Below, piece by piece: positions 1 through 64,000 of a stretch of DNA of 64,000 nt. Positions within the stretch are counted from its first letter, which is position 1. Every line of letters starts with the position of its first letter. The translations under genes were made by a program, and so were the position numbers. The notes below the pieces were generated by a model. It saw only the letters and a list, made by a program, of their open reading frames with translations, was not told the origin of the DNA and did not search any database. Origin of the DNA: a virus (lineage: Duplodnaviria; Caudoviricetes); the IMG/VR virus record IMGVR_UViG_2724679223_000002, positions 1-64,000 of that record, one strand, 5' to 3'.

Positions 1-471
1 TTAAGGCTCTTTTTTTTCATCATAGGTATTCTGGGTAGGCTCGTCTTGTTGAAGCTGTTTAAATAGCTTTTTTATCGTAAAGGGAAACTTTATTCCCATT
101 TCTGCGAAGTTTTCTACAATACTAATCCCTTCTGTTCCTATGACGCTACATATTAGCAATACTTTAAAGGAAACAGGAGCTCCAAAAAAAGAAATTGGTA
201 TTTGTATGCTATTTTCTTCAAGAACTCTATCCAAAGCGGCTCCAATTAAGACAATAAATATATAAGAACATTTTTTTAAAAGACCTTTGTATCCTACTTT
301 AGAGGATAGTTGTCCTTTTAAGAAACTCCTGATATATCCAGTTGCATAGTCAGAAACCATGAAAATGAACATAGCTCCCAAAGTCCAATTCCAGCCACCT
401 AATAAAAATAGTAAATAGCCAAAACCGGTTATGAACATTTTTCCAATTCCAATTTCTTTCTCCATCTCCAT
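1..471 (-). CDS. Phage holin (family 4-like)
   Basis: Three hydrophobic segments; DYATG...SSKVGYKGLLKK and EGISIVEN motifs. Confidence 0.85.
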   Translation of the reverse strand: MEMEKEIGIGKMFITGFGYLLFLLGGWNWTLGAMFIFMVSDYATGYIRSFLKGQLSSKVGYKGLLKKCSYIFIVLIGAALDRVLEENSIQIPISFFGAPVSFKVLLICSVIGTEGISIVENFAEMGIKFPFTIKKLFKQLQQDEPTQNTYDEKKEP

Positions 472-484
472 CTCCCTCTTCCCC

Positions 485-934
485 TTATAATTTCAATATT
501 TCTTTCATTTTCTTATTATATTCTATAGCCTCTTCAGTATGATCTACAATAGCTTTTTCCATATAGCCTTCGTTTTGTAATTTCTTCTTCCACGCAGGCT
601 CTCCAAACATTCTTACAGCTCGATACATGGAGACTCTCTTATAACCTACCACTCCAAGCTCTTTCATAATATGATAAAAAATTTTATCTGCCCAATAGCG
701 ATTGATTCCAGTGACATTTAACTCTGAATACAAATAATCGTGGATTATTGCCGCTCTTGTATACTTCCCAAAAGGTGGGAAGAATACCCACAGCACTCTT
801 GGAACACTGGCTAAGTCTGTTATAAATCCTTTGGGGACAGCAATGATATAGCCATTGATTTCATACTTGTATTCTTCCCTTAAAATCCACTTTCTTTCGC
901 CCATTGGCTCAGTCAATAGCGGATTTAATTCCAT
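485..934 (-). CDS. DUF1353 domain protein
   Basis: VPKGFITDLASVPR and AAIIHDYLY motifs, lysis-module context. Confidence 0.85.
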   Translation of the reverse strand: MELNPLLTEPMGERKWILREEYKYEINGYIIAVPKGFITDLASVPRVLWVFFPPFGKYTRAAIIHDYLYSELNVTGINRYWADKIFYHIMKELGVVGYKRVSMYRAVRMFGEPAWKKKLQNEGYMEKAIVDHTEEAIEYNKKMKEILKL

Positions 935-943
935 TTTTCCCTC

Positions 944-1228
944 CTATATGTTTCTTTTCATTTTTTCGAAGACTGGCTGTAATTCTTTCACAACAGCTTC
1001 AATTGTAGTTTCATTGATGAAAATTCTCACATGAGATGGTAGCTTTGCTACGAATTCTTGAACTGCCTTTTTCTTCATGGCTCCTAAGCCTCGTCCTCTG
1101 ATAGTTGCCTCTGCTTTGATTGCCTCTTGCATTACAGCTTCTTTTCCTTTTTGCTTGTACAACAATACTCCATAAGCGATTCCTGCCACCACTGCTTCTC
1201 CAACTGCCAATAATACTTGTTTATCCAT
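944..1228 (-). CDS. Single-TM lysis-module protein (holin-like)
   Basis: N-terminal hydrophobic helix; start moved to ATG 1228 after AGGAGG. Confidence 0.5.
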   Translation of the reverse strand: MDKQVLLAVGEAVVAGIAYGVLLYKQKGKEAVMQEAIKAEATIRGRGLGAMKKKAVQEFVAKLPSHVRIFINETTIEAVVKELQPVFEKMKRNI

Positions 1229-1241
1229 TTGTATTCCTCCT

Positions 1242-1706
1242 TTATTTTTTAAATGCCACATTTCTAGCATTTTTTATTTGAAAATGAGCCCCTTCTCGAA
1301 AACTTTTCCAATTTCCTGCCCATTCAATTTCATATTTTTCAAGCAAACCTGCCTTTTCAGCTGTTTTGTAAATAGTTTCATAGTAATGAAAATCTTTCCA
1401 ACTGCCTTTGTAAACAGTCTTTCCATTTTCTTTTACTAACACTCCGATGTCTACTGCATAACCGTATCCATCTACCTTCTCTTGATGATTAGAACAGTAT
1501 TTGTACCCATCTGCATTGGTTATAATAGTTCCCGGTTTGCTTCGACCTTGCTCATATAGCTCAGCTTGCTCTTTTGCTGTTCTCATTCCACTCAAAATTT
1601 TAAAATCATAAGGAGTTATTTGAATAAGTTCTTTCATAAAAGCAATTAAATTCGGATGAACTTTATTCATTTTATCTAAGCTATTTTGACTAAAACTAAA
1701 TCCCAT
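1242..1706 (-). CDS. Endolysin, M15 family L-Ala-D-Glu peptidase
   Basis: RTAKEQAELYEQGR, SNH, AVDI, WAGNW...HFQ motifs; start 1706 after RBS. Confidence 0.85.
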   Translation of the reverse strand: MGFSFSQNSLDKMNKVHPNLIAFMKELIQITPYDFKILSGMRTAKEQAELYEQGRSKPGTIITNADGYKYCSNHQEKVDGYGYAVDIGVLVKENGKTVYKGSWKDFHYYETIYKTAEKAGLLEKYEIEWAGNWKSFREGAHFQIKNARNVAFKK

Positions 1707-1716
1707 AATGTTCCTC

Positions 1717-2397
1717 CTATTCCCATTTAATTTTCTCAATTTCTTTCACTGACTTACATGCTTGTAATTTCATAGATAATATCCCAAAATCTTGGAAAAT
1801 TTTGTCTTTTCGTTTTGTTCTTTCTTTCCAAACGTCAACAATTTGTTGAGCTGTAAATTCTTTGATAGAATTGTCAGCTAGTACCCAATTTTTTTTGTAA
1901 TTTTCATCAATTTCTCTAGTTCTAATCATCAGTCCAACATCATCAAAATTTTCTTTATCCGAATTTCTTACTTGAAAAACAGCCCCATATACTTCAATAT
2001 TTTCTTCTATTTTTTGATTTCTAATTTTTTTTAGTTCTTCTCTTTTTTGTTTTTTCACATCTTCTAATGTGATAAGCCCTTCTATAACTAATTCTTCTGT
2101 AGTTTTATCGACAATTTGATTATTTACGACTTTCTGATATTTTTTATCATAGTTATATATCACGTTATCTATAATAACTTCATTATCAGCTAATTCAATC
2201 TGTTTTCTAGCTAATTTTTCTTCTTCTGTTGCTTCTCGAATGCTATCAGTTTCTTCAAGAAATGTGATGAAGTGAGGAATATCCTCTCCAATAAATTCCA
2301 CATACTTTTTTTTATATTCTTCATTTCTTTTTTCTAATACTGCTTTTACTAATGTAATCCCTTTTTTTGCTTCTTCTCTGTCTAAGTATATATACAT
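1717..2397 (-). CDS. Tail fibre-associated protein, DUF4376 C-terminal domain
   Basis: WVLADNS...IKWE C-terminus; follows tail fibre; paralogous to 38583..39263. Confidence 0.7.
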   Translation of the reverse strand: MYIYLDREEAKKGITLVKAVLEKRNEEYKKKYVEFIGEDIPHFITFLEETDSIREATEEEKLARKQIELADNEVIIDNVIYNYDKKYQKVVNNQIVDKTTEELVIEGLITLEDVKKQKREELKKIRNQKIEENIEVYGAVFQVRNSDKENFDDVGLMIRTREIDENYKKNWVLADNSIKEFTAQQIVDVWKERTKRKDKIFQDFGILSMKLQACKSVKEIEKIKWE

Positions 2398-2408
2398 ACA
2401 TCTCCCTC

Positions 2409-3302
2409 CTAACTTAATCTTTTCCATATATTTACATTCATATAAGATGGCTTTATATCAAAAGCTTGTCCATTTCCTGAATAGCTAGCACTAGCCGAGT
2501 GGTTATGGTTTCCATTATAGTGAATCCCCGCAGCAGCAGCAGTTGTTGAGCCACTCCAAGTTCTAGAAGCATAAAAGTCAGCATTATTTCCACCATACCC
2601 TTCATTCCACTCTACCATACCACCAGAGTCCCCCTGTACACCTTTTTTTTGCCAGTAAGCAAATGCTCCAGTCATACTTCCTGCAACAATCAAACCACCT
2701 ACAGTTCCTGTTATTTCCATAGAGCCTCTGCTGTGTGCGTGTGCATCTTGTGAGTGTGTGTGGTTCCCCCCTGCAGCGATAGATATTGCGTGTGTATGAG
2801 ATGGCATATTAGCAACACTTAATACTTTTGTGTCACTTCCCCCTGTCGTTCCAGTGTTTTCCCCTGTCTTTGTTGCTCTCAAAAATTTTCCTTCTATCTT
2901 TTCCCAAGTTGTCCCTACCCAAAGTAAAGCTGGGTTTGAATTGTTTGTTGTTGTATAGATATCCCCAACTTTGTAAGGGCATTTATCTAAAGAATTTATA
3001 ATTCTCAATAAATCTTCGTAAAGTTGATTACTCCCTTTTGTGTCTAAAAGAAAAGAGGAATCATTTTTTTTATATTCATTTGTTTTCTCTAAATTTCCCC
3101 CACTTTTCCAATCAACCTTTGGTTCTTTACTCTCTGCTAATTTTTTTAGTGCAACTAAATAATCTTCTAATTTATCAAAAGATTCTTTTAACCATGGTCG
3201 GAACTCCCCTTTCGCAGATGCTTTGTAAAGTGGTAATTTTATTTCTTCTGATACTTTTTCTACATTTTCTCGATTCTGAGGATCTTCTATCCAATTTGCC
3301 AT
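2409..3302 (-). CDS. Tail fibre
   Basis: PYKVGDIY...NP...GTTWEKI, repeated HxH motifs, Gly-rich tip, IWKRLS end. Confidence 0.8.
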   Translation of the reverse strand: MANWIEDPQNRENVEKVSEEIKLPLYKASAKGEFRPWLKESFDKLEDYLVALKKLAESKEPKVDWKSGGNLEKTNEYKKNDSSFLLDTKGSNQLYEDLLRIINSLDKCPYKVGDIYTTTNNSNPALLWVGTTWEKIEGKFLRATKTGENTGTTGGSDTKVLSVANMPSHTHAISIAAGGNHTHSQDAHAHSRGSMEITGTVGGLIVAGSMTGAFAYWQKKGVQGDSGGMVEWNEGYGGNNADFYASRTWSGSTTAAAAGIHYNGNHNHSASASYSGNGQAFDIKPSYMNVNIWKRLS

Positions 3303-3305
3303 TTT

Positions 3306-3833
3306 TTACCTCCTAGCAAGTGTTATTCTTGCTATTTCTGTTAATGTCATTTTTTCTAATTCTATAAGAGTGTAGTCTTCTACATATATTTCAAAATCTA
3401 CTTGTAATCCTACTCCTGCTGCTTTTAGTCTTTTTATATTTTTTAGAACTTCAGACTTACTAATCGTATCTGGAATTTTGATGACAATTTTCCCTGACAA
3501 TTCTGTCAGAATAAAGTTTTCAATCGGAATATCATAATATTCTGACAAAATCCGCCTGATTTCATAAGGGCTTCCTAAAAAATTAAAGCTTGGTATCTCG
3601 AACTTTAGAACTTTTCTATACTCTTCATCTGTTCTTCCTAACCTCGCTATTTTAAAATTCCCTCCAAGTACATCTAGCATGTGTCCTTTTGATTTTTCTA
3701 AATCATTAAAATATCTTAATTCTTGCCACATATTCACAACATTGATATGTTTCTGCTTTAAGATTTCAAAGAGTTTTCGAACATACTTCGTATCATGATA
3801 AATGTGCGGTATCCTTGTTAAATTTAATTCCAT
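3306..3833 (-). CDS. Baseplate wedge protein (gpI/DUF2612-like)
   Basis: LDVLG...R...DEEYR and KAAGVG motifs; after baseplate J. Confidence 0.65.
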   Translation of the reverse strand: MELNLTRIPHIYHDTKYVRKLFEILKQKHINVVNMWQELRYFNDLEKSKGHMLDVLGGNFKIARLGRTDEEYRKVLKFEIPSFNFLGSPYEIRRILSEYYDIPIENFILTELSGKIVIKIPDTISKSEVLKNIKRLKAAGVGLQVDFEIYVEDYTLIELEKMTLTEIARITLARR

Positions 3834-4976
3834 CTAACTCACCTCAGCCGATACCGTTATATTTTCCGCTTGCACAACTGCAATTTCTTTTTTCTTTAGT
3901 GAATAATCTGATGTAGACATAGAATAATAAGAATCTCCTAACTTGATTTGAATCGTCTTAATTCCTCCTGTTGCTTTGTAGATTTCCCCAAGAATTTTGT
4001 AAAGATAAATTGTGCCCTGCGGCTCGATTGTGTCGATATAATCTTGTACAATTTTCTTGATTTTTTCTACATATTCTTGAAGCCACAAATCCCGAATTGC
4101 TGTAATTGAGATATTGACATAAATCTGTTTTTCGATTGCTCTTGAAAATCCAACGGTAATATCATCAAAGTTCTTTGTGATATCCCCAACGGTTCGTATT
4201 CCTGCTAACTTGTATTCATATAAAGCTTGTAAGATATTTTCATTCGTATCGCCTAAACAAACTGCCTCATACGCATGTGGCAATCTTCCATCTGAGTCAG
4301 TTAAGTCAGTATCATTCTCGATTACTTGACACTTTTGAACGTTTGTATTTTCTAAAATATAGTTCTTAATCCCTTCTGTCGTGAAAGAACTCTTTCTATC
4401 TATTCTCTTCAAATATCGCTCCCTTAGCTCCGTATCCGTTTCTTTGTCTCTTCCCCCCACAGCTGGAAGGGTATTTATAATATTGGTTATTCCAGAAATA
4501 ATGCTTGTCATTTTCGTAATCTGCCCGACATTCACATTATTTTCCTTCCCAGCGTTCAAGGAAATGACATCCAATTCTGTCTTACCTTTTTGAATTTTTA
4601 AATCTTCAGCGTTTAAAGTTACAAACTTTTTCCCATCCACCGTTTCCACTCCCCAAGCCTGTGGGATTGTGGTTTCTGTAGATGCTGTTATTTGGATCCG
4701 GCTTTTTGCTCTAGTCGCTTCTAGCCAAGTCATATTCAGATGACTCGTGACAGTATTTAAACCACTTCCTACCGCCGTATATACATTCAGATTGTTGTAT
4801 ACAGATAAGCCTTCCAAATAAGCATCGTACTCTTCCGCCGCATCAAATTTTAAAAGAGGGATAATCACATTACTGTCAGTTTCTCGAATGTTTGGCTTTA
4901 CAGTTTTGAATTCTGCCAATTTTCGTTGATAAATTTCTTCTAAAGTCGGAATAACAAAGCCTTTTTCTGTTATCAT
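3834..4976 (-). CDS. Baseplate J/gp47 family protein
   Basis: GGRDKETDTELRER motif; start 4976 after RBS. Confidence 0.85.
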   Translation of the reverse strand: MITEKGFVIPTLEEIYQRKLAEFKTVKPNIRETDSNVIIPLLKFDAAEEYDAYLEGLSVYNNLNVYTAVGSGLNTVTSHLNMTWLEATRAKSRIQITASTETTIPQAWGVETVDGKKFVTLNAEDLKIQKGKTELDVISLNAGKENNVNVGQITKMTSIISGITNIINTLPAVGGRDKETDTELRERYLKRIDRKSSFTTEGIKNYILENTNVQKCQVIENDTDLTDSDGRLPHAYEAVCLGDTNENILQALYEYKLAGIRTVGDITKNFDDITVGFSRAIEKQIYVNISITAIRDLWLQEYVEKIKKIVQDYIDTIEPQGTIYLYKILGEIYKATGGIKTIQIKLGDSYYSMSTSDYSLKKKEIAVVQAENITVSAEVS

Positions 4977-5311
4977 AATGTGTACACCTCCCCTTTTATC
5001 CATATTTTTGCTACTATCTCATTATTTACAAAATCAATGCTTTCTATCTTATCAATCTCGTATTTTGAAATTGTTTTTATTAGTTCTTGAAGGATCCTTG
5101 AATGATTGTTTTTCACTTGTAAAATTCCAGTATTTTTTTTATTCAAATAAGGAACTCCGTATAGGGTATTCAATGCCCATTGTTCCTTATTTTGCTCTAA
5201 CTCAACTCGAATAGCTTGGATAATGTCCTCTGTGCTCTCTACAAGTTCACAAACGCCATTTTCATCGAATAGGATGTCACAATCTTTATCTAGTTTAATA
5301 CTTGTTGCCAT
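4973..5311 (-). CDS. Baseplate gp25/gp46-like sheath initiator
   Basis: QAIRVEL...W..NT.YGVPY pattern; position between spike and J. Confidence 0.6.
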   Translation of the reverse strand: MATSIKLDKDCDILFDENGVCELVESTEDIIQAIRVELEQNKEQWALNTLYGVPYLNKKNTGILQVKNNHSRILQELIKTISKYEIDKIESIDFVNNEIVAKIWIKGEVYTL

Positions 5312-5319
5312 ATTGCCTC

Positions 5320-5967
5320 CTAACTAGCCGGATCCGTTTGTGTACTTGGATCTCCACCAGGTTTGTATCCATGTGTATGGTTCTTTAGACTAATGCCTCC
5401 ACCTGTCACATCTTTACTAGCACCAACGCTTCCTTCTACCGATACATTTCCGCTTTGTGTAGTATTCCCTGTCTGCGTTGTATTTCCATTATGTGTCAAA
5501 TCACCATTCAGAGTCAGATTGCTATTGATTGTCATCTCATTAGCCCCGGTCGTGATGATGATTTCTCCATTTCCTTTGATTTCTATCCTAGTTCCCTTTC
5601 CTTCGAGAATGATGTCTTCGCTATTGCTTTCATAATCCCCTTCACAAGAACCTATGATATATGGCTCGTTCAGGCTAAACCTCTCCAAACTCGTATCTTC
5701 TGACAAAGTAGCTTCAGAAAATCCAACCCAAACTTTATCTCCAGCTTTTCGAGGGAACTGAAACTTCCAACCACCGAACTTCAAGAAATCTAATTTTACA
5801 TCAATCAAAGGTGGATATGACATCACTTGTCCGCATAGCTCCCTCTTGGGAATAATTTGCACTGTACAGGTCCCCGCCGCATAGTTGATTTCTGTAATCG
5901 TAGCTGGTAAGGATGTATGGATTTCATTATTCGCATCTTGTATCATTGCTTGTACAAATTCAATCAT
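5320..5967 (-). CDS. Baseplate spike (Gp138/gpV-like)
   Basis: OB-fold-like N-terminus, beta-helix repeats (GNTTQT), GISLKNHTH apex. Confidence 0.85.
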   Translation of the reverse strand: MIEFVQAMIQDANNEIHTSLPATITEINYAAGTCTVQIIPKRELCGQVMSYPPLIDVKLDFLKFGGWKFQFPRKAGDKVWVGFSEATLSEDTSLERFSLNEPYIIGSCEGDYESNSEDIILEGKGTRIEIKGNGEIIITTGANEMTINSNLTLNGDLTHNGNTTQTGNTTQSGNVSVEGSVGASKDVTGGGISLKNHTHGYKPGGDPSTQTDPAS

Positions 5968-6821
5968 TCCACGACCTCCAACATTGCATTCACGGAGAAA
6001 TTAAAAACATCTCCGGCTACATAGTTACATTCTTTCACAATGCCTTTTCCATTCCACAAGGTCGATTCTACTTCAATGAGTTGCCCAATCTTCACAATTG
6101 GAATAAGAAAGGCTTCTATACTGTATTTTGGCTTTTCTTTTTTCTTACTACTTTCCTTTTTTGCTTTTTTGCTATCTTTCTTTTCTTTTTCCGCTTCCGC
6201 TTTTTCTTCTTTTTTGTCTACCCGGACTAAGCCCTGTTCACTTCCTAATTTCAAGACATTGCTGTAAGCCTTCCCGGGCTTTTTCAATTCAATCGTGCTA
6301 TCTGTAAATCTTGCAATCGTTCCCGTATCTTTTGCGAGTACGGAAATAACATTAGATAGGCGATTGGAGAAAGCTTTTCCATTGGGATATGTCGTATCTT
6401 TCCCAAGCTCTTTTATATCAATTTTAAAAGGAACTTGTTTTTCCAACTGCTTCAATATTTCACTTGCTTTGATACCTGCCTTGAACTGCATGTTGATTGG
6501 AGTGTTCGTGTAAGCCCTATTGTTAGGACTTGCAGTAATAGTCGTTACCATGTCATTTTCATTCCGATTGGTACTCACGCTTTCCACAATCCCGGCGAAA
6601 ATCACTCCGTGAAGTTCTCGATAGCCTGCATCAATCGTGACAGCTTGATTCGCTTGTATCTTATTTTTCGTGGTTTCTGATAGGTTATATATCCGAATCG
6701 TAGCTGTATCGGACTTATTATCATCCGTACACTTTACATCAAATTCCACGTCTAAATCTTCATAGTCAAAGATTAAGCCACCGACTGTAATAATCCGTAC
6801 TTGTTTCCATAGCTTTGCCAT
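5964..6821 (-). CDS. Baseplate hub protein
   Basis: ATIRIYNLS...IDAGY...IFAG pattern; upstream of spike. Confidence 0.75.
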   Translation of the reverse strand: MAKLWKQVRIITVGGLIFDYEDLDVEFDVKCTDDNKSDTATIRIYNLSETTKNKIQANQAVTIDAGYRELHGVIFAGIVESVSTNRNENDMVTTITASPNNRAYTNTPINMQFKAGIKASEILKQLEKQVPFKIDIKELGKDTTYPNGKAFSNRLSNVISVLAKDTGTIARFTDSTIELKKPGKAYSNVLKLGSEQGLVRVDKKEEKAEAEKEKKDSKKAKKESSKKKEKPKYSIEAFLIPIVKIGQLIEVESTLWNGKGIVKECNYVAGDVFNFSVNAMLEVVE

Positions 6822-7141
6822 TACTCCTCCTCTCCAATCAAGAAAAACTTATAGTCTTGATTCAGGTTGCTTGGAGTAATCAAATCCTTTTCTTCCGCAT
6901 AATCATTGATTTTTATGCAACGAAGCTGGTAAGGAAGAGTATTCCAAGCTAAACTTAAGAAATCAACGTCAGGAACCAATCGGAAAAATCCTGTGATTCG
7001 ATTTTCGGCTCCGTCTAATACAGAAACATACATATGATGATCTATATTGCTATAAATCATATCTAGCTTCAGATTATTGCCGATGTCGGCAATAATCCCA
7101 TGCTCTTCAATTCCCGTCACATCAATTTCCAAAGCTTTCAT
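6821..7141 (-). CDS. Baseplate accessory protein
   Basis: Size and synteny only. Confidence 0.45.
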   Translation of the reverse strand: MKALEIDVTGIEEHGIIADIGNNLKLDMIYSNIDHHMYVSVLDGAENRITGFFRLVPDVDFLSLAWNTLPYQLRCIKINDYAEEKDLITPSNLNQDYKFFLIGEEE

Positions 7142-7156
7142 TTTTCCTCCTTCAGC

Positions 7157-7738
7157 TTAAAAAATATTTTTTAAGCCTGTTTTCTTTCTTTCCTTTTGTT
7201 TTTCTGCTATTTTCGTATTTTCTAAGCTTGTAGGAGATTTTACAGTCGCTGCTATTCTTTTCTTCTTTCCGCCCGTACTCCCTGCTTTTTTGTAATCTAC
7301 TTTACTATCTGTCGCTTTAATTTCTGCGACAGATATTTGTCGTAAAGTGATATAGTAAGTAAAACAGTTCTTTCTATCCGCTTGCTCCAATTCTTCAATA
7401 TTTTCAATGACTATGTTTTGATATAAATCCCTGCCTGAATAGTAAAATTCAATAGGTTCTCCTGCCTCTAGCATTTTTTCCAAACTCTGACGATTTAACA
7501 TATAGTCTTTGCTGTTATCAACTACAGTCAGTTGAAAAATAAGAGGCTCTTTTCTGACCGTATCTGAGATATTAAATCCTTTTTCCACTCGTCTATTCGT
7601 AACAGTCGCAGAAATACTACGAGATTTATCTGAAATAACATGAAGCTGTATCCCTCCTAGTAAAGATTTTTCTTTTATTCCAAGAAAATTTTTCACAAGA
7701 GAAGTCGCCTCTTGTTGCAATTGTCCCCATAAACTCAT
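7157..7738 (-). CDS. Tube initiator / baseplate protein
   Basis: VTNRRVEKGFNISD motif; directly after tape measure. Confidence 0.6.
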   Translation of the reverse strand: MSLWGQLQQEATSLVKNFLGIKEKSLLGGIQLHVISDKSRSISATVTNRRVEKGFNISDTVRKEPLIFQLTVVDNSKDYMLNRQSLEKMLEAGEPIEFYYSGRDLYQNIVIENIEELEQADRKNCFTYYITLRQISVAEIKATDSKVDYKKAGSTGGKKKRIAATVKSPTSLENTKIAEKQKERKKTGLKNIF

Positions 7739-7739
7739 A

Positions 7740-9437
7740 TTAAGCCTCCAATCCGGCTAGACTAAAGTTTCCGCCTACTTGAGCTTTCCACTTTTGCTCT
7801 TTTTCTTTTTCATTTTGCTTGATTTTTTGTTCTATTTGTTCTGCTATCTTCTTTGCATCTGTCGCTTCATAAATATTGAAGACTTGCTTAGATTTGTCTG
7901 TATAATTTGGTGGTACTTGATTTTCTTTTTTTAATCGCACAGACGGTTTTTCTAGCATTTGAGCCACCTTTTCTATATCATTTTTTGGAAGTCTTGCAGT
8001 ATTCAACAAACTTGCTGTTTCTTGAAATTCTTTCTGTCTTTTTTCTTGAAGTCCAGCTTGATAACGATGTTGAATATCTGTCATGTTATCCGCTGCATAA
8101 TTCAAAGTCCCCCATCCGTGTTTGATATTTTGTATCCCACCATTATTAAATTCTTCTAAATGATCATGAATCGAGTCTGGATCTATCATGATGTTCCCTG
8201 TTAATTTTATAACATCCCAACCAGTCCGAAGAGCTCCAAAGACCATTTCTGCAATTCCAATTCCCCCTCGCATAATTTCAAAGAAATTTTCAAGAGTAGC
8301 AGTCAAAAACCCAATTTTTTCAGTTGCCTGATCGCTTGGGCTAATCAAATCATGCCAAAAATCATGTATTTCTTTTCTTAAGTCATCGAATTTATAATCT
8401 GCTCCTGTAAATGCAAAAATTGCATTCATAGCATCTTCCGTAAAACTTTCTTTCCCTTGAAACGCTCCAAATATGTCTTCAATGACTAAGAAAGCCCCTG
8501 CAATTGGGAATTTGCTAATTAAGAAAAATCCGGTCAACAACTTGATAGTATCTCTAGCTTCTTGTGGCATTGCCCTGAATGTATCAAAGATTCCGCTTAT
8601 TGTTGTAATCACAGTATCTACAATTCCGGTTCCTGTTTTTACAATGCCTCCCAAAAAATTTTGAAGCCATTCTGTATTGTCTGCCATCATAGACCAGAAC
8701 TCTCCACGAGTTTCTCTCATTAACCCTCCAACATATTCATATACATCTCCAATTCTGTTTTGCGCAGAAAGAATTTTTCCTTCCGGAGTTTTGAGAAATT
8801 CCGCATTTTGCTCTCCAACGTTCATTTTTACTGCTTCCACCAAAGCCGCTACTTTTTCTTCCTGTTTCCCGGTTTTTATCATTTTTTCTTGATATTCCGT
8901 TAGAGTAATCCCTGCTTTTTGTAGGATACCCGTTTGCCCCAAGAGCCCTTTGGCTAGCATATTTGCCACTCCTACAGCATCTTGTCCCGTTCCTTTCAAG
9001 CCTTTTTGTTGCACGATGACATCTTGCATAGCAGGCATTAACTTCTTCAAACTTTCTTCCGTTAAGTTATATGTCGCTAACTGTTGAGCTCCTGCCAACG
9101 TCACTTCATCCCCTACGACTCCAACTTTTTGAAGTTCAGAAGCATAGCTTTTGATACTTTCAATTTGCTCATCTCTGAAATTTTGTCCTTTCAGAGTAGA
9201 ATATAGTTTCGTTTCTTGCTCAATTTGAAAGTTACTCGCTTCAATCGCTTTATTGTATTGGGCAATTAAAGTGTTGACTGTAAAATACCCTGCCGCCATT
9301 TTGAATAAGCCGCTGTCTGTGAAAGATTTTAGTGAAGAAAGGGAGCTTTTTACTTTTTTAATTTGGGAATCGACTGCTTCAAAGCCTTTTCCCTTGAGAT
9401 AACTCATAATATCAATGCTTAACTTTCTAACTGCCAT
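7740..9437 (-). CDS. Tape measure protein
   Basis: 565 aa helical Ala/Gly-rich protein after the chaperone gene. Confidence 0.8.
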   Translation of the reverse strand: MAVRKLSIDIMSYLKGKGFEAVDSQIKKVKSSLSSLKSFTDSGLFKMAAGYFTVNTLIAQYNKAIEASNFQIEQETKLYSTLKGQNFRDEQIESIKSYASELQKVGVVGDEVTLAGAQQLATYNLTEESLKKLMPAMQDVIVQQKGLKGTGQDAVGVANMLAKGLLGQTGILQKAGITLTEYQEKMIKTGKQEEKVAALVEAVKMNVGEQNAEFLKTPEGKILSAQNRIGDVYEYVGGLMRETRGEFWSMMADNTEWLQNFLGGIVKTGTGIVDTVITTISGIFDTFRAMPQEARDTIKLLTGFFLISKFPIAGAFLVIEDIFGAFQGKESFTEDAMNAIFAFTGADYKFDDLRKEIHDFWHDLISPSDQATEKIGFLTATLENFFEIMRGGIGIAEMVFGALRTGWDVIKLTGNIMIDPDSIHDHLEEFNNGGIQNIKHGWGTLNYAADNMTDIQHRYQAGLQEKRQKEFQETASLLNTARLPKNDIEKVAQMLEKPSVRLKKENQVPPNYTDKSKQVFNIYEATDAKKIAEQIEQKIKQNEKEKEQKWKAQVGGNFSLAGLEA

Positions 9438-9583
9438 ATCTTTCCTCCATATACTCCACTAACCTTTCAAAGTATCTTCGAAGCTGTGTTACAGTATAAT
9501 TTTCTACCGCTTCAAAGTTTTTTGTATATCCGCTCAGTGCCATCACCATATATTCCAATGCTTCGGCACTTTCTTGAATTCCA

Positions 9584-10033
9584 TTACAAGCTACGAAAGG
9601 TATCTCTTATTTTGATTAAGTAGATCATCTCCCCAACTTGTTTAAATACCTCTGCTCCCATATCCACAAGTTCTTTATACTTATACTCATTCACGTTTTT
9701 TCCTAGCTTTTGTAAGAATACTTCTGCCACATACGCTGTATTTGTCTTATTTTTCCCAAGTGAAACAAACAACTCTTGAGCCAAATACAAGTCTTTTTCG
9801 CCATCTTTGTTTTTTAAAGATAGCTCTAAATCTTTGTATTTTATCGTATCAGGAATATTCAGAAATTCTGTCATATCCGGATTTTCTCCTGCTGGATATT
9901 TTAATATCTCTTTGCAATACCCCACCAACTCTCTATCCTCAAACTTTTTTTCTAAGTCTAAGATATATTGTGTCGGTTGCTCTACTAATGTGATTTTATG
10001 CCCATTTATTTCTAATTCTTCTCGATTTTGCAT
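9584..10033 (-). CDS. Tail assembly chaperone (G); predicted +1 frameshift extension (GT) to 9427
   Basis: Between tube and tape measure; ACC TTT CGT at 9601-9593; +1 frame open to TAG 9429-9427. Confidence 0.7.
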   Translation of the reverse strand: MQNREELEINGHKITLVEQPTQYILDLEKKFEDRELVGYCKEILKYPAGENPDMTEFLNIPDTIKYKDLELSLKNKDGEKDLYLAQELFVSLGKNKTNTAYVAEVFLQKLGKNVNEYKYKELVDMGAEVFKQVGEMIYLIKIRDTFRSL

Positions 10034-10223
10034 CGTTCCTCCTATCTTTTTTTAACTTTCCTAATTTATTTAATTTTTCTTGAATATCGTCTTTCTTTTT
10101 ACATATCTGAGAGTTTTTATGAATTATGTTATACCTCTCAGGTGGACCTGTGTATAAACCTCGTAAAAATGGGACAATTCCGATGAAAAAAAGTAATATA
10201 TAGCACTTTAAAAATAGTCTCAT
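9996..10223 (-). CDS. Small membrane-anchored protein
   Basis: N-terminal hydrophobic stretch, basic tail. Confidence 0.4.
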   Translation of the reverse strand: MRLFLKCYILLFFIGIVPFLRGLYTGPPERYNIIHKNSQICKKKDDIQEKLNKLGKLKKDRRNDAKSRRIRNKWA

Positions 10224-10230
10224 GAGCCAC

Positions 10231-10653
10231 CTACTTTATATAGTCTAAAGCAGGCTTTAAGTTGATTGCTCGAATTTGCCACTCTCTTTCTTTTGCCACT
10301 GTTTCTACGTTTAAATCTGCAATTTTCACAAAGTGAGCGATGCTTGAAAAAGCTCCAATATCTCCATTAAAATTTCGATCCGTTAGCAAGACCGGGAACT
10401 CTTTATCGGAAGAAGCTAACTGTGAAAAAATAATGTTTAGAGGGCTTGATTGTAAGATTTTTACAGTAATCAGAGCATTTCTATCATTTTTTTCTACTGT
10501 TATCGTATCTCCGTCTGCTCCGGTCACAACTTCCCGGAAGTCACTTTCATAAGCAACGGTATATTTTGCATCCTTTCCATAGTCTGTGACTCTCGTGCCA
10601 TTGACTACTAAATCATGTTTATTTGAATTGTAATTATAATGATTTCTTGCCAT
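10231..10653 (-). CDS. Tail tube protein (DUF3277-like)
   Basis: GADG...ITVKILQSSPLN motif; after sheath. Confidence 0.75.
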   Translation of the reverse strand: MARNHYNYNSNKHDLVVNGTRVTDYGKDAKYTVAYESDFREVVTGADGDTITVEKNDRNALITVKILQSSPLNIIFSQLASSDKEFPVLLTDRNFNGDIGAFSSIAHFVKIADLNVETVAKEREWQIRAINLKPALDYIK

Positions 10654-10668
10654 GTTTTCCTCCTATTT

Positions 10669-11658
10669 TTATACTGCGAAAAATAAGTCCATTTTAATTT
10701 CTTTGATTCCATAGGTGTAATAGCATGTTACTTTCACACCTGTATAAATCCCCTTCAAAACGTCATTGGCAGGAATATCTGCCACATCAATCAGTCTGAC
10801 ATTTGTCTTCCCTTCTGCCAAAGCTCCCATCGCTTCAAATTGTCCTGTTCTCTTCAAAATAACAGCTTTTAATGTAGAAGTATCATAAAAAGTTGGCTTG
10901 GGCGTTGCTTTTAGCCAAAGTGTAATATCCTCTTCCAATCTAAATTTCAAAGCTTTTGCACAGTGGATAAAGTCAATGCTATCTCCGCTTACTGTCACTC
11001 CTTCCGCAAGTCCCAGCTGTCCTTTCATTCGGGCTTGGTAATTGCAATTTAAACCTTTCAAAATCCCTTGCTCTGCCCCCGAATATCCAGAGTCTACTGC
11101 TCCGTTTATCAATTTGTTTGCAATTAAAATTGAACCGGGAAACTGCGGAATGGCATATCCTGCTACACTCGCATCCTCTGTTTCTTCATTCGAAGAAAAT
11201 ACAAGGGCTGTCGTATCTTGCGTGATAGCTTGTACTGAATTCTTCAACGAGCCTCCAACTTCTGTACCTTTCAAAGGTGTAGCAAACAGCATTTTTTCTC
11301 TTGACGCAATTTCTTTGGAAATCAAAGCAATTTTTTCTAAGTCTTGTTCATCTGTAATTGTCCCGAACCAATCGTTCGTAACAGAGTTAAACAAATCCGC
11401 ATACTCATCTCCGGCTACTTTTTTCCCAAACACTAGGACTTCTTGAGCCCCTGCCGTGAAAGCTGCCTGAATTTTCTTATACAACAAATCACTTTCCAAA
11501 AGTCCAGTCACGTCTTTGATAGAAGTGATTAATTGTTCTTTCACTTCTTTTTTTGTAGAAAAAGCCCCAATGACATTGACTGTCGCTTGATTGACTGCTG
11601 TGGGCTTATGTACATTTAAAAAGACTATCTTCTTTTCTGCTCCTATTTTGATTCCCAT
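10669..11658 (-). CDS. Tail sheath protein (DUF3383-like)
   Basis: NCNY...G.TVSGDSIDFIH pattern; synteny. Confidence 0.75.
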   Translation of the reverse strand: MGIKIGAEKKIVFLNVHKPTAVNQATVNVIGAFSTKKEVKEQLITSIKDVTGLLESDLLYKKIQAAFTAGAQEVLVFGKKVAGDEYADLFNSVTNDWFGTITDEQDLEKIALISKEIASREKMLFATPLKGTEVGGSLKNSVQAITQDTTALVFSSNEETEDASVAGYAIPQFPGSILIANKLINGAVDSGYSGAEQGILKGLNCNYQARMKGQLGLAEGVTVSGDSIDFIHCAKALKFRLEEDITLWLKATPKPTFYDTSTLKAVILKRTGQFEAMGALAEGKTNVRLIDVADIPANDVLKGIYTGVKVTCYYTYGIKEIKMDLFFAV

Positions 11659-11670
11659 GAATTCCTCCTT

Positions 11671-12231
11671 TTACTTATCGTTGTTCAACAGACGTTCAAA
11701 AAACGTTTTAAATTTTGAACGCCATATGATTCCTCCTTTTACCTTTAATTCCAGTTCGACCTTTTCAACATGCTCGATTTCAGCAATGTTTTCTTCTAAA
11801 GTTCGAACGTTCATATCAAAGCTATACCTCTCTGTATAGCTGTCTTTTGTATATTCCGAAACATCTATCAAATCAGTAATTTCTTCTATTACCAGTTCTT
11901 TTCCCGCTCTATCAATCCACCATTCCGAGCCTACAATATGTGAAAAATGCTTTCTTATCTCTTCCACATCTTCTTCACTTTCTTTTTTTGACAAAGTGAA
12001 TGTGAAGCTTATCGTGTGCCGGTGGACTTCTATCTGTTGATATATCCCTTTATCTCCGTCTTTTCTTTCTTCGTATCGTTCTACAATACTATTATTTAAA
12101 GTTCTTGACACAACACGAGGCAAGGTTTTTTCTTCGCTATGCTTAAAATCAACCATTGGCTTTATTTGAAAGTTCGGACGGATTTTCTGCATTTCTTTTA
12201 ATAGCACCACTTCCAATTCCCTATTCTTCAT
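11671..12231 (-). CDS. Tail terminator / neck protein
   Basis: Synteny before sheath. Confidence 0.5.
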   Translation of the reverse strand: MKNRELEVVLLKEMQKIRPNFQIKPMVDFKHSEEKTLPRVVSRTLNNSIVERYEERKDGDKGIYQQIEVHRHTISFTFTLSKKESEEDVEEIRKHFSHIVGSEWWIDRAGKELVIEEITDLIDVSEYTKDSYTERYSFDMNVRTLEENIAEIEHVEKVELELKVKGGIIWRSKFKTFFERLLNNDK

Positions 12232-12559
12232 TTCTCATCAGCTCCAAAGAAAATTCATCAAAGTCTGCATAAATTCTTGGTAATATGTCCGTGATTTTAT
12301 ACTCTAAGCCCTCTACTATGATAATGTCCCCCATTTGTAGCTTATCCTTTTTAAAAGACTTCCCATTCAGTGTCCCGATATTACGTCCTCCTTCTTGCAG
12401 ATTCGGGCTATTTCCTCTTAACCTTGCCTTGTATATCAGCATCAAGCAATCAAATTCCCGAACGGATCCTTCTGGACTGTCAATGTTTCCAGCTATTCTT
12501 CTCTCTACTTTGTATCTTTTCAGTTCTTCTTGAGCAAACTCTCGCAAGGTAAATTCCAT
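12221..12559 (-). CDS. Head closure protein
   Basis: GDIIIVEGLEYKI beta pattern; synteny. Confidence 0.5.
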   Translation of the reverse strand: MEFTLREFAQEELKRYKVERRIAGNIDSPEGSVREFDCLMLIYKARLRGNSPNLQEGGRNIGTLNGKSFKKDKLQMGDIIIVEGLEYKITDILPRIYADFDEFSLELMRNEE

Positions 12560-13017
12560 TATTCGCTCCTTTCAATTCTATATTTAATGCTTGAAATTAA
12601 AATACTCTCATCAATCAATGGACTGTCACTTTCTTTTCGTTTTGCCGTGTTTTCTGCAATCGGCGGAAACTTTCCATTATGAATAGTATCCTGAACTTTC
12701 GTGACTGCATACTTCCCAATTTTCTGTAAAACTTTCTTTGCTGTTGTTTTTCCTCCAACAATATCATTGATTCCTTGTTCTAGCATCAATGCAAAATGTT
12801 CTTTATGATATTGAAATGTATCTCGAAAAAATGGACGGGATGGGAAAGAAACTCGAAATTCATCACTTCCATATTCCATTAGCATGGCAACATAATCTAC
12901 AGCCAGTCCTGTTTTTTCATAAGTTTTCTTATCATCAATATAGATAATAAGTCTTAACTCCTGAAGTTCTTCTAGCTCTTTTACAATTTTTTTCCATCCC
13001 AAATCCTCGTCTTTCAT
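12559..13017 (-). CDS. Neck/tail completion protein
   Basis: EYG...PSRPFFR...PLID motif. Confidence 0.65.
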   Translation of the reverse strand: MKDEDLGWKKIVKELEELQELRLIIYIDDKKTYEKTGLAVDYVAMLMEYGSDEFRVSFPSRPFFRDTFQYHKEHFALMLEQGINDIVGGKTTAKKVLQKIGKYAVTKVQDTIHNGKFPPIAENTAKRKESDSPLIDESILISSIKYRIERSE

Positions 13018-13027
13018 TGTATCTCCT

Positions 13028-13426
13028 TTAAAATGTCTTTCGACTAAAACGCTTCATAATTCTAGCCGCCTCTACGCTTGCAAAAGTAATTTCTCCAATT
13101 TTTTGGCTTCTGTCATAGCTTATCGACATATCGTTGATAGTCTTTCCTACAATCCCTTTGCCAAGTCTTTTAATGTCTTCATTTCCCCCGCTCATGATTG
13201 CATACGCTTCTAATATTTGCACTCTTTGAATTAGCTTCATCACTTCTTCGCTATCATGTAAGCGAGGGAAATTTTTCTCCCCTTGCATCCGACCATTTCT
13301 AGCCCCAATGGCTTCGATTTTGTCAAACGCTTGATATAGAGCTTTTTCTAGCTCTTCTTTGTCTATCTCCCCATGTCTTGCAGTTAAGAAAGCTTGTGCT
13401 TCCTCCACTGTCACATACCCAATCAT
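13028..13426 (-). CDS. Head-tail adaptor
   Basis: YVTVEEA...FPR...ISY pattern; after capsid. Confidence 0.6.
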   Translation of the reverse strand: MIGYVTVEEAQAFLTARHGEIDKEELEKALYQAFDKIEAIGARNGRMQGEKNFPRLHDSEEVMKLIQRVQILEAYAIMSGGNEDIKRLGKGIVGKTINDMSISYDRSQKIGEITFASVEAARIMKRFSRKTF

Positions 13427-13662
13427 TTTTGTTTTCCTTTCTTTTTGTCTGTTTTTTCTACTTCCTGAATATCTTCAGAAGTATCCCCTGTGGATTCTTC
13501 TTCCGCAGGAACTTCTTCTTTGACTTCCTCAATATTTTGGTTTTTTAATAACTCTTTAATTTCTTCTTTGTCCTCAATTTCTAAAATCCCATCGTGAAAT
13601 TGATGATATTGATTTTTCCCTTTTACATACACACTGGCATATAAGATATGTCTTAATTTCAT
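13423..13662 (-). CDS. Hypothetical head-associated protein
   Basis: RBS, synteny. Confidence 0.5.
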   Translation of the reverse strand: MKLRHILYASVYVKGKNQYHQFHDGILEIEDKEEIKELLKNQNIEEVKEEVPAEEESTGDTSEDIQEVEKTDKKKGKQK

Positions 13663-13671
13663 GCTTTCCTC

Positions 13672-14781
13672 CTATCTTTTCAAGTTTACAATCATTCCCA
13701 TCGTATGAATATTTCTGACTTGTACAGAAAGTTCTGTCACAATCAAACCTTTCGTATTATCCCCAGTTTCTCCCATGTATTTATGAGATAATCCACGAAG
13801 AACTTTTGCTTCAATGTCATCATGATTCAAAATCATCATTTCATCTCCACGTAAATTAGTTGTCGGAATAATAGGAAGAGTCCCGAAATCTGTTGCAATA
13901 TAAGTAGCTACAGCCCCCAAAGTATGTTCTGCTGGCGGTGCTTGGATGTAGTCTTTTAGCAACTTGGAAATCTTTACCTTTTGAATTCCCGGAACATATA
14001 ACGCATAGTTTCCACCGTCTACGTCTCCACCTACTTCAAAGATTTTTCGTAGAACATTTCCAATCATTTCCAAAGAAATATCTTGTCCCCCTGCATCGAC
14101 TAACTGCCCTTTGACTAAGAAACGTTTGACTCCGTCCATTCCTCTTTTTGTTCCTTCTTCAAATTTTTTCCCTTTGATAATCGCTTTCTCAATCTTTCCT
14201 AACACAGTATCCATCTTTCTAGTTTGTTCCAATGTGTAAACGTCCACTCCTCCAGAAGATGGAACATTAATTGCTTCAGAAGTTCCTGATACAGAAATTT
14301 CTTCGCGAATAATTTGAGTGTTGTTGTCGTAGTTCACACCCTTTTTATAGGTTGTTCCTTGAAGATCTGCTCCTTCAGCGATGTTATCGTTGATGAAAAA
14401 GATTTCTTCTCCAATTTTGTAAGATGCCGCTGCTGTCGTAGTTAATTGTGCTCTTTTCACTGTCAAAACATTTTCAGCAATATTTGAGATTTCAACGACT
14501 TCATCTCCAATTGCCGCCAAACATCCTTTTTTAAAGATAGAACCATCTTCTACTGTGAAGGAAGTCTCTGAATTCGAAGAAACTGCTTTTGTCAAAATCG
14601 TTTGCGTTCCCTCAGAAGAGTAGTCTACCCAAGTTATTTTAGTTTGAGTTGCAGTTCCTAATCTTCCCAATGCAACTAAATTTAAATATAACGGAGCTCT
14701 GTTAGCGTTTGTATATGCCAACAAAGGTGTTAAATCTTCCTTATGTCCTACAATTCTATCCACTGTAATCATATTTTTCAT
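13672..14781 (-). CDS. Major capsid protein (SU10/DUF5309-like)
   Basis: NNTQIIREEISVSGT, KRGMDGV, Y.TDFG motifs; after scaffold. Confidence 0.75.
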   Translation of the reverse strand: MKNMITVDRIVGHKEDLTPLLAYTNANRAPLYLNLVALGRLGTATQTKITWVDYSSEGTQTILTKAVSSNSETSFTVEDGSIFKKGCLAAIGDEVVEISNIAENVLTVKRAQLTTTAAASYKIGEEIFFINDNIAEGADLQGTTYKKGVNYDNNTQIIREEISVSGTSEAINVPSSGGVDVYTLEQTRKMDTVLGKIEKAIIKGKKFEEGTKRGMDGVKRFLVKGQLVDAGGQDISLEMIGNVLRKIFEVGGDVDGGNYALYVPGIQKVKISKLLKDYIQAPPAEHTLGAVATYIATDFGTLPIIPTTNLRGDEMMILNHDDIEAKVLRGLSHKYMGETGDNTKGLIVTELSVQVRNIHTMGMIVNLKR

Positions 14782-14784
14782 TTA

Positions 14785-15390
14785 TTATTCCCCCTTTTCT
14801 AATTCCGCTTTTTTGCTTAATAACAATGTAATTCTTGCCCGATTCATCATAGAGTTCCCTTTTTTCTTCAATTCTTCCAACTCCGCATTGACCTTTTCCA
14901 AGTCTGTTTTAGGCTCTGTTTTCGTGACCGCTGGTGGTGTACTTGTCCCTCCTGGTTCAAACAAGTCCTTGTATTGTGTTTTTAGAGAATTCAATTGTTC
15001 ATCTAAGCCTTCAATCTTATCTTCTTTGAATTGAATTTTAGAGAAATCTATCTTAGCCATCAGCAATTCTCCATATTTCACTCCTGAAAGAATTTTTTCA
15101 ATCGCTAATTTCTTGACATTTTCTAAAGTTCCCCCAAGTACTAATCCTTGTTTTAAGTCTTCCTCTGTGACCTCTTTTCCAAGTTTTTCTTTCAAAAATG
15201 CTTGCACTGCTGTAGCCCCAACTTGCTTCGTCATTTCCGGCTTTCCCGCCAAATATCCCTTGACTTCTTCATCTGTCAAAGGAGTTTTTACTTGTTTTTC
15301 CACTTCTGTCACAAAGCCATTTTTAGAAAGAAATTCCTTGTTTTCTTCCTTTTTCAAATAGTCTATGACTTCTTGTTCATTTTCAATCAT
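14785..15390 (-). CDS. Capsid scaffolding protein
   Basis: GLDEQLNSLKTQYKDLF motif; start 15390 after AGGAGG. Confidence 0.7.
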   Translation of the reverse strand: MIENEQEVIDYLKKEENKEFLSKNGFVTEVEKQVKTPLTDEEVKGYLAGKPEMTKQVGATAVQAFLKEKLGKEVTEEDLKQGLVLGGTLENVKKLAIEKILSGVKYGELLMAKIDFSKIQFKEDKIEGLDEQLNSLKTQYKDLFEPGGTSTPPAVTKTEPKTDLEKVNAELEELKKKGNSMMNRARITLLLSKKAELEKGE

Positions 15391-16204
15391 TGTTTCCTCC
15401 TTTATTTTTCTTAATTGATTCTGCCCAGCATCGACATCCAAATTCCTGTCCGGGTAAAATATCTTCATCTACTCGAAAGATTTTGCCGTCTTTTTCAATA
15501 TGTTCCATCCGCACTCGATTATCTTGCATCGTATGCCATACATAGTATTCAATTCCGTTTTCTAGCCATAAATCTTGCAACTGGGAAGCATAAATATTTC
15601 CAGTCTGGTTTCTCGCCCAAAGCTCATTTCTTCTATTTGCCCATTCATGGAGTTTTTTAATCTCTGTTTGTCCTAATGTCCTATTTCTTTCCAATTTTTC
15701 AATCAGATGTTTCACGTCACCGCTTGGAGCATAGTAGTTTTTTAAACGATTCAATAGCTTATCTATGTCTGTGTTTGATATCTTCCCTTGCAGCAACTTA
15801 TCAAATCTATGATCTAAAGGAGCATTAAAAGATTTTAAAATCTTTTTATACTCTTGTTCTTTGAAGGTTTCCATTTGTTGTGGAAATGTCTTTGACATTT
15901 TTTGCATGTGTAAATAATTTTCCCGAATCCAAAATTTTGCTCCCGTCAAATCAGGACGCTTTAATTCTTCGTCCGTTAAAGTTCGCCAAGACTCAAAGAC
16001 ATGCTTATTCGTAGCAATCGCTACTTTTGTCAAATCTTCTATCATTTTTTTCTTTTCCAAATTAGAGAATTCTATGTCCGGAAGTTCTGTAAGTTCCTCT
16101 TCTTTCATTGCCTCTTTATACTTATTCAAAAGCTTCTTCGAATGAAAGGTAAATACTCTTTGAAGTTGCTTCTCTACATTATGGGGAAACAGGCTCTTCT
16201 TCAT
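15383..16204 (-). CDS. Minor head protein (SPP1 gp7/Mu gpF family)
   Basis: YVWHTMQDNRVR..H...PGQEFGCRC. Confidence 0.85.
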   Translation of the reverse strand: MKKSLFPHNVEKQLQRVFTFHSKKLLNKYKEAMKEEELTELPDIEFSNLEKKKMIEDLTKVAIATNKHVFESWRTLTDEELKRPDLTGAKFWIRENYLHMQKMSKTFPQQMETFKEQEYKKILKSFNAPLDHRFDKLLQGKISNTDIDKLLNRLKNYYAPSGDVKHLIEKLERNRTLGQTEIKKLHEWANRRNELWARNQTGNIYASQLQDLWLENGIEYYVWHTMQDNRVRMEHIEKDGKIFRVDEDILPGQEFGCRCWAESIKKNKGGNND

Positions 16205-17672
16205 CTAAACCAAGCTCCTTTATCAGTTCATCTCCTTGTCTTTTTAATAATCCTGCTATTCGTTCTTCTGTGTCAATCTCTTGTAATATTCGCAAAGACT
16301 CTATCAATTTTGTTCGATACGATAAATCTGTTTTCGTTCGTCTAAGTTCATCTTCTACGTTAATATCTGCAATATTGACATATTTAATCGCACTCTCAAT
16401 ACTTAGTATTCCTGAGCTAATCCCCTGTACTGCTATGAGTATCTTTTCTCCCACTCCCAATGAAAGAATATCTTTTCCAGTAATTATGACCTCTAACTCT
16501 TGATGATACAGCTCCTGATATCCCCACCGAAGCACTTTTTCAAACCCGGTAAACACACGATCCCTCTTTGCCACTACTGTTGAAATCGTTCTTTCCATAT
16601 CCCGTCTTTTTGCTTCCCCAGATGCGGAAGAACCATTTTTATTCAGTCCAAATGCTTGCTCATTTGTCCCGGTATTTTGATAGATTTGCTCGATAATATT
16701 TTTACGATGAGCATTCCATTCTTCCGTTTTTGTATTCATCTGAATTTGTTTAATTTCCTTGTCTTCCGGTTCTACGATGACAATTCTATCCTTTATTTTG
16801 ATAGCCAAGTTTCCTTCCTCATCGTATTCCAAAGCACCATCGGGAAATTGTAGTAGCGGATTCGCTACTTTATCAAAAGCCTGACTTGTTAGAGTATCAC
16901 CAATCACAAGCTCTCGATTATGGATGACTAAGTCTTCTACATAGTCGCTTCTGTGAAATAAATTATGAATTTCAACTACCTGCCAATTTTCATATTTTTT
17001 AATCCACCCTAGTCCATCTTGGACGGCTCCATATTCTCTTAAATCAAGCGGATAAGGCATTTCAGATAATCCTTCTTTTTCTATCTTGTATTTCCGATAT
17101 TCCGTTTTTCCTTTTTTGTAGATTTCTGTTGTTAGTACTTTTTTCTCTTCTTCAAAAACAACATAGTAATCTACTAAATCACTGTTCAATTGGCTTTTTA
17201 CAGCAAAATATTGATACGGTGGAATGATGTCTATATAGAATTTTCCATCTACAATATAGCCTTTTAAGAGTAGTTTTCCTGCATAGCTTTGAATCGCTAC
17301 CGCTTCCGCCGTCTTATCTTGCAAGTCAATTTCTTCTAATATTTTTTTCTTTTCCTCTTCGATAGAAATGGTTGGTTCTGTATTAGAAGCCAGCTCTGCA
17401 TAAAGCTTCGTCACTGCACCCAATATGTTATTTCCCACAACCAAGTCCTTGAACGGTCGATAGACTCTTTCCAAAATCCGCCCGTTTCTGTTAAATTCAG
17501 CGTATTGGTTTTTATCATTTAAGACTCCCATGTATTCCAATTTCACTCTCTTCAGAACGTCTTGATAAAAGACTTCGGAGGATTTTCCTGCGAAAAGCTT
17601 TTGATTCCGGCTATAATTCATATATATTTCACTGTTTCTATGCTTTCGATACGCCTCAAATATCTCTTGCAT
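16179..17672 (-). CDS. Portal protein (SPP1 gp6-like)
   Basis: 497 aa after terminase; ASGEAKR motif. Confidence 0.8.
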   Translation of the reverse strand: MQEIFEAYRKHRNSEIYMNYSRNQKLFAGKSSEVFYQDVLKRVKLEYMGVLNDKNQYAEFNRNGRILERVYRPFKDLVVGNNILGAVTKLYAELASNTEPTISIEEEKKKILEEIDLQDKTAEAVAIQSYAGKLLLKGYIVDGKFYIDIIPPYQYFAVKSQLNSDLVDYYVVFEEEKKVLTTEIYKKGKTEYRKYKIEKEGLSEMPYPLDLREYGAVQDGLGWIKKYENWQVVEIHNLFHRSDYVEDLVIHNRELVIGDTLTSQAFDKVANPLLQFPDGALEYDEEGNLAIKIKDRIVIVEPEDKEIKQIQMNTKTEEWNAHRKNIIEQIYQNTGTNEQAFGLNKNGSSASGEAKRRDMERTISTVVAKRDRVFTGFEKVLRWGYQELYHQELEVIITGKDILSLGVGEKILIAVQGISSGILSIESAIKYVNIADINVEDELRRTKTDLSYRTKLIESLRILQEIDTEERIAGLLKRQGDELIKELGLDEEEPVSP

Positions 17673-17785
17673 TTTGTATCCCCCTTTAAAATCGTTTTTA
17701 AGCCCTTTGATGTTTCACTTCAATAAAATGTACCCTAAACCATTTCAAATGATTTTTGAACGCCCATTGAACGACGACAGGTATA
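17673..17785. other. Central non-coding site resembling the Mu strong gyrase site
   Basis: Intergenic gap with phased A/T tracts (TTTAAAATCGTTTTTAAGCCC...TTTTTGAACGCCCATTGAACG) at about the midpoint of prophage 1. Confidence 0.4.
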
Positions 17786-19093
17786 TCACAGACCGCTTGG
17801 ACGACTAAACTTTTTACTGTTTGCCTCTCTCCTCTTTTTCAAGTCTCCTTCAAAAGCATATCGGGTAGCATCTATTGTATGATTGTCTATGTCCGCTAAC
17901 CTTGCCACTGTTTCTCCATATCTATCAATGTCATAGTCTGCTAGTTGAAACTCTCTTGCGATGTTAGGAGTTCTCTCCGGATCTATGTAGATTTCCATCT
18001 CTCCCAACCACTTCTCTCCGCTCTCTACGCTTCCTTTTCCTTTTTTAGCACTATAAGCCCGTATTCCATAAGTCCGCAGTTCCGCAACAGACTTTGGCTC
18101 TGCACTATCACAAGTCACCGTTTCATTTCTTTTAATCTGCTTTTTAATTGCCTTCGCCAATACTTCATTTGATTTCTGTACTCCATAAAATTCTGATATA
18201 GCATAAATTCTTTTTCGCATTCGGTCATATCCCCACCTTACAAATGCCACCGGATCCACTGCATACCCCCAGTCCACTCCATTCCGGAATGTATCAAGCG
18301 TTCTAATGAGTGAATCCGGAATTTTTTCAAGATGCAAGTGTGGGAAAGGAACAACTCCGCCACCAACCGGCTTTCCTAGATACTCCCAATCGTAACCAAC
18401 TGAATCTTTTTTCTTTTTTTCATCTGCTTCTAAAATAAATTCTTCTGAGAGATATGGATTGTCTATATAGCAAGAATGATGAATAAATGAGGTTTCTTGC
18501 TTTTGAATCACTCCATATTTTTTGTTAATCCAATGATGCCGCTGCTTTGGCGGATTGTAAGATAAAAATCCCTTGTACTTTAAATTGTCTGAAATTTTTC
18601 CCCGTAAAACTGACTTTATGACTATTTCTATTTCTTCCTCTGTGGAAAATTCTGCCGCTTCTTCTATCCAAAAATATGCGATTGGAAATTCCGCGGTTTT
18701 CATAGATTTTCTTTTATTGGGATCATCTACCCCAAAGAATAGGAATTTATTCCCTCTAGGAGCATAAATGATTTCCATAGGGGATGTTTTAAAAATGAAG
18801 TAATCTTCTACCCCTAGTTCTTGTATTGCCCACTTGATTTGCTCATATACGCTTGTTCTCAATGTTTCAGCAACTTTACGAAGTACAACAACATTCACAG
18901 GTTCTCTCATTAAAGAAAGCACTAAAATAAGAGCAATATGAGAAGACTTTGCAGATGCCCGTCCCCCTTTGCACACATATCTTGTATACTGAGAAGAACG
19001 CCACGCTGTATATAGATTATGAAAGTTAGGAAGTAAAATTTCACTAATTCTCTTCACTTTGTGATTTGTCAAATCCATCTTCTTTGATGTCAT
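17786..19093 (-). CDS. Terminase large subunit, PBSX family
   Basis: KGGRASAKS Walker A, WIEEAAE Walker B, SYNPP, GVDWG, NHTIDATRYA. Confidence 0.95.
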   Translation of the reverse strand: MTSKKMDLTNHKVKRISEILLPNFHNLYTAWRSSQYTRYVCKGGRASAKSSHIALILVLSLMREPVNVVVLRKVAETLRTSVYEQIKWAIQELGVEDYFIFKTSPMEIIYAPRGNKFLFFGVDDPNKRKSMKTAEFPIAYFWIEEAAEFSTEEEIEIVIKSVLRGKISDNLKYKGFLSYNPPKQRHHWINKKYGVIQKQETSFIHHSCYIDNPYLSEEFILEADEKKKKDSVGYDWEYLGKPVGGGVVPFPHLHLEKIPDSLIRTLDTFRNGVDWGYAVDPVAFVRWGYDRMRKRIYAISEFYGVQKSNEVLAKAIKKQIKRNETVTCDSAEPKSVAELRTYGIRAYSAKKGKGSVESGEKWLGEMEIYIDPERTPNIAREFQLADYDIDRYGETVARLADIDNHTIDATRYAFEGDLKKRREANSKKFSRPSGL

Positions 19094-19454
19094 CTATAAA
19101 CACAACTCCCTTCTGCTCTTCATTTGCCTCTAACATTGCTTCTCTCTCTTTTCTAGCGTCCATTTTTTCTAAGACATTGGCAATTTTAATCAAAGCATCC
19201 GCTGCTTTCGGATTTTGCAATAAGTGAGGATTTTCTATAATTTCAAGCAAGTTTTTCTTATGTGCTTCATCCAGCAAGTCAGACATGTCATCTGTCGTCA
19301 TTTGTGCGATTTTACGAGATTGCTCGAACTCTTCTTTATACTGCTTTATCCATCTGTATATCGTTCCTGTCGACTTTTCTAATAACTTTGCGATTTCTTC
19401 CGCACTCTTGCCTTCGGCGTACAATTTCTTTGCTCGAATTTGCTCAACGTTCAC
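19044..19454 (-). CDS. Terminase small subunit (HTH)
   Basis: AKKLYAEG..AEEIAKLL...GTIYRW; FIDDI C-terminus. Confidence 0.75.
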   Translation of the reverse strand: MNVEQIRAKKLYAEGKSAEEIAKLLEKSTGTIYRWIKQYKEEFEQSRKIAQMTTDDMSDLLDEAHKKNLLEIIENPHLLQNPKAADALIKIANVLEKMDARKEREAMLEANEEQKGVVFIDDIKEDGFDKSQSEEN

Positions 19455-19580
19455 AGAGCCTCCCCCTTCCTTTCTTTATTCTTCACTTATATTGTGCCTT
19501 TCTTTCCGTTTTTTCATTCGGAAAACTCGAAAAATTCCACAAAAAAGAAAAAAAGACGAGATTTTTATTTCTCGTCTTCT

Positions 19581-20048
19581 TTATATTAACTTATTTTGAT
19601 TTTCTAAAATACAAGCAATGACCTGCTCTAGTTGCTCTTTTGTTAATGTATTTGGGAGCTTTTCAAGGTTCAATCCTTTCCGATAATATTGTAACGCAAT
19701 TCGGATATTTTCAAAGTTCCAAAATTTGCTTCTCAAGAATTCAACAAATTCTTCTTCTTTGTCATTTTCTTCCTGAAAAATGACTTTTGCTATTGCCCGA
19801 TATTGCCGTCTTTCTATTGTTCCAGTCAGTAAATTGACCCCTTTTTTATTTGTTGCATCACATACATAATACCTATTATTTGAGCAATCTACAAAGCCGC
19901 AATGATGTCTGCGTTTTCCGTAGTACATAGTAAAGTAGATTCTATGTATTTGCCCAGCCGACCATGAATTTACAGAGAAACGAAATCCGTTTATATCTGC
20001 CAAAGATTCCAATTTCTTTTCCAGCTCATAAATGTTTACAATGTCCAA
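19581..20048 (-). CDS. Hypothetical protein (accessory operon)
   Basis: TTG start after AGGAGG. Confidence 0.55.
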   Translation of the reverse strand: MDIVNIYELEKKLESLADINGFRFSVNSWSAGQIHRIYFTMYYGKRRHHCGFVDCSNNRYYVCDATNKKGVNLLTGTIERRQYRAIAKVIFQEENDKEEEFVEFLRSKFWNFENIRIALQYYRKGLNLEKLPNTLTKEQLEQVIACILENQNKLI

Positions 20049-20058
20049 ATAGCCTCCT

Positions 20059-20241
20059 TTATTCTTTCAGAAATTCTGTCAAAGCTTCTTCTATCACTTT
20101 ACTGAAGCTTTGTCCCGGATATTTCTCTTCCAATTTTTTTAAAAGCTCCGGAGAAATCACAAAAGATTTGGTGATTTTTTTGTTTTCTTTTGCTTTCCGC
20201 CCGGAGCCCTCTCTTTTTCCGCCCCATGTATTTTCTGTCAT
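20059..20241 (-). CDS. Small ribbon-helix-helix regulator (Aca-like candidate)
   Basis: WGGKREGSGRK N-terminus plus RHH pattern; paralogous to 56749..56931. Confidence 0.6.
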   Translation of the reverse strand: MTENTWGGKREGSGRKAKENKKITKSFVISPELLKKLEEKYPGQSFSKVIEEALTEFLKE

Positions 20242-20287
20242 AACATCCCTCCTTGTTTTCTAAGAAGGGACGTTGTCCCCTCTTAGT

Positions 20288-20599
20288 TTATTTTATAACA
20301 TGTATTAAGAGTCCCATAGACCCAGCTCTATATATTTTGATTTCTTTTCCCTTGATTTCCTCTACCAATCCATCATCATCATAGATTTTTAGCCAGTTTT
20401 GAAAAGTGTGACATAGTTCATAGTGTCCCGGAATTTCTGCATCATCATTTTCTACAATATATGCTTTATATGCCGCATCCTCTCCGAAGACAATCACTTC
20501 CGCGTTGATAAAAGGAGCTTCTTCCACGCAACCAACCGCCGTCAATGCGGCTATATCTGACATTCCAACATAGATACTTTTTTCTTTATAGTTTTTCAT
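20288..20599 (-). CDS. Small acidic hypothetical protein
   Basis: RBS AGGAGG; D/E-rich. Confidence 0.7.
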   Translation of the reverse strand: MKNYKEKSIYVGMSDIAALTAVGCVEEAPFINAEVIVFGEDAAYKAYIVENDDAEIPGHYELCHTFQNWLKIYDDDGLVEEIKGKEIKIYRAGSMGLLIHVIK

Positions 20600-20649
20600 G
20601 ATTTCCTCCTTGTAGTTTTCAGTAGAAGGGGATCGTGTCCCCTTCTGCC

Positions 20650-21132
20650 TTATCCTCTGTTATCATATATGATTGCATTATCTGCAACTTCAATGATAAC
20701 TTCATCATTTTCTTCTCTATATGTTCCCATGATAGATAAAAAACTACAATTTGTGAAATCTACGATACAACTTCCTGATTTTACATCCACATTTTCCATT
20801 TCTACAGTAATACTGTCTATCATGTCTTCCTTTACTTCTGCCCAAGTTTTTCCAATCATTTTTTCAAAATTTTCTTCTTTTTCATTTGTCCACGCATCCA
20901 AAACTATGATGCCTTCATCTGTTTTTTCTACAGAAATGAAAACTTCCGGAGCATTTTTTTCATTCACATATGCGGTATAATCATAATTTTGTCCCATTGA
21001 TTTTTCCAGAACTACTTCTGAAATTCCATTAAATTCATAATCACCGAACGCTATGATTACTTCATTTTCAAAATCTTCTACCGCTACCTCCATTCCTTTC
21101 ATTTCCTTTACAACTTCCATTAACTTTTTCAT
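20650..21132 (-). CDS. Very acidic hypothetical protein
   Basis: RBS AGGAGG; D/E-rich. Confidence 0.7.
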   Translation of the reverse strand: MKKLMEVVKEMKGMEVAVEDFENEVIIAFGDYEFNGISEVVLEKSMGQNYDYTAYVNEKNAPEVFISVEKTDEGIIVLDAWTNEKEENFEKMIGKTWAEVKEDMIDSITVEMENVDVKSGSCIVDFTNCSFLSIMGTYREENDEVIIEVADNAIIYDNRG

Positions 21133-21142
21133 ATTTTCCTCC

Positions 21143-21256
21143 TTATATTCCTCTTAATAAATTTAATAACAAACCAACGATAATCATTCCCTTGATTAAG
21201 ATGCTTTTACTCCGCATCCCAATCAAACCCAGTAAAATAATGACCATATTTGACAT
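21143..21256 (-). CDS. 37-aa hydrophobic peptide (MSNMVIILLGLIG...LLRGI)
   Basis: Translated by hand; stop abuts the RBS of the next gene; weak RBS of its own. Confidence 0.4.
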   Translation of the reverse strand: MSNMVIILLGLIGMRSKSILIKGMIIVGLLLNLLRGI

Positions 21257-21278
21257 TTTGTTTTTTTAGGGATATAAT
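21250..21278 (+). promoter_or_regulatory. Consensus sigma70 promoter for antisense RNA
   Basis: TTGACA (21250-55), 17 bp, TATAAT (21273-78). Confidence 0.8.
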
Positions 21279-21284
21279 GAGGTT

Positions 21285-21422
21285 AGAGGGGAGATCCCCG
21301 AAGGGCTTTTAGCCCTTCAAGAAATCTCGGATTGTTGTTATTAGAGCCAAGACGGCAATCATGAACTCTAGTATCAACTTCACTATCTCTAACCTCTCCC
21401 GCCTCTGGCGGGCTTTCTTTTT
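21285..21422 (+). ncRNA. Antisense sRNA (type I antitoxin candidate)
   Basis: Perfect promoter upstream; hairpins; CCCGCC-TCT-GGCGGG plus T-rich terminator; complementary to 21309..21470. Confidence 0.6.
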
Positions 21423-21470
21423 CCCTTTGATTTTTTCCACCTCCTTTTTTTTGTTTTTTCTCTCTTTCAT
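21309..21470 (-). CDS. 53-aa basic single-TM peptide (type I toxin candidate)
   Basis: MKERKNKKKEVEKIKGKKKARQRRERLEIVKLILEFMIAVLALITTIRDFLKG; RBS GGAGGTG. Confidence 0.6.
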   Translation of the reverse strand: MKERKNKKKEVEKIKGKKKARQRRERLEIVKLILEFMIAVLALITTIRDFLKG

Positions 21471-21490
21471 CACCTCCCCTTTACAATATT

Positions 21491-21535
21491 AGTATATCAT
21501 CCTTTCTTGAAAAAGTCAATAGTTTTTTCAAGAAA
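21491..21535 (-). promoter_or_regulatory. Promoter with operator palindrome
   Basis: TTGACT-17-TATACT; inverted repeat TTTCTTGAAAAA (21503-14) / TTTTTCAAGAAA (21524-35). Confidence 0.7.
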
Positions 21536-21618
21536 TATTTAAAAATTTTTTATTTTTTTTAATAGGATGAAAAATCTTTTATTTTCAATGAAAATATAGT
21601 AAATAAAAAGAGAGTTTT

Positions 21619-21855
21619 TCAACTCTCTAAGAATAAACTATATTGATTTGTATCTTTTTTTAATTGCAATTTACTTTTAAAAGAAGACTCTTTTTCTAAA
21701 AGTTCCAAGCTTTCTAAATCGACCTTCCAAGTCCCTTTTTGTTGACAGAATATATATTGTCCGCCAAGCGTGCCATTTTTGCAGTAATTATATATCGTGT
21801 CAACCGATACTTTAAGTCTATTTGCCGCTTGAGCGACTGAAATATATTTTGCCAT
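21619..21855 (-). CDS. Excisionase-type HTH (HTH_17) protein, possible late activator
   Basis: YISVAQAANRLKVSVDTIYNYCKNG...WKV. Confidence 0.75.
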   Translation of the reverse strand: MAKYISVAQAANRLKVSVDTIYNYCKNGTLGGQYIFCQQKGTWKVDLESLELLEKESSFKSKLQLKKDTNQYSLFLES

Positions 21856-21907
21856 GTCTTCCTCCTTGCTTTTTTTCTTATTGTAACACACTTTTTTTCA
21901 TTTGTCT

Positions 21908-22747
21908 TTATTTTATTACACAATACCACTCCTCCCTCTCTGATGAACGCCCAAACATAGATTTTTTGTATTTTTTGATAGTGAATGTTGCCTCTGGAAA
22001 AGTCTTTTGAATGAGGTTTGAAAGAGTGTTCTCCACACTTCCGAACACTAGAAAAACATTCCCTTTTTCTTTATTTTTTTGTATAAACTCTATCAATGCC
22101 ATATCGTCCTGTTCTGTCCAACTCATCTCTTTATATCTATACCCTTTTGTTCCCCTCTCCTTTGTCCCTGTGCTAGTCACATACGGCGGATCTAGCAAAA
22201 TAAAACTGTTATCAAACTGCCAATTTTTGTTGAAAAACTCATGTTTTATGTGAATATTTTCCATTTTTTGTAAGTATTTTTCTAAATTTTGTAATTTTTG
22301 TATCGAATAAAAATTGCTGGACAAAGAGTCATCTTGTTTTACACTCATTAACATTTGTAATGCTTTGATTTCATGTGATGCCAGTTTAAGAATATTCTGC
22401 CTTGTGATTTCATGAAATTTTTCTTTCCACCCCAGCCATTTCTTTTTATCTTCATAAAAAGCTCTGCCTAAAGTTATTGTCTCTCCATTCAATATGTGTT
22501 CTACCGCTTTTTTATAAAGTTTTATTCCATGTTTTCTGTTCCGGATGAGTCCTTCCATAAACTCATCTTTGACATTTGCAAGTACTGTTACTTCTCCAAA
22601 TTCTTCTTTCACATTCAAAGTTACTTCCATAGCCCCAGCAAACAAATCTACAAAATGTTTTTTATAATTTTCTTGAAATATTTCTTTAATTTCTTTGTAA
22701 AATCTTCCCTTACTCCCCATGTATGCGAATGTCTTTTTGATTTTCAT
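21908..22747 (-). CDS. DNA adenine methyltransferase (D12/Dam-like)
   Basis: YMGSK, FVDLFAG and LDPPY motifs; start 22747 after AGGAGG. Confidence 0.85.
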   Translation of the reverse strand: MKIKKTFAYMGSKGRFYKEIKEIFQENYKKHFVDLFAGAMEVTLNVKEEFGEVTVLANVKDEFMEGLIRNRKHGIKLYKKAVEHILNGETITLGRAFYEDKKKWLGWKEKFHEITRQNILKLASHEIKALQMLMSVKQDDSLSSNFYSIQKLQNLEKYLQKMENIHIKHEFFNKNWQFDNSFILLDPPYVTSTGTKERGTKGYRYKEMSWTEQDDMALIEFIQKNKEKGNVFLVFGSVENTLSNLIQKTFPEATFTIKKYKKSMFGRSSEREEWYCVIK

Positions 22748-22764
22748 AATTCCTCCTGTACAAT

Positions 22765-22817
22765 AAAAAAAGAGCCCAGTAATTCCTAACTTTTTTAAGT
22801 TAGAAAATACCGAGCTC
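22765..22817 (-). terminator. Long hairpin with U-tract directly upstream of the methyltransferase RBS
   Basis: GAGCTCGGTA...CTAACTT-AAAA-AAGTTAG...TACTGGGCTC then T run. Confidence 0.65.
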
Positions 22818-22833
22818 AATGCTACAAAGTATC

Positions 22834-22986
22834 TTATTTATTCAATTTTTCTATAATTTTAATCGGCACTTTTTTATTTGCTTCTATGATGTATCCATGC
22901 TTTATTTTCACCTCACACCAGCCATCATGCTTTTTCATTTCTTCAATTAAATATTTTTCGTTCTTTTCAATCTGTTTTTCTTTCAT
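22834..22986 (-). CDS. 50-aa small protein (DUF2292/DUF3954-like)
   Basis: MKEKQIEKNEKYLIEEMKKHDGWCEVKIKHGYIIEANKKVPIKIIEKLNK; RBS GGAGGT. Confidence 0.55.
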   Translation of the reverse strand: MKEKQIEKNEKYLIEEMKKHDGWCEVKIKHGYIIEANKKVPIKIIEKLNK

Positions 22987-23060
22987 CCACTCTACCTCCA
23001 CAACGTCATTTTTTCAAGTCTAAGTTTTATTAAAAAATAGACTATTAAAAAAAGTCAGAC

Positions 23061-23366
23061 TCAAAACAGAGCCTGACTTTGGCAATTTCCTCTTAACTCC
23101 CTTGCCTGCTTGTTGTATTTCTTGTAAAATAGAGCTCTTGAAATATTCAATTTCTCAATGAGTTCTTCATTGCTCATCCTGTAATTTGCACAAATCAACT
23201 CTTCTAATTTCTGTCTTATTTTTCTCTCTGTGTTTTTGCATTTCTTGTAAGTACTACTCTTTCTTTCCCTTTTTGCTTTCAATAGTTTATTTCTGAGTAT
23301 AGAATCACTATTTCCAAGCAATTGTAATAGCTTATCTCTTTCTTCCTGTGTGATAATGATTTTCAT
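23061..23366 (-). CDS. HTH DNA-binding protein
   Basis: NEELIEKLNISRALFYK. Confidence 0.55.
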   Translation of the reverse strand: MKIIITQEERDKLLQLLGNSDSILRNKLLKAKRERKSSTYKKCKNTERKIRQKLEELICANYRMSNEELIEKLNISRALFYKKYNKQARELRGNCQSQALF

Positions 23367-23937
23367 AAAATACTCTCCGCAGTTTCTGCAAACTTCTTTT
23401 TACTATCGCATTGACTCTTTGTCTACATACTCCCATTTCTTTAGCTATCTCTTGTTGTTGATAGCCTTCGAAATAAATTTTTTTTAGAATAAGAGCTTCT
23501 TTCTCGTCACAAGTAAGCTTGATATATTGCTCTAATGTAGACTTTAAACAAATAGAGTTTTCTTCCTCTATTGTTGTTTCATCTTCGCTCTTAAAATCTC
23601 GATACTCAAAGTCTATCCGTATTTTTCGCTCCTCTTTACTCATTTTTTCAATGACATGAGATGGAAGTCTATATTTCTCCCTTTCCCGATACCGCTTGAT
23701 TTTTTGACGGATCCAATGAAAAGCATAACTAGAGAGCTTTACATTTTTTGTTTCATCGAACTTATCAATTGCATGACAGAAAGCTAATATTCCTTCTTGA
23801 AAGCCATCTTCTGAACTTCCATACATGCGATTGATTTTATGTACTAAGTTGATGTTTTTCTCTATCAATTCATTTCTAGCTTCTATATCCCCCAACTTTG
23901 CTAGTCTTATGAGTTCAAGAGTTTCCTTCGTTTCCAT
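23332..23937 (-). CDS. Phage sigma-70 family sigma factor
   Basis: GDIEARNELIEKN, FQEG...AIDKFD...YAFHWIR, QEIAKEMGVCRQRV. Confidence 0.9.
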   Translation of the reverse strand: METKETLELIRLAKLGDIEARNELIEKNINLVHKINRMYGSSEDGFQEGILAFCHAIDKFDETKNVKLSSYAFHWIRQKIKRYREREKYRLPSHVIEKMSKEERKIRIDFEYRDFKSEDETTIEEENSICLKSTLEQYIKLTCDEKEALILKKIYFEGYQQQEIAKEMGVCRQRVNAIVKRSLQKLRRVFYENHYHTGRKR

Positions 23938-23939
23938 TT

Positions 23940-24155
23940 TTAATTTTCCTCAACATTCAGAAGTTGAAAGTTTAAAATAATAACATTCGCTTGAATTGAT
24001 TTTTTATTTTTCAGTGCTTTTTCAATGTGTCTTTTGCATCTTTCCAATGTTTTCATATCTTTTATCTCTTCATCCAGCTCAATTCCAATATTTCCCATCC
24101 CTGACTCGCTATTTCCTTTGAATTGATAGCTCATGAAGTATTTGTATATTTTCAT
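23940..24155 (-). CDS. Hypothetical protein
   Basis: Compact early-operon ORF. Confidence 0.55.
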   Translation of the reverse strand: MKIYKYFMSYQFKGNSESGMGNIGIELDEEIKDMKTLERCKRHIEKALKNKKSIQANVIILNFQLLNVEEN

Positions 24156-24157
24156 TC

Positions 24158-24442
24158 CTAAACCACCTCATCTTTGTGTATCCAAGAAATAACATATATT
24201 TCTACGCCATTTGTTGCAAAGAATGTCAAATCAGATATCATTCTTTCAAACGTTTCTCCCGTTTCATTATTCTCAATTTTTAAGACAACATCTTCTTTCT
24301 TTATTTCTTCACTCATAATATCTCGCAAAATATATTCTCTGTCATCGCATAATTCAAACACCCTAACTGTATTACATTTCAATCCTAATTTTTCTTTTTC
24401 ATAGTAATCAGGATTACTCTTAAACGTTATTACTTGTTTCAT
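24158..24442 (-). CDS. ASCH/PUA-like domain protein
   Basis: FKSNPDYYEKEKLGLKCNTVR pattern. Confidence 0.55.
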   Translation of the reverse strand: MKQVITFKSNPDYYEKEKLGLKCNTVRVFELCDDREYILRDIMSEEIKKEDVVLKIENNETGETFERMISDLTFFATNGVEIYVISWIHKDEVV

Positions 24443-24774
24443 TCCTCATCATCTCCAAGTGCTTTTTTCTTCTGTTCCTCTAATTTTTGAATTTTTTTCT
24501 TTGCTGTTTCTACAATGCTTTTTCCAAAGTCGTCTTCTTTAACAGAGTAGATATCTATTGCTCGTTTATGAAATTCAATTTCTCTTTCTATATTCTGAAT
24601 AAATCCATCTCTATTTCTATAGCAACCAACTTCTTCTTCGTAACATGTCTCTCCAGCTACGACATAATATGTAGCTGTTCTTTCTTCAACACAAGCATTG
24701 CAGTAAAATTCATCCTGAATTTCGTAAAATCTCTCATCTTTTGTTATTTCTCTTTCACAACAAGCACATTTCAT
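24439..24774 (-). CDS. Zn-finger protein
   Basis: CACC...YCNAC and C-terminal coiled coil. Confidence 0.55.
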   Translation of the reverse strand: MKCACCEREITKDERFYEIQDEFYCNACVEERTATYYVVAGETCYEEEVGCYRNRDGFIQNIEREIEFHKRAIDIYSVKEDDFGKSIVETAKKKIQKLEEQKKKALGDDEE

Positions 24775-24775
24775 C

Positions 24776-25360
24776 CTACATCGCCTTCTTGCTACGCACT
24801 ATCTTTTCTCGTGCGTTGTTAATTGTTTCAGAAAGCTCTTTCTTTTCTAATTCAATCAATTTCAACTGATTTTCAAAGATATTTTGTTTTTCTATCAACT
24901 TATTTATAATCGCTCCATACTCTGCTAGATCTGCCTTTACTTTTGATAAAGAATTCTTAGTTTCCACCACTCTTTCTTCATTTTTTCTCTCGAAATTTTC
25001 CTCTTCTTCGATAGCTCTTCGTAAGTTCTTAAAAAGTACTTCGAGCATCTCTCGATTACCTGTATCATCCAATCCGAAGTCTATGTAATAGCATGTCACC
25101 AAATTCTCTCCTGACGCCACATAGGTCATCATAATATCCTTTCTGATGTAAAACTCCGCTTTCTTATGCCCTTCGAATTGAGCCGTTGTAACATATTCTG
25201 CTTGTTTAAATTCTAGCTTTAAACATTTTTCCAGTTCTTGAGCTTCTTGCTCATGTCGTTTTCTCCAGCTATCAAATGTTCTATCTGTAATTCCCGCCGC
25301 TTTGTATACTCTAGCAGCGTATCTCATCAGTGCATGTCTTGTTACATTTATCTCTTTCAT
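24776..25360 (-). CDS. Hypothetical protein (T.HA..RY N-terminus, coiled-coil C-terminus)
   Basis: Start moved to the MKEIN ATG after GAGGAG. Confidence 0.55.
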   Translation of the reverse strand: MKEINVTRHALMRYAARVYKAAGITDRTFDSWRKRHEQEAQELEKCLKLEFKQAEYVTTAQFEGHKKAEFYIRKDIMMTYVASGENLVTCYYIDFGLDDTGNREMLEVLFKNLRRAIEEEENFERKNEERVVETKNSLSKVKADLAEYGAIINKLIEKQNIFENQLKLIELEKKELSETINNAREKIVRSKKAM

Positions 25361-25710
25361 TCTTCCTCCTCTACTTCGTATGCTTCCAAATATTCTCTTA
25401 ATTCGTCCCAATACACTATCGTAATTCCCACACCCTTAGCAAAACCTAACTCCATTAAGCAACCTTTCGATTTTTCAATATCTCGAAAGCGTGGAATTGC
25501 TAAGATGTCGCATTGACTAAGCAAAGATAAGCAATCCTCAATTCCTTTCAAATAGTCTGTTTTTTCATATCCCCAAAAGCTGTGAATCGGGCTTATAAAT
25601 GTAACGTCCTTAAACTTTTTCAAAGGATCCACGAATTTTTCCACTGCTTTTTTATTTTCCTCATTCCCACCGTAAGGATGAGCCACATAGATTAAAGTTT
25701 TCTTTTTCAT
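25357..25710 (-). CDS. DUF4406/nucleoside deoxyribosyltransferase-like protein
   Basis: IYVAHPY...SP...CD...SKGCLME..FA. Confidence 0.7.
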   Translation of the reverse strand: MKKKTLIYVAHPYGGNEENKKAVEKFVDPLKKFKDVTFISPIHSFWGYEKTDYLKGIEDCLSLLSQCDILAIPRFRDIEKSKGCLMELGFAKGVGITIVYWDELREYLEAYEVEEEE

Positions 25711-26093
25711 AAATTCCCCTTTTTCTTCTTCCATTCTTCGATTTTTTCTAGTGCTATGATAACCTTACTAGCTTCTTCTTTATTCAGTCGAGTTAGTGAA
25801 ATATCATAGCCTGCTTGCTTTTCAATTTCCTTTGATAATGCCTCTTTATAATCTTCTCCATATATCCTTTTAGCTAAGCCTTTAATCCTTATTTTTTGCT
25901 TGTAGCTTAAGTATGGAGATTCAAAGCCAAGTTTTTCAAATTGCTCTAATAGCCTTTCGAATTGTGCATAAGTTAAATCTTTCGAACTTTTCACGTTGAA
26001 TTGATGAAGAAGAGCACGATACTCTTCTTCCTTCAATCCTAGCCTTGTCTTAGCAACATGTATCAAAGAAATGTGATTTCTATTCAATTCCAT
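25707..26093 (-). CDS. gemA: Mu GemA/gp16 family (DUF1018)
   Basis: IHVAKTRLGL..EEYRALL...SSKDLT...LGF. Confidence 0.85.
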   Translation of the reverse strand: MELNRNHISLIHVAKTRLGLKEEEYRALLHQFNVKSSKDLTYAQFERLLEQFEKLGFESPYLSYKQKIRIKGLAKRIYGEDYKEALSKEIEKQAGYDISLTRLNKEEASKVIIALEKIEEWKKKKGNL

Positions 26094-26094
26094 G

Positions 26095-26745
26095 TTAAAC
26101 TCCTGTCATTGTCAAAGGCACATATTTCTTTTCTCCTGTTTCTGGATCCTTATAGTAGCAATCAATGAAAACCTTACTTTTTAGTGGTTTGTAAGCATCC
26201 TCAATGATTTTTACACCGTCTAAGAAAGCTTCATTGTTTATTTTCTCCGCTAATTTTCGTAACTCTAAGACTCTGTTTGCTTTCATGTTACCGTTTTTAT
26301 CTTTCTTCAGTAAAGTATCTAAGATGTCTTCAATGATTGCTTTTTCTCCTGTTACGATTGTTTTTAAATATCCTTTTATTTTTTCGATACCGACATGAAC
26401 GGTATCATCAAAAGAATCCATAATCCTAGAGCCAACGACAACGCTATATCCTTGTTTATCCGTAAATGTGTGACTGAATTGCTTATCCACAGGAACACCA
26501 TATATCTCACCTTTCAACTTAATTAGAGTGCTTAAATCATCAAACACTTCCGCTTTCACTTTCGCAAGCTCTTCGGATGCTTTTTGCAGTCTTTCAAAAT
26601 TTCTTGTCACTGCCTCTTCCACCAATCTCTTATACTCTTCCCGTTCTTTCCGTATCCTTTCTCTTTTTTCTTTTTCCTCTGCTATAATTTGTTTTTTCAA
26701 CTGTTCTTGTTGTTCTTGTGTTAAATCTTGTAAGTTAATTTCCAT
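26095..26745 (-). CDS. DUF3164 family Mu-like protein
   Basis: QFSHTFT...FDDT...LLKKDKNG...VPL. Confidence 0.75.
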   Translation of the reverse strand: MEINLQDLTQEQQEQLKKQIIAEEKEKRERIRKEREEYKRLVEEAVTRNFERLQKASEELAKVKAEVFDDLSTLIKLKGEIYGVPVDKQFSHTFTDKQGYSVVVGSRIMDSFDDTVHVGIEKIKGYLKTIVTGEKAIIEDILDTLLKKDKNGNMKANRVLELRKLAEKINNEAFLDGVKIIEDAYKPLKSKVFIDCYYKDPETGEKKYVPLTMTGV

Positions 26746-26995
26746 CCTTTGTCCCTCCTATCACGATTTCATCATCGACTTGTAAGAAAATAAGCTTTTC
26801 TGTAAGTCCATTGTCACTAACCAATTTCCAATCTTCGCCCTCTTTTTCGTATGCTGTTCCTACCACAGCCTCTCTTCCCAAAATATTCAGTGTGCATTCC
26901 CATCCTAACCGTCCATCTTCAAGACAAATTTCTTTTGCTAATTCATATTTTGTTCTTTTATCTGTTACTATTTTTAATTTAAACATATCAATCAC
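26735..26995 (-). CDS. Hypothetical protein
   Basis: Overlapping start/stop in early operon. Confidence 0.5.
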   Translation of the reverse strand: MIDMFKLKIVTDKRTKYELAKEICLEDGRLGWECTLNILGREAVVGTAYEKEGEDWKLVSDNGLTEKLIFLQVDDEIVIGGTKDGN

Positions 26996-27617
26996 TTACC
27001 TTTTCTAAAAATTGAAATTTATAGCCAATTCTCTCAATATCTTCTACCGTTAAAATCTGCCCTTCCTCTATTCTCCCATTTAACTTGAAAACAATAGCTT
27101 TTTGCCCTTCTTCTTGTTCAAAATTTATTCTATTTTTTTCAATTTTTATATCTAGCAATTTTGATAAAACATCTGCTGTTGACTGATGTCCTATTGCAGA
27201 AAGTAAATTTCCTTCATTCATAATGACAAACTCTTTAGCATCTTCTAATGAAATATCACATATTTCATATGCTCCTTCACTTGTTAAAATACTAGTGTTT
27301 AAAATTGCCAAAGGTTTAGAAAACTTAAAACTTAAATCTAATACATTCACAAAATGTAATGTTTTGCAAAAATCCTTTTTTCCTTCTTCAATATCATCAT
27401 ATATTCTCCAGTCTAAAAATCCCCATATGATAATCTCTCGAATGCCTTTTTTTCCTCTAGTATGAAAATGAACTCCCACTTCTTCGCCATCTTTTGTAAA
27501 TCTGACATAATGCGACATTTCTAGTAATTCATTTATGATTTCTACTTTTTCTTCCAATGTATATTCTGGTAGATGCTTCACTTTTACAAGCATCCCTTCC
27601 GTTATAATTTTTTTCAT
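26988..27617 (-). CDS. Unknown N-terminal domain fused to DUF1874 (AcrIII-1-type cA4 ring nuclease)
   Basis: ILNTSIL...ISLEDAK...SAIGHQSTA..LS.LL...NRI...AIVFKL.GRIEEGQIL...IGYKF. Confidence 0.8.
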   Translation of the reverse strand: MKKIITEGMLVKVKHLPEYTLEEKVEIINELLEMSHYVRFTKDGEEVGVHFHTRGKKGIREIIIWGFLDWRIYDDIEEGKKDFCKTLHFVNVLDLSFKFSKPLAILNTSILTSEGAYEICDISLEDAKEFVIMNEGNLLSAIGHQSTADVLSKLLDIKIEKNRINFEQEEGQKAIVFKLNGRIEEGQILTVEDIERIGYKFQFLEKVSD

Positions 27618-27667
27618 TATTTCCCCTCCATTCTTCTTAGCATAATTCTTCTCAACATATCCTATTA

Positions 27668-27895
27668 CTAGATTAAATCCTTAATTTCTTCTATCCCTTT
27701 AAAAATTTTTTGAGTTAAAGTATAGTATTCTTTTGAAAAGCGTTCCTTAATTCCTTTTCTCAATTCTTGTCTTTGAATTTCTTTCCTTCTTAGCATGTCC
27801 TGTGCTACCATATTCAATTTCCCCTCTATCTTTTTTCTATCTTTAATGCCATATTGAATACAAATAGCTTCTTTTATGCCTTCTAATCGTGTCAT
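27668..27895 (-). CDS. Hypothetical protein
   Basis: RBS GGAGG. Confidence 0.55.
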   Translation of the reverse strand: MTRLEGIKEAICIQYGIKDRKKIEGKLNMVAQDMLRRKEIQRQELRKGIKERFSKEYYTLTQKIFKGIEEIKDLI

Positions 27896-27904
27896 AATGC
27901 CTCC

Positions 27905-28096
27905 TTATAACATTTTCAATTGATATTCCAAATCTTTAATCTCCTCTTCCAATCTTCTTTCTTCCATTTTCAAGTGCTTTTTGTAGTCTTCTTCTTCTAC
28001 TGCCGGAATCGCTTCCTGTAAATAAAGCAAAGCTTGCAATTTATACTTATATGCCATTCCCAACCGAATAGCTTCCTCTACATTCCTTAATTCCAT
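27905..28096 (-). CDS. Hypothetical coiled-coil protein
   Basis: RBS AGGAGG. Confidence 0.55.
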   Translation of the reverse strand: MELRNVEEAIRLGMAYKYKLQALLYLQEAIPAVEEEDYKKHLKMEERRLEEEIKDLEYQLKML

Positions 28097-28106
28097 ATTG
28101 CCTCCT

Positions 28107-29081
28107 TTAAATAGTACTTATCATTCTGCTTGCCGCTTTTAAATAGTCCATATTGATAAGTCCCCCAGTTTTTTCAAAATTTTCTCCCTCATTGATAAGT
28201 AAAGTAACCATTCCTAACAAGTTCTCTAAAATTCTTGCAGAGCCTTTGCTCTCTTTGTATAAATAGCTTACAATCTTAACTATTTGCTCTTCCTTGTAAT
28301 AGTGTAAATCGTCATTTATAAACTTTCTGAAAATTGCATCCACATCTTCTATTTTTAATTCGCTCAATAACATCCAAATAACAGCTCTTGAATATAAGTA
28401 TTCATATTCACCCCTTAAACCTGTAATCTGATGTCTTAGTTTTTCCGTCCCGGATAAAACAAGTCCAATTCCTGTTTGATCCACAATAGCTCTGATGTTA
28501 TCGATAACCTTTGCTGTCAAATGTTCCGACTCATCTATAATGATGATTGTCTCAGTAAATTTTAACCTAGTTTTGATTTCTTCTTTTAAATCGTAAACTC
28601 TTTTTTTATGATCCATCTTCAATTCACGAGCTATCTTCCTCATCATTACCGTTGCATTGTCCCCATTTTCCGCAGTGATAAATAAAATCTTTGCTCCATA
28701 AATTCTTCTATATTCTTGCAAAGAGTGCGTTTTTCCAATCCCTGCTCTTCCGATAATATATGCAATCTTAGCAGATCCTAAAATTTCATTTGCGGCATTG
28801 GAAGCTACATACTTTTTAATTGTATCAATCGCAAAGAAAATTTTTCTTTTTACTTCTGTATTAGCCGAAAATGTAATTCTCTTCATTCCCGACTTATGCC
28901 TTTCTAAAAAATCTTCTATCTTCATGAGATATTCTTCCATCTGCCCTTTATAAGTACCTTTTCTAATTTCAGAAAGAGTACTTCCTCCAATACCTATCAT
29001 ATTTGCTATCTTGCTATAAGATAGCCCTTTATTCTGAGCGAAACGCTCCAATTTTTCTATTGTTTTTTCTCTATCATTCAT
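28107..29081 (-). CDS. MuB-like transposition AAA+ ATPase
   Basis: N-terminal HTH, GRAGIGKT, IIIIDESEHL, VLSG, LYSR. Confidence 0.9.
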   Translation of the reverse strand: MNDREKTIEKLERFAQNKGLSYSKIANMIGIGGSTLSEIRKGTYKGQMEEYLMKIEDFLERHKSGMKRITFSANTEVKRKIFFAIDTIKKYVASNAANEILGSAKIAYIIGRAGIGKTHSLQEYRRIYGAKILFITAENGDNATVMMRKIARELKMDHKKRVYDLKEEIKTRLKFTETIIIIDESEHLTAKVIDNIRAIVDQTGIGLVLSGTEKLRHQITGLRGEYEYLYSRAVIWMLLSELKIEDVDAIFRKFINDDLHYYKEEQIVKIVSYLYKESKGSARILENLLGMVTLLINEGENFEKTGGLINMDYLKAASRMISTI

Positions 29082-29089
29082 TTTTCCTC

Positions 29090-30946
29090 CTAATCAATAG
29101 GAATTTCAAATCCGCCTACCTTAATACTTTTCTCTTTCTTTTTCTCCGGTATTTTTTTTAAGTTTTCGATAATCTCTACTCTTTCTGCCGTTTCTTCAAT
29201 ATATTGAATAGCTTTTACATTAGATAGCTCTGATTTTAATTCCATTTCTTCTCGAACCAATTTTGTAACTTTTCTCTTTTTCCTTGCAATTGTCTTATAT
29301 TGATGAATAGTCTCCCAGCCATCATGACTCAATAGCGTAGCTTTGCATAAAAATTCTCCGGTCATTAAATATACATACATATATTTCAAATCATTCGGAT
29401 CATATTTAACCCTTACTTTTTCTTTTAAGTGCAAGTATAATTTTTCATGTTCATATATATTTTCCAAGAAAGTTATGCCATTCTGTCCGATTGTTCTTAC
29501 ATCTTCATATAAGAACAATATTCTTAACCGTTCCTCCGGAATCATAAATCTTTGATTTTCCGGAAGTTCTTCTTCCATCACTTGCAAAGGGTATCGTCCA
29601 TTCATCCCGTGACCTCTATGTCCTTCGCCTCGAAGAACATAATATGTTTCATTTTTATAATCCACAAACCCAGCAATCAAAGCTTCAATATCTTCTTGTT
29701 CAAAAATCATATTCTGTAAGTCTTTGTTTTTCGCTATTTTTCTCACAGTATCCGGTCTTTCTATGATATTTCCACCTTTATAAGTTAAAAACCTCGTAGC
29801 GAAACTCTTTTTGAAATCAACAAACATACGTTCAATGTTTTTAGCTTGTGCATTATATGGATTTGCATGCCTTTGCTTTTCTTTTGTAATTCCTAAAGAA
29901 GTATAAATTCCGTCTGTTTCATCCGTTCCTTTTAATATTCCCCCTTTATATGCTCGCCCATTATCAGTATAAATAGCTTTTGGTCTTCCCCACTTTTGAA
30001 TTCCGTTTTTCAAAGCCATAGCAATGCTTTCGGTATCTTCTTCCCAACTAAGAGTCCAACCTACAATCAACCTTGATTTTACGTCCATCCATAAAATCCA
30101 CTTTGGACTTGCATAGTATCTGCTTCCGTCTTTATTTTTCCGGAAAGGATGATAGCATTGAAACTCCACATCGTGTCCGTCCGATACCCAAATATCGTTC
30201 GGTTTTAACAGACTATAATCCCTCAAAATATATGGAATATGCGTATCTTTAAATTCCTTATCATTCATTCTTCCGTAGTCTTTCGTCAAACTAGAAATAT
30301 CTTTTTTTAGATAATTCCGAATGATTGCATAAGAAACAGCTTCAATCCCATATTGTTCTCTGATTCGAACGCAAACTTCCTTCATAGATAATTTATTTTT
30401 TGTTAAATACAGAGCCTTTGCCATATCTGCAATTTCCGGAGTCATTTTTCTTAAGCCTCGACTCTTTCCATATCCAGTCGCTAATGCCAGTGGATTTTCT
30501 TTGTTTTTTCGATAAATCCCATACCATCTTTGCAATGTTTTTACAGAAAGTTTATTGATATGCTCCATGTACTCCGGGAACGCTTCTTTTGCATTTTCCA
30601 CAAATTTTTCAATAATAAATGCTTTTTGTCCTAATTCTTCTTCATATGCTTTTTCCAAAGCTATGCACAAACAATATCTACTCCAAGCAATTTGCTGATT
30701 CCAAGTGGGTAATTCATCGATTTGTCTATATTCCGGTAAAGCTACTGTTCTAGTCTTCGAGGTATCTTCCAAAGTAACAGGAGCTAAATAAGCATCCACA
30801 TCTGCCTTTAAATATACATTTTTTATTGTCCCGTTATCTTTTACCTTTTGAATTTGCCAATTCTCTTTTTTAGCAAGTCTGGCAACTGTCATTCTACTTT
30901 TTCCCAGTAGTCTTTCTACCTCTTGCGTGGTATAAAACTTATCCAT
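29090..30946 (-). CDS. MuA-like DDE transposase
   Basis: WVSDGH, YTDNGRAY, AKNIERMF; Mu transposase C-terminus VRVKYDPND. Confidence 0.95.
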   Translation of the reverse strand: MDKFYTTQEVERLLGKSRMTVARLAKKENWQIQKVKDNGTIKNVYLKADVDAYLAPVTLEDTSKTRTVALPEYRQIDELPTWNQQIAWSRYCLCIALEKAYEEELGQKAFIIEKFVENAKEAFPEYMEHINKLSVKTLQRWYGIYRKNKENPLALATGYGKSRGLRKMTPEIADMAKALYLTKNKLSMKEVCVRIREQYGIEAVSYAIIRNYLKKDISSLTKDYGRMNDKEFKDTHIPYILRDYSLLKPNDIWVSDGHDVEFQCYHPFRKNKDGSRYYASPKWILWMDVKSRLIVGWTLSWEEDTESIAMALKNGIQKWGRPKAIYTDNGRAYKGGILKGTDETDGIYTSLGITKEKQRHANPYNAQAKNIERMFVDFKKSFATRFLTYKGGNIIERPDTVRKIAKNKDLQNMIFEQEDIEALIAGFVDYKNETYYVLRGEGHRGHGMNGRYPLQVMEEELPENQRFMIPEERLRILFLYEDVRTIGQNGITFLENIYEHEKLYLHLKEKVRVKYDPNDLKYMYVYLMTGEFLCKATLLSHDGWETIHQYKTIARKKRKVTKLVREEMELKSELSNVKAIQYIEETAERVEIIENLKKIPEKKKEKSIKVGGFEIPID

Positions 30947-30955
30947 AACACCACC

Positions 30956-31357
30956 CTATTTCAATGTAATATCTAACTCCTTTTCAATATTTTGTTTCAA
31001 TCCTTCATCCTGCACAGTTCCTCTCACAACTGCATAAATCTTTTGTCTGTCTTCTCCTAACATTTCTTCCAATTCTTTTGTCTGTTTTTCTTTTAAAAAC
31101 ATTGCTTTTTGAAAATTTTTGAAATTTTTATCTCGTTCACGAATTGACTTTGGAACCCTTTCCAACTCTTTTTTCAAAAGAAGTTCCTTCTCTTTTGGAA
31201 CTTCCCCTCTCATGAATTTTTCCCAACTGCTAATCCCCATAATCTTTTTTGCATAAATAATAGATACTTCTGCCTCTATCATTTCACAACGCAAAGCCAT
31301 TGTTCTTTCCAAAGCTTCCTGATACCTTTTTACTTTTCCCTCTACTATTTGATTCAT
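30956..31357 (-). CDS. Hypothetical DNA-binding protein (Ner-like position)
   Basis: Immediately upstream of transposase. Confidence 0.5.
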   Translation of the reverse strand: MNQIVEGKVKRYQEALERTMALRCEMIEAEVSIIYAKKIMGISSWEKFMRGEVPKEKELLLKKELERVPKSIRERDKNFKNFQKAMFLKEKQTKELEEMLGEDRQKIYAVVRGTVQDEGLKQNIEKELDITLK

Positions 31358-31358
31358 A

Positions 31359-31460
31359 TTACCCCACCAACTTCTCTACTTTTTGAATCATTCGTGCATA
31401 GACTTCCGGATGCTTTTTCATCTCTTGTAATAACCATTCTAATTGTTTTTTTTCTGCCAT
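31359..31460 (-). CDS. 33-aa peptide MAEKKQLEWLLQEMKKHPEVYARMIQKVEKLVG
   Basis: RBS AGGAGG; stop abuts next start. Confidence 0.5.
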   Translation of the reverse strand: MAEKKQLEWLLQEMKKHPEVYARMIQKVEKLVG

Positions 31461-31474
31461 TTTGCCCTCCTTTA

Positions 31475-31557
31475 TGCTATAATAAAGGCAAGCTATATTA
31501 GCATATAGCTCACCTTGTGATTAGGCAGTGTCCGGCAAGACTCATCTGCCTAATCCT
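31475..31557 (+). ncRNA. Candidate antisense RNA with two hairpins
   Basis: TG-c-TATAAT at 31475-83; AGCTATAT/ATATAGCT and GATTAGGCAG/CTGCCTAATC stems. Confidence 0.4.
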
Positions 31558-32329
31558 CTAAAAGTATGCCTCGCTTTTTGTACCATTGTTTAATGCTTGC
31601 CATACTCTTATTCCCTATATACTCCATCATTTCTTCTTTCTTCCCTTTTCTCCAAAATTCCAACGCAACAGAATGTCGTAATTCACTGAGAGTTAATTGC
31701 TCCCCTAAAAACTCTTTCGTATATTTTCTTAAAAGTAAGTAAACATTCGTTACGTGCATTTTCTTTTCTTGTATGCCAAAAATATATCCTTCTATTTCAT
31801 TTTGCTCTGTATAATCTATCATTTCTTTTGCTAATTCTTTCTTGATTTTATGTCCTCTTAAAAACCACCCTTCCTCCCTTGATTCTAAGTCTTGTACCTT
31901 ATACTCTAAAACTTCCTTTGGATGCTTTCCAACCTCCAAAATCGTCTTAAATAAGATCCGCTCCCTTTTAGGAATACTAGCTAATAATAAAGATAATTCG
32001 TCTATTGTAACAATTCTCCCTCCTTCTTGCCTTTTGTACTTCGTAATATTCTTTGTGATTTCCATATTCATGACTTCTTCAAAGAAAAATTCCAAAGCAT
32101 TTAATTTCACAAGAATTGTATTTTCAGACTCCCCTCTATCTTGTAGAAGGAAGTCCAAATACCTGATAATATCTTGTTTTGACATATAAAGAATATCTTT
32201 ATCGGTAAATTCTAAAAAGTCCTTTGTAACTCTCATATAGACTTCTGTGGTAGATGCTGCATATTCCCGAAACAGCAACTCGGAATGAAGCATCATCAGA
32301 TCAATTTCCCAGCTATTCTTCCCGTCCAT
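31550..32329 (-). CDS. Tyrosine recombinase-like protein with degenerate catalytic residues
   Basis: SAM-like N-terminus (LNALEFFF); GKHPKE, SELRHSVA, IGN...WY instead of R, HxxR, H, Y. Confidence 0.7.
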   Translation of the reverse strand: MDGKNSWEIDLMMLHSELLFREYAASTTEVYMRVTKDFLEFTDKDILYMSKQDIIRYLDFLLQDRGESENTILVKLNALEFFFEEVMNMEITKNITKYKRQEGGRIVTIDELSLLLASIPKRERILFKTILEVGKHPKEVLEYKVQDLESREEGWFLRGHKIKKELAKEMIDYTEQNEIEGYIFGIQEKKMHVTNVYLLLRKYTKEFLGEQLTLSELRHSVALEFWRKGKKEEMMEYIGNKSMASIKQWYKKRGILLED

Positions 32330-32930
32330 TAAAACCGCCATTGATAATTTCTCTACATGCCGCATATGCTTTGACAAAATCTTTTTGTGCTTCTTGTACT
32401 CTTTTTTCCAAGACATCCATTCTTTCCATCAAAACATCGTATTTTTTCGCTACATCTTCCAACTTTTCTAAGATTTCATCATCTCCATCACGCACTTCTT
32501 CCGTTAAATCCTTGATTTGTAATAACAATTCTTCGCTTTTGTTATTGGCTATCACAGGATTCCCTTGAACGATTTCCCCTCTTCGAATTTTTTTCAAAAC
32601 CCCTCTGACGAACTTACGAAGGGCTTTCGCACGGTCGGTATTCGCAAGCAACAAAATTTCATAAAGTCCCTCTTCTGTAAAGAGTCTTTTTTCTCGTTGT
32701 TTTTTCACCCCTCCTTCCATAGAATCCACTTTACAAAGAATGGAAAACTCTCGATTTCTTAACTCCGGATTTCTTATCATTACTTGTTTCAAAGAAGATT
32801 CATCTTTAAATCCAACGGCTTCTGTTATTTGATCTGCTGTGAAAAGAAAATCGTCTTCTCCTCGATAAATATCCAACAAGACTCCTTCAAATCTTTGGCT
32901 GGTAATTAGTTCTCCTTTAAATTCTTTCAT
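32313..32930 (-). CDS. BRO-N domain antirepressor-like protein
   Basis: LFTEEGLYE...RAKALRKFV..VLKKIRRG. Confidence 0.8.
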   Translation of the reverse strand: MKEFKGELITSQRFEGVLLDIYRGEDDFLFTADQITEAVGFKDESSLKQVMIRNPELRNREFSILCKVDSMEGGVKKQREKRLFTEEGLYEILLLANTDRAKALRKFVRGVLKKIRRGEIVQGNPVIANNKSEELLLQIKDLTEEVRDGDDEILEKLEDVAKKYDVLMERMDVLEKRVQEAQKDFVKAYAACREIINGGFNGREE

Positions 32931-33037
32931 TTTTTCCTCCTGTCTAAATTTTATTAAAATGTGTACTGCTTTCTTTTGTTTGATTTTTTCTCTCCAAAAA
33001 GTTATAATAATGAAAAACGATTTGGAGGTAACTTATT

Positions 33038-33436
33038 ATGAAAAAAAACTTTCTTATTCATGAATTAAAACGAAAAATAGAATGGATTAAACAAATAAAC
33101 CATATTCACCATCAAATTCTTTTTGTAATTCCTTCAGGGACTGTCCAAGCAGATGTCATTTGGATTAAAGATTATGATAAACACAGTACTCTTGTTCCTG
33201 AAAATTCAGAATCTGGTATTCACATGATTTCTTTAATACAATCTCTGAACAAGCGTTTCTTTAAAAATGCTTCTGATTTTGATACTCATTTTTTCCCTGA
33301 ATTTACAGAACATGACGCATTGTTTTTAGAGAATGTTACTTTAACAACAGCCGGAAATACGATGAAATTAAACAGTTTAGTTCTTTTTCCTGAAGAAATT
33401 ATTGCTATTTCTGCTATTCGTCTCCGTGAAGAATAG
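33038..33436 (+). CDS. Counter-oriented moron, hypothetical protein
   Basis: Own promoter TTGATT(32980-85)-17-TATAAT(33003-08) and GGAGG RBS. Confidence 0.65.
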   Translation: MKKNFLIHELKRKIEWIKQINHIHHQILFVIPSGTVQADVIWIKDYDKHSTLVPENSESGIHMISLIQSLNKRFFKNASDFDTHFFPEFTEHDALFLENVTLTTAGNTMKLNSLVLFPEEIIAISAIRLREE

Positions 33437-33641
33437 CCCGAGCTTTTTTTCGTCTTTCTCGCCAAATATTTTCATAAAATTCTATTTCTTTTAATATTAA
33501 ATCTAGTTGTAACTTCATTTGTTCATCATGAGTTTTGTTATATTCCTTTGCATATTCCATAGAAATATGTTCTAGTATTTCTGAATAATGCAAAGGATTT
33601 TTTTTTAGCCACTTAATAACTTCTAATTCCAATGCTTCCAT
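33414..33641 (-). CDS. Hypothetical early protein
   Basis: RBS AAGGAG. Confidence 0.55.
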   Translation of the reverse strand: MEALELEVIKWLKKNPLHYSEILEHISMEYAKEYNKTHDEQMKLQLDLILKEIEFYENIWRERRKKARAILHGDE

Positions 33642-33838
33642 ATTTTCTCTCCTTTCTGTTATTTAAAATAACTTTTATTTTTTTATGCCATTTAATTCTC
33701 ATATATCACTCCCTTTCTTTTTTTCTTTGATAAATTGCCAATGTTCAAAATTATTTCTCATAAATCATCCCCTTTTCTATATTTTTTACATTTAACATCA
33801 TTTTGTTTTTATTTTTTTGTATTCAATCCCCCCTTTCT
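33613..33838 (-). repeat. Four AGAAA(A)GG-type RBS units at about 60-bp period with micro-ORFs
   Basis: Units end at 33657, 33718, 33778, 33838; ORFs 33699..33761 (20 aa) and 33613..33702 (29 aa). Confidence 0.5.
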
Positions 33839-33863
33839 CAAATTATCTACATTTGACGGTTTT

Positions 33864-34049
33864 TTGAATTTTCTTTTAAATTGTGATATAATATTCTGTA
33901 AATAAAGTTGATTTTTACAATGATAAATGTAATTTTTTATATTTTAACTACGTTTGTAGCTTATATTTTACTTATATAATAATTTTTGTAATTTGTCAAC
34001 TGTTTTTTTACGTTTGTTTATAATTTTTAAAAAAATAATTACGTTTGTA
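33864..34049. promoter_or_regulatory. Immunity region: convergent promoters and operator repeats
   Basis: + TTGAAT-17-TATAAT with TG extension (33864-92); - TTGACA-17-TATAAG (33999-71); TACGTTTGT at 33949, 34009, 34040. Confidence 0.6.
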
Positions 34050-34066
34050 ATGAAAGGAGGCTATTT

Positions 34067-34693
34067 ATGAAAGATATAGGAAAAAAAATTGCTTATTTAA
34101 GAGAGAAAAATAAAATGACTCAAGTAGAGTTGGCAAAAAAATTAGGTATTGCCACCCAAAGTATTGTAAATTATGAAACAGGAAAACGCTTAATTCCACT
34201 TGATGTATTAGAAAAGACAGCTATATACTTCGGTATTCCCATTGAAAAGTTTTTTAATGTGAAAGATGAAGACTTTAAAAATATTGAATCTTCTGTAAGC
34301 GAGTTTAAGAAAATTCCTATTATTTCCCGTGTCAGTGCAGGAAGAGGGGAATGGGCAAACGAAGAAATTTTAGATTGGTTGGAATTACCGGTTTCTATCT
34401 GTAAAAATGCAGATTTTGCTACCTTTATCAAAGGAGATTCGATGGAACCTCGAATCAAGGATGGAGAAATTATTTTGGTAAAACAAGATATATGCTTAGA
34501 TACCGGAGATATTGGAGTATTTCGCATTGGTGATGAAGTATTCTGTAAAAAGTTTTATTATAACCCGATCACCGGAGAAAGCATGTTAAAATCTATCAAT
34601 ACCAAGTATGATCCAATTTATGTAGATAAAGACGATTGGGAGAAATATAAGTGTCTTGGAAAAGTGTTATGTTCCATTGATTACAACTTTTAA
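34067..34693 (+). CDS. CI/LexA-like repressor (XRE HTH plus S24 peptidase)
   Basis: TQVELAKKLG...YETGKR; SAG, GDSMEP, FCKK. Confidence 0.95.
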   Translation: MKDIGKKIAYLREKNKMTQVELAKKLGIATQSIVNYETGKRLIPLDVLEKTAIYFGIPIEKFFNVKDEDFKNIESSVSEFKKIPIISRVSAGRGEWANEEILDWLELPVSICKNADFATFIKGDSMEPRIKDGEIILVKQDICLDTGDIGVFRIGDEVFCKKFYYNPITGESMLKSINTKYDPIYVDKDDWEKYKCLGKVLCSIDYNF

Positions 34694-34706
34694 AAGTGTA
34701 TCATTT

Positions 34707-34745
34707 CAACTAGGTGACAGTTTGTCACCTAGTTGTTTTTCTTTT
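34707..34745 (+). terminator. Intrinsic terminator after repressor
   Basis: CAACTAGGTGACA-GTT-TGTCACCTAGTTG then T tract. Confidence 0.8.
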
Positions 34746-35029
34746 GGTATTTATAAAAAAATTTAAAAGTACATTTCTTTTCCTCCGCTTTTTTAGTGTT
34801 TATTTTTCGGATTTTTTCTATTTCTTTGAAAAAAATGACCTTGTGCAGTCTTTTCCTGTTCAGTGATTTTACGACTTTCTAAGAATATCCAAGCTTTCCC
34901 TCGTTGAACATAGCATTTTTTTCTATGCACAAAAAAGCCCTCTTGTGCAGTGGATTTTCCCTTTCAAAAAATAAAAAAAGACTCCAAAGAGCCCTATTGA
35001 ACAACTTTTGTATCTTTCACGAAAATTCT

Positions 35030-35205
35030 CACTTATTTTCATTTTTGTTGCACATTTTCACATTTTTCTTTCATTTTTTCTCACAAATTTTCACAAACAT
35101 TCTGAGGAAAATCTATCTTTATACTTCAATTTCTTTTTTAATTTCAATACTTTTCTTTCATTTTTTATTTTCTCTTTAAAATCTCAAACTATATATCCCC
35201 CCACA
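35030..35205 (-). repeat. Mu-type end with transposase-binding repeats
   Basis: TTTTCTTTCATTTTTT at 35064-79 and 35151-66, variant near 35032; terminal CA at 35204-35205 (TG on minus). Confidence 0.6.
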
Positions 35206-36035
35206 GCTAGCACTACTTCTCTATCTGCTCGCAACTGTTTAGAAGCGAATCTGAAAACGTACCATGCTTTCTTTATCGCTGACAAAATTACTTTTTTGTC
35301 ATTTTTAATTTCTTCGTCAGCATATTCAAGCAAAGAAGGCTTTTCTTCTATTTTTTTTAATATTTCTTTTATTTTTTCTTCTTTAAAAGGGTTAGTGAAA
35401 TCCCCTTTTACTTTTTTTAGAATCTCTTCAAGATTCTCATATTTTTGTGTCTCCTCGACAGCTTTCAAAATATCTTTGTCGTCGCATTTTTTTAGTAAAA
35501 TACTCTCGATATTTTGTTTTATGAGTTCTCTTTTTTGTTCTTTGTTTTCTATATCACATTTTAATTTATATTGCATTGTTCGCAATATTTCATTAGAAAT
35601 GTTTTCTAAAACTACATCTTTATCTTTTCGTAGTCTTAAAGAAGCAAAATCTAAAGGGATAGCATACTTACCCTTCATCGCTTGTAAGACGAATTCTTTA
35701 TCGTCTTTCAATTCGTCAGACGCTTTATCTAATGCCCAGTTATCTAGTGATAACATTTCGAGCATAAAATCTTTATCTGCTCTTATTTCTTCACTTGCGA
35801 ATTTTAACAATCCAATTCCTCGTTTTGCAGCTATATCTTGTTTTATAACTGCTCTAACGATTTCTTTATCGTTTTGAAATTGCTCAGTAAAACGAAATAC
35901 AGAAGTGTTAATTTTTAAGACTTCAATTAAAAAGTCTCTATTTTTTAACAATTCTTTTTCATCGCTTGTTGGTTCAGTGTGACTATTTTTAATCTTTTCT
36001 AAAAAAATTTCTTTCGCTAGGTTCTCATTTTTCAT
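35184..36035 (-). pseudogene. DUF4116 repeat protein truncated by the prophage 1 insertion
   Basis: Repeats ASEEIRADKDFML / ASDELKDDKEFVL / ASKQLRADREVVLA; last repeat breaks at the TG end. Confidence 0.7.
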
Positions 36036-36055
36036 ATTTTTCCTCCTGAATTCTT

Positions 36056-36859
36056 TTATTTTTCAATAAACTCTGCTGTTTGAGAGTTCACTCTTAAAAT
36101 ATTATATTGATAATTATTGTCGTAGAAATATACTGAAAAGGTTTCTTTTTCAAAAGAAACACTTATTTCTTCGCAACCTCTATTTTCTAAACCTTTTTTA
36201 ATGAAGAAAAACGCTTTTCTCACGTCTTCTCCTTCAAGGTTTTTCAAAACTTCTTTTTGCAGCTCAGCGAAGTTGATTGCTTGCGATTTCTTTTCCTCTA
36301 TTTTCACAAAATCTCCATAGACAACATCACATAAACTAATGATTTGTCTATTCTTTTTTACTCCTGTGAAGTATCTCTCTTCTTCTAAAGAGATTCCACA
36401 GGTTTTTGCAAATCTTTCAAGAAGCTCTTCGGCAGCTTCTATTTTTGTATCTTCCAAGATCTTTGCAGTCATTGCTACAAATTCTACCTTTTTCAAAGTT
36501 TCTTGAGAAAGATATTTTTTTGTTTTTTCTGCAAAAATCGCTGGAATCATAATTTTTTTAATTTTTTCAGGTCTTACTTCTGGAACTACGAATTCTTCAT
36601 AAATTCCATAGTATTTGTCGTTAGAAGCCATTTCATTTCTTGTAGCTTCAACTTCTACTTCCAAAAGTACAATACCATAGAGAGGAAAACTATTCAATTC
36701 AGAAATTGGCTTGAATAGATATACCACATCAGTAGAATTATTACCTCTGCTGTTACTTTCCCATCTATCGTTTTTTGTAACAGACAAAGGTTGTAGCCCC
36801 TCTTTTAATATTTTTTCTAAATCAGCTACATCACAGTTGTGGTATAATTTCATTTCCAT
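36056..36859 (-). CDS. ADP-ribosyltransferase-fold protein
   Basis: LYH...LEKILKEGLQP, VVYL, YEEFVV...V.PEKI (H-Y-E-like ART/KptA/DarT pattern). Confidence 0.55.
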   Translation of the reverse strand: MEMKLYHNCDVADLEKILKEGLQPLSVTKNDRWESNSRGNNSTDVVYLFKPISELNSFPLYGIVLLEVEVEATRNEMASNDKYYGIYEEFVVPEVRPEKIKKIMIPAIFAEKTKKYLSQETLKKVEFVAMTAKILEDTKIEAAEELLERFAKTCGISLEEERYFTGVKKNRQIISLCDVVYGDFVKIEEKKSQAINFAELQKEVLKNLEGEDVRKAFFFIKKGLENRGCEEISVSFEKETFSVYFYDNNYQYNILRVNSQTAEFIEK

Positions 36860-36879
36860 TCCTCCTTTTTTTCTTCTTT

Positions 36880-36917
36880 CTTGATTATAGTATACACTTT
36901 AATCAAGTGTATGTCAA
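36880..36917 (-). promoter_or_regulatory. Promoter with operator palindrome
   Basis: TTGACA-17-TATACT; CTTGATTA (36880-87) / TAATCAAG (36900-07). Confidence 0.75.
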
Positions 36918-36928
36918 TAGATATATTA

Positions 36929-36958
36929 AAAAAAACAGGATTTTACTCCTGTTTTTTT
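36929..36958. terminator. Bidirectional intrinsic terminator closing the mini-array transcript
   Basis: AAAAAAACAGGA-TTTTAC-TCCTGTTTTTTT. Confidence 0.75.
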
Positions 36959-36976
36959 CTTGTAAAGGTTGAATAA

Positions 36977-37132
36977 GCTTCTTTATTTTATATCCCACAT
37001 TTACATTTCAATCTGCTTCTATTATAAAAATTTTCTAGCTTATATTCTACCTTTACATTTCACTTTGTTTCTATTAAAAAAAATTGCAATTTTATACTCT
37101 ATATTTATATTTCAGTATGTTTCTATTAAGGT
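36977..37132 (-). CRISPR. Orphan degenerate mini CRISPR-like array (3 repeats, 22-nt spacers)
   Basis: 30-bp repeats at 36999-37028, 37051-37080, 37103-37132 (52-bp period); minus-strand consensus nnnTTAATAGAAACAnAnTGAAATGTAAAT. Confidence 0.7.
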
Positions 37133-37159
37133 TTCGCAGAGTATCTTTTTGCTACTTTC

Positions 37160-37188
37160 AATATAACACACCCAAAATTCAGTGTCAA
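37160..37188 (-). promoter_or_regulatory. Promoter of the mini-array
   Basis: TTGACA (37188-83), 17 bp, TG-n-TATATT (37165-60). Confidence 0.7.
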
Positions 37189-37221
37189 ATATTTTTTTAT
37201 AAAAAGAGTAAGCGATATAGC

Positions 37222-37491
37222 TTACCCTTTTCTGCAACCTAAGATATGTTCTCTGATTAACTGAATATCTTTTTTAATATCGACCATATTCGTTTGAATT
37301 GTAGATTCTAATTTTTCCACTTTTTTATCGATTTCTTTATCTCTTGCGTCACTCCATTCTCTAAAATTCTTGGTATCTCTATCATACAGTTCTTTATCTA
37401 ACTTCTTGTTAATCCAAGACATCAAGTATTTATGATAGCCAAAAATTGCTCCTCCGACTGTTAAAAACAATAGTAATGTTTCTTTTTCCAT
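37222..37491 (-). CDS. Single-TM coiled-coil lysis-module protein
   Basis: N-terminal TM helix. Confidence 0.55.
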   Translation of the reverse strand: MEKETLLLFLTVGGAIFGYHKYLMSWINKKLDKELYDRDTKNFREWSDARDKEIDKKVEKLESTIQTNMVDIKKDIQLIREHILGCRKG

Positions 37492-37883
37492 TATTCCCCC
37501 TTGTTGTATTTCGCTTCGACGTATGATTTGCTGAATCTACTTGCCGTTTTAGAACCAAATAGAAAACCGAACAATAATTTGACTGCTTCCGAAAATTCTT
37601 TATCCATTGGAATAATTGGCGTTTCTTTTCCTAGCAACACAAACCCTACCATGACCAGAAACATGATGATATGCATAAATAGCCAAGAAAGCATAATCAA
37701 AGGAATCACTCCATCACGGTTTTTTGTTCCCATTTTTTCCAGGAATGTTGCTTTTGCTTCCCAACTATCTACTTCAATTTGTGCCAATTTCGCTCTCGCT
37801 TCTAATTTGGCAGCCTCATTGGTAGGTAAGAATTTTCCAACCACTCCCATAATTGTTTCGATTGCCATTTCTGAAAGTTTCAT
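37491..37883 (-). CDS. Holin (3TM-like)
   Basis: Hydrophobic segments, GFLFGS near C-terminus. Confidence 0.6.
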   Translation of the reverse strand: MKLSEMAIETIMGVVGKFLPTNEAAKLEARAKLAQIEVDSWEAKATFLEKMGTKNRDGVIPLIMLSWLFMHIIMFLVMVGFVLLGKETPIIPMDKEFSEAVKLLFGFLFGSKTASRFSKSYVEAKYNKGE

Positions 37884-38011
37884 CTTCTTCCTCCTTTCGT
37901 AATAAAGCTCGCAATTGCACTAATAATAGGGGCAACTGCATAAATAATTCCGCATGTAAATCCTAATACAAAAGGACTACTGCTAACATATTGATAAAGA
38001 CGATCTATCAT
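37880..38011 (-). CDS. 43-aa membrane peptide MIDRLYQYV...KGGRR
   Basis: ATGA overlaps at both ends. Confidence 0.5.
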   Translation of the reverse strand: MIDRLYQYVSSSPFVLGFTCGIIYAVAPIISAIASFITKGGRR

Positions 38012-38586
38012 ATATCAACCTCCTTAATAAACTTCACAAAGAAATCTACCACATCGCTTTCTACAGAAAATTTCAAAGCTTCGTTGGGATTACTTCCAAA
38101 GAAAGGCTCCACTAGGATATAAGTATCTTTACTATGACAAATACCATAAGCTCCTCTTGTATTGTCATTTACCACCGGGATAATTCCATGCGTTTCTATG
38201 TATTTTCCCAATACCTTTCCCTGTTTTAGTCTAATTTTACTTCCAAAGGTATTTTGGAGCCTTGCCATGAACATGCTAGCCAATTCTTTCGCTTGCTCGT
38301 TTTTATGATAAACTAAGCATTCGCACCCATGTGCTTGACTTGCTCCCGCATTGTAATGAAGTTCTAAGCAATACTTATAGTTGTGCTTATTTAACTCTTG
38401 CAGGACTTCCCGCATTTCCTGCCCATAATATTGCTTTGGTTTTCTTTCGTAAATATCAACCAGTTCCGGTATCTCGGTTTTGATTTTTTCTGCGATCCGT
38501 TTCCAGTAATCGAATTCCGAGCCTACGATATTGGAATAGGCTCCTTTGCTTCTTTGATTATGTCCTATGATTAAAGCTATTTTCAT
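38008..38586 (-). CDS. Endolysin, N-acetylmuramoyl-L-alanine amidase (Amidase_3)
   Basis: IGH, SE, ELHYNA, ILVEPFF Zn motifs. Confidence 0.9.
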   Translation of the reverse strand: MKIALIIGHNQRSKGAYSNIVGSEFDYWKRIAEKIKTEIPELVDIYERKPKQYYGQEMREVLQELNKHNYKYCLELHYNAGASQAHGCECLVYHKNEQAKELASMFMARLQNTFGSKIRLKQGKVLGKYIETHGIIPVVNDNTRGAYGICHSKDTYILVEPFFGSNPNEALKFSVESDVVDFFVKFIKEVDI

Positions 38587-39263
38587 TTTTTCGCCTCCCA
38601 TGTAATTTTCTCAATTTGCTTTACCGTATTGGCTTGTTGTAGTTGTATTGCTAAAGATCCATATTCATTGAATATTTTTTCTTTTCTTAAAGCTCTTTCA
38701 TCTAATACATCTAAGAGTTGTGCATAAGTAAAAGTTTTGATAGAATTATCTGCTAATATCCAAGCCCTTGTATCTTCTTCTGTTTTTTTCTTTCTTCGAA
38801 TTGCTCTTGCGACATCTTCGAAGTTTTCTAAATCTTTTTCTCGAACTTGAAATAAAGACCCGTGAACTTCGATATTTTCAGAAATTTTTTGTTCTCGTAT
38901 GTGTTTCAATTCTTGCCTTTTTATTTCTCTTACTTCTTCTATATTCACTTCCCAAGTTTTCCCGTTCCATTTATGATATTTGCTTGGTTGTTCTATCATT
39001 TTGAATTCTTGCGTTTCTTCCTCGAAAATTTCCCCGATTTTTAACCGGTAAATTCCCTCTTGAAATAATCTGGTCTTACTTTTTTTCTGAATAGAGTTGC
39101 TCTCTATATCGTAATATACGAGGACTTCGTTATAACTATCTGCTTCAAAAATAATATATTCTTGTGGGTTTTCGACAGAAAACTCTTCATCAGCATTTAA
39201 AATTTTGAACGGAAATAACTTTCCTGTTTTAACTTCTTCTATTTTGAATATATATTTCTTCAT
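38583..39263 (-). CDS. Tail fibre-associated protein, DUF4376
   Basis: PSKYHKWNG, WILADNS. Confidence 0.7.
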   Translation of the reverse strand: MKKYIFKIEEVKTGKLFPFKILNADEEFSVENPQEYIIFEADSYNEVLVYYDIESNSIQKKSKTRLFQEGIYRLKIGEIFEEETQEFKMIEQPSKYHKWNGKTWEVNIEEVREIKRQELKHIREQKISENIEVHGSLFQVREKDLENFEDVARAIRRKKKTEEDTRAWILADNSIKTFTYAQLLDVLDERALRKEKIFNEYGSLAIQLQQANTVKQIEKITWEAKK

Positions 39264-39278
39264 TTCTTCAACTCCCTT

Positions 39279-40094
39279 TTACCATATTTTAATTCTAAGA
39301 GTTTGCTCTTTTTTATCTTTTATTACTCGTGAAAGTGCAGTACTATATACTTCGTATCTAGTTGTAATTAACCAGTTTTTCGTCATTTTTAATTGGGTAC
39401 TATCAATTTCGATATTTATTTCAGAGGGATAGGTATTTGAGTTCCCAGTTTTTTCTTTGAGGTCTATCGTAACGTAATTGTATCTTGTGTATACAGCCAT
39501 TAGATTAAGGTTTTTAAATGTTTTAGGAGTTATATCCCCAACCCCATCCACATATCCAAAGGATTTACCTGTTTCTCCTACTGTTAAAATATACTCATCC
39601 GTATTTTTTAAAGGTTCATTTTCAACTTCTTCTATTAAAATATTAAAACGTCCAGAAAAAGATTGCTCAATTAATATCGGTGGTTTATTTTTATCTAAAA
39701 CGAATTGCGTATCTGATTCTTTTTTTATATATAATTTAGTACCATTTTCAAAAGCAATAACAAGATTTTCGTAAGGAACTTTTGAATCGAATATACAATC
39801 GACAGTCCCTCCCCCGAAGTACAAACTTTTAAGTAGATAATCTCTTTCTTCCAAGACTATAAATATGTTCTGTGCGTACAGATACATTTCGGTGACTACT
39901 GCATTATATGGATATTTCGTAGGAACGGAAGCATAACTTTTCCCCCAAAAATCATTGGGAAGGACAACTTGCCCTGAGGTTTTCCCTGCTAACGTTAAGA
40001 CATCTTGGTCGTTGAAAGAGATTTGCTTCCCTTCTTTTCCCAATTCTTTCGCAATATCTTTAAGCGATATTCTTCCACTACTGTTTAATGACAT
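39279..40094 (-). CDS. Putative receptor-binding adhesin (gp38-like N-terminus)
   Basis: MSLNSSGRISLKDI..ELG...ISFND.DV..LAG...DFWGKS after an S74-bearing fibre. Confidence 0.55.
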   Translation of the reverse strand: MSLNSSGRISLKDIAKELGKEGKQISFNDQDVLTLAGKTSGQVVLPNDFWGKSYASVPTKYPYNAVVTEMYLYAQNIFIVLEERDYLLKSLYFGGGTVDCIFDSKVPYENLVIAFENGTKLYIKKESDTQFVLDKNKPPILIEQSFSGRFNILIEEVENEPLKNTDEYILTVGETGKSFGYVDGVGDITPKTFKNLNLMAVYTRYNYVTIDLKEKTGNSNTYPSEINIEIDSTQLKMTKNWLITTRYEVYSTALSRVIKDKKEQTLRIKIW

Positions 40095-41706
40095 CTTCCA
40101 GCACCTCGATTCTCTTTAGCAATTCCTTATTTGCTTCTATCAATAACCCTACCATATTTCCATATGCTACGGATAAATATCCGTTCTCTGTTTCTCGAAC
40201 AGCTTCAGGAAGTGCTTTCTGAACTTCTTGTGCAATGACTCCTACGTGCCTCTCTTTATTCATAGTGAAAGTGTATCCATTTAATTTTTTTAGAATTTTC
40301 AATGGGTTTTGTATTTTCTCAATATTTTGTTTTAATCTTTTATCTGAAAGACCTGTCACTGTTCCTTGTGCTAAAATATCTCCACTTGCAGTAATGTTCT
40401 GAAAACTAACCGAAGTATCTTGTTTCGCAAAAGACAATCCTAAACTTTGTGGGATATATAGCCTGTCTGCTTGGTTTTGTGACAATAATTCATCATGTGA
40501 ATGCTTGTTTCGAGCATATCTTTTATCCGATTGTCCCTTGTCATAGTAATTCGATAAATCTGCTGTGATATCGGGGGACACTTGCCCCCTTAATTTAATC
40601 CCATATACTTTGTAAGTTCCGCTAGAAGTCATTACAATTCTATCGTCCTGTACTTCTCCACTTGCATACCAAAATTTGAAATTTGCTCCTATTTTTGCGG
40701 GAATGGTTGCCGTTTGTTGAGTGTTTTGGATTTGTAAAAATTGGTAATTTCCTAATGGTTTCCCAAATACCAGATTACTGGAATTCCCGTTAAAAATTTC
40801 TTCGAATTCAATTTTTAAAGGACTTGCCGTACTACCACTACCAGAAGATTGCGGTACGGTAAAACTTATATTTTCACGGGTAGAGTTTGTTAAATCAAAA
40901 TGCAAAGTTACTGTTTCCTCTTCTTGACTAGAGGAAATTCCTAAAATTCCAATACCGTCCTTTCCATGTTTTCCTGCAACGGTAGGAATGTCTACTTCTG
41001 TGCTTTGCCCGTCTCCATATTCTAATCGCACCCGGTTGTTATCTATTGCGGTAACCGATATGATTCCAACTCCTCTATCTCCTTTCTGTCCTCGTGGACC
41101 TGTAAGACCTTTCTCGCCTTGTACCCCTTGTGGACCTCGTTCTCCTGTAAATCCTCTAGGACCTTGTTCTCCAATCGGTCCTCTTTCTCCCGGTTCTCCT
41201 TTTTCCCCTTTTTCTCCTTTTAACTTGCTTTTTTCTTTTTGGATATAGTTTCTAAGTTCTTCCTTAATAGTTTCCCCTTCTGCTGAAATTGAGGATGTAG
41301 TTACTTCAATCGCTTGGGTAATAGCTTCTTCTACTTGCGTATTGCTGAACGGCTCTCCGAGCTTCGTTTCTTTCGTTTTAATGATAATATCTTCCAACGT
41401 TACCCGATCGCTGCCGTTGATTAACGTAATTCTTAATGTTGTCCAACCATTGACCGTAAAGCAACTATAATGAATCGGAAATGTTACCTCATTTTTCCCG
41501 GTAATTTTTACCGTTTCTGCGGAATATTGCCCATTGGGAAGTAAGTATTTACATTCTAAATTCTTCCCTTGCAAACTATTTTCTCCAAACATATATAGAA
41601 ATTGTAAATGAATATGCGGTAGTCCTTTATCCCCAGTCGCGAATGTATGACCGTCTACCACTTCACAACGGTTAGAGTGGACTAACACATTTGTAATATG
41701 TCGCAT
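40078..41706 (-). CDS. Tail fibre: BppU-like N-terminus, collagen repeats, C-terminal S74 chaperone
   Basis: About 16 Gly-X-Y triplets; LSDKRLKQNI, GVIAQEV, SVAYGNMVGLL. Confidence 0.85.
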   Translation of the reverse strand: MRHITNVLVHSNRCEVVDGHTFATGDKGLPHIHLQFLYMFGENSLQGKNLECKYLLPNGQYSAETVKITGKNEVTFPIHYSCFTVNGWTTLRITLINGSDRVTLEDIIIKTKETKLGEPFSNTQVEEAITQAIEVTTSSISAEGETIKEELRNYIQKEKSKLKGEKGEKGEPGERGPIGEQGPRGFTGERGPQGVQGEKGLTGPRGQKGDRGVGIISVTAIDNNRVRLEYGDGQSTEVDIPTVAGKHGKDGIGILGISSSQEEETVTLHFDLTNSTRENISFTVPQSSGSGSTASPLKIEFEEIFNGNSSNLVFGKPLGNYQFLQIQNTQQTATIPAKIGANFKFWYASGEVQDDRIVMTSSGTYKVYGIKLRGQVSPDITADLSNYYDKGQSDKRYARNKHSHDELLSQNQADRLYIPQSLGLSFAKQDTSVSFQNITASGDILAQGTVTGLSDKRLKQNIEKIQNPLKILKKLNGYTFTMNKERHVGVIAQEVQKALPEAVRETENGYLSVAYGNMVGLLIEANKELLKRIEVLEDVIKQ

Positions 41707-41716
41707 ATTTCCCCTC

Positions 41717-42334
41717 CTAATTTGCTAACGCCTGATGAATTTCTCTTCTTTTTTCTTCAAACTCTTCCTTTGTAACAATTTTCAATTCTTCCAAAGTTTT
41801 AAAATAGTTTTCTGTATCGTAAACAGACTGTACAAAGGTAGTTCCGTAAAGCATTAAGATTCCTAACTCCTGTAATCCTGCTTCCATTCCATAATTGTCA
41901 GAAAAATACCAAGTTACTTTTTTTTCTTTTCCCAATGCTTTTGCCGTTTGCAAAGAAACGATGTTTGCTACCATATATGCCACATCTTTATCTCTGCATT
42001 TTTGTCTATGTCCTTGATAATCAAACCCATATTCCAATATCTCGGCTTTAATTTTGTCGATGTTTTTTTCACAAAAGGCTTGAAAACCCTCTTTGTCTAC
42101 TACTTGCCATTGTCCTTTGATTTTTCGATGAAATGGGCTAGGCTTTTCTTTAGCACTGTAAAATACATCATACTGAGAATCGTATTCCCAATCACTCGGA
42201 ATACCCTCTCCCTCATATTCCAGTAATTCCCCAAAGTTTGTAATTTCTTTGTAGTTAGGAATGGCAGTAGGCACCTCAAATAACACTTCTGCAACTCCTT
42301 GTTTTAATCTCTCTTTTTTCAAATAGTAAAACAT
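41717..42334 (-). CDS. Tail-associated protein
   Basis: Synteny; DUF4376-like C-terminal half. Confidence 0.5.
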   Translation of the reverse strand: MFYYLKKERLKQGVAEVLFEVPTAIPNYKEITNFGELLEYEGEGIPSDWEYDSQYDVFYSAKEKPSPFHRKIKGQWQVVDKEGFQAFCEKNIDKIKAEILEYGFDYQGHRQKCRDKDVAYMVANIVSLQTAKALGKEKKVTWYFSDNYGMEAGLQELGILMLYGTTFVQSVYDTENYFKTLEELKIVTKEEFEEKRREIHQALAN

Positions 42335-42342
42335 ATCTCCTC

Positions 42343-45300
42343 CTAATCTACTTCCATTGCAATATAACTAACCTCTCCTTCTCCTTGCACTTCTCCAAGT
42401 TTGGAAGTGTCAGATACTGCTGTAATCTCTATAGAATTAACCCAATCGTGGCTCGATGGAATCTCGAATGTGGCAGTATATTTGTCAAAATACCCATATT
42501 TTCCTATAGAATTTACTTTTGTTACTTTCACTTCGTAAGTTACATCCGTTCTTTCTTCATAAACTCGCTGAATTTGAAGTGGAAATTCAATATAGGATTC
42601 ACTCCACCATTGCGTATGTCCACGATCCTGTCTCAATTCTTTATGGAAGATACTTCTAATTTCTACTACTTTTTCAAGTAACAATACCTTAGTTTTATCT
42701 TTTCTTGTGATAATTACTCGTACAGATGGACGTTCTATCATGTAGTGGTCATCTCCGCGTGCATATAGATACTCGCTCGTATGATATACATTTAAATTGA
42801 TTTTCACATGAGTCAATGTTGTTAAAACGCAATTTTCTATCGTATACGTATTTCCAATTTTAGTAACCGGATTTCCATGAACATAATCTTCATTACTTCC
42901 CCCTAGAAAAAACTGATACACGGATTCTTTAATGTTCGACGCATAGCAAAATACGCTTGCCATATTCTTCCCAAAGTTTGCTGATTTAATAGAAGCCATG
43001 ACAAACATCGGTTGTATAAATCCATCAAATGTCACAATTCCTTTTCCTTTGCTGTCAGTGAAAACGCTACCATGACGAATGTTTCTGATTCTCGTCAATC
43101 GTTTTCCGTCTCTATGAAAATCAATCGTTCCATTTGCAATCGTGATAACCTCATTGCTTCCTCGTGAAACGAACCGAGCTGCCCCGTCAAATGTCGTATT
43201 TGCAGTGATGACAAAGTTTCCTTTTTGTAAAGCCCCTTGTACTGTATCGATTTTTTCGCTTGTTTGTGTCTTAAATGAAGCAACATCTTCAATTGTTTCT
43301 TGATACCGTCCTTGTAAAGCTGTCCATTTCTTATCTGAATTCACTAACTGTGCATTAATTTCTTGTTTTGCAGCATTCATTTTTTCTTCTAAATCCCGCT
43401 TATTCTCACTATCCGCATGAGCTAGATTGCTGATATTTCTATCCACATTTGATAATTTTTCTGACAACTCCTCCCCGTTTACCGTTTGTTGTAAACTTCC
43501 GTTTCGAAATATAAAACGATTGGGACTTGCTTCATCTCCAAGTGCGAAAATTACATCTTTCCATTTCTCATCTTTAACATCTGTTACTCCTAACAGTATT
43601 TGAGAATTTACCTGACTGGGATTCGCCGGGTCTTTGATGTTCAGTGCAACCCTATTATTTGGATTTTCCGCCTCGAATTGACCTAATTTATCGAATGTTA
43701 CATGAGCCAACTCTCCGTTTGAGCTCCCGAATTTCTCGCCCCCATTTACCAAATACGCTCCCACTTTATCTGCGGTTCCTTGTAGTTTGATAACATTTCC
43801 GTCCAAGCTGTTATACATCTTCATAGACGGAAGTATTTCTTTTTCTGAAATTGGATTCCATACACCATTGTAAAACTTCTTCCATTCGTTCGTATCAGGA
43901 TTCAACCAAATGTCATTCTCTTCCACGTTTTCTGTAGGGACTTTGTTCATTTTATGAAGCTTAGAGCGAACATCTCTATCTAGCTTTTTTAGCTCTCCGT
44001 TTTGTTTTTTGAGTTCTTCTTCCACCGGTCGTAAATCAATGTAACTTTCTTTTGGATTCCCGGATAACTTGGAAGTAATTTTCACACTCCCTAACTCTTC
44101 TTTGACCGAAATTCCTTGAATATCCATACGGAATACTCCGGGTCTTAGATTGATAGAAATATTTGTAATTTCAATCACGGTGTGAATATCTTCCAAGTCC
44201 AAGCCATATACTCCGCCAACTTCAATCTGATGAAGAAATGGAGTTTTGAATTGGTATTCTGCATGATTGACAACCCCTCTTCGCATTGCCTTTTTCGCCA
44301 AGAACTTTGCTTGTTCACTTGTTTGGATAAATTTATTCTTACTAGAAGTGATGAAATTTTCTTGATGTTTTTCCAGAACATTAGGAAACATCACGTTGAC
44401 CTCATTGTCCGAATACATAGATAGAGGAACGCCTTTTATCTCAAAATTATCCACGTATAGCTTATATGGTAACGGATTATAGAATTTCACTTCCGCTCCC
44501 GTTTCTTTCCATGATACTTTTTTGTAGTGAACATTTTCCTCCAAAGTAATATCCACTTTAGAGCTTGGGTCATCTGTCGTGAAATAATACCCGGTTGCTT
44601 TTGTCAATGCCGGATTGGATACCGCTGATGTAATAAAACTTATCCTCATCGTCGGAACTTCCGTATCCGGATTGGTATTTGGCTCTGTTATTATCTTTTT
44701 TTGTAGATTAAATACCACTTGATTGTCTAATTTTTCATATCTATCGTAAACAAGCCGTATCCCGTTCTGTAGAACCTCTTTTTCAATTTCTTCTAAGCTA
44801 GTAATAATATTAGTCCTGTTAAACGAGAAAGCGTGGTTAATCGTTAAATTACGAGGTCGATAGAATAACTTTTTATTCTTTACATATAAAATTCCGTCAC
44901 TTGCTTCAATGAAAGCTTGTAATTTATCAATCCACCTGGAATTCTCTTCTAAATACACAAAAGGCAATCGGATTAGGCTGCCATTCTCAAACGCAACCGA
45001 TTGAAAATCCAGTTCCTCTTCCCGAAATCCTAAAGCACTTGCTATTTTATGTAGTAAAGAATTGTGTTTGTCATTTGTATTACATAAGTAAAGATCATAA
45101 AATGTTTGACTTTCAGGAACTACTTTCTCAAATAGCCGGTTATAGCTATCTTTGACTGTGTATTCCCATACTTCCAAACCGGTATAGGATTTTGTTCTAC
45201 GTGGAATGTTTGCTTCTCCTTGCAAGGTATAAAGTACATTTCCCACATCGTCCAAAATTTCTATCTTAATTTCATTTCCTTTATTGATTTTCTTTTTTTC

Positions 45301-45450
45301 TAGTTGAAACCTAGCTTCCATAGAGGAGATGAGATTGGATTGTGGAAGCGTGATGTTACATTCCGATACCCAATCCTGCAACTCTTCCATAGTTGATAGG
45401 TTGGTAATTCTAGCGGTATATCCTTGATACCGCAATGTTGATAGTTGCAT
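42343..45450 (-). CDS. Large tail/baseplate protein
   Basis: About 1035 aa; DIWLNPDT motif, coiled coil; start 45450 after AGGAGG. Confidence 0.65.
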   Translation of the reverse strand: MQLSTLRYQGYTARITNLSTMEELQDWVSECNITLPQSNLISSMEARFQLEKKKINKGNEIKIEILDDVGNVLYTLQGEANIPRRTKSYTGLEVWEYTVKDSYNRLFEKVVPESQTFYDLYLCNTNDKHNSLLHKIASALGFREEELDFQSVAFENGSLIRLPFVYLEENSRWIDKLQAFIEASDGILYVKNKKLFYRPRNLTINHAFSFNRTNIITSLEEIEKEVLQNGIRLVYDRYEKLDNQVVFNLQKKIITEPNTNPDTEVPTMRISFITSAVSNPALTKATGYYFTTDDPSSKVDITLEENVHYKKVSWKETGAEVKFYNPLPYKLYVDNFEIKGVPLSMYSDNEVNVMFPNVLEKHQENFITSSKNKFIQTSEQAKFLAKKAMRRGVVNHAEYQFKTPFLHQIEVGGVYGLDLEDIHTVIEITNISINLRPGVFRMDIQGISVKEELGSVKITSKLSGNPKESYIDLRPVEEELKKQNGELKKLDRDVRSKLHKMNKVPTENVEENDIWLNPDTNEWKKFYNGVWNPISEKEILPSMKMYNSLDGNVIKLQGTADKVGAYLVNGGEKFGSSNGELAHVTFDKLGQFEAENPNNRVALNIKDPANPSQVNSQILLGVTDVKDEKWKDVIFALGDEASPNRFIFRNGSLQQTVNGEELSEKLSNVDRNISNLAHADSENKRDLEEKMNAAKQEINAQLVNSDKKWTALQGRYQETIEDVASFKTQTSEKIDTVQGALQKGNFVITANTTFDGAARFVSRGSNEVITIANGTIDFHRDGKRLTRIRNIRHGSVFTDSKGKGIVTFDGFIQPMFVMASIKSANFGKNMASVFCYASNIKESVYQFFLGGSNEDYVHGNPVTKIGNTYTIENCVLTTLTHVKINLNVYHTSEYLYARGDDHYMIERPSVRVIITRKDKTKVLLLEKVVEIRSIFHKELRQDRGHTQWWSESYIEFPLQIQRVYEERTDVTYEVKVTKVNSIGKYGYFDKYTATFEIPSSHDWVNSIEITAVSDTSKLGEVQGEGEVSYIAMEVD

Positions 45451-45523
45451 ATTTCCTCCTATCTTGATTTTCTCCCTCAAAAAAGTTATATATAGTATTG
45501 CCGAAGTACGAAAGGAGAACTAT

Positions 45524-45781
45524 ATGGATGATAATTCTTTGGAAAATCAAGAACTGTTGAATAAAACAATTAAAAATTTTTTAAAAAAATACAATAAAGC
45601 TCCATTACTTAAAACAACAGAAACAGATCACGGAATAAAAACTGAAATTTTCGTAACTGCATATCAGTATCCTATTTCTGTCGGTTTTCGTTATGTTTCA
45701 AACTTAACCATGAATAATGATTATGTGATATGTGCATTAGAAGCATTTAAAAATTTAGATTTATCCTTGTTACAAGAATAA
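45524..45781 (+). CDS. Counter-oriented moron flanked by 13-bp inverted repeats
   Basis: RBS AAGGAG; ATTGCCGAAGTAC (45497-509) / GTACTTCGGCAAT (45796-808). Confidence 0.55.
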   Translation: MDDNSLENQELLNKTIKNFLKKYNKAPLLKTTETDHGIKTEIFVTAYQYPISVGFRYVSNLTMNNDYVICALEAFKNLDLSLLQE

Positions 45782-46206
45782 ACTTTAAAGCTACAGTACT
45801 TCGGCAATTCTACCACTCTTGCTTTTACGAACTCTTTTGTCAGTTCTGCAACTTCTTTGTATGTAAACTCCAATTCTTGCATTTTCTTCTTAAATGCTTC
45901 TATTTCTAATAAGAATTCTTCCATTTCTGAGCTTATTTTTTTATCAGTACAACAGGAATTTTTGATTTTTGTATCATGTTCAACTTTATTTTGAACGTAT
46001 CCCGAATTTTCTACATAACAAAATATAGCTCCAATTTCTTTTCCAAAAGCCTTTTCCAATTCTTCCAGTTCTTCTTTACTTAAAACCATATTAGTCAAAC
46101 ACTTTTCGTTAACTTCCATTATTTCATTTCTTGATAAAATCAAAGTTTTTATTTCTCCGGCGTTATCTTTATATGAAATTCTTGTTACAATTGTTTTCTT
46201 CTCCAT
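45721..46206 (-). CDS. Hypothetical protein
   Basis: RBS AGGAGG. Confidence 0.5.
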   Translation of the reverse strand: MEKKTIVTRISYKDNAGEIKTLILSRNEIMEVNEKCLTNMVLSKEELEELEKAFGKEIGAIFCYVENSGYVQNKVEHDTKIKNSCCTDKKISSEMEEFLLEIEAFKKKMQELEFTYKEVAELTKEFVKARVVELPKYCSFKVYSCNKDKSKFLNASNAHIT

Positions 46207-46215
46207 GTTTACCTC

Positions 46216-46368
46216 CTATATAAATTCTTTTATTGCCCATAAAAATAGAAGTAGAAAATAATATCCAAAAGCTAATAAATCAATGGAGATGTTAATATTA
46301 AATTGTTTGCATAATTTATTTCCAAAGAATATAAACAGTAACATCTCTATAACTTGTTGACCTCCCAT
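46216..46368 (-). CDS. 50-aa two-TM peptide MGGQQVIEML...KEFI
   Basis: RBS AGGAGG; translated by hand. Confidence 0.45.
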   Translation of the reverse strand: MGGQQVIEMLLFIFFGNKLCKQFNINISIDLLAFGYYFLLLFLWAIKEFI

Positions 46369-46403
46369 TTTCTTCCTCCTATCCGGGAGAGGAACCCCTC
46401 TCC

Positions 46404-49400
46404 CTAGTTACTTCCATTTGGTTTTTTTCTTTGTTCCTCCCAACATTCTGTCCACATTCTTCTAATTTTCCCATTCAAATCTTCAATGCCATATACATCT
46501 CCGTTGTGAGTGATATTGAACGTCATATTCACATTTGCCGCCTTATCTGTGTAATAAGCATTTCCCAGCTGTGTATCTTCCTCTCTTCTGATATTGTTGA
46601 TTGCGTCAAATCCACCAAATCCCGCTGCCTCTAATTCATAGCTGAACTTCTTCATAATTCCATCCGCTATTCCTAAGACATCTTTGAAATTTCCTGCTTT
46701 TTCCAATTGTGCTTGGAAATTTTCCGCCCGGATGAATTTTTCTATCATTCCTTGATACAAAGCACTTTCACTGAATGCCTTAACCAAAGAATTTTTCACG
46801 CTATCATATAGAGATTGTCCCAATGCTTTTGTGAAACTAGAGAACTTATGTTCTTCCAATCCTGCGTTCATAGCACTCGATAAAGCGTTCTTTAAGTCGT
46901 TTATCCTATCGTTAAAATCACTCCACGGAAGCATTTTGTTGATTAAGGATAAATCTATTCCATTGCTTAACAGCTCTTTTTTTATGACATCTAAAGATTG
47001 TTTTACTTGCTTTTCCATAATGTCTAGGTTCTTCAACTTCTCAAAATCAAAGTCACTAAACAACCCTTTGAAATCAAGCTTCCCGTTCTTCTTAATGTCC
47101 ACGAGCTTATTTGATATTTTCTCAAAAGCTCGTGTTAAGTAGTTGTCTAAATCACTAAATACCACATCATATGCCACGCTAGAAGCGTTTTTAAATATCT
47201 TTTCAAAGTAAGACTTCATAGAACTTAAGAATCCACCATTTCCACTTGCAAATCCCTCTATCGTGCTATTTCGCACGTCCAACATAGAAGTAATTAACAC
47301 TTGGTTATTTTTCGCCATTTCTTTAATGGTTTCGTTGTATTGCTCTCCAACTAATCCCATTTGTTTGAATTGCTCTGTGTATTCCTTAATCAATTCTTTT
47401 TCTGTCTTATATTCCACGCCTGTAAAGCTTTCTAGTGTAGAACCTTTGAACAGATCCGCCTTTTCTTTTTCCAAGTATTTAATCTGCTCTACAAACTCAT
47501 GTACCTGTTTCTTCCATTCTTCAATAGAAGATTCTGTTAAGTTTCTTCCGGTTGCTCTTCGTAATGTTTCGTGATTAACGTTATGCAACACGCTATCCAA
47601 TTGCTTCATTTCACCATCTGTAAACGCATCCAATTCTGACTTACTAAACCCTAAGTATCTTAATAACTCGGATTCTCCAATATCTACTTTGGTATATGTG
47701 GATTTACTTTTCTTTCTAAAACCTGAACGGTATCTTTTAGAACCTTTTTCTATAGCAGTAATATCCGCAAAATGTTTTCCCGCTATCATAGAATGATGTA
47801 ACAAATCAAAGTTGCTTTCTCCTCCGAAAATCATTTTGATAGTTGGATTTTTCGCAATATCTGTCAACATTCTATCTGCAAAGCTTTTAATTCTTTCGGA
47901 GTTTTGTTGAATAGCTTGCGTTAATTGCTGTAATGCGGAAATCTGCTTCTTATATGCTTCTTCATTTTCTTTATTTCTTGCGTCAATTGCTGCGGCTTTT
48001 TTCTTTCCGCTTCTTCCGAATAGAGAGCCTATTGTTCCTACTAGAGCAATTCCACCAGTAACCGCTCCAGCTATTGCCCCTAATGAAGTCATTCCTGCGG
48101 TGAAAGCACCAGAAGCTCCACTAAACATTCCGGTAATAGAAGACATTCCACCCCAATTTTTCAAAGCACTTCCGATACTAAAAACATTCCCAAGAACATT
48201 TCCAATACCGCTCATTGTCTTGCTTCCTGTTGCACTTCCTAATTGAGAGAATGTATTTGCAAGCAATTGAATTCCTTGTCCCCATTTTTGCCAAGTCGTC
48301 AAACCTTGTGCCATTACATCTTGTTGTTTTTTCTTAATTTCATCTAAATACTTTTTGTAATCTTTCAAGAATTTTTCGTCTAATAAACCATCATTTACCA
48401 TTTTCTCTACTATTGCAATTTGTCCTTCAATAGCTGGAATTAAAGCGTTATAACGAGAAATTTGTTCATCAATTGGCATTTTTTCAATTGCTTCTGCAAA
48501 TTCTTGTAGTTTTTCTTTTTGCTCATCAAGTGGTAATTTACGAAGTGTATATTCCATATTTTTCAATTGGTCTTCCAATTCTTTTAAAGCATACTCGTCA
48601 ATTCCTTTTATTTTCTTGCGTTCGATTATTTCTTTTTGAGCTTCTATCATTTGTTCTAAATCTTTCTTTTTTTGTTCAAATGACTTTGCCATAGACTCAA
48701 TGTTAATTCCCTTAGAAAGATATGAAATTTTATCTGCTAGAATGTCTAACTTGACATTATTGATTGCTCGATTGATTTCATCAATATATTTTCCATATTT
48801 ACCTTTTGCTTTTTCCAATTCTGCTAGCTTTTCTTCATTTGTAAATTCTTTTGTAATGTTAGCTCCAATTTCAGACATTAACTTTTCAAATCCCTCTCGG
48901 AATTTCTTAGCAACATCTTCGGCAGAATTTGCTAAATCTGCAACATTTCCTTCAGTAGGAACTACATTTTTATCTTTCCCTTTAGCAACTATAGGATTCA
49001 ATGCAGCTTGTTGTTGCTCCCAATATTCTATACTTGCTCCATTTTGTTGTTTATTCTGATAATCAAGGTTTACAGCTTCAATCTCTTTTCCTATTTTTCT
49101 TAATAACTTATTTGCTGCTTCTATAATCCAGTTGACAAAACTTCCTATTGCATTTGCTACACTACCTATAGCTTTTCCAACCATTCCGAATACACCATCT
49201 CCGGTGAAAGTATTTAATAGAAATGTGTATAGCTGCTTTCCAACATAGATGATATTAGAAATGAATTCTTTTAGATTTGTTAAGACTTTTCCCCACACTT
49301 GAGTCACATTTTTATTCTTAGAAAGAATATCCCAAAGTAGTTTTAAAGCTAATATAACTGCTCCCACAACTGCACCAATTAAAGCTAGTTTTCCTAATAA

Positions 49401-51095
49401 AGCTACAAATACTTTTACAGAACCTAAAATATAAGGAATGATTCGCCCAATAACACCGCCTAAACTTTTAAGGGCAGCAGTAAATCCTCCAGCAAATAAT
49501 GATTTGAATTTTCCAATCATCCCTTGAAATGAAGTTAACAATCCTGCAAACATAGAAGTTTTTGTTCCGGATGTTCCCATTCCAGGTAATTGCATTTGTT
49601 CTGGAGTTTTTTTAGCAAAATAAGACATCACGCTTAATCCTTGAGCTTTTATGTTATTTCTAGTTGCTCCTAAGCCATTTTTAAGTACGCTTAACATATC
49701 TTTTTTTACTTCTGCACCAGTTAAAATTCTTAATCCCTCTAAAAATCCATTTGCAAATTTAAGACCTTTCAAAGCAATTCCTAAAGTCACAATTGCTTTT
49801 CCAAAACTTACAACTTTATCAATATTTTCTTGTGAAAACACTTTGTCAACATCAATACTTTTTATTTTTTCCATCAGTTTATCGATTTGTGGAGCAATCG
49901 TTTCAAATATTCTTAATCCAAATTCTTTTAAAATTTCCTTTACTTGTTTGAATTTTTGAGTAAAAGTATTCATCATTTTTTGAAAAGCTTTATCTGTTGT
50001 TCCACTAGCATTTTCCATAGCTTTTAGACTATCTATGAATTTATCCATATTGTTTGCTAATACCAACGCTCCGGACGAAGAACGAATGCTTGAGAAAACA
50101 TCAATCAAAGTCATTCCGCTTTTTTTAGCACTTTCATTCAAAGAAATTAACGCTTCTTGCAGTGTTCCACCTTGCTCTTTAAATTGCAAGAAAGATTTTC
50201 CATATATTTTCTTAAATGCCTTATCTGCGTCTGTTCCTGTTTTAATTAGCTCATTCATCATATTTTTTAAATATGTACTTGCTTCTGGAGCTTTTACTCC
50301 ATTTGCAGTCATAGTCGCCATAGCTCCTGCTAATTCTTCTAAAGATACTTTCGCAAGTTTAGCAGTAGATATGATAGGTCCCATGTATTGTGCTAATTCG
50401 GATACAACAATTTTCCCTTTATTTTGTGTTTGAATTAGAATATCAGATACTCTATTTACTTCTGACATTTCCATTCCATATCCATTTAAGATTGTTGTTA
50501 AAACGTCAACAGCAGTAGTGGTATCTGTAAATCCTGCAATTGCTAATTTATTTGAATATTCTAAAATTTTATATTTTTCAGGAACATCTCCAACAGCAGA
50601 TACAATCTCATATAGAGCTCCAGCTAACTCTTTTGAAGAAGTTCCTGAAGCCATAGCCATATTACGAACTTCTTTCGAAATCTTTTTAAAACTATCATCT
50701 GAAATTGTTTCTACTTTTTTTATGTTCGATTCTAAATCTGCGAATTGTTTGCCTGCAATGGTAGTATAAGCAACGATAGCAGTAACAGCTCTTGTTGTCC
50801 ATTTTTCAATTGACAAAAAAACATCTTTAGACTTTGCTTTTAAACTTTCTAAAGATTTTTTCATTTCTGCTAATTGAGTTTGTGCTTCTTGACGTAAAGT
50901 TTTGATATTTTCCTGTAGCTTTTTAAAATCAAGTTTATTGATTTCTCTTTCCATTTCTTTCGCTTTCGCCATCATATCCTTTAGATATTTCTTAAATTTA
51001 TTTGTTGACATACCAAATCTATTTGCCATTTTTTTAAACTCTGGACTAGCTTCATCATTCAAAGACACCGTCATTGTCATATTGTTATCTATCAT
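46404..51095 (-). CDS. Tape measure protein (TP901 family)
   Basis: 1563 aa; minor-tail core (ELAGALYEIVSA...TQNKGK). Confidence 0.9.
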   Translation of the reverse strand: MIDNNMTMTVSLNDEASPEFKKMANRFGMSTNKFKKYLKDMMAKAKEMEREINKLDFKKLQENIKTLRQEAQTQLAEMKKSLESLKAKSKDVFLSIEKWTTRAVTAIVAYTTIAGKQFADLESNIKKVETISDDSFKKISKEVRNMAMASGTSSKELAGALYEIVSAVGDVPEKYKILEYSNKLAIAGFTDTTTAVDVLTTILNGYGMEMSEVNRVSDILIQTQNKGKIVVSELAQYMGPIISTAKLAKVSLEELAGAMATMTANGVKAPEASTYLKNMMNELIKTGTDADKAFKKIYGKSFLQFKEQGGTLQEALISLNESAKKSGMTLIDVFSSIRSSSGALVLANNMDKFIDSLKAMENASGTTDKAFQKMMNTFTQKFKQVKEILKEFGLRIFETIAPQIDKLMEKIKSIDVDKVFSQENIDKVVSFGKAIVTLGIALKGLKFANGFLEGLRILTGAEVKKDMLSVLKNGLGATRNNIKAQGLSVMSYFAKKTPEQMQLPGMGTSGTKTSMFAGLLTSFQGMIGKFKSLFAGGFTAALKSLGGVIGRIIPYILGSVKVFVALLGKLALIGAVVGAVILALKLLWDILSKNKNVTQVWGKVLTNLKEFISNIIYVGKQLYTFLLNTFTGDGVFGMVGKAIGSVANAIGSFVNWIIEAANKLLRKIGKEIEAVNLDYQNKQQNGASIEYWEQQQAALNPIVAKGKDKNVVPTEGNVADLANSAEDVAKKFREGFEKLMSEIGANITKEFTNEEKLAELEKAKGKYGKYIDEINRAINNVKLDILADKISYLSKGINIESMAKSFEQKKKDLEQMIEAQKEIIERKKIKGIDEYALKELEDQLKNMEYTLRKLPLDEQKEKLQEFAEAIEKMPIDEQISRYNALIPAIEGQIAIVEKMVNDGLLDEKFLKDYKKYLDEIKKKQQDVMAQGLTTWQKWGQGIQLLANTFSQLGSATGSKTMSGIGNVLGNVFSIGSALKNWGGMSSITGMFSGASGAFTAGMTSLGAIAGAVTGGIALVGTIGSLFGRSGKKKAAAIDARNKENEEAYKKQISALQQLTQAIQQNSERIKSFADRMLTDIAKNPTIKMIFGGESNFDLLHHSMIAGKHFADITAIEKGSKRYRSGFRKKSKSTYTKVDIGESELLRYLGFSKSELDAFTDGEMKQLDSVLHNVNHETLRRATGRNLTESSIEEWKKQVHEFVEQIKYLEKEKADLFKGSTLESFTGVEYKTEKELIKEYTEQFKQMGLVGEQYNETIKEMAKNNQVLITSMLDVRNSTIEGFASGNGGFLSSMKSYFEKIFKNASSVAYDVVFSDLDNYLTRAFEKISNKLVDIKKNGKLDFKGLFSDFDFEKLKNLDIMEKQVKQSLDVIKKELLSNGIDLSLINKMLPWSDFNDRINDLKNALSSAMNAGLEEHKFSSFTKALGQSLYDSVKNSLVKAFSESALYQGMIEKFIRAENFQAQLEKAGNFKDVLGIADGIMKKFSYELEAAGFGGFDAINNIRREEDTQLGNAYYTDKAANVNMTFNITHNGDVYGIEDLNGKIRRMWTECWEEQRKKPNGSN

Positions 51096-51140
51096 TGTTC
51101 CACCTCCTTTTTCTAAAAAAAGAGGAAGTTTTATCTTCCT

Positions 51141-51329
51141 CTATTGCTTTTGGGATATGATCTCATTCAAAGCATTCTTCACATTCTCTAAATACCAAAT
51201 ATCTTCCCAATCGTGATGATTATATCCAACACTTTCTCCGTCAGGAAGAAACCTTAATTCATAAAACCCGGTAAAAGAATCTCTTCCTAGATAACGAATA
51301 TAAAAGCGTATTTTTTCTTTCATTTCCAT
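51141..51329 (-). CDS. Tail chaperone T domain (reached by -1 frameshift)
   Basis: Frame is open upstream to the A AAA AAC heptamer at 51419-51413. Confidence 0.65.
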   Translation of the reverse strand: MEMKEKIRFYIRYLGRDSFTGFYELRFLPDGESVGYNHHDWEDIWYLENVKNALNEIISQKQ

Positions 51330-51406
51330 AATTTCATCATAATTTTCTGCTTGTGGAGAAGTTTTCCGGTTATGGTAGTAATGTTCCGCTGCTTGAATAA
51401 GAACAT

Positions 51407-51796
51407 CTAGTCGTTTTTTTCCTCTTCCTCCTCTTCTTCTTTTACAGACAACTTATTCGCTTTTAAAACGTTAGATAATACTTCATCTAAGTTGTCAGCA
51501 TTTTCAAAGATTTTATTAAATGTTTGAGCAGAAATTTTTCTTTTTCCGTCTTCATAATCAAAAATAACTTCTCCTTCTTCTACAATTTTTGTAATTTGTG
51601 CTTGAAGTAACATAAATTCTGGAGAATTTTCAAATTTATTTTCTTCCACATTCAATGTAAAATCTTCTTTTTTCCTATTCATTTTTAAGCTTTTTGGCTT
51701 AATTTTTTCTTTATAATTATGTCGTTCAATAAAACTTAAGCGTTCTTTGTATTCCACATAATTTTCTTCTGTCCCGACTTTTAAAATTTTTTGCAT
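51407..51796 (-). CDS. Tail assembly chaperone G
   Basis: Between tube and tape measure; ends GAA AAA AAC GAC TAG. Confidence 0.7.
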   Translation of the reverse strand: MQKILKVGTEENYVEYKERLSFIERHNYKEKIKPKSLKMNRKKEDFTLNVEENKFENSPEFMLLQAQITKIVEEGEVIFDYEDGKRKISAQTFNKIFENADNLDEVLSNVLKANKLSVKEEEEEEEKND

Positions 51797-51813
51797 ACTC
51801 TATTCTCCTTTTC

Positions 51814-52776
51814 TTAATTTACAGTTCCAAATACAAATGTAATTGGAGTTTTTTTGCTTCTATCATTAAAAATTTCCAGTTCTTGTGTCATTCCTGCTCC
51901 TGATTTTTTATCAGTTTTTTGTACACTAGATACTCCAATTTTATGAAGTTGTACTCCAAATGACGTTTTCTCAGTTCCAAGCAATTTAATATTTGCCTTT
52001 CCTGTTTTTCCTTCAACTAATCTTTCATATGCAGTCTTGTATTTTTCTTTTTCATACCCAACAAATGTCAAATTTGCTTTTGCTTCAATGAAATTTGTTC
52101 TTCTAATTTCAGTTGCATCCGGACTTCCCAATCCAAATCTAGCTTCTAAGTTGTTGTTAATCGTAACAACTATAGATTGAGCATTTGCAGAAATATCTTT
52201 ATCATCTAAAGATAGATGAATTCCGTTACAAGTAATTACATTATCAATGTCAGATACATTTTCTCCAGTTTCACTTTTGCTATTTTTGTATTCAAATTTA
52301 TATCCAATCACATCAACTTTCATAGTGACATAAGATCCTTTACTAAAGTTCAACTCTACACTATTAAATTGAGCTCCTGTGATAATGTTTTCTTCTTGAA
52401 ATTCCAAATCTTGTTCCACGATTGTGAAGAACTTATCAATTTTTCCACCTTCATTCGCAATTCCCTTATGTGTTATTTTTTCTATTCCATCAAAAGTAAT
52501 TTCTCCACTAGGTGACAATCCGGGAACTTCAGAAAGACTATACCCGAAAGCTGGTAATAAATCTTTTAATGTTTCTGGTGTTACTTCTAAGGTAAAGCTT
52601 CCACTAGCTTTTCTTTCAGATACATATCCTTTTTCTCTATAAGCAGAATCTGTAAATGCTTCTGATTGCACTCTATTAAAATCCGGATTCAAATCCACTT
52701 CTGTAGCTGAATAAGCTTTTAAAGTGTTTGCTTTTGTTTTCGCATTATCCTGAACACCAATCAATAATTTAATCAC
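51814..52776 (-). CDS. Major tail (tube) protein
   Basis: ASGSFTLEV, ITGAQFNS, TINNNLE patterns; GTG start after AGGAGG. Confidence 0.7.
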   Translation of the reverse strand: MIKLLIGVQDNAKTKANTLKAYSATEVDLNPDFNRVQSEAFTDSAYREKGYVSERKASGSFTLEVTPETLKDLLPAFGYSLSEVPGLSPSGEITFDGIEKITHKGIANEGGKIDKFFTIVEQDLEFQEENIITGAQFNSVELNFSKGSYVTMKVDVIGYKFEYKNSKSETGENVSDIDNVITCNGIHLSLDDKDISANAQSIVVTINNNLEARFGLGSPDATEIRRTNFIEAKANLTFVGYEKEKYKTAYERLVEGKTGKANIKLLGTEKTSFGVQLHKIGVSSVQKTDKKSGAGMTQELEIFNDRSKKTPITFVFGTVN

Positions 52777-52790
52777 TCTTTTTCCCTCCT

Positions 52791-53231
52791 TTACCTGTAT
52801 TGTCCTCGAAATATTATCTTCACTACCCAAATTTCTTCTCCAACCTCATCAGTAGTGAATTTATAATGTTCTGTTTGTATTGAATAATTAAGAAACAATC
52901 CTTCTATCCCAATCATTCTTTCGTCTAGCAACTTATTAATAATCTCATCTTTTTTTTCTACAAAAGGAATCATATGCAAATCAGGTGTCATCGACTTAAA
53001 TAAGTAATGAATGATAAATCCTTTTGTTTCTTTCAAAGGATGAGCTAAGGAGATACCGTTAGGAGAGATAGACTCTCCCAACGGTTCTATAAGAATAGAG
53101 TTGCTAACTGGTTTTTTGAAAAGTTGATCTTCCAAGAAAGCAAACTTAACATAAGGAATAACACTAGGAATTTCTTGCAATATTTCTTTTACTCGATTGA
53201 GTAATTCCGCTGTACTTTTTACTTTTGTCAT
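52791..53231 (-). CDS. Tail terminator-like protein
   Basis: Synteny. Confidence 0.45.
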   Translation of the reverse strand: MTKVKSTAELLNRVKEILQEIPSVIPYVKFAFLEDQLFKKPVSNSILIEPLGESISPNGISLAHPLKETKGFIIHYLFKSMTPDLHMIPFVEKKDEIINKLLDERMIGIEGLFLNYSIQTEHYKFTTDEVGEEIWVVKIIFRGQYR

Positions 53232-53566
53232 AGAAACACCATAATTCCTTTCCCAGCATTGCTGGTGTCTGATTTCTTATCCAACGTTTCTTTATATGCA
53301 TCCAACAAGTCATAAAATTCTTGTTTTGCATCTCTTGCTAATTCTTCATTTGCCATTCTTGTATATACACGAAAATCAGCATGCAAATCTCGTAATAGTT
53401 CCAAATTCGTTTCTTTAATGCTCTTCACATCAATTCCGTAGGTATCTATTAAGAAATCCGCTTCTTTTCGCATATCTTCAAGTTTTTTCTCTACTTCTTT
53501 CCCATATTCTTCTTTTAAAAAAAGTTGAACATTTTCGCTATATCGCTCTAAAAAATCCTTAGTCAT
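53228..53566 (-). CDS. Head-tail adaptor-like protein
   Basis: Synteny after capsid. Confidence 0.45.
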   Translation of the reverse strand: MTKDFLERYSENVQLFLKEEYGKEVEKKLEDMRKEADFLIDTYGIDVKSIKETNLELLRDLHADFRVYTRMANEELARDAKQEFYDLLDAYKETLDKKSDTSNAGKGIMVFL

Positions 53567-53570
53567 AAAA

Positions 53571-54545
53571 TTATCCTAAAGTAACTTTATAAACTTTAAT
53601 CAATTTAGGTAATGCGATAGCTGGGAATGGAGCAGATTTTGCAAACAAAGTAGCTCTACCTGTTTGCTTATTGACATCTCCTTTATCAACAAACACATCT
53701 CCTCTCATCATTTCAGGATTATTTGTATCTCCTACAAATTCCAATCCTGCATATAATGGAACTAAGCTCATATTGTTAATAAGGAAAACTTTATCTTCTG
53801 TTTCTTTGATTAAATTTGTATATCCAATCGCAGGTGGTAAAGTTCTAATTTCACTTAAAACTCCATTGATATTGATAATTGCAGATTGTCCTTTCTTTTC
53901 TACTTTTGCAGCCAATAAACTTGCTTTTGTATTTTGAATTTCTGTAATTAGTTCTGCTGCAATTTTAGATCCTACCAAAATGTAGCTTGGCATATATCCA
54001 GTTTCAATTTGATAATCGTTGATTTTTTCTACAAAGAAAGTTACCCAAGATTTTGGTTTACTGTTTACTTCAACATCTTTCGGCAACTTCATGTCAACTT
54101 CTTGATTTCCTGCACATTTCACTTTTCCAGTCAGCAAAGCTTGTGCGGCCATTCTATTTGTTGTATTGCAAATAGAATTCTTCAAAGTCATAGTTTTGTT
54201 CTCAACATCATATTGAGAAGCTGTCATTTGTTGCCCATTTACCACTACAGTATCTGTTCTGTTCGCATTGATAGAATCTAATGCAGAGATTCCAACAGAG
54301 TTTCCAACGATGTCAGGAGTGATAGAAACTGCTACATTTCCATTTATTGTCATAGGTGGTAATTCTGTATCTCTTGGTACAATTCCTGCTTCCTTCATTT
54401 CTGCCATAACTTCATTTAAATTGATTGTTTCTCCTAGTCCCAAATATGCCTCTCTTGCTTCTCTAAACAAATCCCAGTAAAACATATTAGGACTTGGAAT
54501 TGCTGCATATACCCCAATGTATTCTTTTTGTCTTTCTGTTAACAT
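53571..54545 (-). CDS. Major capsid protein (lambda E family)
   Basis: RMAAQALLTGKV, C-terminal KSAPFP. Confidence 0.75.
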   Translation of the reverse strand: MLTERQKEYIGVYAAIPSPNMFYWDLFREAREAYLGLGETINLNEVMAEMKEAGIVPRDTELPPMTINGNVAVSITPDIVGNSVGISALDSINANRTDTVVVNGQQMTASQYDVENKTMTLKNSICNTTNRMAAQALLTGKVKCAGNQEVDMKLPKDVEVNSKPKSWVTFFVEKINDYQIETGYMPSYILVGSKIAAELITEIQNTKASLLAAKVEKKGQSAIININGVLSEIRTLPPAIGYTNLIKETEDKVFLINNMSLVPLYAGLEFVGDTNNPEMMRGDVFVDKGDVNKQTGRATLFAKSAPFPAIALPKLIKVYKVTLG

Positions 54546-54564
54546 TCATTTCCTCCTTTTCTTA

Positions 54565-54915
54565 TTAAAGAATTGCTAATCCTTGTGCCAAACAAATTCC
54601 TACTGTTTCTTCATCTAATTCTGAAAATGCCTTTTTTACTACCTCTTTATTTACAATTCCAATTTTTAATAATGGAACTACATCGTCCTTTCCAGTATTG
54701 TCAAATTCTGTTCCTTTTTCTTTTTTAACCATCGCTATTGCAAAACCAGTTTTATGTGTTTCTTTAACAAACTTAACCCATTTTTCTTCTGAATGATTGT
54801 ATGCAACTAAAGAATAAAGATCCACATCTTCATCTTGCTTCACTACTCCAGCTATAGTAAGAGTATCTTCTACAATTTGTGCTAACTCTTTTTCTTTTCT
54901 TTCATATTTAGCCAT
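54565..54915 (-). CDS. Head decoration protein
   Basis: 116 aa upstream of E-type capsid. Confidence 0.55.
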   Translation of the reverse strand: MAKYERKEKELAQIVEDTLTIAGVVKQDEDVDLYSLVAYNHSEEKWVKFVKETHKTGFAIAMVKKEKGTEFDNTGKDDVVPLLKIGIVNKEVVKKAFSELDEETVGICLAQGLAIL

Positions 54916-55016
54916 TATTTTTTCCCTCCTTTTCTTTCGTTATGTTTTTTGTTCCAAAAATGTGCAGCAGTTCCAATTACCGCTAACACAAACATTAAAA
55001 CTCCTATTTTTGTCAT
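54915..55016 (-). CDS. 33-aa single-TM peptide MTKIGVLMFVLAVIGTAAHFWNKK...
   Basis: RBS AGGAGG; TAATG overlap. Confidence 0.5.
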   Translation of the reverse strand: MTKIGVLMFVLAVIGTAAHFWNKKHNERKGGKK

Positions 55017-55028
55017 CTTTTCCTCCTA

Positions 55029-55979
55029 TTACTTTGAAAATCTAGCTTTTGTTCTATCATAAGCTTGCTTCATCATATCTGTTTTTTCTTCTTTGTTTTC
55101 AAATTCTAATTCTTTTGTCTTGCTTGTAAAATTAGCAGCGTCTTCCATTGTTTCTATCGCTTTTTCAAATCTTTCAAAATAAGACATATTTTCTTTCTTT
55201 CCATTAGATTCAAATTCCAAAACAATTGCTCTTTCTTCTCCTGCTTTCTTTAATGCAAATTCAATAAATTCTTGTTGTGCTGGTGTGAATTTTGCTTTTG
55301 CCTTTTCAATCAATTGATTTCTTTTTGCTTCAAATTCCATTTGAGCTGTGATTTCTGCTCGAATTTCATCTTCTGTTTTCGGAACTTTCGGTTCTACTTG
55401 AATTGCTTCTACTTTTTCCCATTCCATAAGTTTTCTCATTCCGCTTCTTTCTTCGTCAGTAACAGTCGAAACCAAACTATTGATTAATTTTGCTCTATCA
55501 TCTAAAGAAAGAACTGGGAATGTTGCCATAATTTGTTCTAGTGTCATTTTTTCCTCCTCAAATTCTTCAAATTGTAAATAAATCCCTTGTAGTTCATCTT
55601 CTTTTAACTCAAATTCCGCTCCTGCAACCTGTGGTTTTACACCCTTTGGCAATACTGCAATTTTGTGTAAAGTATTTGTCTTAGGATCTATTTCTACAGA
55701 TACTCCCTCCAAAATCTTGTCATTGTAGTATCCTGCTCCTTTTTCATTGAATTCCACATCTCCAAATACAACCAACTTTCCATTTTTATTTAAAAGTTCG
55801 AAATTAGAGAATTCTCCAACTGAAACAGGTTCTTCTTCTTTCTTTGCCCAATGTGAGCTATGAGCAAAAATACCCGGAATTTTATCTACAACTTTTTCAA
55901 AAACAGCTTTCACTCTGTCTGCTTCAAAATTTCCTTGAGGATAATTACCACTTTCAAACACTTTCAATCTTTTTTTCAT
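55029..55979 (-). CDS. Prohead protease/scaffold (Mu gpI-like)
   Basis: H...VSVEI...LHKIAVL...PQVAG then helical scaffold. Confidence 0.7.
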   Translation of the reverse strand: MKKRLKVFESGNYPQGNFEADRVKAVFEKVVDKIPGIFAHSSHWAKKEEEPVSVGEFSNFELLNKNGKLVVFGDVEFNEKGAGYYNDKILEGVSVEIDPKTNTLHKIAVLPKGVKPQVAGAEFELKEDELQGIYLQFEEFEEEKMTLEQIMATFPVLSLDDRAKLINSLVSTVTDEERSGMRKLMEWEKVEAIQVEPKVPKTEDEIRAEITAQMEFEAKRNQLIEKAKAKFTPAQQEFIEFALKKAGEERAIVLEFESNGKKENMSYFERFEKAIETMEDAANFTSKTKELEFENKEEKTDMMKQAYDRTKARFSK

Positions 55980-56170
55980 TCTTAGTCACCTCCCTCGCAC
56001 TATGCTCTCTACTAATAGATGAGGGTTAACAATTTTGTTAATTTTTTTGCATTTTTTATGCTTTTTTAGAAAAAAACATAAAAAAAGACGAAAATAGTAT
56101 ATTGTTTTTTCAAAAAAAATAAAAAAAAGACTGCAAACATTTCTGTTTACAGTCTTAAGCTATAGAATAA

Positions 56171-56752
56171 TTAAAATTCTTCTCTAATTGTCATAGCGAT
56201 AAAATCTTTACTCTCATTAGTAAATATTTCTCTTTCTATCATGATATTTGGAACTACAGAATAATCTAGTTCCTTTTGAGTAATTGTATAATCTACAATT
56301 CTCTTAAACTCAAGAAGTGCTGTATAGTTTCTTCTTGATATTTGGTTGGTAGTTCCTTCCCAACCGTTTATGATTAAGAGTTTGTTTTTTTCTTTATCAA
56401 ACTCTTCTGTTTTCTTCAAAACTTCTCCAAAGTGCTTGAATAATTCGTTTCGAACACTTTGATTTTCGATTTCTAGTAAAAGTCTTAACACGGGCATAAT
56501 ATAATTATTCCCATGAAAACAGACATAACTTGTTATGTCTGCAACTTTTCTTGCAGAATCAAATTCCTTGTTACAGAAGCATTCATTATAAATAAAGTTT
56601 ATTTTTTCAAGATAAACTTTATCTCCTTCTCCTAAATATCCATATTTTTCTTCCATTTTTATTCTTCCCTTCTTGCAATATTCAAGAAGTAAATCATAAA
56701 AATTCATATAGACTTCTTTTTTTATTCTATCCTCTAATTTAAATTTTTTCAT
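56171..56752 (-). CDS. Hypothetical protein (accessory)
   Basis: ATGA-coupled to the upstream regulator. Confidence 0.55.
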   Translation of the reverse strand: MKKFKLEDRIKKEVYMNFYDLLLEYCKKGRIKMEEKYGYLGEGDKVYLEKINFIYNECFCNKEFDSARKVADITSYVCFHGNNYIMPVLRLLLEIENQSVRNELFKHFGEVLKKTEEFDKEKNKLLIINGWEGTTNQISRRNYTALLEFKRIVDYTITQKELDYSVVPNIMIEREIFTNESKDFIAMTIREEF

Positions 56753-56931
56753 TGTTTTTTCTCCTTTTCTAAAAGTAATTCTAGACCTCTCACTATTTTA
56801 CTAGTGAAGGTCCCTTCTATTTTTTCGATTTTATCCAGTAAGTCTTTTTCAAGTCTTACTGTTTTATAAATTTTCGTTGAGCTTTTTGGTCTTCCAGCTC
56901 CTTCCCTTTTTCCTCCATGTCCATTTTCCAT
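56749..56931 (-). CDS. Small RHH regulator (Aca-like candidate)
   Basis: HGGKREGAGRPK...KTVRL. Confidence 0.6.
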   Translation of the reverse strand: MENGHGGKREGAGRPKSSTKIYKTVRLEKDLLDKIEKIEGTFTSKIVRGLELLLEKEKKQ

Positions 56932-57027
56932 TGATTTTTCCCTCCTCTTTTGCTATACTATACATGGAGATACCACTCTATTTTTTATATAGCCTACTTG
57001 AAACTGGTACTTCCAAGTAGGCTTTTT
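56931..57027 (+). ncRNA. Candidate counter-transcribed sRNA
   Basis: TTGATT-17-TATACT (56931-59); AGCCTACTTG/CAAGTAGGCT hairpin plus T tract. Confidence 0.45.
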
Positions 57028-57669
57028 TTAGTTTTTAAAAAATTTTAATGCTTCTTCTACTTTTTCTTTGATTGTATTTTCGTTATCTTTGCAATCAACG
57101 AAAATTCTGTAGGGTTTGCAATGTATTTCTTCGACATCCTCTACTAAGCACATAATTAGTAGACTTTTTTCGTTTATATCGTCCGCCAACTCTCTGTGTG
57201 AACATTTGTCGTCGATTACGAAATGATTTCCCACTATATATGCCTCTTCATAGTCTAAACAAAAATGTTTTGGCATATAGTAATGTTTTGTTTTATTACT
57301 ATAAATCCAATGATAATGTTCTTCTTGCGAAAACTCATGTATCATTGTTTTTCTAATTTTCGTTTTTCTCATAAAATTTTCTTTTTCAAATACTCGTTTT
57401 ATTTCGAAAAAAAGAAGTCTTTGATTGTTGTAGGCTTCATCTTCTTGAAAAAAATTTTTAATTTCTTTAACATTCAATCCTCTTTTGGATAATTTTTCTT
57501 TTAGATTTTTTATTTCTTTAATGAAAAGAGGATATTCTTTTTCTTTTTGTACTTCGAAATATAGAAATTTCCCTGCTTTCCAATACAATTCCAATAGGAT
57601 AAGATTTTTATCCTTTATTGCTTCTTCGCATTCTTTTATTTTTTGACTTAATGTGTTCATTTTCTTCAC
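57028..57669 (-). CDS. Hypothetical protein (accessory)
   Basis: RBS AAGGAG; N-terminus resembles DUF1016 N-terminus (LYWKAGK). Confidence 0.55.
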   Translation of the reverse strand: MKKMNTLSQKIKECEEAIKDKNLILLELYWKAGKFLYFEVQKEKEYPLFIKEIKNLKEKLSKRGLNVKEIKNFFQEDEAYNNQRLLFFEIKRVFEKENFMRKTKIRKTMIHEFSQEEHYHWIYSNKTKHYYMPKHFCLDYEEAYIVGNHFVIDDKCSHRELADDINEKSLLIMCLVEDVEEIHCKPYRIFVDCKDNENTIKEKVEEALKFFKN

Positions 57670-57692
57670 TCCTTTATTTTTTTAAAAGTTTT

Positions 57693-58112
57693 TTATTCAT
57701 TTACAATAGCAGTATCGTCTATTGTAAATCCATTTTCTGTTTTGGTCGCATTGACTTTTAACCCAATGCTCATTCCAAAACTTATTTCGAGCTTGCCGTT
57801 TTTTTCTCTCGGCTTTGCTCTTTCTAGCAAGTAGTTTTGTAACTCCTTGCTCAATTCTTGCCATTCATGTTTTTCTTCTCTTAGAATGGCAAAGTTTCCT
57901 TCATCGTGTAATTGGATTTTTCCAACTACAACATCAAAATATTTTTCCATTTCCGCTTTTACAGATTCTAAATCTGTATCTGCGAAAATCCAAGTTTTTT
58001 CACTAGAGTTCCATTTTGCTTTTTGTTCTCTAGCAAAATTTATAAATTCTTCGTTGTAAGGCGTTTTGCTTACAACGCTATTTCCTCTTCTCCATATTCT
58101 CGCTTCTTTCAT
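57693..58112 (-). CDS. Hypothetical protein (PYN...KWN..EKTW domain)
   Basis: Start 58112 after AGGAGG. Confidence 0.6.
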   Translation of the reverse strand: MKEARIWRRGNSVVSKTPYNEEFINFAREQKAKWNSSEKTWIFADTDLESVKAEMEKYFDVVVGKIQLHDEGNFAILREEKHEWQELSKELQNYLLERAKPREKNGKLEISFGMSIGLKVNATKTENGFTIDDTAIVNE

Positions 58113-58128
58113 AAAGTTTCCTCCTTTC

Positions 58129-58344
58129 TTAATATTGGAAACAATCTTCATTGATTGTTTCTGCAACTTCTAAAGCTTCGTCCTTATCATAGCTTACGCT
58201 ATAATTAAGGTTTAGCGTAAATTTCATAACTTCCATACCTTCGCTGATTGTTCTTTCGACCTTGTGGTCTCCGTCCAACTCTTGAAGCATGTTAGCCAAT
58301 CTATTCATTTCCTTTAAAATTTCTGTCCTTGTCATTTTTACCAC
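58129..58344 (-). CDS. Small acidic hypothetical protein
   Basis: First gene after a strong promoter. Confidence 0.55.
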   Translation of the reverse strand: MVKMTRTEILKEMNRLANMLQELDGDHKVERTISEGMEVMKFTLNLNYSVSYDKDEALEVAETINEDCFQY

Positions 58345-58362
58345 TCCTTTTAATCTCTTTTC

Positions 58363-58399
58363 TTGAATATAGTATACACCATATTCAAATATATGTCAA
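58363..58399 (-). promoter_or_regulatory. Promoter with operator palindrome
   Basis: TTGACA-17-TATACT; TTGAATAT (58363-70) / ATATTCAA (58381-88). Confidence 0.75.
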
Positions 58400-58449
58400 C
58401 AACTTTTTTAAAAAAATAAAAAAAAGAAGCAAGATTCTCTCTCGCTTCT

Positions 58450-58884
58450 TTAATCTCTTATCCCAAGCTCTTTCTTTAAAGCCTTTTGTAGAACTTGGGA
58501 AAAGTTTATATTTTTATTTTGTGCAAGAATATTTAAATGGTTTGGAATAGTTAACGTTTTTTTGACATATGATACCCTAATCAAAGATTTTTCGTATTCA
58601 TAATTCATTGTCAAATAAACTACTTCCTGATTATTTTTTATATTCTTTTTTATTTCTTCAATAGAGCTAGGTTTTGGAAACTCTTTTTTCTCCTCCTCGT
58701 ATTCCTCAAGAGCTAGAGTTAGCCATTCTTTCCCCATTTCTATTGCATGCTCTAAACTTTCTCCATATGTTGAATATAAAATATATTCCTGTCCTTTGTC
58801 ATCCTCATTTAAAACAACATCAGGAAAACATATGTAAAAAAGTCCCTCCTCTTTTGTTATAATCGCTGGGTAAGTTACGTCCAT
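58450..58884 (-). CDS. hicB: HicB antitoxin
   Basis: YPAI...FPD...TYGESLEHA; KKTLTIP...NINFSQVLQKAL. Confidence 0.9.
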   Translation of the reverse strand: MDVTYPAIITKEEGLFYICFPDVVLNEDDKGQEYILYSTYGESLEHAIEMGKEWLTLALEEYEEEKKEFPKPSSIEEIKKNIKNNQEVVYLTMNYEYEKSLIRVSYVKKTLTIPNHLNILAQNKNINFSQVLQKALKKELGIRD

Positions 58885-58923
58885 AAAATCCCTCCTTTTT
58901 TATTTTTTGAGGTACAAGCAAGG

Positions 58924-59106
58924 CTATAGTAGCCCTGCTTGTCTTAAAGCACTCTCAACGGTCTTTTGAGGTAAATCTTTTCTAGGATGTGGAACAGTTA
59001 CCAATCCTTTCTTGCTAGGGTGCTTGAAATGATGATGACTGCCTTTAATCCTGTCAAGATACCAACCGTCTTGCTTGAGTAGCTTTATGAGGTCTTTTGA
59101 GCTCAT
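58924..59106 (-). CDS. hicA: HicA toxin
   Basis: DGW..RIKGSHHHFKHP.K.G.VTVPHPRKDL. Confidence 0.95.
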   Translation of the reverse strand: MSSKDLIKLLKQDGWYLDRIKGSHHHFKHPSKKGLVTVPHPRKDLPQKTVESALRQAGLL

Positions 59107-59123
59107 GTAACCACCTCATAATT

Positions 59124-59152
59124 ATTATAACACGTATTATATACGTAGTCAA
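59124..59152 (-). promoter_or_regulatory. hicAB promoter and operator
   Basis: TTGACT-17-TATAAT; ACGTAT-tat-ATACGT palindrome 59132-46. Confidence 0.75.
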
Positions 59153-59201
59153 GTATTTTTTATAAAAAAAGAGGGAATTTCTCCCTCTTATAAATGTTTT
59201 T

Positions 59202-59390
59202 CTATAACTTCTTATACTGTTCATAATTGTTCAATATCTTCCCTATATCCGTTTTACCTTGTAAAGCTTCATATACTAATGCTTCTAGTACAAAAGTATA
59301 TTTCCTATCATTTTCATCTGCAATTTCTATAATTGCAGTATCTAAGGAAGAATTGATAGTGATTGTTCTTTGTAATCTTTCTTCTTTCAT
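59202..59390 (-). CDS. RHH/CopG-like protein
   Basis: RTITINSSL...IA...R..TFVLEALVYEAL. Confidence 0.55.
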   Translation of the reverse strand: MKEERLQRTITINSSLDTAIIEIADENDRKYTFVLEALVYEALQGKTDIGKILNNYEQYKKL

Positions 59391-59429
59391 AATTTTACTC
59401 CTTATTCAATTCCCAATGTCCTGTTTATC

Positions 59430-59804
59430 TTATTTTACTCCAATAATAATTGGCTTTTTTAATTCAATAGATTTTTCCAACATTGTTTCAAATTTTACAA
59501 AAAAATCCTTTTTTTCTGCTAAAAAATCTATTTTGTATAATTCTTCTTTGTATTCTGCTAAAAGAGCTAGTAACTTTCTTGAATCGCCTGGATATATTTT
59601 CTTCATTTCAAATCCGTCTACATTAGGAAATATCATTTCAAAAATTTCACTATCTACACGATCTTTTTTTAGCATAACTTGGCTTATAGAAGATTTAATA
59701 CAATAAAATCCAAGCGGGGTATCTCGATAGATACATTTTTTATAATTATATCTATCACAATCTCTTATAAACATATATCGAAATTTTGCTGCCATGTTAA
59801 TCAC
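59430..59804 (-). CDS. Hypothetical protein
   Basis: Coupled to the Rha-family gene. Confidence 0.5.
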   Translation of the reverse strand: MINMAAKFRYMFIRDCDRYNYKKCIYRDTPLGFYCIKSSISQVMLKKDRVDSEIFEMIFPNVDGFEMKKIYPGDSRKLLALLAEYKEELYKIDFLAEKKDFFVKFETMLEKSIELKKPIIIGVK

Positions 59805-60330
59805 CTAAATCCTGTACTGTATAAGTTTTTCCTTTTGCTTTTACAGTATAAATATTATCTGTTAGTCCTGTCTTGTCTAATTCAGATATTTGCATATTTA
59901 AAATATCACGTTCATGGACTAACCTAGATTTTAAATTGTTCATAATACCTTTGACTGTTCTCATAGTTTGTTCAAAGGTCATGTCTTCAATTCTTACTTT
60001 ATTTTCTAGTGGTAATGTTTGTTGTTTTAAGAGATTCTCCATTCTGTTAAACTCTCTGATATATGCTATTTTAAAATCATTATATCCTTGAATGTTGAAC
60101 ATATACAGAATGAAGCAGTCTTTCGTTAAAAGATATTCTTTATAGCTTCTTCTTTGGTTAGGCACTCTATAAGTGCTTGGTATTATTAGAGAAGTCAAAT
60201 CTGACTTTTCTAAAATCTTATCAATATCTTTTAATACTCGATTATGTTCTTTTCCTAATTCTTTAGCTACTATTCTGCTATTTACTACATAGACATTATT
60301 TTTCTTTATTAGTTCTGGCTTGTATGTCAT
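59797..60330 (-). CDS. Rha family regulator/antirepressor
   Basis: NSRIVAKELGKEH..VLKDI...YLLTKD.F...FKIAYI.EFNRME. Confidence 0.9.
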   Translation of the reverse strand: MTYKPELIKKNNVYVVNSRIVAKELGKEHNRVLKDIDKILEKSDLTSLIIPSTYRVPNQRRSYKEYLLTKDCFILYMFNIQGYNDFKIAYIREFNRMENLLKQQTLPLENKVRIEDMTFEQTMRTVKGIMNNLKSRLVHERDILNMQISELDKTGLTDNIYTVKAKGKTYTVQDLGD

Positions 60331-60449
60331 ACCCTACCACCACTCATTCTCCATGCGATTTCTATTGCTCCACTCATGGTAGATGTATAGAACTCTAAGT
60401 TTTTAAAAGTACATTTCCATAACCCGTTTTTACATTTTTGCATTTTCAT
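60327..60449 (-). CDS. 40-aa hypothetical protein
   Basis: Start 60449 after AGGAGG; ATGA overlap with the Rha-family gene. Confidence 0.5.
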   Translation of the reverse strand: MKMQKCKNGLWKCTFKNLEFYTSTMSGAIEIAWRMSGGRV

Positions 60450-60646
60450 ATAAATGCCTCCTTTTTTACATTTTGTTGTAAAGAGTAGTTCAATACAGTT
60501 TTCATTTTCAATTGAAAATAAAAACATTGCCTACAATTTACTTTAAAAAAAAGGAAAAAGGTGGTATAATACATTTGCTATAGTGTGAGTATACTCATAC
60601 TTCTTCCCCTTTTTTGTATTGAAAAATATAGAAGAGGGGATTTTAT

Positions 60647-60778
60647 TTATTTTTTCATGTCTTTTTTTATTAAATCAGTTAAATATTGTTTAATTGTTTT
60701 TCCCTCCTTTGCTATTTTTATTTTAATTTCTTTGTAAAGTTCAGAATCAATTTTAAAATTTATCGTTTTTTCTTCCAT
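60647..60778 (-). CDS. 43-aa Arc-like RHH protein MEEKTINFKIDSELYKEIKIKIAKEGKTIKQYLTDLIKKDMKK
   Basis: RBS AGGAGG; TTGACA promoter near 60828. Confidence 0.6.
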   Translation of the reverse strand: MEEKTINFKIDSELYKEIKIKIAKEGKTIKQYLTDLIKKDMKK

Positions 60779-60872
60779 CTATACCCCTCCTTTGAATATA
60801 TATTACTTTATTTGTTGTAAAATGTCAATCTATATTTAAATATAAAAAAAGAGCCTAAAGGCTCTCTTTAAT

Positions 60873-61334
60873 TTATTTTCCACTTTCCCATTCTCCTGTC
60901 CACATATTATATTTTCTTTCTATCTTTTCTCCTCTATCTTCCAACATAATGGAAACATATTCTTCAACATTTTTTTTCTTTAATTTCAAAAGTAACTTTG
61001 CAGGCATTTTTATTTTCTCCGGAATGTACATTTCTTTTTTAAAAATTCCGTTAGGTTCTATTGAAGTATTAGGTTTCTTTTCCAAAGCCTTAGTAACAAG
61101 ATTATTTCCAAAAGATAATGGATAATCATTTAAATTTGAACTATCCCAAACAATTTCAACAAAATCATCTGTTTTATTAGTGATTTTTATTCCGATTCCA
61201 TTAAATATTATTTCATTCACCTCAACATCTACAAAGCTAGATGATTTCATAATTTCATTATGAGGTCTAACATTTGTACACCCAACCATAAATACACATA
61301 AAACAACTAAAAACCATAATAACCACTTTTTCAT
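60873..61334 (-). CDS. Lipoprotein
   Basis: MKK + hydrophobic signal + MVGC lipobox. Confidence 0.75.
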   Translation of the reverse strand: MKKWLLWFLVVLCVFMVGCTNVRPHNEIMKSSSFVDVEVNEIIFNGIGIKITNKTDDFVEIVWDSSNLNDYPLSFGNNLVTKALEKKPNTSIEPNGIFKKEMYIPEKIKMPAKLLLKLKKKNVEEYVSIMLEDRGEKIERKYNMWTGEWESGK

Positions 61335-61347
61335 TTTTTTATCCTCC

Positions 61348-62808
61348 TTAAATATTTAAAATTAACTCTTCTTCTTTTCTTTCTTTTTCTTGCTCTTCTT
61401 CCTGTATTTCTGATTTCGTTTTTTGATTTTGTTCCATTGCCAATGTTTCTCTATATTGCTCTGCTTTTGCTATCTTAGTGAATTCGATTTCTGCATTATA
61501 CTCTTTAACAACTTTCTCCACTTCATCTAAGTTCACTCGGAAAAATTCTCTTCTGTCGTTTATTTTATTTACTCTATTATCATAAAATTTCTTATGTAAA
61601 GCATTTTCTAATTCTGGTGCATTTTTAGAATAAATCATAGCATGTACATCAAAATTAAATGGAACAGAGGCATCTCCCAATTCCCGAACCCTATCCATTG
61701 GATCCAATCTTCTTGTCATTCCTATCTTATAAACATTCTCTCCAAAAGAACCTATGTTAGAAATAACATAAACATGTCCAGACTTTGTTTGTTGTGCCAT
61801 AGACATTGCTCTTTCTTTGTTGTGGCTTGCTTCTTCTAACTGTGCTTTTAATAATTCTATTTTAGCATTTAACTTATCTAAAGCTGCTCCATGAGCTTCT
61901 TGTAACTTTTGTTGTGCTTGTTCTAATGCTTTTTGAGCTCTCTCTTCTTCTTTTTGAGCCTCTACCTGTGCTTTTTCAAATTCTCTTTGTGCTCTTTCTT
62001 CCTCTTTTATTTGTTCACGAATAGCTCGTTGCTCTTCTTTTTCTTCTTGTTCTTTTTGTGCCATTTCATAATTCATATATAATTCTTGTAGTTTTAATCT
62101 TAAATAATCTCCTGAAATAATACACATATTTGTTTCGTTTAATTTATTGATTGTTTCATAAGCTTTATTGATTCTTTTTTCCATTACATGAACATTATTA
62201 AATTTTACTTTTGCTATTGCTGCATCCGCTTCTCCATTAAAAGCTCGCAACATCAATTTCAAATTATCATCAATCATTTTTTGACCTTTCTTTTTATCTC
62301 CGCCAACTTCCCAGCTAACAGAACAAGTTGCAGCTTTTTTGTCTTTAATCATCCATTTCATCTCATTGTTTACTCTTTCAATCATAGCTTTATAATGAGC
62401 GGAACTTTCATAATAATATTTTGGTTCATAAAAACTAAATTCTTGTAAATCTTGTTTTTCCTCTAGTATTTCAATTTCTTTCTCTAGTTCTCTTTTTTTA
62501 TCTAAAATCTTTAATGCACGTTCTTTTTCTGTTTCGTTTTCAGATTTTAATTTTAAAATTTCTTTTTCTATTTCGTTTTTTTTATTTTCTTTTTCTTGTA
62601 CTGCCTGATCCATATCCATAATTTGTTTATATTCTTTTTCTACCTTAGAATAAAAATCATTGTATTTATTTTTTAAATTCTGATTCTCTTTTTCTAAAAT
62701 ATCTTTTTCTTGTTTTAAAATCAAGTTTTCTCTTTGAAAACCACTTCCAGATGTCCAACCGACAACAGCTATAACTAACAATATAACAATTACAATATAA
62801 AATACCAT
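61348..62808 (-). CDS. DUF4041 / T5orf172 (GIY-YIG-like) protein with N-terminal TM
   Basis: LRAFNGE.D; GHVYVISNIGSFGENVYKIGMTRR...RREFF. Confidence 0.9.
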   Translation of the reverse strand: MVFYIVIVILLVIAVVGWTSGSGFQRENLILKQEKDILEKENQNLKNKYNDFYSKVEKEYKQIMDMDQAVQEKENKKNEIEKEILKLKSENETEKERALKILDKKRELEKEIEILEEKQDLQEFSFYEPKYYYESSAHYKAMIERVNNEMKWMIKDKKAATCSVSWEVGGDKKKGQKMIDDNLKLMLRAFNGEADAAIAKVKFNNVHVMEKRINKAYETINKLNETNMCIISGDYLRLKLQELYMNYEMAQKEQEEKEEQRAIREQIKEEERAQREFEKAQVEAQKEEERAQKALEQAQQKLQEAHGAALDKLNAKIELLKAQLEEASHNKERAMSMAQQTKSGHVYVISNIGSFGENVYKIGMTRRLDPMDRVRELGDASVPFNFDVHAMIYSKNAPELENALHKKFYDNRVNKINDRREFFRVNLDEVEKVVKEYNAEIEFTKIAKAEQYRETLAMEQNQKTKSEIQEEEQEKERKEEELILNI

Positions 62809-62922
62809 TTATAAGCCTCCAATAATTTTGATTACAATCTATTTGTACTATATTTTTCTTTATTTGTCAAACTTTCGACAGTTTTATATAAAATATAATA
62901 AAAAAAAACAGAGATGAATTTT

Positions 62923-63501
62923 CTATCTCTGTTGCATTTGTATATTTATTATTTCTAATTTGTCTTGTTTTTCTTTTTGATATTTATCTACTCTATCTAC
63001 AATAAAGCTTACTCCAACACAACGTATTGTTCCACTATTTTCATCAATATTCTTAATAGCAACATATACAGTTACAGCTATATCTCCAGCAATTAGAAGA
63101 AAAGACGCTTTTAATTTAGTAGGCATACATTTTTTAGAATCAAATATTAAAATTTCGGCAGAATTAAGCAATATGTGGTACAAACAAGGAAAATACATAA
63201 AACGATCTTTTAATTCAGGTTTTATTTCTCCATAAATTTTTTTAACGTTTCCTATTGTAATTTTTTTATTTAGTATTTCATTTATGATCTCTAATGGTTT
63301 TTTCGCTTTATAAAGTTTATGAACCCCTATTAGATGAGAAAAATTACTTTCCTCAAATTCTAAGTCAATAATACTTCCATTTGATAAAAAATATGTAAAT
63401 TTATATGGAATTATCTCTTTTTTATAAAATTGAAAAATATCATAGAAGTTCACTTGACTAATAGAGACTTTTTTATTCCTAGTTTTATAATCAATTGTCA
63501 T
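62923..63501 (-). CDS. PBECR4-family RNase-like protein
   Basis: L.F.ESNFSHLIGVHKL...DR motif. Confidence 0.7.
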   Translation of the reverse strand: MTIDYKTRNKKVSISQVNFYDIFQFYKKEIIPYKFTYFLSNGSIIDLEFEESNFSHLIGVHKLYKAKKPLEIINEILNKKITIGNVKKIYGEIKPELKDRFMYFPCLYHILLNSAEILIFDSKKCMPTKLKASFLLIAGDIAVTVYVAIKNIDENSGTIRCVGVSFIVDRVDKYQKEKQDKLEIINIQMQQR

Positions 63502-63515
63502 ATTTTCTCCTCTAA

Positions 63516-63692
63516 GAAAAAAGCCTGTTAAATATCATAACAGGCTAATTTTTATTTTTGAAGACTGAAAGATTTTTTAGCTGTTCTTCATCAGCGAGAA
63601 TATGGTATTATTCCTGCCCCCATATGGGTCCCTACTGTCTTCCTAGTAAGTCCTATCCCCAACCTCGATAGTCAAGGGAAGAATTTCTTCTT
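63516..63692 (-). ncRNA. Structured leader ncRNA with terminator upstream of the PBECR4 gene
   Basis: TTGATT-17-TATACT (63727-63699); GC-enriched stems; AGCCTGTTA/TAACAGGCT plus T tract before the RBS. Confidence 0.6.
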
Positions 63693-63736
63693 ACTTGAAG
63701 TATACATTTTTTCTTACAAAAAATCAACTTATTTTT

Positions 63737-64000
63737 TTACTTTTTCCAAGCTTTTCTATAAAATTCTTCTGCAATTCGTCTGTACCTTTCTTGCATTGCG
63801 GTATTGATACCTAAGAAAGGTCTGGCTTTAATCTTTGCAGATTGTTTTAATACATATAGAAATTCTAGTTGTCTCTTTTTTCCTCTTCCTACCTCTCTTG
63901 CTATAAAAGTTGCTCCGGGTGTTCTTACTAAAAAAGCACTTCTAAATCTTCTAGCACTTTTTCCATATGACTTAGGACTAATGGGAATTGTCAATGCTCC
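63737..64000 (-). CDS. Virion morphogenesis protein (Mu gpG-like), 5' part outside window
   Basis: C-terminal IKARPFLGI motif. Confidence 0.7.
   Translation of the reverse strand, partial: GALTIPISPKSYGKSARRFRSAFLVRTPGATFIAREVGRGKKRQLEFLYVLKQSAKIKARPFLGINTAMQERYRRIAEEFYRKAWKK

Follow-up and report, generated by a model that had tools for sequence, protein, structure and literature searches.

Positions 36,929 to 37,188 of the viral DNA analysed here probably hold a prophage-borne type I-B Cracr array, a small set of CRISPR-like guides which would make the host's own Cascade repress transcription of the cas genes and would also compete for the Cas proteins. We put the probability of this reading at roughly three in four. 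The array imitates the CRISPR array of the host, Fusobacterium necrophorum, and its guides copy the host's own cas-silencing RNAs, so its most likely role is to turn the host machinery to silencing its own genes. The stretch that was analysed, called the window below, is 64,000 nucleotides long and covers positions 1 to 64,000 of IMG/VR record IMGVR_UViG_2724679223_000002, an 84.7-kb provirus which shares 92.9% identity with Fusobacterium phage phiFN37 across the part that aligns. An earlier note on the window had suspected that the locus makes an RNA which co-opts host Cas6 and Cascade, either as a decoy or as guides aimed at -10 promoter boxes. The analysis supports that suspicion, and matches to cas6 promoters favour the -10 box guides, with one correction: the predicted targets are the promoters of the host's own cas operon.

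The array is read on the minus strand and consists of three 30-nt repeats, each followed by a 22-nt spacer, at an exact period of 52 nt. Repeat 1 (37103..37132) is followed by spacer 1 (37081..37102, ATAGAGTATAAAAT...), repeat 2 (37051..37080) by spacer 2 (37029..37050, GTAGAATATAAGCT...), and repeat 3 (36999..37028) by spacer 3 (36977..36998, GTGGGATATAAAAT...). Re-extraction of all six features gave exactly the strings that the earlier note had quoted, and all three spacers begin with RTRGRRTATAA, as it had also said. Its promoter and terminator held up as well. The promoter (37160..37188, minus strand) reads TTGACA-17-TATATT, with a TG upstream which makes an extended -10, and matches the consensus at 11 of 12 positions. 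The intrinsic terminator (36929..36958, minus strand) is a hairpin with a U run, whose 12-nt arms (36929-36940 and 36947-36958) are perfectly complementary around a 6-nt loop; it is absent from the list produced by the consensus terminator scan. One promoter and one terminator thus enclose three different 22-nt spacers.

Between these features lie a leader and a trailer, both on the minus strand. The leader (37133..37155) is about 20 nt long if transcription starts near 37153, as the position of the -10 box suggests, and part of it is complementary to the seed of spacer 1. The trailer (36959..36976, 18 nt) follows spacer 3 directly, with no fourth repeat, which leaves unit 3 without a downstream repeat; it is complementary to the end of repeat 2 and the seed of spacer 2 (15 nt, 93%).

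The periodicity of the array is far above chance level. A repeat search returned a 52-nt unit in three copies with spacings of 52 and 52 and identities of 100, 79 and 63% to the reference copy, and Tandem Repeats Finder gave a period of 52, 2.7 copies, 80% matches and a score of 165, the top of the window's 73 rows. A pattern made from the repeat core had three exact matches plus one three-mismatch match elsewhere, against 0.38 expected, and four matches were reached in 0 of 100 shuffles.

The array lies on the minus strand downstream of the tail-fibre and lysis genes of the prophage. Upstream of it are the tail fibre gene (40078-41706) and the amidase gene (38008-38601), and small ORFs then continue down to 37222. 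The last of these, an 89-aa ORF (37222-37491), is followed by a palindromic, terminator-like hairpin GTAAGC..GCTTAC (37208..37225, minus strand, listed on the plus strand by the scan), which terminates the lysis-region operon. The array is therefore isolated as its own transcription unit. When eight host Cas proteins were searched with tblastn against the whole 84.7-kb provirus, nothing was found below E = 0.1, which indicates that the provirus has no cas genes; the earlier note had said so for the window, and the statement now extends to the entire element.

Beyond the array terminator, a second promoter (36917-36889) drives a 267-aa ORF. No Pfam, PHROG or PDB sequence match was found for this neighbour. 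Its AlphaFold model has a pLDDT of 85.3, and the top fold match is DarT at E 0.049, with no matches at E <= 0.001, so the DarT-like fold is suggestive only.

The repeats were compared with CRISPR repeats of possible hosts by building a pattern from the three window repeats and searching it in a collection of species-representative genomes. A total of 76 stretches matched, and they include long arrays with a 65-68-nt period in F. necrophorum ATCC 25286 and in several Clostridia. Repeat 3 is identical to ATCC 25286 arrays A and B at 27 of 30 positions and repeat 2 at 26 of 30. Repeat 1 is more distant from these arrays (22-23 of 30, with 23 of 30 to array B), and matches a repeat of the host's CreR-like mini-array, psiR1, at 25 of 30. 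The alignment to host repeats which the earlier note proposed thus gave 22-27 of 30 identical positions, and by this likeness the repeats of the phage array are host CRISPR repeats. The hosts compared were ATCC 25286 and one metagenome variant, neither of which is this prophage's own host strain.

The same likeness bears on whether the locus is a CRISPR element at all. Tandem 52-nt periodicity alone would also be compatible with DNA-level repeats, such as iterons or other protein-binding sites, or with an ordinary small RNA unrelated to CRISPR, and no Rfam family reached its gathering score in the window, with only chance-level terminator look-alikes around the locus. This explanation is extremely unlikely, since the repeats agree so closely with those of host CRISPR arrays and the array is homologous to a host mini-array across repeat, spacer and repeat.

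ATCC 25286 carries array A, array B and a third array with a related repeat. The third array adjoins a complete I-B operon (cas6, cas8b1, cas7, cas5 and cas3), and array B adjoins a second cas6, a truncated cas8b and a type III module which includes a Cas10-like protein. Five of the 65 ATCC 25286 spacers match the provirus over 34-38 nt, so CRISPR immunity is directed against this phage lineage. Array B accounts for four of the protospacers, which have a 5' flank of CCA (three) or CCG (one), and the single array-A protospacer is flanked by ATT, not CCN. With CCA or CCG beside four of the five, the PAM appears to be CCN.

A family-wide pattern search over 131 genomes, with one mismatch allowed, was as noisy as its reversed control. 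Repeat-linked exact matches from this search were found only in ATCC 25286, and six inspected loci proved to be chance matches within coding sequence.

The host itself has small arrays which resemble the phage's units. In ATCC 25286 (host A), the DNA upstream of cas6 (contig L098, 9684-9760) contains a 21-22-nt guide (GTGGGATATAATATGG...) set between a repeat-like sequence and a second repeat, which is degenerate. About 130 nt past this mini-array, and 48 nt before the cas6 ATG, CCA is followed by GTGGGTTGTAATATG..., a putative target which repeats the host guide with a few mismatches. The contig end that carries the mini-array has an exact 70-nt overlap with the contig of the complete I-B operon. 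The cas6 promoter here (promoter A) was read by eye as TTGACT-18-TGTAAT; the consensus scan does not list it, and it is weaker than the consensus match of promoter B, described next.

Host B is a metagenome contig (L159) with a full cas6-cas8b1-cas7-cas5-cas3 operon, whose Cas8b is 83% identical to that of ATCC 25286. The contig starts inside an equivalent mini-array (L159, 1-60) with guide TTAGAATATAAAATAAAAAT, which matches 19 of 22 positions of its candidate target, CCT followed by TTAGAATATAATATAAAAAAT (TTAGAATATAATAT...). This target lies inside a TTGACA-17-TATAAT promoter (promoter B, 12/12 consensus), with the -10 box at guide positions 7-12. When the two hosts are aligned, guide and target co-vary at positions 1, 3 and 5, and such covariation is the signature expected of a genuine guide-target pair. 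The layout is also the published one of CreR-type autoregulators, as described in the accessible part of Liu et al. (bioRxiv 10.1101/2024.10.29.618823), and the accessible part of Shmakov et al. (bioRxiv 10.1101/2023.03.03.530964) reports it for type I-B mini-arrays upstream of cas6.

Further host variants were sought in two ways. A family-wide DNA search with the leader region of host B was dominated by AT-rich noise, and the one good alignment, with 85% identity across 58 nt, was to ATCC 25286. In a Cas8b search over the 131 family genomes, nothing outside ATCC 25286 was closer than 43% identity. Four Cas8b clusters (P0002-P0005) at 74-84% identity may bear promoter variants which fit units 1 and 2 exactly.

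The phage guides resemble both the host guides and the cas6 promoters. The best alignment of the complete phage array is with the host-A mini-array, and it runs through a repeat, the guide and the next repeat (129 nt, 74%, E 2.8e-16). Spacer 3 is identical to host guide A over its first 11 nt, and pairs with promoter A at 11 of 12 scored positions within 1-14, adjoining CCA. Spacer 1 agrees with host guide B at 12 of the first 14 positions, differing at 1 and 6, and pairs with promoter B at 11 of 12 positions within 1-14 (6 and 12 ignored), with position 1 mismatched. Spacer 2 agrees with host guide B at 11 of the first 14 positions (2-11 identical, 1 different) and with promoter B at 17 of 22, again with a mismatch at position 1. 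That position belongs to the seed, so the exact targets of units 1 and 2 may be other promoter variants.

For a wider comparison, the host CRISPR-locus DNA (69,375 bases) was scored at every CCN-flanked 22-mer, 3,888 in all, ignoring guide positions 6, 12 and 18. Seven distinct phage spacers were used: the three of the window, two more from phiFN37, the one found in viral records L011 and L013, and that of the first unit of record L014. The top-ranked site was cas6 promoter A or B for 7/7, which does not amount to seven independent tests because the spacers are mutually related. The guides of phiFN37 unit 1 and of L014 pair with their promoter at 12/12 scored positions within 1-14, and within its first 19 nt the L011 spacer mismatches promoter B only at positions 6 and 12. 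In type I Cascade, positions 6 and 12 are flipped out.

Match counts for guides like these have to be read with care. In shuffled provirus sequence, the best 22-nt match to such short AT-rich guides averages about 16.5-16.7 of 22, and near-matches therefore arise by chance. The target assignment rests on the PAM, the position, the covariation and the identity to host guides, and not on counts alone. Two groups of sites were set aside on such grounds. Exact CCN-flanked matches to TAGA-class seeds in ATCC 25286 are no more frequent than chance predicts and fall in housekeeping genes, one of them beside NAD synthase. A site upstream of cas10 (near L095 6406) matches spacer 1 at 17 of 19 positions; it has an AAA flank and resembles a degenerate unit more than a target.

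The conservation of the spacers helps to separate guides from decoys. A Racr-like decoy would tie up Cas6 and Cas7 in short, unproductive complexes, and its spacers would have no targets, their likeness to host guides being left from descent from a captured mini-array. The repeats do mimic host repeats closely, a strong promoter ahead of three to four units would yield many competing RNAs, and Racrs are described as solitary repeat mimics in the accessible part of PMC10651486. Competition is also a part of the published Cracr mechanism, according to the available text of Liu et al. The sequence of the spacer would be needless for a pure decoy. In an alignment of 11 units, however, there is no variation at spacer positions 2, 4, 7-11 and 14 while positions 6 and 12 are free to vary, and the two seed classes found in the phages track the two host cas6 promoter variants. 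A pure decoy is therefore unlikely, and guides that silence cas promoters explain the spacers better.

A different target was considered for spacer 2, an early promoter of the phage itself at 33971-33950 (minus strand), and this would fit an array which steers host Cascade against competing or co-resident phages. The match is 18/22, with 14 of the first 15 positions, and lies over a TTGACA-17-TATAAG promoter beside a CI-like repressor; virus-targeting viral mini-arrays are also cited in the available part of Shmakov et al. The match turned out to be indistinguishable from chance, since 8 of 100 shuffled proviruses give at least 18/22 and 13 of 100 reach the seed score. Its flank is TAA, not the CCN seen in four of five protospacers, whereas cas6 promoter B matches spacer 2 about equally well (17/22) and has a CCT PAM. 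In addition, phiFN37 has a unit identical to unit 2 of the window, yet its own early promoter does not match that unit. An array for conflict between phages is thus very unlikely, and the cas6 promoters remain the preferred targets.

Related phages keep the architecture of the locus and change its units. The phiFN37 array has four units, and its last two are the same in sequence as units 2 and 3 of the window. At least two units are present in L014, and L011 and L013 each carry a single unit together with a degenerate repeat. The promoter architecture of the window array also precedes the arrays of phiFN37, L011, L013 and L014, so that promoter and terminator are kept in five phage records while unit content turns over. 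The earlier note had suggested a search of relatives for spacer variation, and this is what the search found: one to four units, with differing spacers. In scans of viral collections, which returned 9 and 19 stretches, only L011, L013 and L014 hold units; all the others match by chance, for the most part within coding sequence. The first metagenome pattern scan gave 0 matches.

Such turnover within a constant frame is hard to reconcile with a non-functional relic, that is, host creR DNA which was acquired by a phage, duplicated and left with no present role. The host itself bears a degenerate copy of the unit, without a CCN flank, upstream of cas10 (L095 6365-6429, E 3e-4), which would agree with a relic. 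The phage locus has a near-consensus promoter and a terminator conserved in five phage records, its seeds are intact, its units turn over while the architecture is kept, and contigs from RNA libraries lie over it in three studies. It is highly improbable that the array is a relic, and a Cracr array in present use fits these observations.

The RNA-library contigs were found in 3/3 runs, from three studies, at 36952-37128, 36971-37141 and 36994-37136, although strand, ends and level cannot be read from contigs. They are 229, 171 and 196 nt long and together cover 36952-37141; two of the three carry the four-unit form. The contig of run X17 ends at 36952, inside the terminator hairpin, and those of X19 and X20 stop in the leader, at 37141 and 37136, without loose ends. 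In the flanks (36700-36950 and 37160-37500) there is no RNA contig in X17 or X19, and one poor piece of 35 nt in X20. A DNA run, X12, covers all 30 bins. The pattern is at most a weak hint of a discrete array transcript.

Altogether these observations suggest a mechanism in which the array would be made as a strongly promoted, self-terminated small transcript, whose three units imitate the host's CreR-like mini-array (repeat, 21-22-nt guide, repeat). Host Cas6 would cut the array repeats, and each short guide would load into the host's type I-B Cascade. The guide would then pair over about 12-17 nt, adjoining a CCN PAM, with the -10 region of the promoter of the cas6-cas8b-cas7-cas5-cas3 operon. 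Because the guide is short and only partly paired, Cascade should bind without recruiting Cas3. Bound Cascade would repress the cas operon, and surplus guides would compete with immune crRNAs. The units may serve different promoter variants, with unit 3 of the ATCC 25286 type and units 1 and 2 of the variant-B type or its relatives, so that one phage could silence the I-B systems of several F. necrophorum strains. The phage could then remain as a prophage in hosts that have arrays directed against it. The steps of processing, loading, repression and anti-CRISPR effect are proposed by analogy with tested V-A, I-E and I-F cases.

A broader role can be imagined, in which the array, besides silencing cas genes, is a general toolkit of Cascade-guided phage repressors. 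Unit 2 would also act on the early promoter (33971-33950) of the neighbouring Mu-like element, the complementary leader and trailer would gate guide maturation, and type III complexes would be poisoned too by the short guides, since the host's type III locus uses the same repeats. This is very improbable.

If that reading is right, it would matter for F. necrophorum, a pathogen of cattle and humans against which phages are under consideration. An RNA which silences the I-B system would help to explain how phages of the phiFN37 type persist in strains with targeting arrays, and the array would bear on which phages may work against CRISPR-carrying strains. It would also provide a natural I-B Cracr example from a further phylum, one in which as many as four guides are multiplexed. 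Because guide and promoter co-vary between the host variants, the pairing rules are directly testable, including the tolerance at positions 6, 12 and 1.

No paper on this array or on phiFN37 was found in the literature, and the supplements of Liu et al. and Shmakov et al. may list the array. The principle is already known. The Cracr strategy is experimentally established elsewhere, as the accessible part of Liu et al. reports, and viral I-B mini-arrays were predicted in Clostridium and Fusobacterium viruses in the accessible part of Shmakov et al. (2023).

Several known systems can be set beside the array. An ordinary CRISPR array has unrelated spacers near cas genes; the spacers here are 22 nt long against 35-38 nt in the host, they are interrelated, and no cas genes are nearby. 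Racrs, in the available text of Camara-Wilpert et al. 2023, are likewise phage-encoded CRISPR-repeat mimics which engage Cas proteins. They are described as solitary repeat units without guide function, whereas the spacers here are conserved and match both a CreR-like guide and cas promoters. The host's CreR-like mini-arrays share repeat type, guide length and seeds with the phage array. They have one guide and are found within the cas locus, a short distance upstream of their target, whereas the phage array is prophage-borne, multiplied and driven by a stronger consensus promoter.

The closest likeness is to Cracrs, and the features which define them can be followed one by one. Cracrs are encoded on viruses or plasmids, and the array lies in a provirus with no Cas homolog below E 0.1, outside any CRISPR-cas locus; its repeats resemble the host's CRISPR repeat (22-27/30). 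At least nine PAM-proximal nucleotides are common with the host CreR/CreA strictly in unit 3 and nearly so in units 1 and 2. Cracr guides pair partly with a cas or creT promoter next to a PAM, and the guides here are partly complementary to cas promoters beside a PAM (CCA in promoter A, CCT in promoter B). At least two different guides per transcription unit make a Cracr array, and there are three here. In the accessible text on Cracr arrays, these too are found in phages or prophages outside the cas locus, with short guides that share the PAM-proximal part of the host CreR and match cas promoters, and with several units per transcription unit, which are directed at different variants of a single subtype across related strains. 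Guide length is also close, at 22 nt here and mostly 17-21 nt for viral I-F guides in the same source. The host guides here (21-22 nt) are about as short as the viral ones, unlike the cases described in the accessible part of the Cracr paper.

In the available text of Liu et al., every array that is listed belongs to I-C, I-E or I-F; these arrays have two or three spacers and come from Pseudomonadota, Bacillota and Actinomycetota. The word Fusobacterium is absent from that main text as available, and its supplementary tables may list such loci. Relative to this survey text, the array here is of type I-B, in Fusobacteriota, and with up to four units in relatives, and its function is predicted. 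The I-B cases in the accessible part of Shmakov et al., in Clostridium perfringens phages and a Myoviridae assembly matching Fusobacterium pseudoperiodonticum, share the layout of a host mini-array upstream of cas6, a target between mini-array and cas6, and an I-B PAM, and there too the phage copy retains the seed and diverges downstream. Those cases are single mini-arrays, whereas the array here is a tandem of three units (one to four in relatives) in F. necrophorum phages, with seeds for at least two promoter variants. What is new is thus the host species, the phylum relative to the available Cracr survey text, and the tandem three-unit I-B array.

The predicted transcript of the phage array folds with a z of -5.75, and two internal pairings are possible within it. 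In one, the leader, which precedes the first repeat, would pair with the spacer 1 seed (37137-37158 with 37080-37101); in the other, the trailer, which follows spacer 3, would pair over 15 nt at 93% with the end of repeat 2 and the seed of spacer 2 (37043-37057 with 36961-36975). Spacer 2 was also compared with a promoter, TTGACA-17-TATAAG, which lies at 33950-33999 and has the CI-like repressor gene (34067-34693) behind it rather than ahead of it. The likeness of the spacer to the -10/start region of this promoter, 18 of 22 positions, is within chance expectation, and the promoter was rejected as a candidate target.

Immediately past the array is a 267-aa ORF with its own promoter, TTGACA-17-TATACT, accompanied by a palindromic operator-like sequence (36056-36917 in all). 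Arrays of the same kind in two related phage sequences are also followed by this promoter and palindrome, but the downstream genes differ from the 267-aa ORF. The AlphaFold model of the ORF product has a pLDDT of 85.3, and its top fold match in the PDB is the ADP-ribosyltransferase DarT, a tentative resemblance at an E of only 0.049 and a TM of 0.28-0.36. The nearby DUF4116 gene (35184-36035) encodes 283 aa versus 385 aa in the related Fusobacterium phage phiFN37, and the genes past it differ as well, which is consistent with the insertion at about 35200 proposed in the earlier note.

Five of the 65 spacers of F. necrophorum ATCC 25286, all five from arrays A and B, match protospacers on the provirus, at 27966-28003, 38426-38459, 47446-47480 and 51337-51372 in the window and at 76127-76162 of the 84.7-kb provirus beyond it. 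The 5' flank is CCN in four and ATT in one. Adjoining array B in a sequence of this strain (L095) are a second cas6 and a truncated cas8b (14629-16340), the latter ending after about residue 381 and 97% identical to the intact copy. A stray complete repeat with a single 36-nt spacer lies 3.9 kb from array B (L095 8166-8195) and is closely followed by a 300-aa gene and a SAVED-domain gene.

Upstream of the Cas10-like gene in the same sequence (4202-6226) is a mini-array unit in degenerate form (L095 6365-6429). Its spacer-like part matches spacer 1 of the phage array at 17 of 19 positions, but its flank is AAA. It could represent a relic or, alternatively, a second regulator of the host, placed in the type III locus.

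Follow-up and report, generated by a model that had tools for sequence, protein, structure and literature searches.

The window, by which we mean the whole 64,000-nt stretch of DNA analysed here, belongs to a Mu-like prophage of Fusobacterium, one of whose accessory (defence) slots carries a module composed of a structured RNA, termed R1, and a gene for a PBECR4 protein. The original prediction had read this region as a promoter, an RNA, a terminator, a ribosome-binding site and a nuclease gene in succession, and all five are found in that order and at the places proposed for them on the minus strand, followed by a second terminator, a linker and a further defence gene:

63699..63727, minus strand: promoter-like TTGATT-17-TATACT, with 9 of 12 consensus matches, standing before R1
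63555..63681, minus strand: R1, structured RNA of 127 nt, recognised by covariance model and covariation
63517..63546, minus strand: intrinsic terminator (9-bp hairpin at 63546-63522 and a T run) between R1 and the ribosome-binding site
63507..63513, minus strand: ribosome-binding site AGAGGAG, read from the sequence
62923..63501, minus strand: PBECR4 gene, 192 aa, ATG at 63501, with a Pfam PF18813 match
62898..62933, minus strand: cassette-ending terminator, with a hairpin at 62907-62933 over the stop codon and then nine T
62809..62897, minus strand: conserved linker with promoter-like TTGACA-17-TACAAT, common to phage phiFN37 by alignment and preceding the next accessory gene
61348..62808, minus strand: PD-Lambda-1 defence gene (PADLOC PDLC03976, E 7e-173; Pfam DUF4041 and T5orf172)

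PD-Lambda-1 is considered here as context, outside the R1-PBECR4 module itself, and two genes upstream there is a gene for a portal-MuF fusion. Taken alone the promoter-like match is at chance level (7 such sites observed versus 6.7 expected), and support for a promoter therefore comes from a -35/-10-like pair at the equivalent position ahead of R1 in relatives. Terminator-like sites number 3 versus 0.3 expected, and with the whole leader folded the stem of the window's terminator pairs with a predicted probability of 0.89. A search for a tRNA or tmRNA remnant behind the GC-rich stretch gave no such gene.

R1 is a conserved structured RNA family

The leader folds better than its shuffles (z -3.3, equalled by 1 of 200), and the R1 covariance model, which scores the window at 118.5 bits (E ~1e-22), defines a family of 44 places with 33 distinct sequences. 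Across these 33 sequences 89.8% of cells in the counted helices pair, versus 30-44% when the partners are slid, and compensatory changes occur in 17 of 25 pairs, including those of two pseudoknots, PK1 and PK2, which were omitted from the search model and yet covary. The covariation score reaches 0.451 versus 0.182 in shuffles, a value attained by none of 500. R1 is a real, conserved family of structured RNA, and in the window it comprises the following elements:

63663..63677, minus strand: PK1, CCTT 63677-63674 with GAGG 63666-63663, interleaved with P1; 93.9% of cells pair, with both-sided changes in 3 of 3 pairs
63653..63671, minus strand: P1, CTATC 63671-63667 with GATAG 63657-63653; at least 5 of 6 pairs kept in 33 of 33 sequences
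63631..63650, minus strand: P2, CTTACT 63650-63645 with AGTAGG 63636-63631; its loop holds the 5' strand of P3
63560..63642, minus strand: P3, long-range, GAAGAC 63642-63637 with GTCTTC 63565-63560; 98.4% of cells pair, with both-sided changes in 5 of 6 pairs
63600..63625, minus strand: P4, ATATGG 63625-63620 with CCATAT 63605-63600; 90.9% of cells pair, with both-sided changes in 4 of 6 pairs
63580..63595, minus strand: P5, GCTG 63595-63592 with CAGC 63583-63580; 100% of cells pair and 1 of 4 pairs covaries
63568..63589, minus strand: PK2, P5 loop GAAGA 63589-63585 with TCTTT 63572-63568; 71.4% of cells pair, with both-sided changes in 4 of 6 pairs

Pairing in P1 is kept across several differing sequence types, P4 is flanked by invariant ACCC and GGGG, the covarying pair of P5 is U-A in 21 sequences and C-G in 11, and a conserved A-rich strand lies 3' of P5. 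Four stems first proposed from the window alone (CTATC/GATAG, GAAGAC/GTCTTC, ATATGG/CCATAT and GCTG/CAGC, here P1, P3, P4 and P5) are thus supported by covariation in relatives. A fifth, CCTTGA/TCGAGG, survives in part, as the pseudoknot PK1 over P1, and CTTACT/AGTAGG (P2) is present in the window but recurs in part of the family only, as judged by eye and outside the counted helices. The view of R1 as a non-repeat RNA agrees with the absence of any tandem repeat from the window's leader. PK2 is a pseudoknot additional to the stems proposed earlier.

An Rfam search of positions 62500-64000 yielded no family at the gathering threshold (the best score, 21.1 bits, was terminator-driven), and the matches listed to E<=10 were likewise all terminator-driven. 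Neither drum nor any other Rfam family was found in the R1 loci of relatives, and identity of R1 with FuFi-1 or drum was rejected, since Rfam gave no match. No variable guide segment is evident in the family alignment. Viral contigs contained no exact 20-mer of R1, and the 2 stretches in them that fitted a degenerate R1 pattern were not upheld by the covariance model.

PBECR4 is a predicted BECR-fold RNase

The open reading frame at 62923-63501 (minus strand) matches PF18813 at 54 bits (cut-off 27; E 3.6e-14), with residues 21-185 aligned to model positions 4-167 of 188, and PBECR4 is the single Pfam family matching at E<=1. In an alignment of 17 PBECR4 sequences H56 is invariant and the column of the window's S165 holds Ser or Thr in most rows, residues that correspond to the His and C-terminal Ser/Thr motif by which PBECR is defined in the accessible text of PMC5512222. 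The 192-aa product is predicted to be an RNase of the BECR fold in which His56 is combined with a Ser/Thr near the C terminus. Its AlphaFold2 model (pLDDT 95.1) finds its best structural match, a weak one, in colicin D (Z 3.6, rmsd 2.9 over 76 residues), the other best rows being BrnT, RelE, RegB and CdiA-CT, all at Z <5; the 48 rows at Z>=2 are mostly BECR-fold toxins, all of them weak matches, and include no ToxN-like chain. Foldseek against the PDB returned nothing at E<=0.001, and solved chains matched by sequence at E<=1 were chance antibody hits.

The notion that PBECR4 is CptN or TenpN under another name was set aside on the Pfam result, on an hhalign comparison with the ToxN of phiFN37 (probability 0.4%), and on the conserved residues and ToxN-like fold printed for TenpN, which, as far as the available portions of PMC12283969 and PMC13682666 go, are unlike PBECR4; the direct sequence comparison covers ToxN. 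A word-indexed homologue search returned PBECR4 itself alone, scans of viral contigs with the protein or its alignment gave no match, and tblastn found none among 50,697 phage records and 2 distant PBECR4 genes on plasmids. PADLOC holds no PBECR4 model, and NCBIfam has no family for any PBECR4 or for ToxN and is hence uninformative.

R1 and PBECR4 are linked across genomic settings

The original prediction had been made, beforehand, to turn on conservation of the leader, and R1 is indeed kept: homologues of PBECR4 with 37-45% identity have it upstream, and its pairs show compensatory changes. It stands upstream of PBECR4 in 7 of 7 close homologues and in 9 of 9 full-length members of the clade, and the R1-linked PBECR4 proteins form one clade (support 100/98). 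Read from the RNA side, R1 precedes PBECR4 or a remnant of it in 37 of its 44 occurrences. Genomes and phages account for 19 of the 44, comprising 11 with intact and 4 with broken PBECR4, 2 with ToxI and ToxN, 1 with nothing and 1 at a contig end; the 25 in metagenome contigs comprise 12 with full-length PBECR4, 1 cut by the contig end and 9 broken, the remainder being 2 with nothing downstream and 1 with too little downstream DNA. Broken PBECR4 genes thus lie behind an intact R1 in 13 places, and it is in this way that a toxin accompanied by its antidote decays. R1 is found in many unrelated genomic settings outside this phage lineage, and there are R1-PBECR4 units that have been duplicated together (for example L009/L031, L116). 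R1 is not strictly tied to PBECR4, and in 3 places (L041, L100, L119) it is an orphan.

The PBECR4 slot is occupied by ToxIN in sister phages

R1 precedes ToxI-like repeats and ToxN, without PBECR4, in two other viral sequences: the sister phage phiFN37, where it is kept at 99.5% identity, and viral contig L005, where it is kept at about 96%. Its position before ToxIN in both places R1 in the conserved flank of the cassette slot, and the succession of R1 and ToxI/ToxN in these two sister phages marks the slot as a swappable defence cassette, with ToxIN in phiFN37 filling exactly the place that PBECR4 holds in the window. Homology with phiFN37 stops precisely where R1 ends on its 3' side, and the terminator at 63517..63546 is part of the swapped cassette, outside the flank common to both phages; in phiFN37, 76 nt of repeats lie between R1 and the terminator. 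In phiFN37 and L005 R1 is either a relic or an RNA with a role of its own. RNA-library contigs from three libraries in two studies span R1 joined to ToxI, which speaks to presence in the libraries, without ends or levels; among such contigs we found none covering the PBECR4 form. The tail-completion protein gave no match in genome contigs. As a counterpoint, an R1 that precedes ToxI where PBECR4 is missing, and would there be unneeded as an antidote, might serve the slot as a general leader.

Different RNAs stand upstream of PBECR4 in its other clades

The order of elements, from promoter through RNA and terminator to RNase, is found again in other PBECR4 clades, where the upstream RNAs are different ones, and a rule-based search found a terminator upstream in 14 of 20 PBECR4 loci. 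In some of these clades the RNA is a tandem array with a repeat length of 53-58 nt and 1.9-4.3 copies, values within or just above the printed ranges of type III antitoxins (in the part of PMC3401426 available, repeats reach 62 nt and copy number reaches 5.6 in toxIN). In Firmicutes the drum RNA (RF02958) lies directly upstream of PBECR4 genes, with scores of 51.4 bits (L016, above threshold), 36.2 (L014 and L017) and 31.2 (L018), and drum RNAs found independently have PBECR4 downstream of them in 3 of 6 cases and are orphans in the other 3. In each RNA class found upstream of PBECR4, an A-rich single strand comes after a hairpin. Tentatively, stand-alone PBECR4 proteins and their varied upstream RNAs (R1, the 53-58-nt tandem repeats, drum RF02958 and four or more additional classes) may together be a family, large and so far unrecognised, of type III toxin-antitoxin or abortive-infection systems, built on a BECR rather than a ToxN fold and spread through Fusobacteriota, Firmicutes and their phages.

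Proposed mode of action and alternative readings

The earlier claim of a type III toxin-antitoxin-like system stands to the extent that PBECR4 has a conserved RNA partner and that the layout recurs in other PBECR4 clades, some with tandem repeats. At the level of sequence, conservation of the leader and this recurrence support a reading of PBECR4 as a putative RNA-partnered RNase with a type III-like layout. Within that reading we lean towards R1-PBECR4 being a type III-like toxin/RNA-antitoxin or abortive-infection module with a BECR-fold toxin, for which we infer RNA-protein binding, inhibition by the RNA, toxicity, an RNase target and phage defence. A constitutive promoter would drive R1, a leaky intrinsic terminator and PBECR4 as a self-contained two-part module, and R1 would be in excess because most transcripts would end at the terminator. 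R1 would bind the PBECR4 RNase and hold it inactive until a drop in the supply or stability of the RNA, for instance through loss of the element or phage shut-off of host transcription, released the longer-lived RNase, which might then cleave cellular or phage RNA.

R1 could instead be a cis-acting leader, a riboswitch or attenuator that answers to a ligand or protein and sets read-through into PBECR4 with no neutralisation, which we consider unlikely. A pseudoknotted, aptamer-like RNA followed by a terminator right before the ribosome-binding site is the textbook layout of a riboswitch, and in 7 of 12 leaders no other pairing of the terminator's 5' arm is as strong as that with the invariant GGGG of R1, but this alternative pairing beats shuffles by a small margin (1-4 kcal/mol). 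The terminator stem is predicted to remain stable in all 12 leaders (P 0.78-0.98), separated from R1 by an A/T-rich spacer of 0-21 nt, and stable stems combined with variable spacers leave no clear antiterminator. The use of unrelated RNAs by different PBECR4 clades, some of them tandem repeats, is unlike a single-ligand aptamer, and a cis-acting role sits poorly with the 13 places where R1 outlasts a broken gene and with the repeats that part it from the terminator in phiFN37. The AbiF RNA RCd22 does also reduce transcription of its gene, according to the accessible part of 10.1101/2025.04.15.648962; against this, Weinberg et al., in the portion of PMC5737381 at hand, deemed related motifs with 3' terminators improbable riboswitches.

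A further reading, improbable in our estimate, makes R1 a phage small RNA gene in its own right or, alternatively, the slot's promoter-leader module with a separate task, and PBECR4 merely its commonest neighbour. The phiFN37 homology boundary, by which R1 acts as a conserved flank, the 2 places where R1 precedes ToxIN and the 3 where it is an orphan, and the second conserved, promoter-bearing linker after the cassette would fit such an RNA, whereas its adjacency to PBECR4 or a remnant in most places, across unrelated settings outside the phage lineage, the co-duplicated units and the single clade of R1-linked proteins speak for a bond with PBECR4. As a last reading, to which we give little credence, R1 would be a substrate, cofactor or guide of PBECR4 with the complex as the active agent, a role that linkage and clade specificity fit equally, that the hairpin and A-rich strand of each RNA class could serve as a recognition or cutting site and that accords with the RNA-binding roles proposed for some PBECR domains by Iyer et al. 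(PMC5512222, in the text available), but broken protein genes beside intact RNAs suit an antidote better, a terminator that cuts protein output relative to RNA follows the dosage logic of an antitoxin, and no variable guide segment is evident in R1.

Relation to known systems

The R1-PBECR4 module shares with ToxIN (AbiQ), CptIN and TenpIN the order of promoter, pseudoknotted non-coding RNA, intrinsic terminator and small endoribonuclease gene. The usual account of type III systems has so far comprised three related families of toxin whose RNAs are repeats, along with a handful of exceptions. The systems reside on mobile elements and in phages, and Fusobacteria and Firmicutes often have them (PMC3401426, as far as its available text goes), and the 53-58-nt tandem repeats of other PBECR4 clades add to the likeness with ToxIN. 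The toxin differs, PBECR4 lying outside ToxN, CptN and TenpN on the Pfam result, the ToxN alignment and the printed features of TenpN, and so does the RNA: the antitoxins of these systems are tandem repeats of ~31-62 nt, whereas the 127 nt of R1 make up one unit that contains five or more helices and has two pseudoknots. As R1 is unrepeated, the processing-and-assembly logic of ToxIN is not simply transferable to it.

Single-copy RNA antitoxins have precedents in RCd22 with AbiF (10.1101/2025.04.15.648962) and AvcI with AvcD, where, in the preprint text and AvcID abstracts available, a structured upstream RNA that is no classical repeat array ends in a terminator and restrains its own phage-borne toxin; RCd22 and AbiF are from Clostridioides difficile. 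The toxins, AbiF being Abi_2/HEPN-like and AvcD a deoxycytidylate deaminase, and their RNAs are unrelated to PBECR4 and R1, and the functions of these two systems are proven by experiment, whereas R1-PBECR4 is known here from its sequence. [quoted passage not shown] PBECR domains are otherwise familiar from the polyvalent proteins of phages and from MuF fusions (Iyer et al. 2017), to which the likeness consists of the family and the nearby portal-MuF fusion gene. Those domains have been read as injected offensive effectors, with no RNA partner described in the available portion of that source (PMC5512222), whereas the protein of the window stands alone, with its own promoter, RNA and terminator, among defence genes. 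We found no description of the R1-PBECR4 pairing in the literature searched, and it looks like an undescribed toxin/RNA-antidote family of the kind used against rival viruses.

If this reading is right, the type III picture would broaden to take in a toxin family of BECR fold and several classes of RNA, a family that single, ornate, pseudoknotted RNAs and repeat arrays alike can keep in check. The drum RNA would gain a function as antitoxin, and stand-alone PBECR4 proteins and the drum motif, described in 2017, would acquire a function that can be tested. Such modules would also offer compact natural RNA-protein pairs for studying the co-evolution of RNA structure and RNase specificity. The exchange of PBECR4 and ToxIN at one phage locus shows that prophages shuffle modules of this sort.

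Architecture of the R1-PBECR4 cassette

In the prophage window, the elements of the cassette follow one another on the minus strand in the order set out by the original prediction: a promoter-like site, a GC-enriched leader containing the conserved structured RNA R1 (127 nt), a terminator, a ribosome-binding site and a gene for PBECR4, a predicted BECR-fold RNase family (Pfam PF18813).

63727-63699 (-): promoter-like TTGATT-17-TATACT, identified from sequence
Between the promoter-like site and the 63546 hairpin (-): GC-enriched stretch
63546-63517 (-): 9-bp hairpin and T run (terminator)
Between the terminator and the ATG (-): ribosome-binding site AGAGGAG
63501-62923 (-): PBECR4 open reading frame of 192 codons, opened by the ATG at 63501 and ending at 62923, its end lying inside a second terminator hairpin

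The terminator stands beyond chance (3 terminator-like sites found versus 0.3 expected), which the promoter match alone does not (7 versus 6.7). The leader folds better than its shuffles (z -3.3) and, as predicted, is not a tandem repeat, none being found within it; nor did it yield a tRNA or tmRNA gene, or a match to any Rfam family. The encoded protein scores 54 bits against Pfam PBECR4 (cut-off 27).

R1 is a conserved RNA family

Relatives of the window protein are few: at E<=0.001 there are 63 cluster representatives, of which the best, apart from the protein itself, shares 41% identity. Seven Fusobacterium/Cetobacterium loci encode homologues at 37-45% identity. The covariance model proposed earlier for regions upstream of such homologues could be built (9 sequences, 130 positions, 22 nested pairs), the leader being conserved between promoter and terminator at 7/7 of these loci; the model recovers all of them together with a second copy in one (L009), and finds R1 in 11 of 151 Fusobacteriota genomes, at 16 places altogether, and, after a pattern scan yielding 46 stretches, at 25 places on metagenome contigs. 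In a pooled alignment of 37 matches (33 distinct) fitted to the nested helices, 89.8% of cells pair, against 30-44% with the partners slid, 17 of 25 pairs vary in both partners, and the covariation score of 0.451 (0.182 in shuffles) was reached by 0/500 shuffles. Helix P1, which is misaligned in the pooled alignment, was found by a separate check to be kept in 33/33 sequences. Two pseudoknots are likewise seen though absent from the model: PK1 (93.9% of cells pair, 3/3 pairs covary) and PK2 (71.4%, 4/6 pairs). Pairing and covariation across the family thus bear out most of the stems originally drawn, to which the predicted PK2 is an addition.

R1 is linked to one PBECR4 clade

Viewed from the side of the RNA, R1 occurs at 19 places in genomes and phages and at 25 on metagenome contigs, some of the latter probably representing lineages already in the genome set.

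Sequence downstream of R1 (the broken class is possibly inflated by assembly errors)
Genomes and phages (n=19): intact PBECR4 directly behind the terminator, 11; broken PBECR4, 4 (81 aa; 46+50 aa; 76+128 aa; 54-aa remnant); ToxI-like repeats with ToxN, 2; nothing, 1 (L041); contig end, 1
Metagenome contigs (n=25): full-length PBECR4, 12; PBECR4 cut by the contig end, 1; broken or truncated PBECR4, 9; nothing, 2 (L100, L119); too little downstream DNA, 1; ToxN, 0

Viewed from the side of the protein, a PF18813 search of 151 genomes places R1 upstream of 9/9 full-length members of the clade; the R1-linked proteins form a single clade (support 100/98), and R1 was not found at 15 more distant PBECR4 loci. 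R1 without PBECR4 occurs in five places. Tandem duplicates are also seen, at L009 1004-1352 (which is also L031 616-751), where the second copy still has its RNA and terminator but has lost all of the PBECR4 gene except the final 54 codons, and at L116 1143-2126, where two R1-PBECR4 units stand in succession.

The PBECR4 protein

The AlphaFold2 model of the window protein is confident (pLDDT 95.1). It found no match in the PDB with Foldseek, nor did its sequence match any solved chain, and a wide structural aligner returned weak rows only (best Z 3.6), nearly all of them BECR-fold RNase toxins (colicin D, BrnT, RelE, RegB, HigB, CdiA-CT). The PBECR4 alignment features an invariant H56 and a Ser/Thr column in the C-terminal strand, the pair named for PBECR domains by Iyer et al. 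(PMC5512222). Identity with ToxN was rejected by profile comparison (0.4%), and TenpN is set apart by description, its conserved residues and ToxN-like fold, as printed in its reports (PMC12283969, PMC13682666), being different.

PBECR4 and ToxIN occupy the same slot

The provirus record spans 84,759 bases, of which the window covers bases 1-64000; among named relatives, Fusobacterium phage phiFN37 is the closest. Upstream of the cassette lie genes for the small terminase, large terminase, a portal-MuF fusion and a tail-completion/virion-morphogenesis protein; downstream follow a PD-Lambda-1 defence gene, a lipoprotein, small ORFs and an anti-repressor, past which, by the ORF list only, structural genes restart. 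From this gene order, the cassette stands at the head of an accessory island, which in this Mu-like Fusobacterium prophage is inserted in the morphogenesis region.

61348-62808 (-): PD-Lambda-1 defence gene directly after the cassette (PADLOC E 7e-173; Pfam DUF4041 and T5orf172)
62809-62897 (-): conserved 85-nt linker with promoter-like TTGACA-17-TACAAT, matching phiFN37 (L004) at ~6850-6960

The window and phiFN37 share 99.5% identity over the stretch that begins at the end of the tail-completion gene and includes R1. They part at window base 63555, with which the R1 match ends; from there phiFN37 carries a repeat (39 nt x 1.9), a terminator and a ToxN gene (Pfam E 5.2e-38), then a KAP NTPase where the window has PD-Lambda-1. 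Identity resumes behind the cassette in the linker, which is kept although the flanking genes differ (PBECR4/PD-Lambda-1 versus ToxN/KAP NTPase); in this phage group, exchange of accessory genes seems to take place between conserved linkers that bear promoters. The R1-ToxIN arrangement recurs in a second viral contig (L005), where the few R1 differences lie in loops and junctions. The terminator-RBS-PBECR4-terminator piece is therefore allelic to the ToxI-terminator-ToxN piece, which supports their being functionally equivalent, both as putative defence or addiction cassettes. R1 is thereby seen to be kept where PBECR4 is missing; in ToxIN phages it may be a relic, a promoter supplier or a shield against PBECR4 encoded on other elements. 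Contigs from three metatranscriptome runs (two studies) contain R1 joined to ToxI repeat sequence, which records presence in RNA libraries rather than proof of transcription; none of these contigs carries the PBECR4 form.

Other PBECR4 clades carry repeats or further RNAs

PF18813 is present in 32 of the 151 Fusobacteriota genomes. Under a strict rule, 14 of 20 non-R1 loci have a terminator just upstream of the start codon, and ahead of it, in these 14, a promoter-like site followed by non-coding sequence; coding sequence lies upstream instead in 2/20. Tandem repeats upstream of PBECR4 (58 nt x 2.0, 54 x 2.3, 54 x 2.1, 54 x 4.3 and 53 x 1.9, with diverged two-unit arrays seen by eye at two more loci) fall within or just above the ranges given for type III antitoxins by Blower et al. 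(toxIN 31-62 nt, tenpIN 39-57 nt; 1.9-5.6 copies; PMC3401426). RNA classes track protein clades, with 10 changes on the tree versus 29.6 in shuffles, a result that kinship alone would also give. Candidate new RNA families are seen in at least five more GC-enriched non-coding stretches, unlike one another and each in the order promoter-like site, stretch, terminator and PBECR4 gene, with no match in Rfam at E<=0.1 (by class: L044, L045, L069; L065, L068; L055, L062; L019, L022; L015, L027).

At Firmicutes PBECR4 loci the upstream RNA is drum (Rfam RF02958), scoring 51.4 bits in L016 (threshold 43) and, below threshold, 36.2 in L014 and L017 and 31.2 in L018, with the motif recognized by eye at five more loci (L020, L021, L023, L025, L026). 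An independent drum search found six RNAs in 5 of 151 Clostridia genomes, three with a terminator and then a PBECR4 gene behind them (confirmed by Pfam in L074 at 123.8 bits and L078 at 91.2 bits, identified by our own HMM in L079) and three alone. One orphan drum RNA (L082 ~1620-1700) adjoins an apparent tRNA 3' end encoded on the opposite strand; drum clearly also has settings without PBECR4. Weinberg et al. saw drum compellingly associated with a protein close by, which is named in their supplement, and regard drum and like motifs as improbable riboswitches (PMC5737381). In L016, a Turicibacter genome, two matches to the 6A RNA motif (RF02925; 2202-2251 and 2379-2429, 34.7 and 40.9 bits, threshold 41.2) precede the drum-PBECR4 unit by a few hundred bases.

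R1 (63580-63595 with 63573-63579), the tandem-repeat units (L047-L059) and drum each have a short hairpin with an A-rich, GAAAAA-like single strand after it, which may be a shared PBECR4 recognition or cutting site or may reflect only A/T-rich genomes.

A type III-like reading of the cassette

The best-supported reading, and on balance a probable one, is that R1-PBECR4 would be a type III-like toxin-antitoxin or abortive-infection module, in which the terminator would cause R1 to be made in excess, and R1 would bind the PBECR4 RNase and silence it. We favor it because of the promoter-RNA-terminator-RNase layout, the clade-specific RNA-protein linkage, the repeat arrays in sister clades, the 13 places at which a broken toxin gene follows an intact RNA, the neighbourhood of defence genes, the allelic ToxIN cassette, the terminator, predicted to be stable, set off from R1 by a variable A/T-rich spacer, and the precedents for non-repeat RNA antitoxins, described for RCd22 with AbiF (10.1101/2025.04.15.648962) and AvcI with AvcD. 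The places where R1 stands without PBECR4 count against it, and a cis-acting switch is kept alive by a weak but recurrent complementarity, in 7/12 leaders, between the 5' arm of the terminator and the invariant GGGG of R1. On this reading, type III-like logic would be joined to a new toxin fold family and a new, non-repeat RNA; the literature searched, with subscription journals and supplements outside its scope, contains no paper linking PBECR4 to an RNA partner or giving drum a function.

Additional elements of the prophage

58450-59106 (-): adjacent small ORFs of 60 and 144 aa
L002 1179-3746 (-), record bases 64578-67145, just past the window: fused Portal_Mu and Phage_Mu_F, 855 aa

The phiFN37 counterpart of the larger small ORF is annotated as HicB-like, and the two ORFs would be a second toxin-antitoxin pair of the accessory island. 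The final ~200 residues of the portal-MuF fusion match no Pfam family; MuF proteins ending in a PBECR domain are described by Iyer et al. (PMC5512222), and by analogy this tail may give the same phage a second RNase, carried in the virion.
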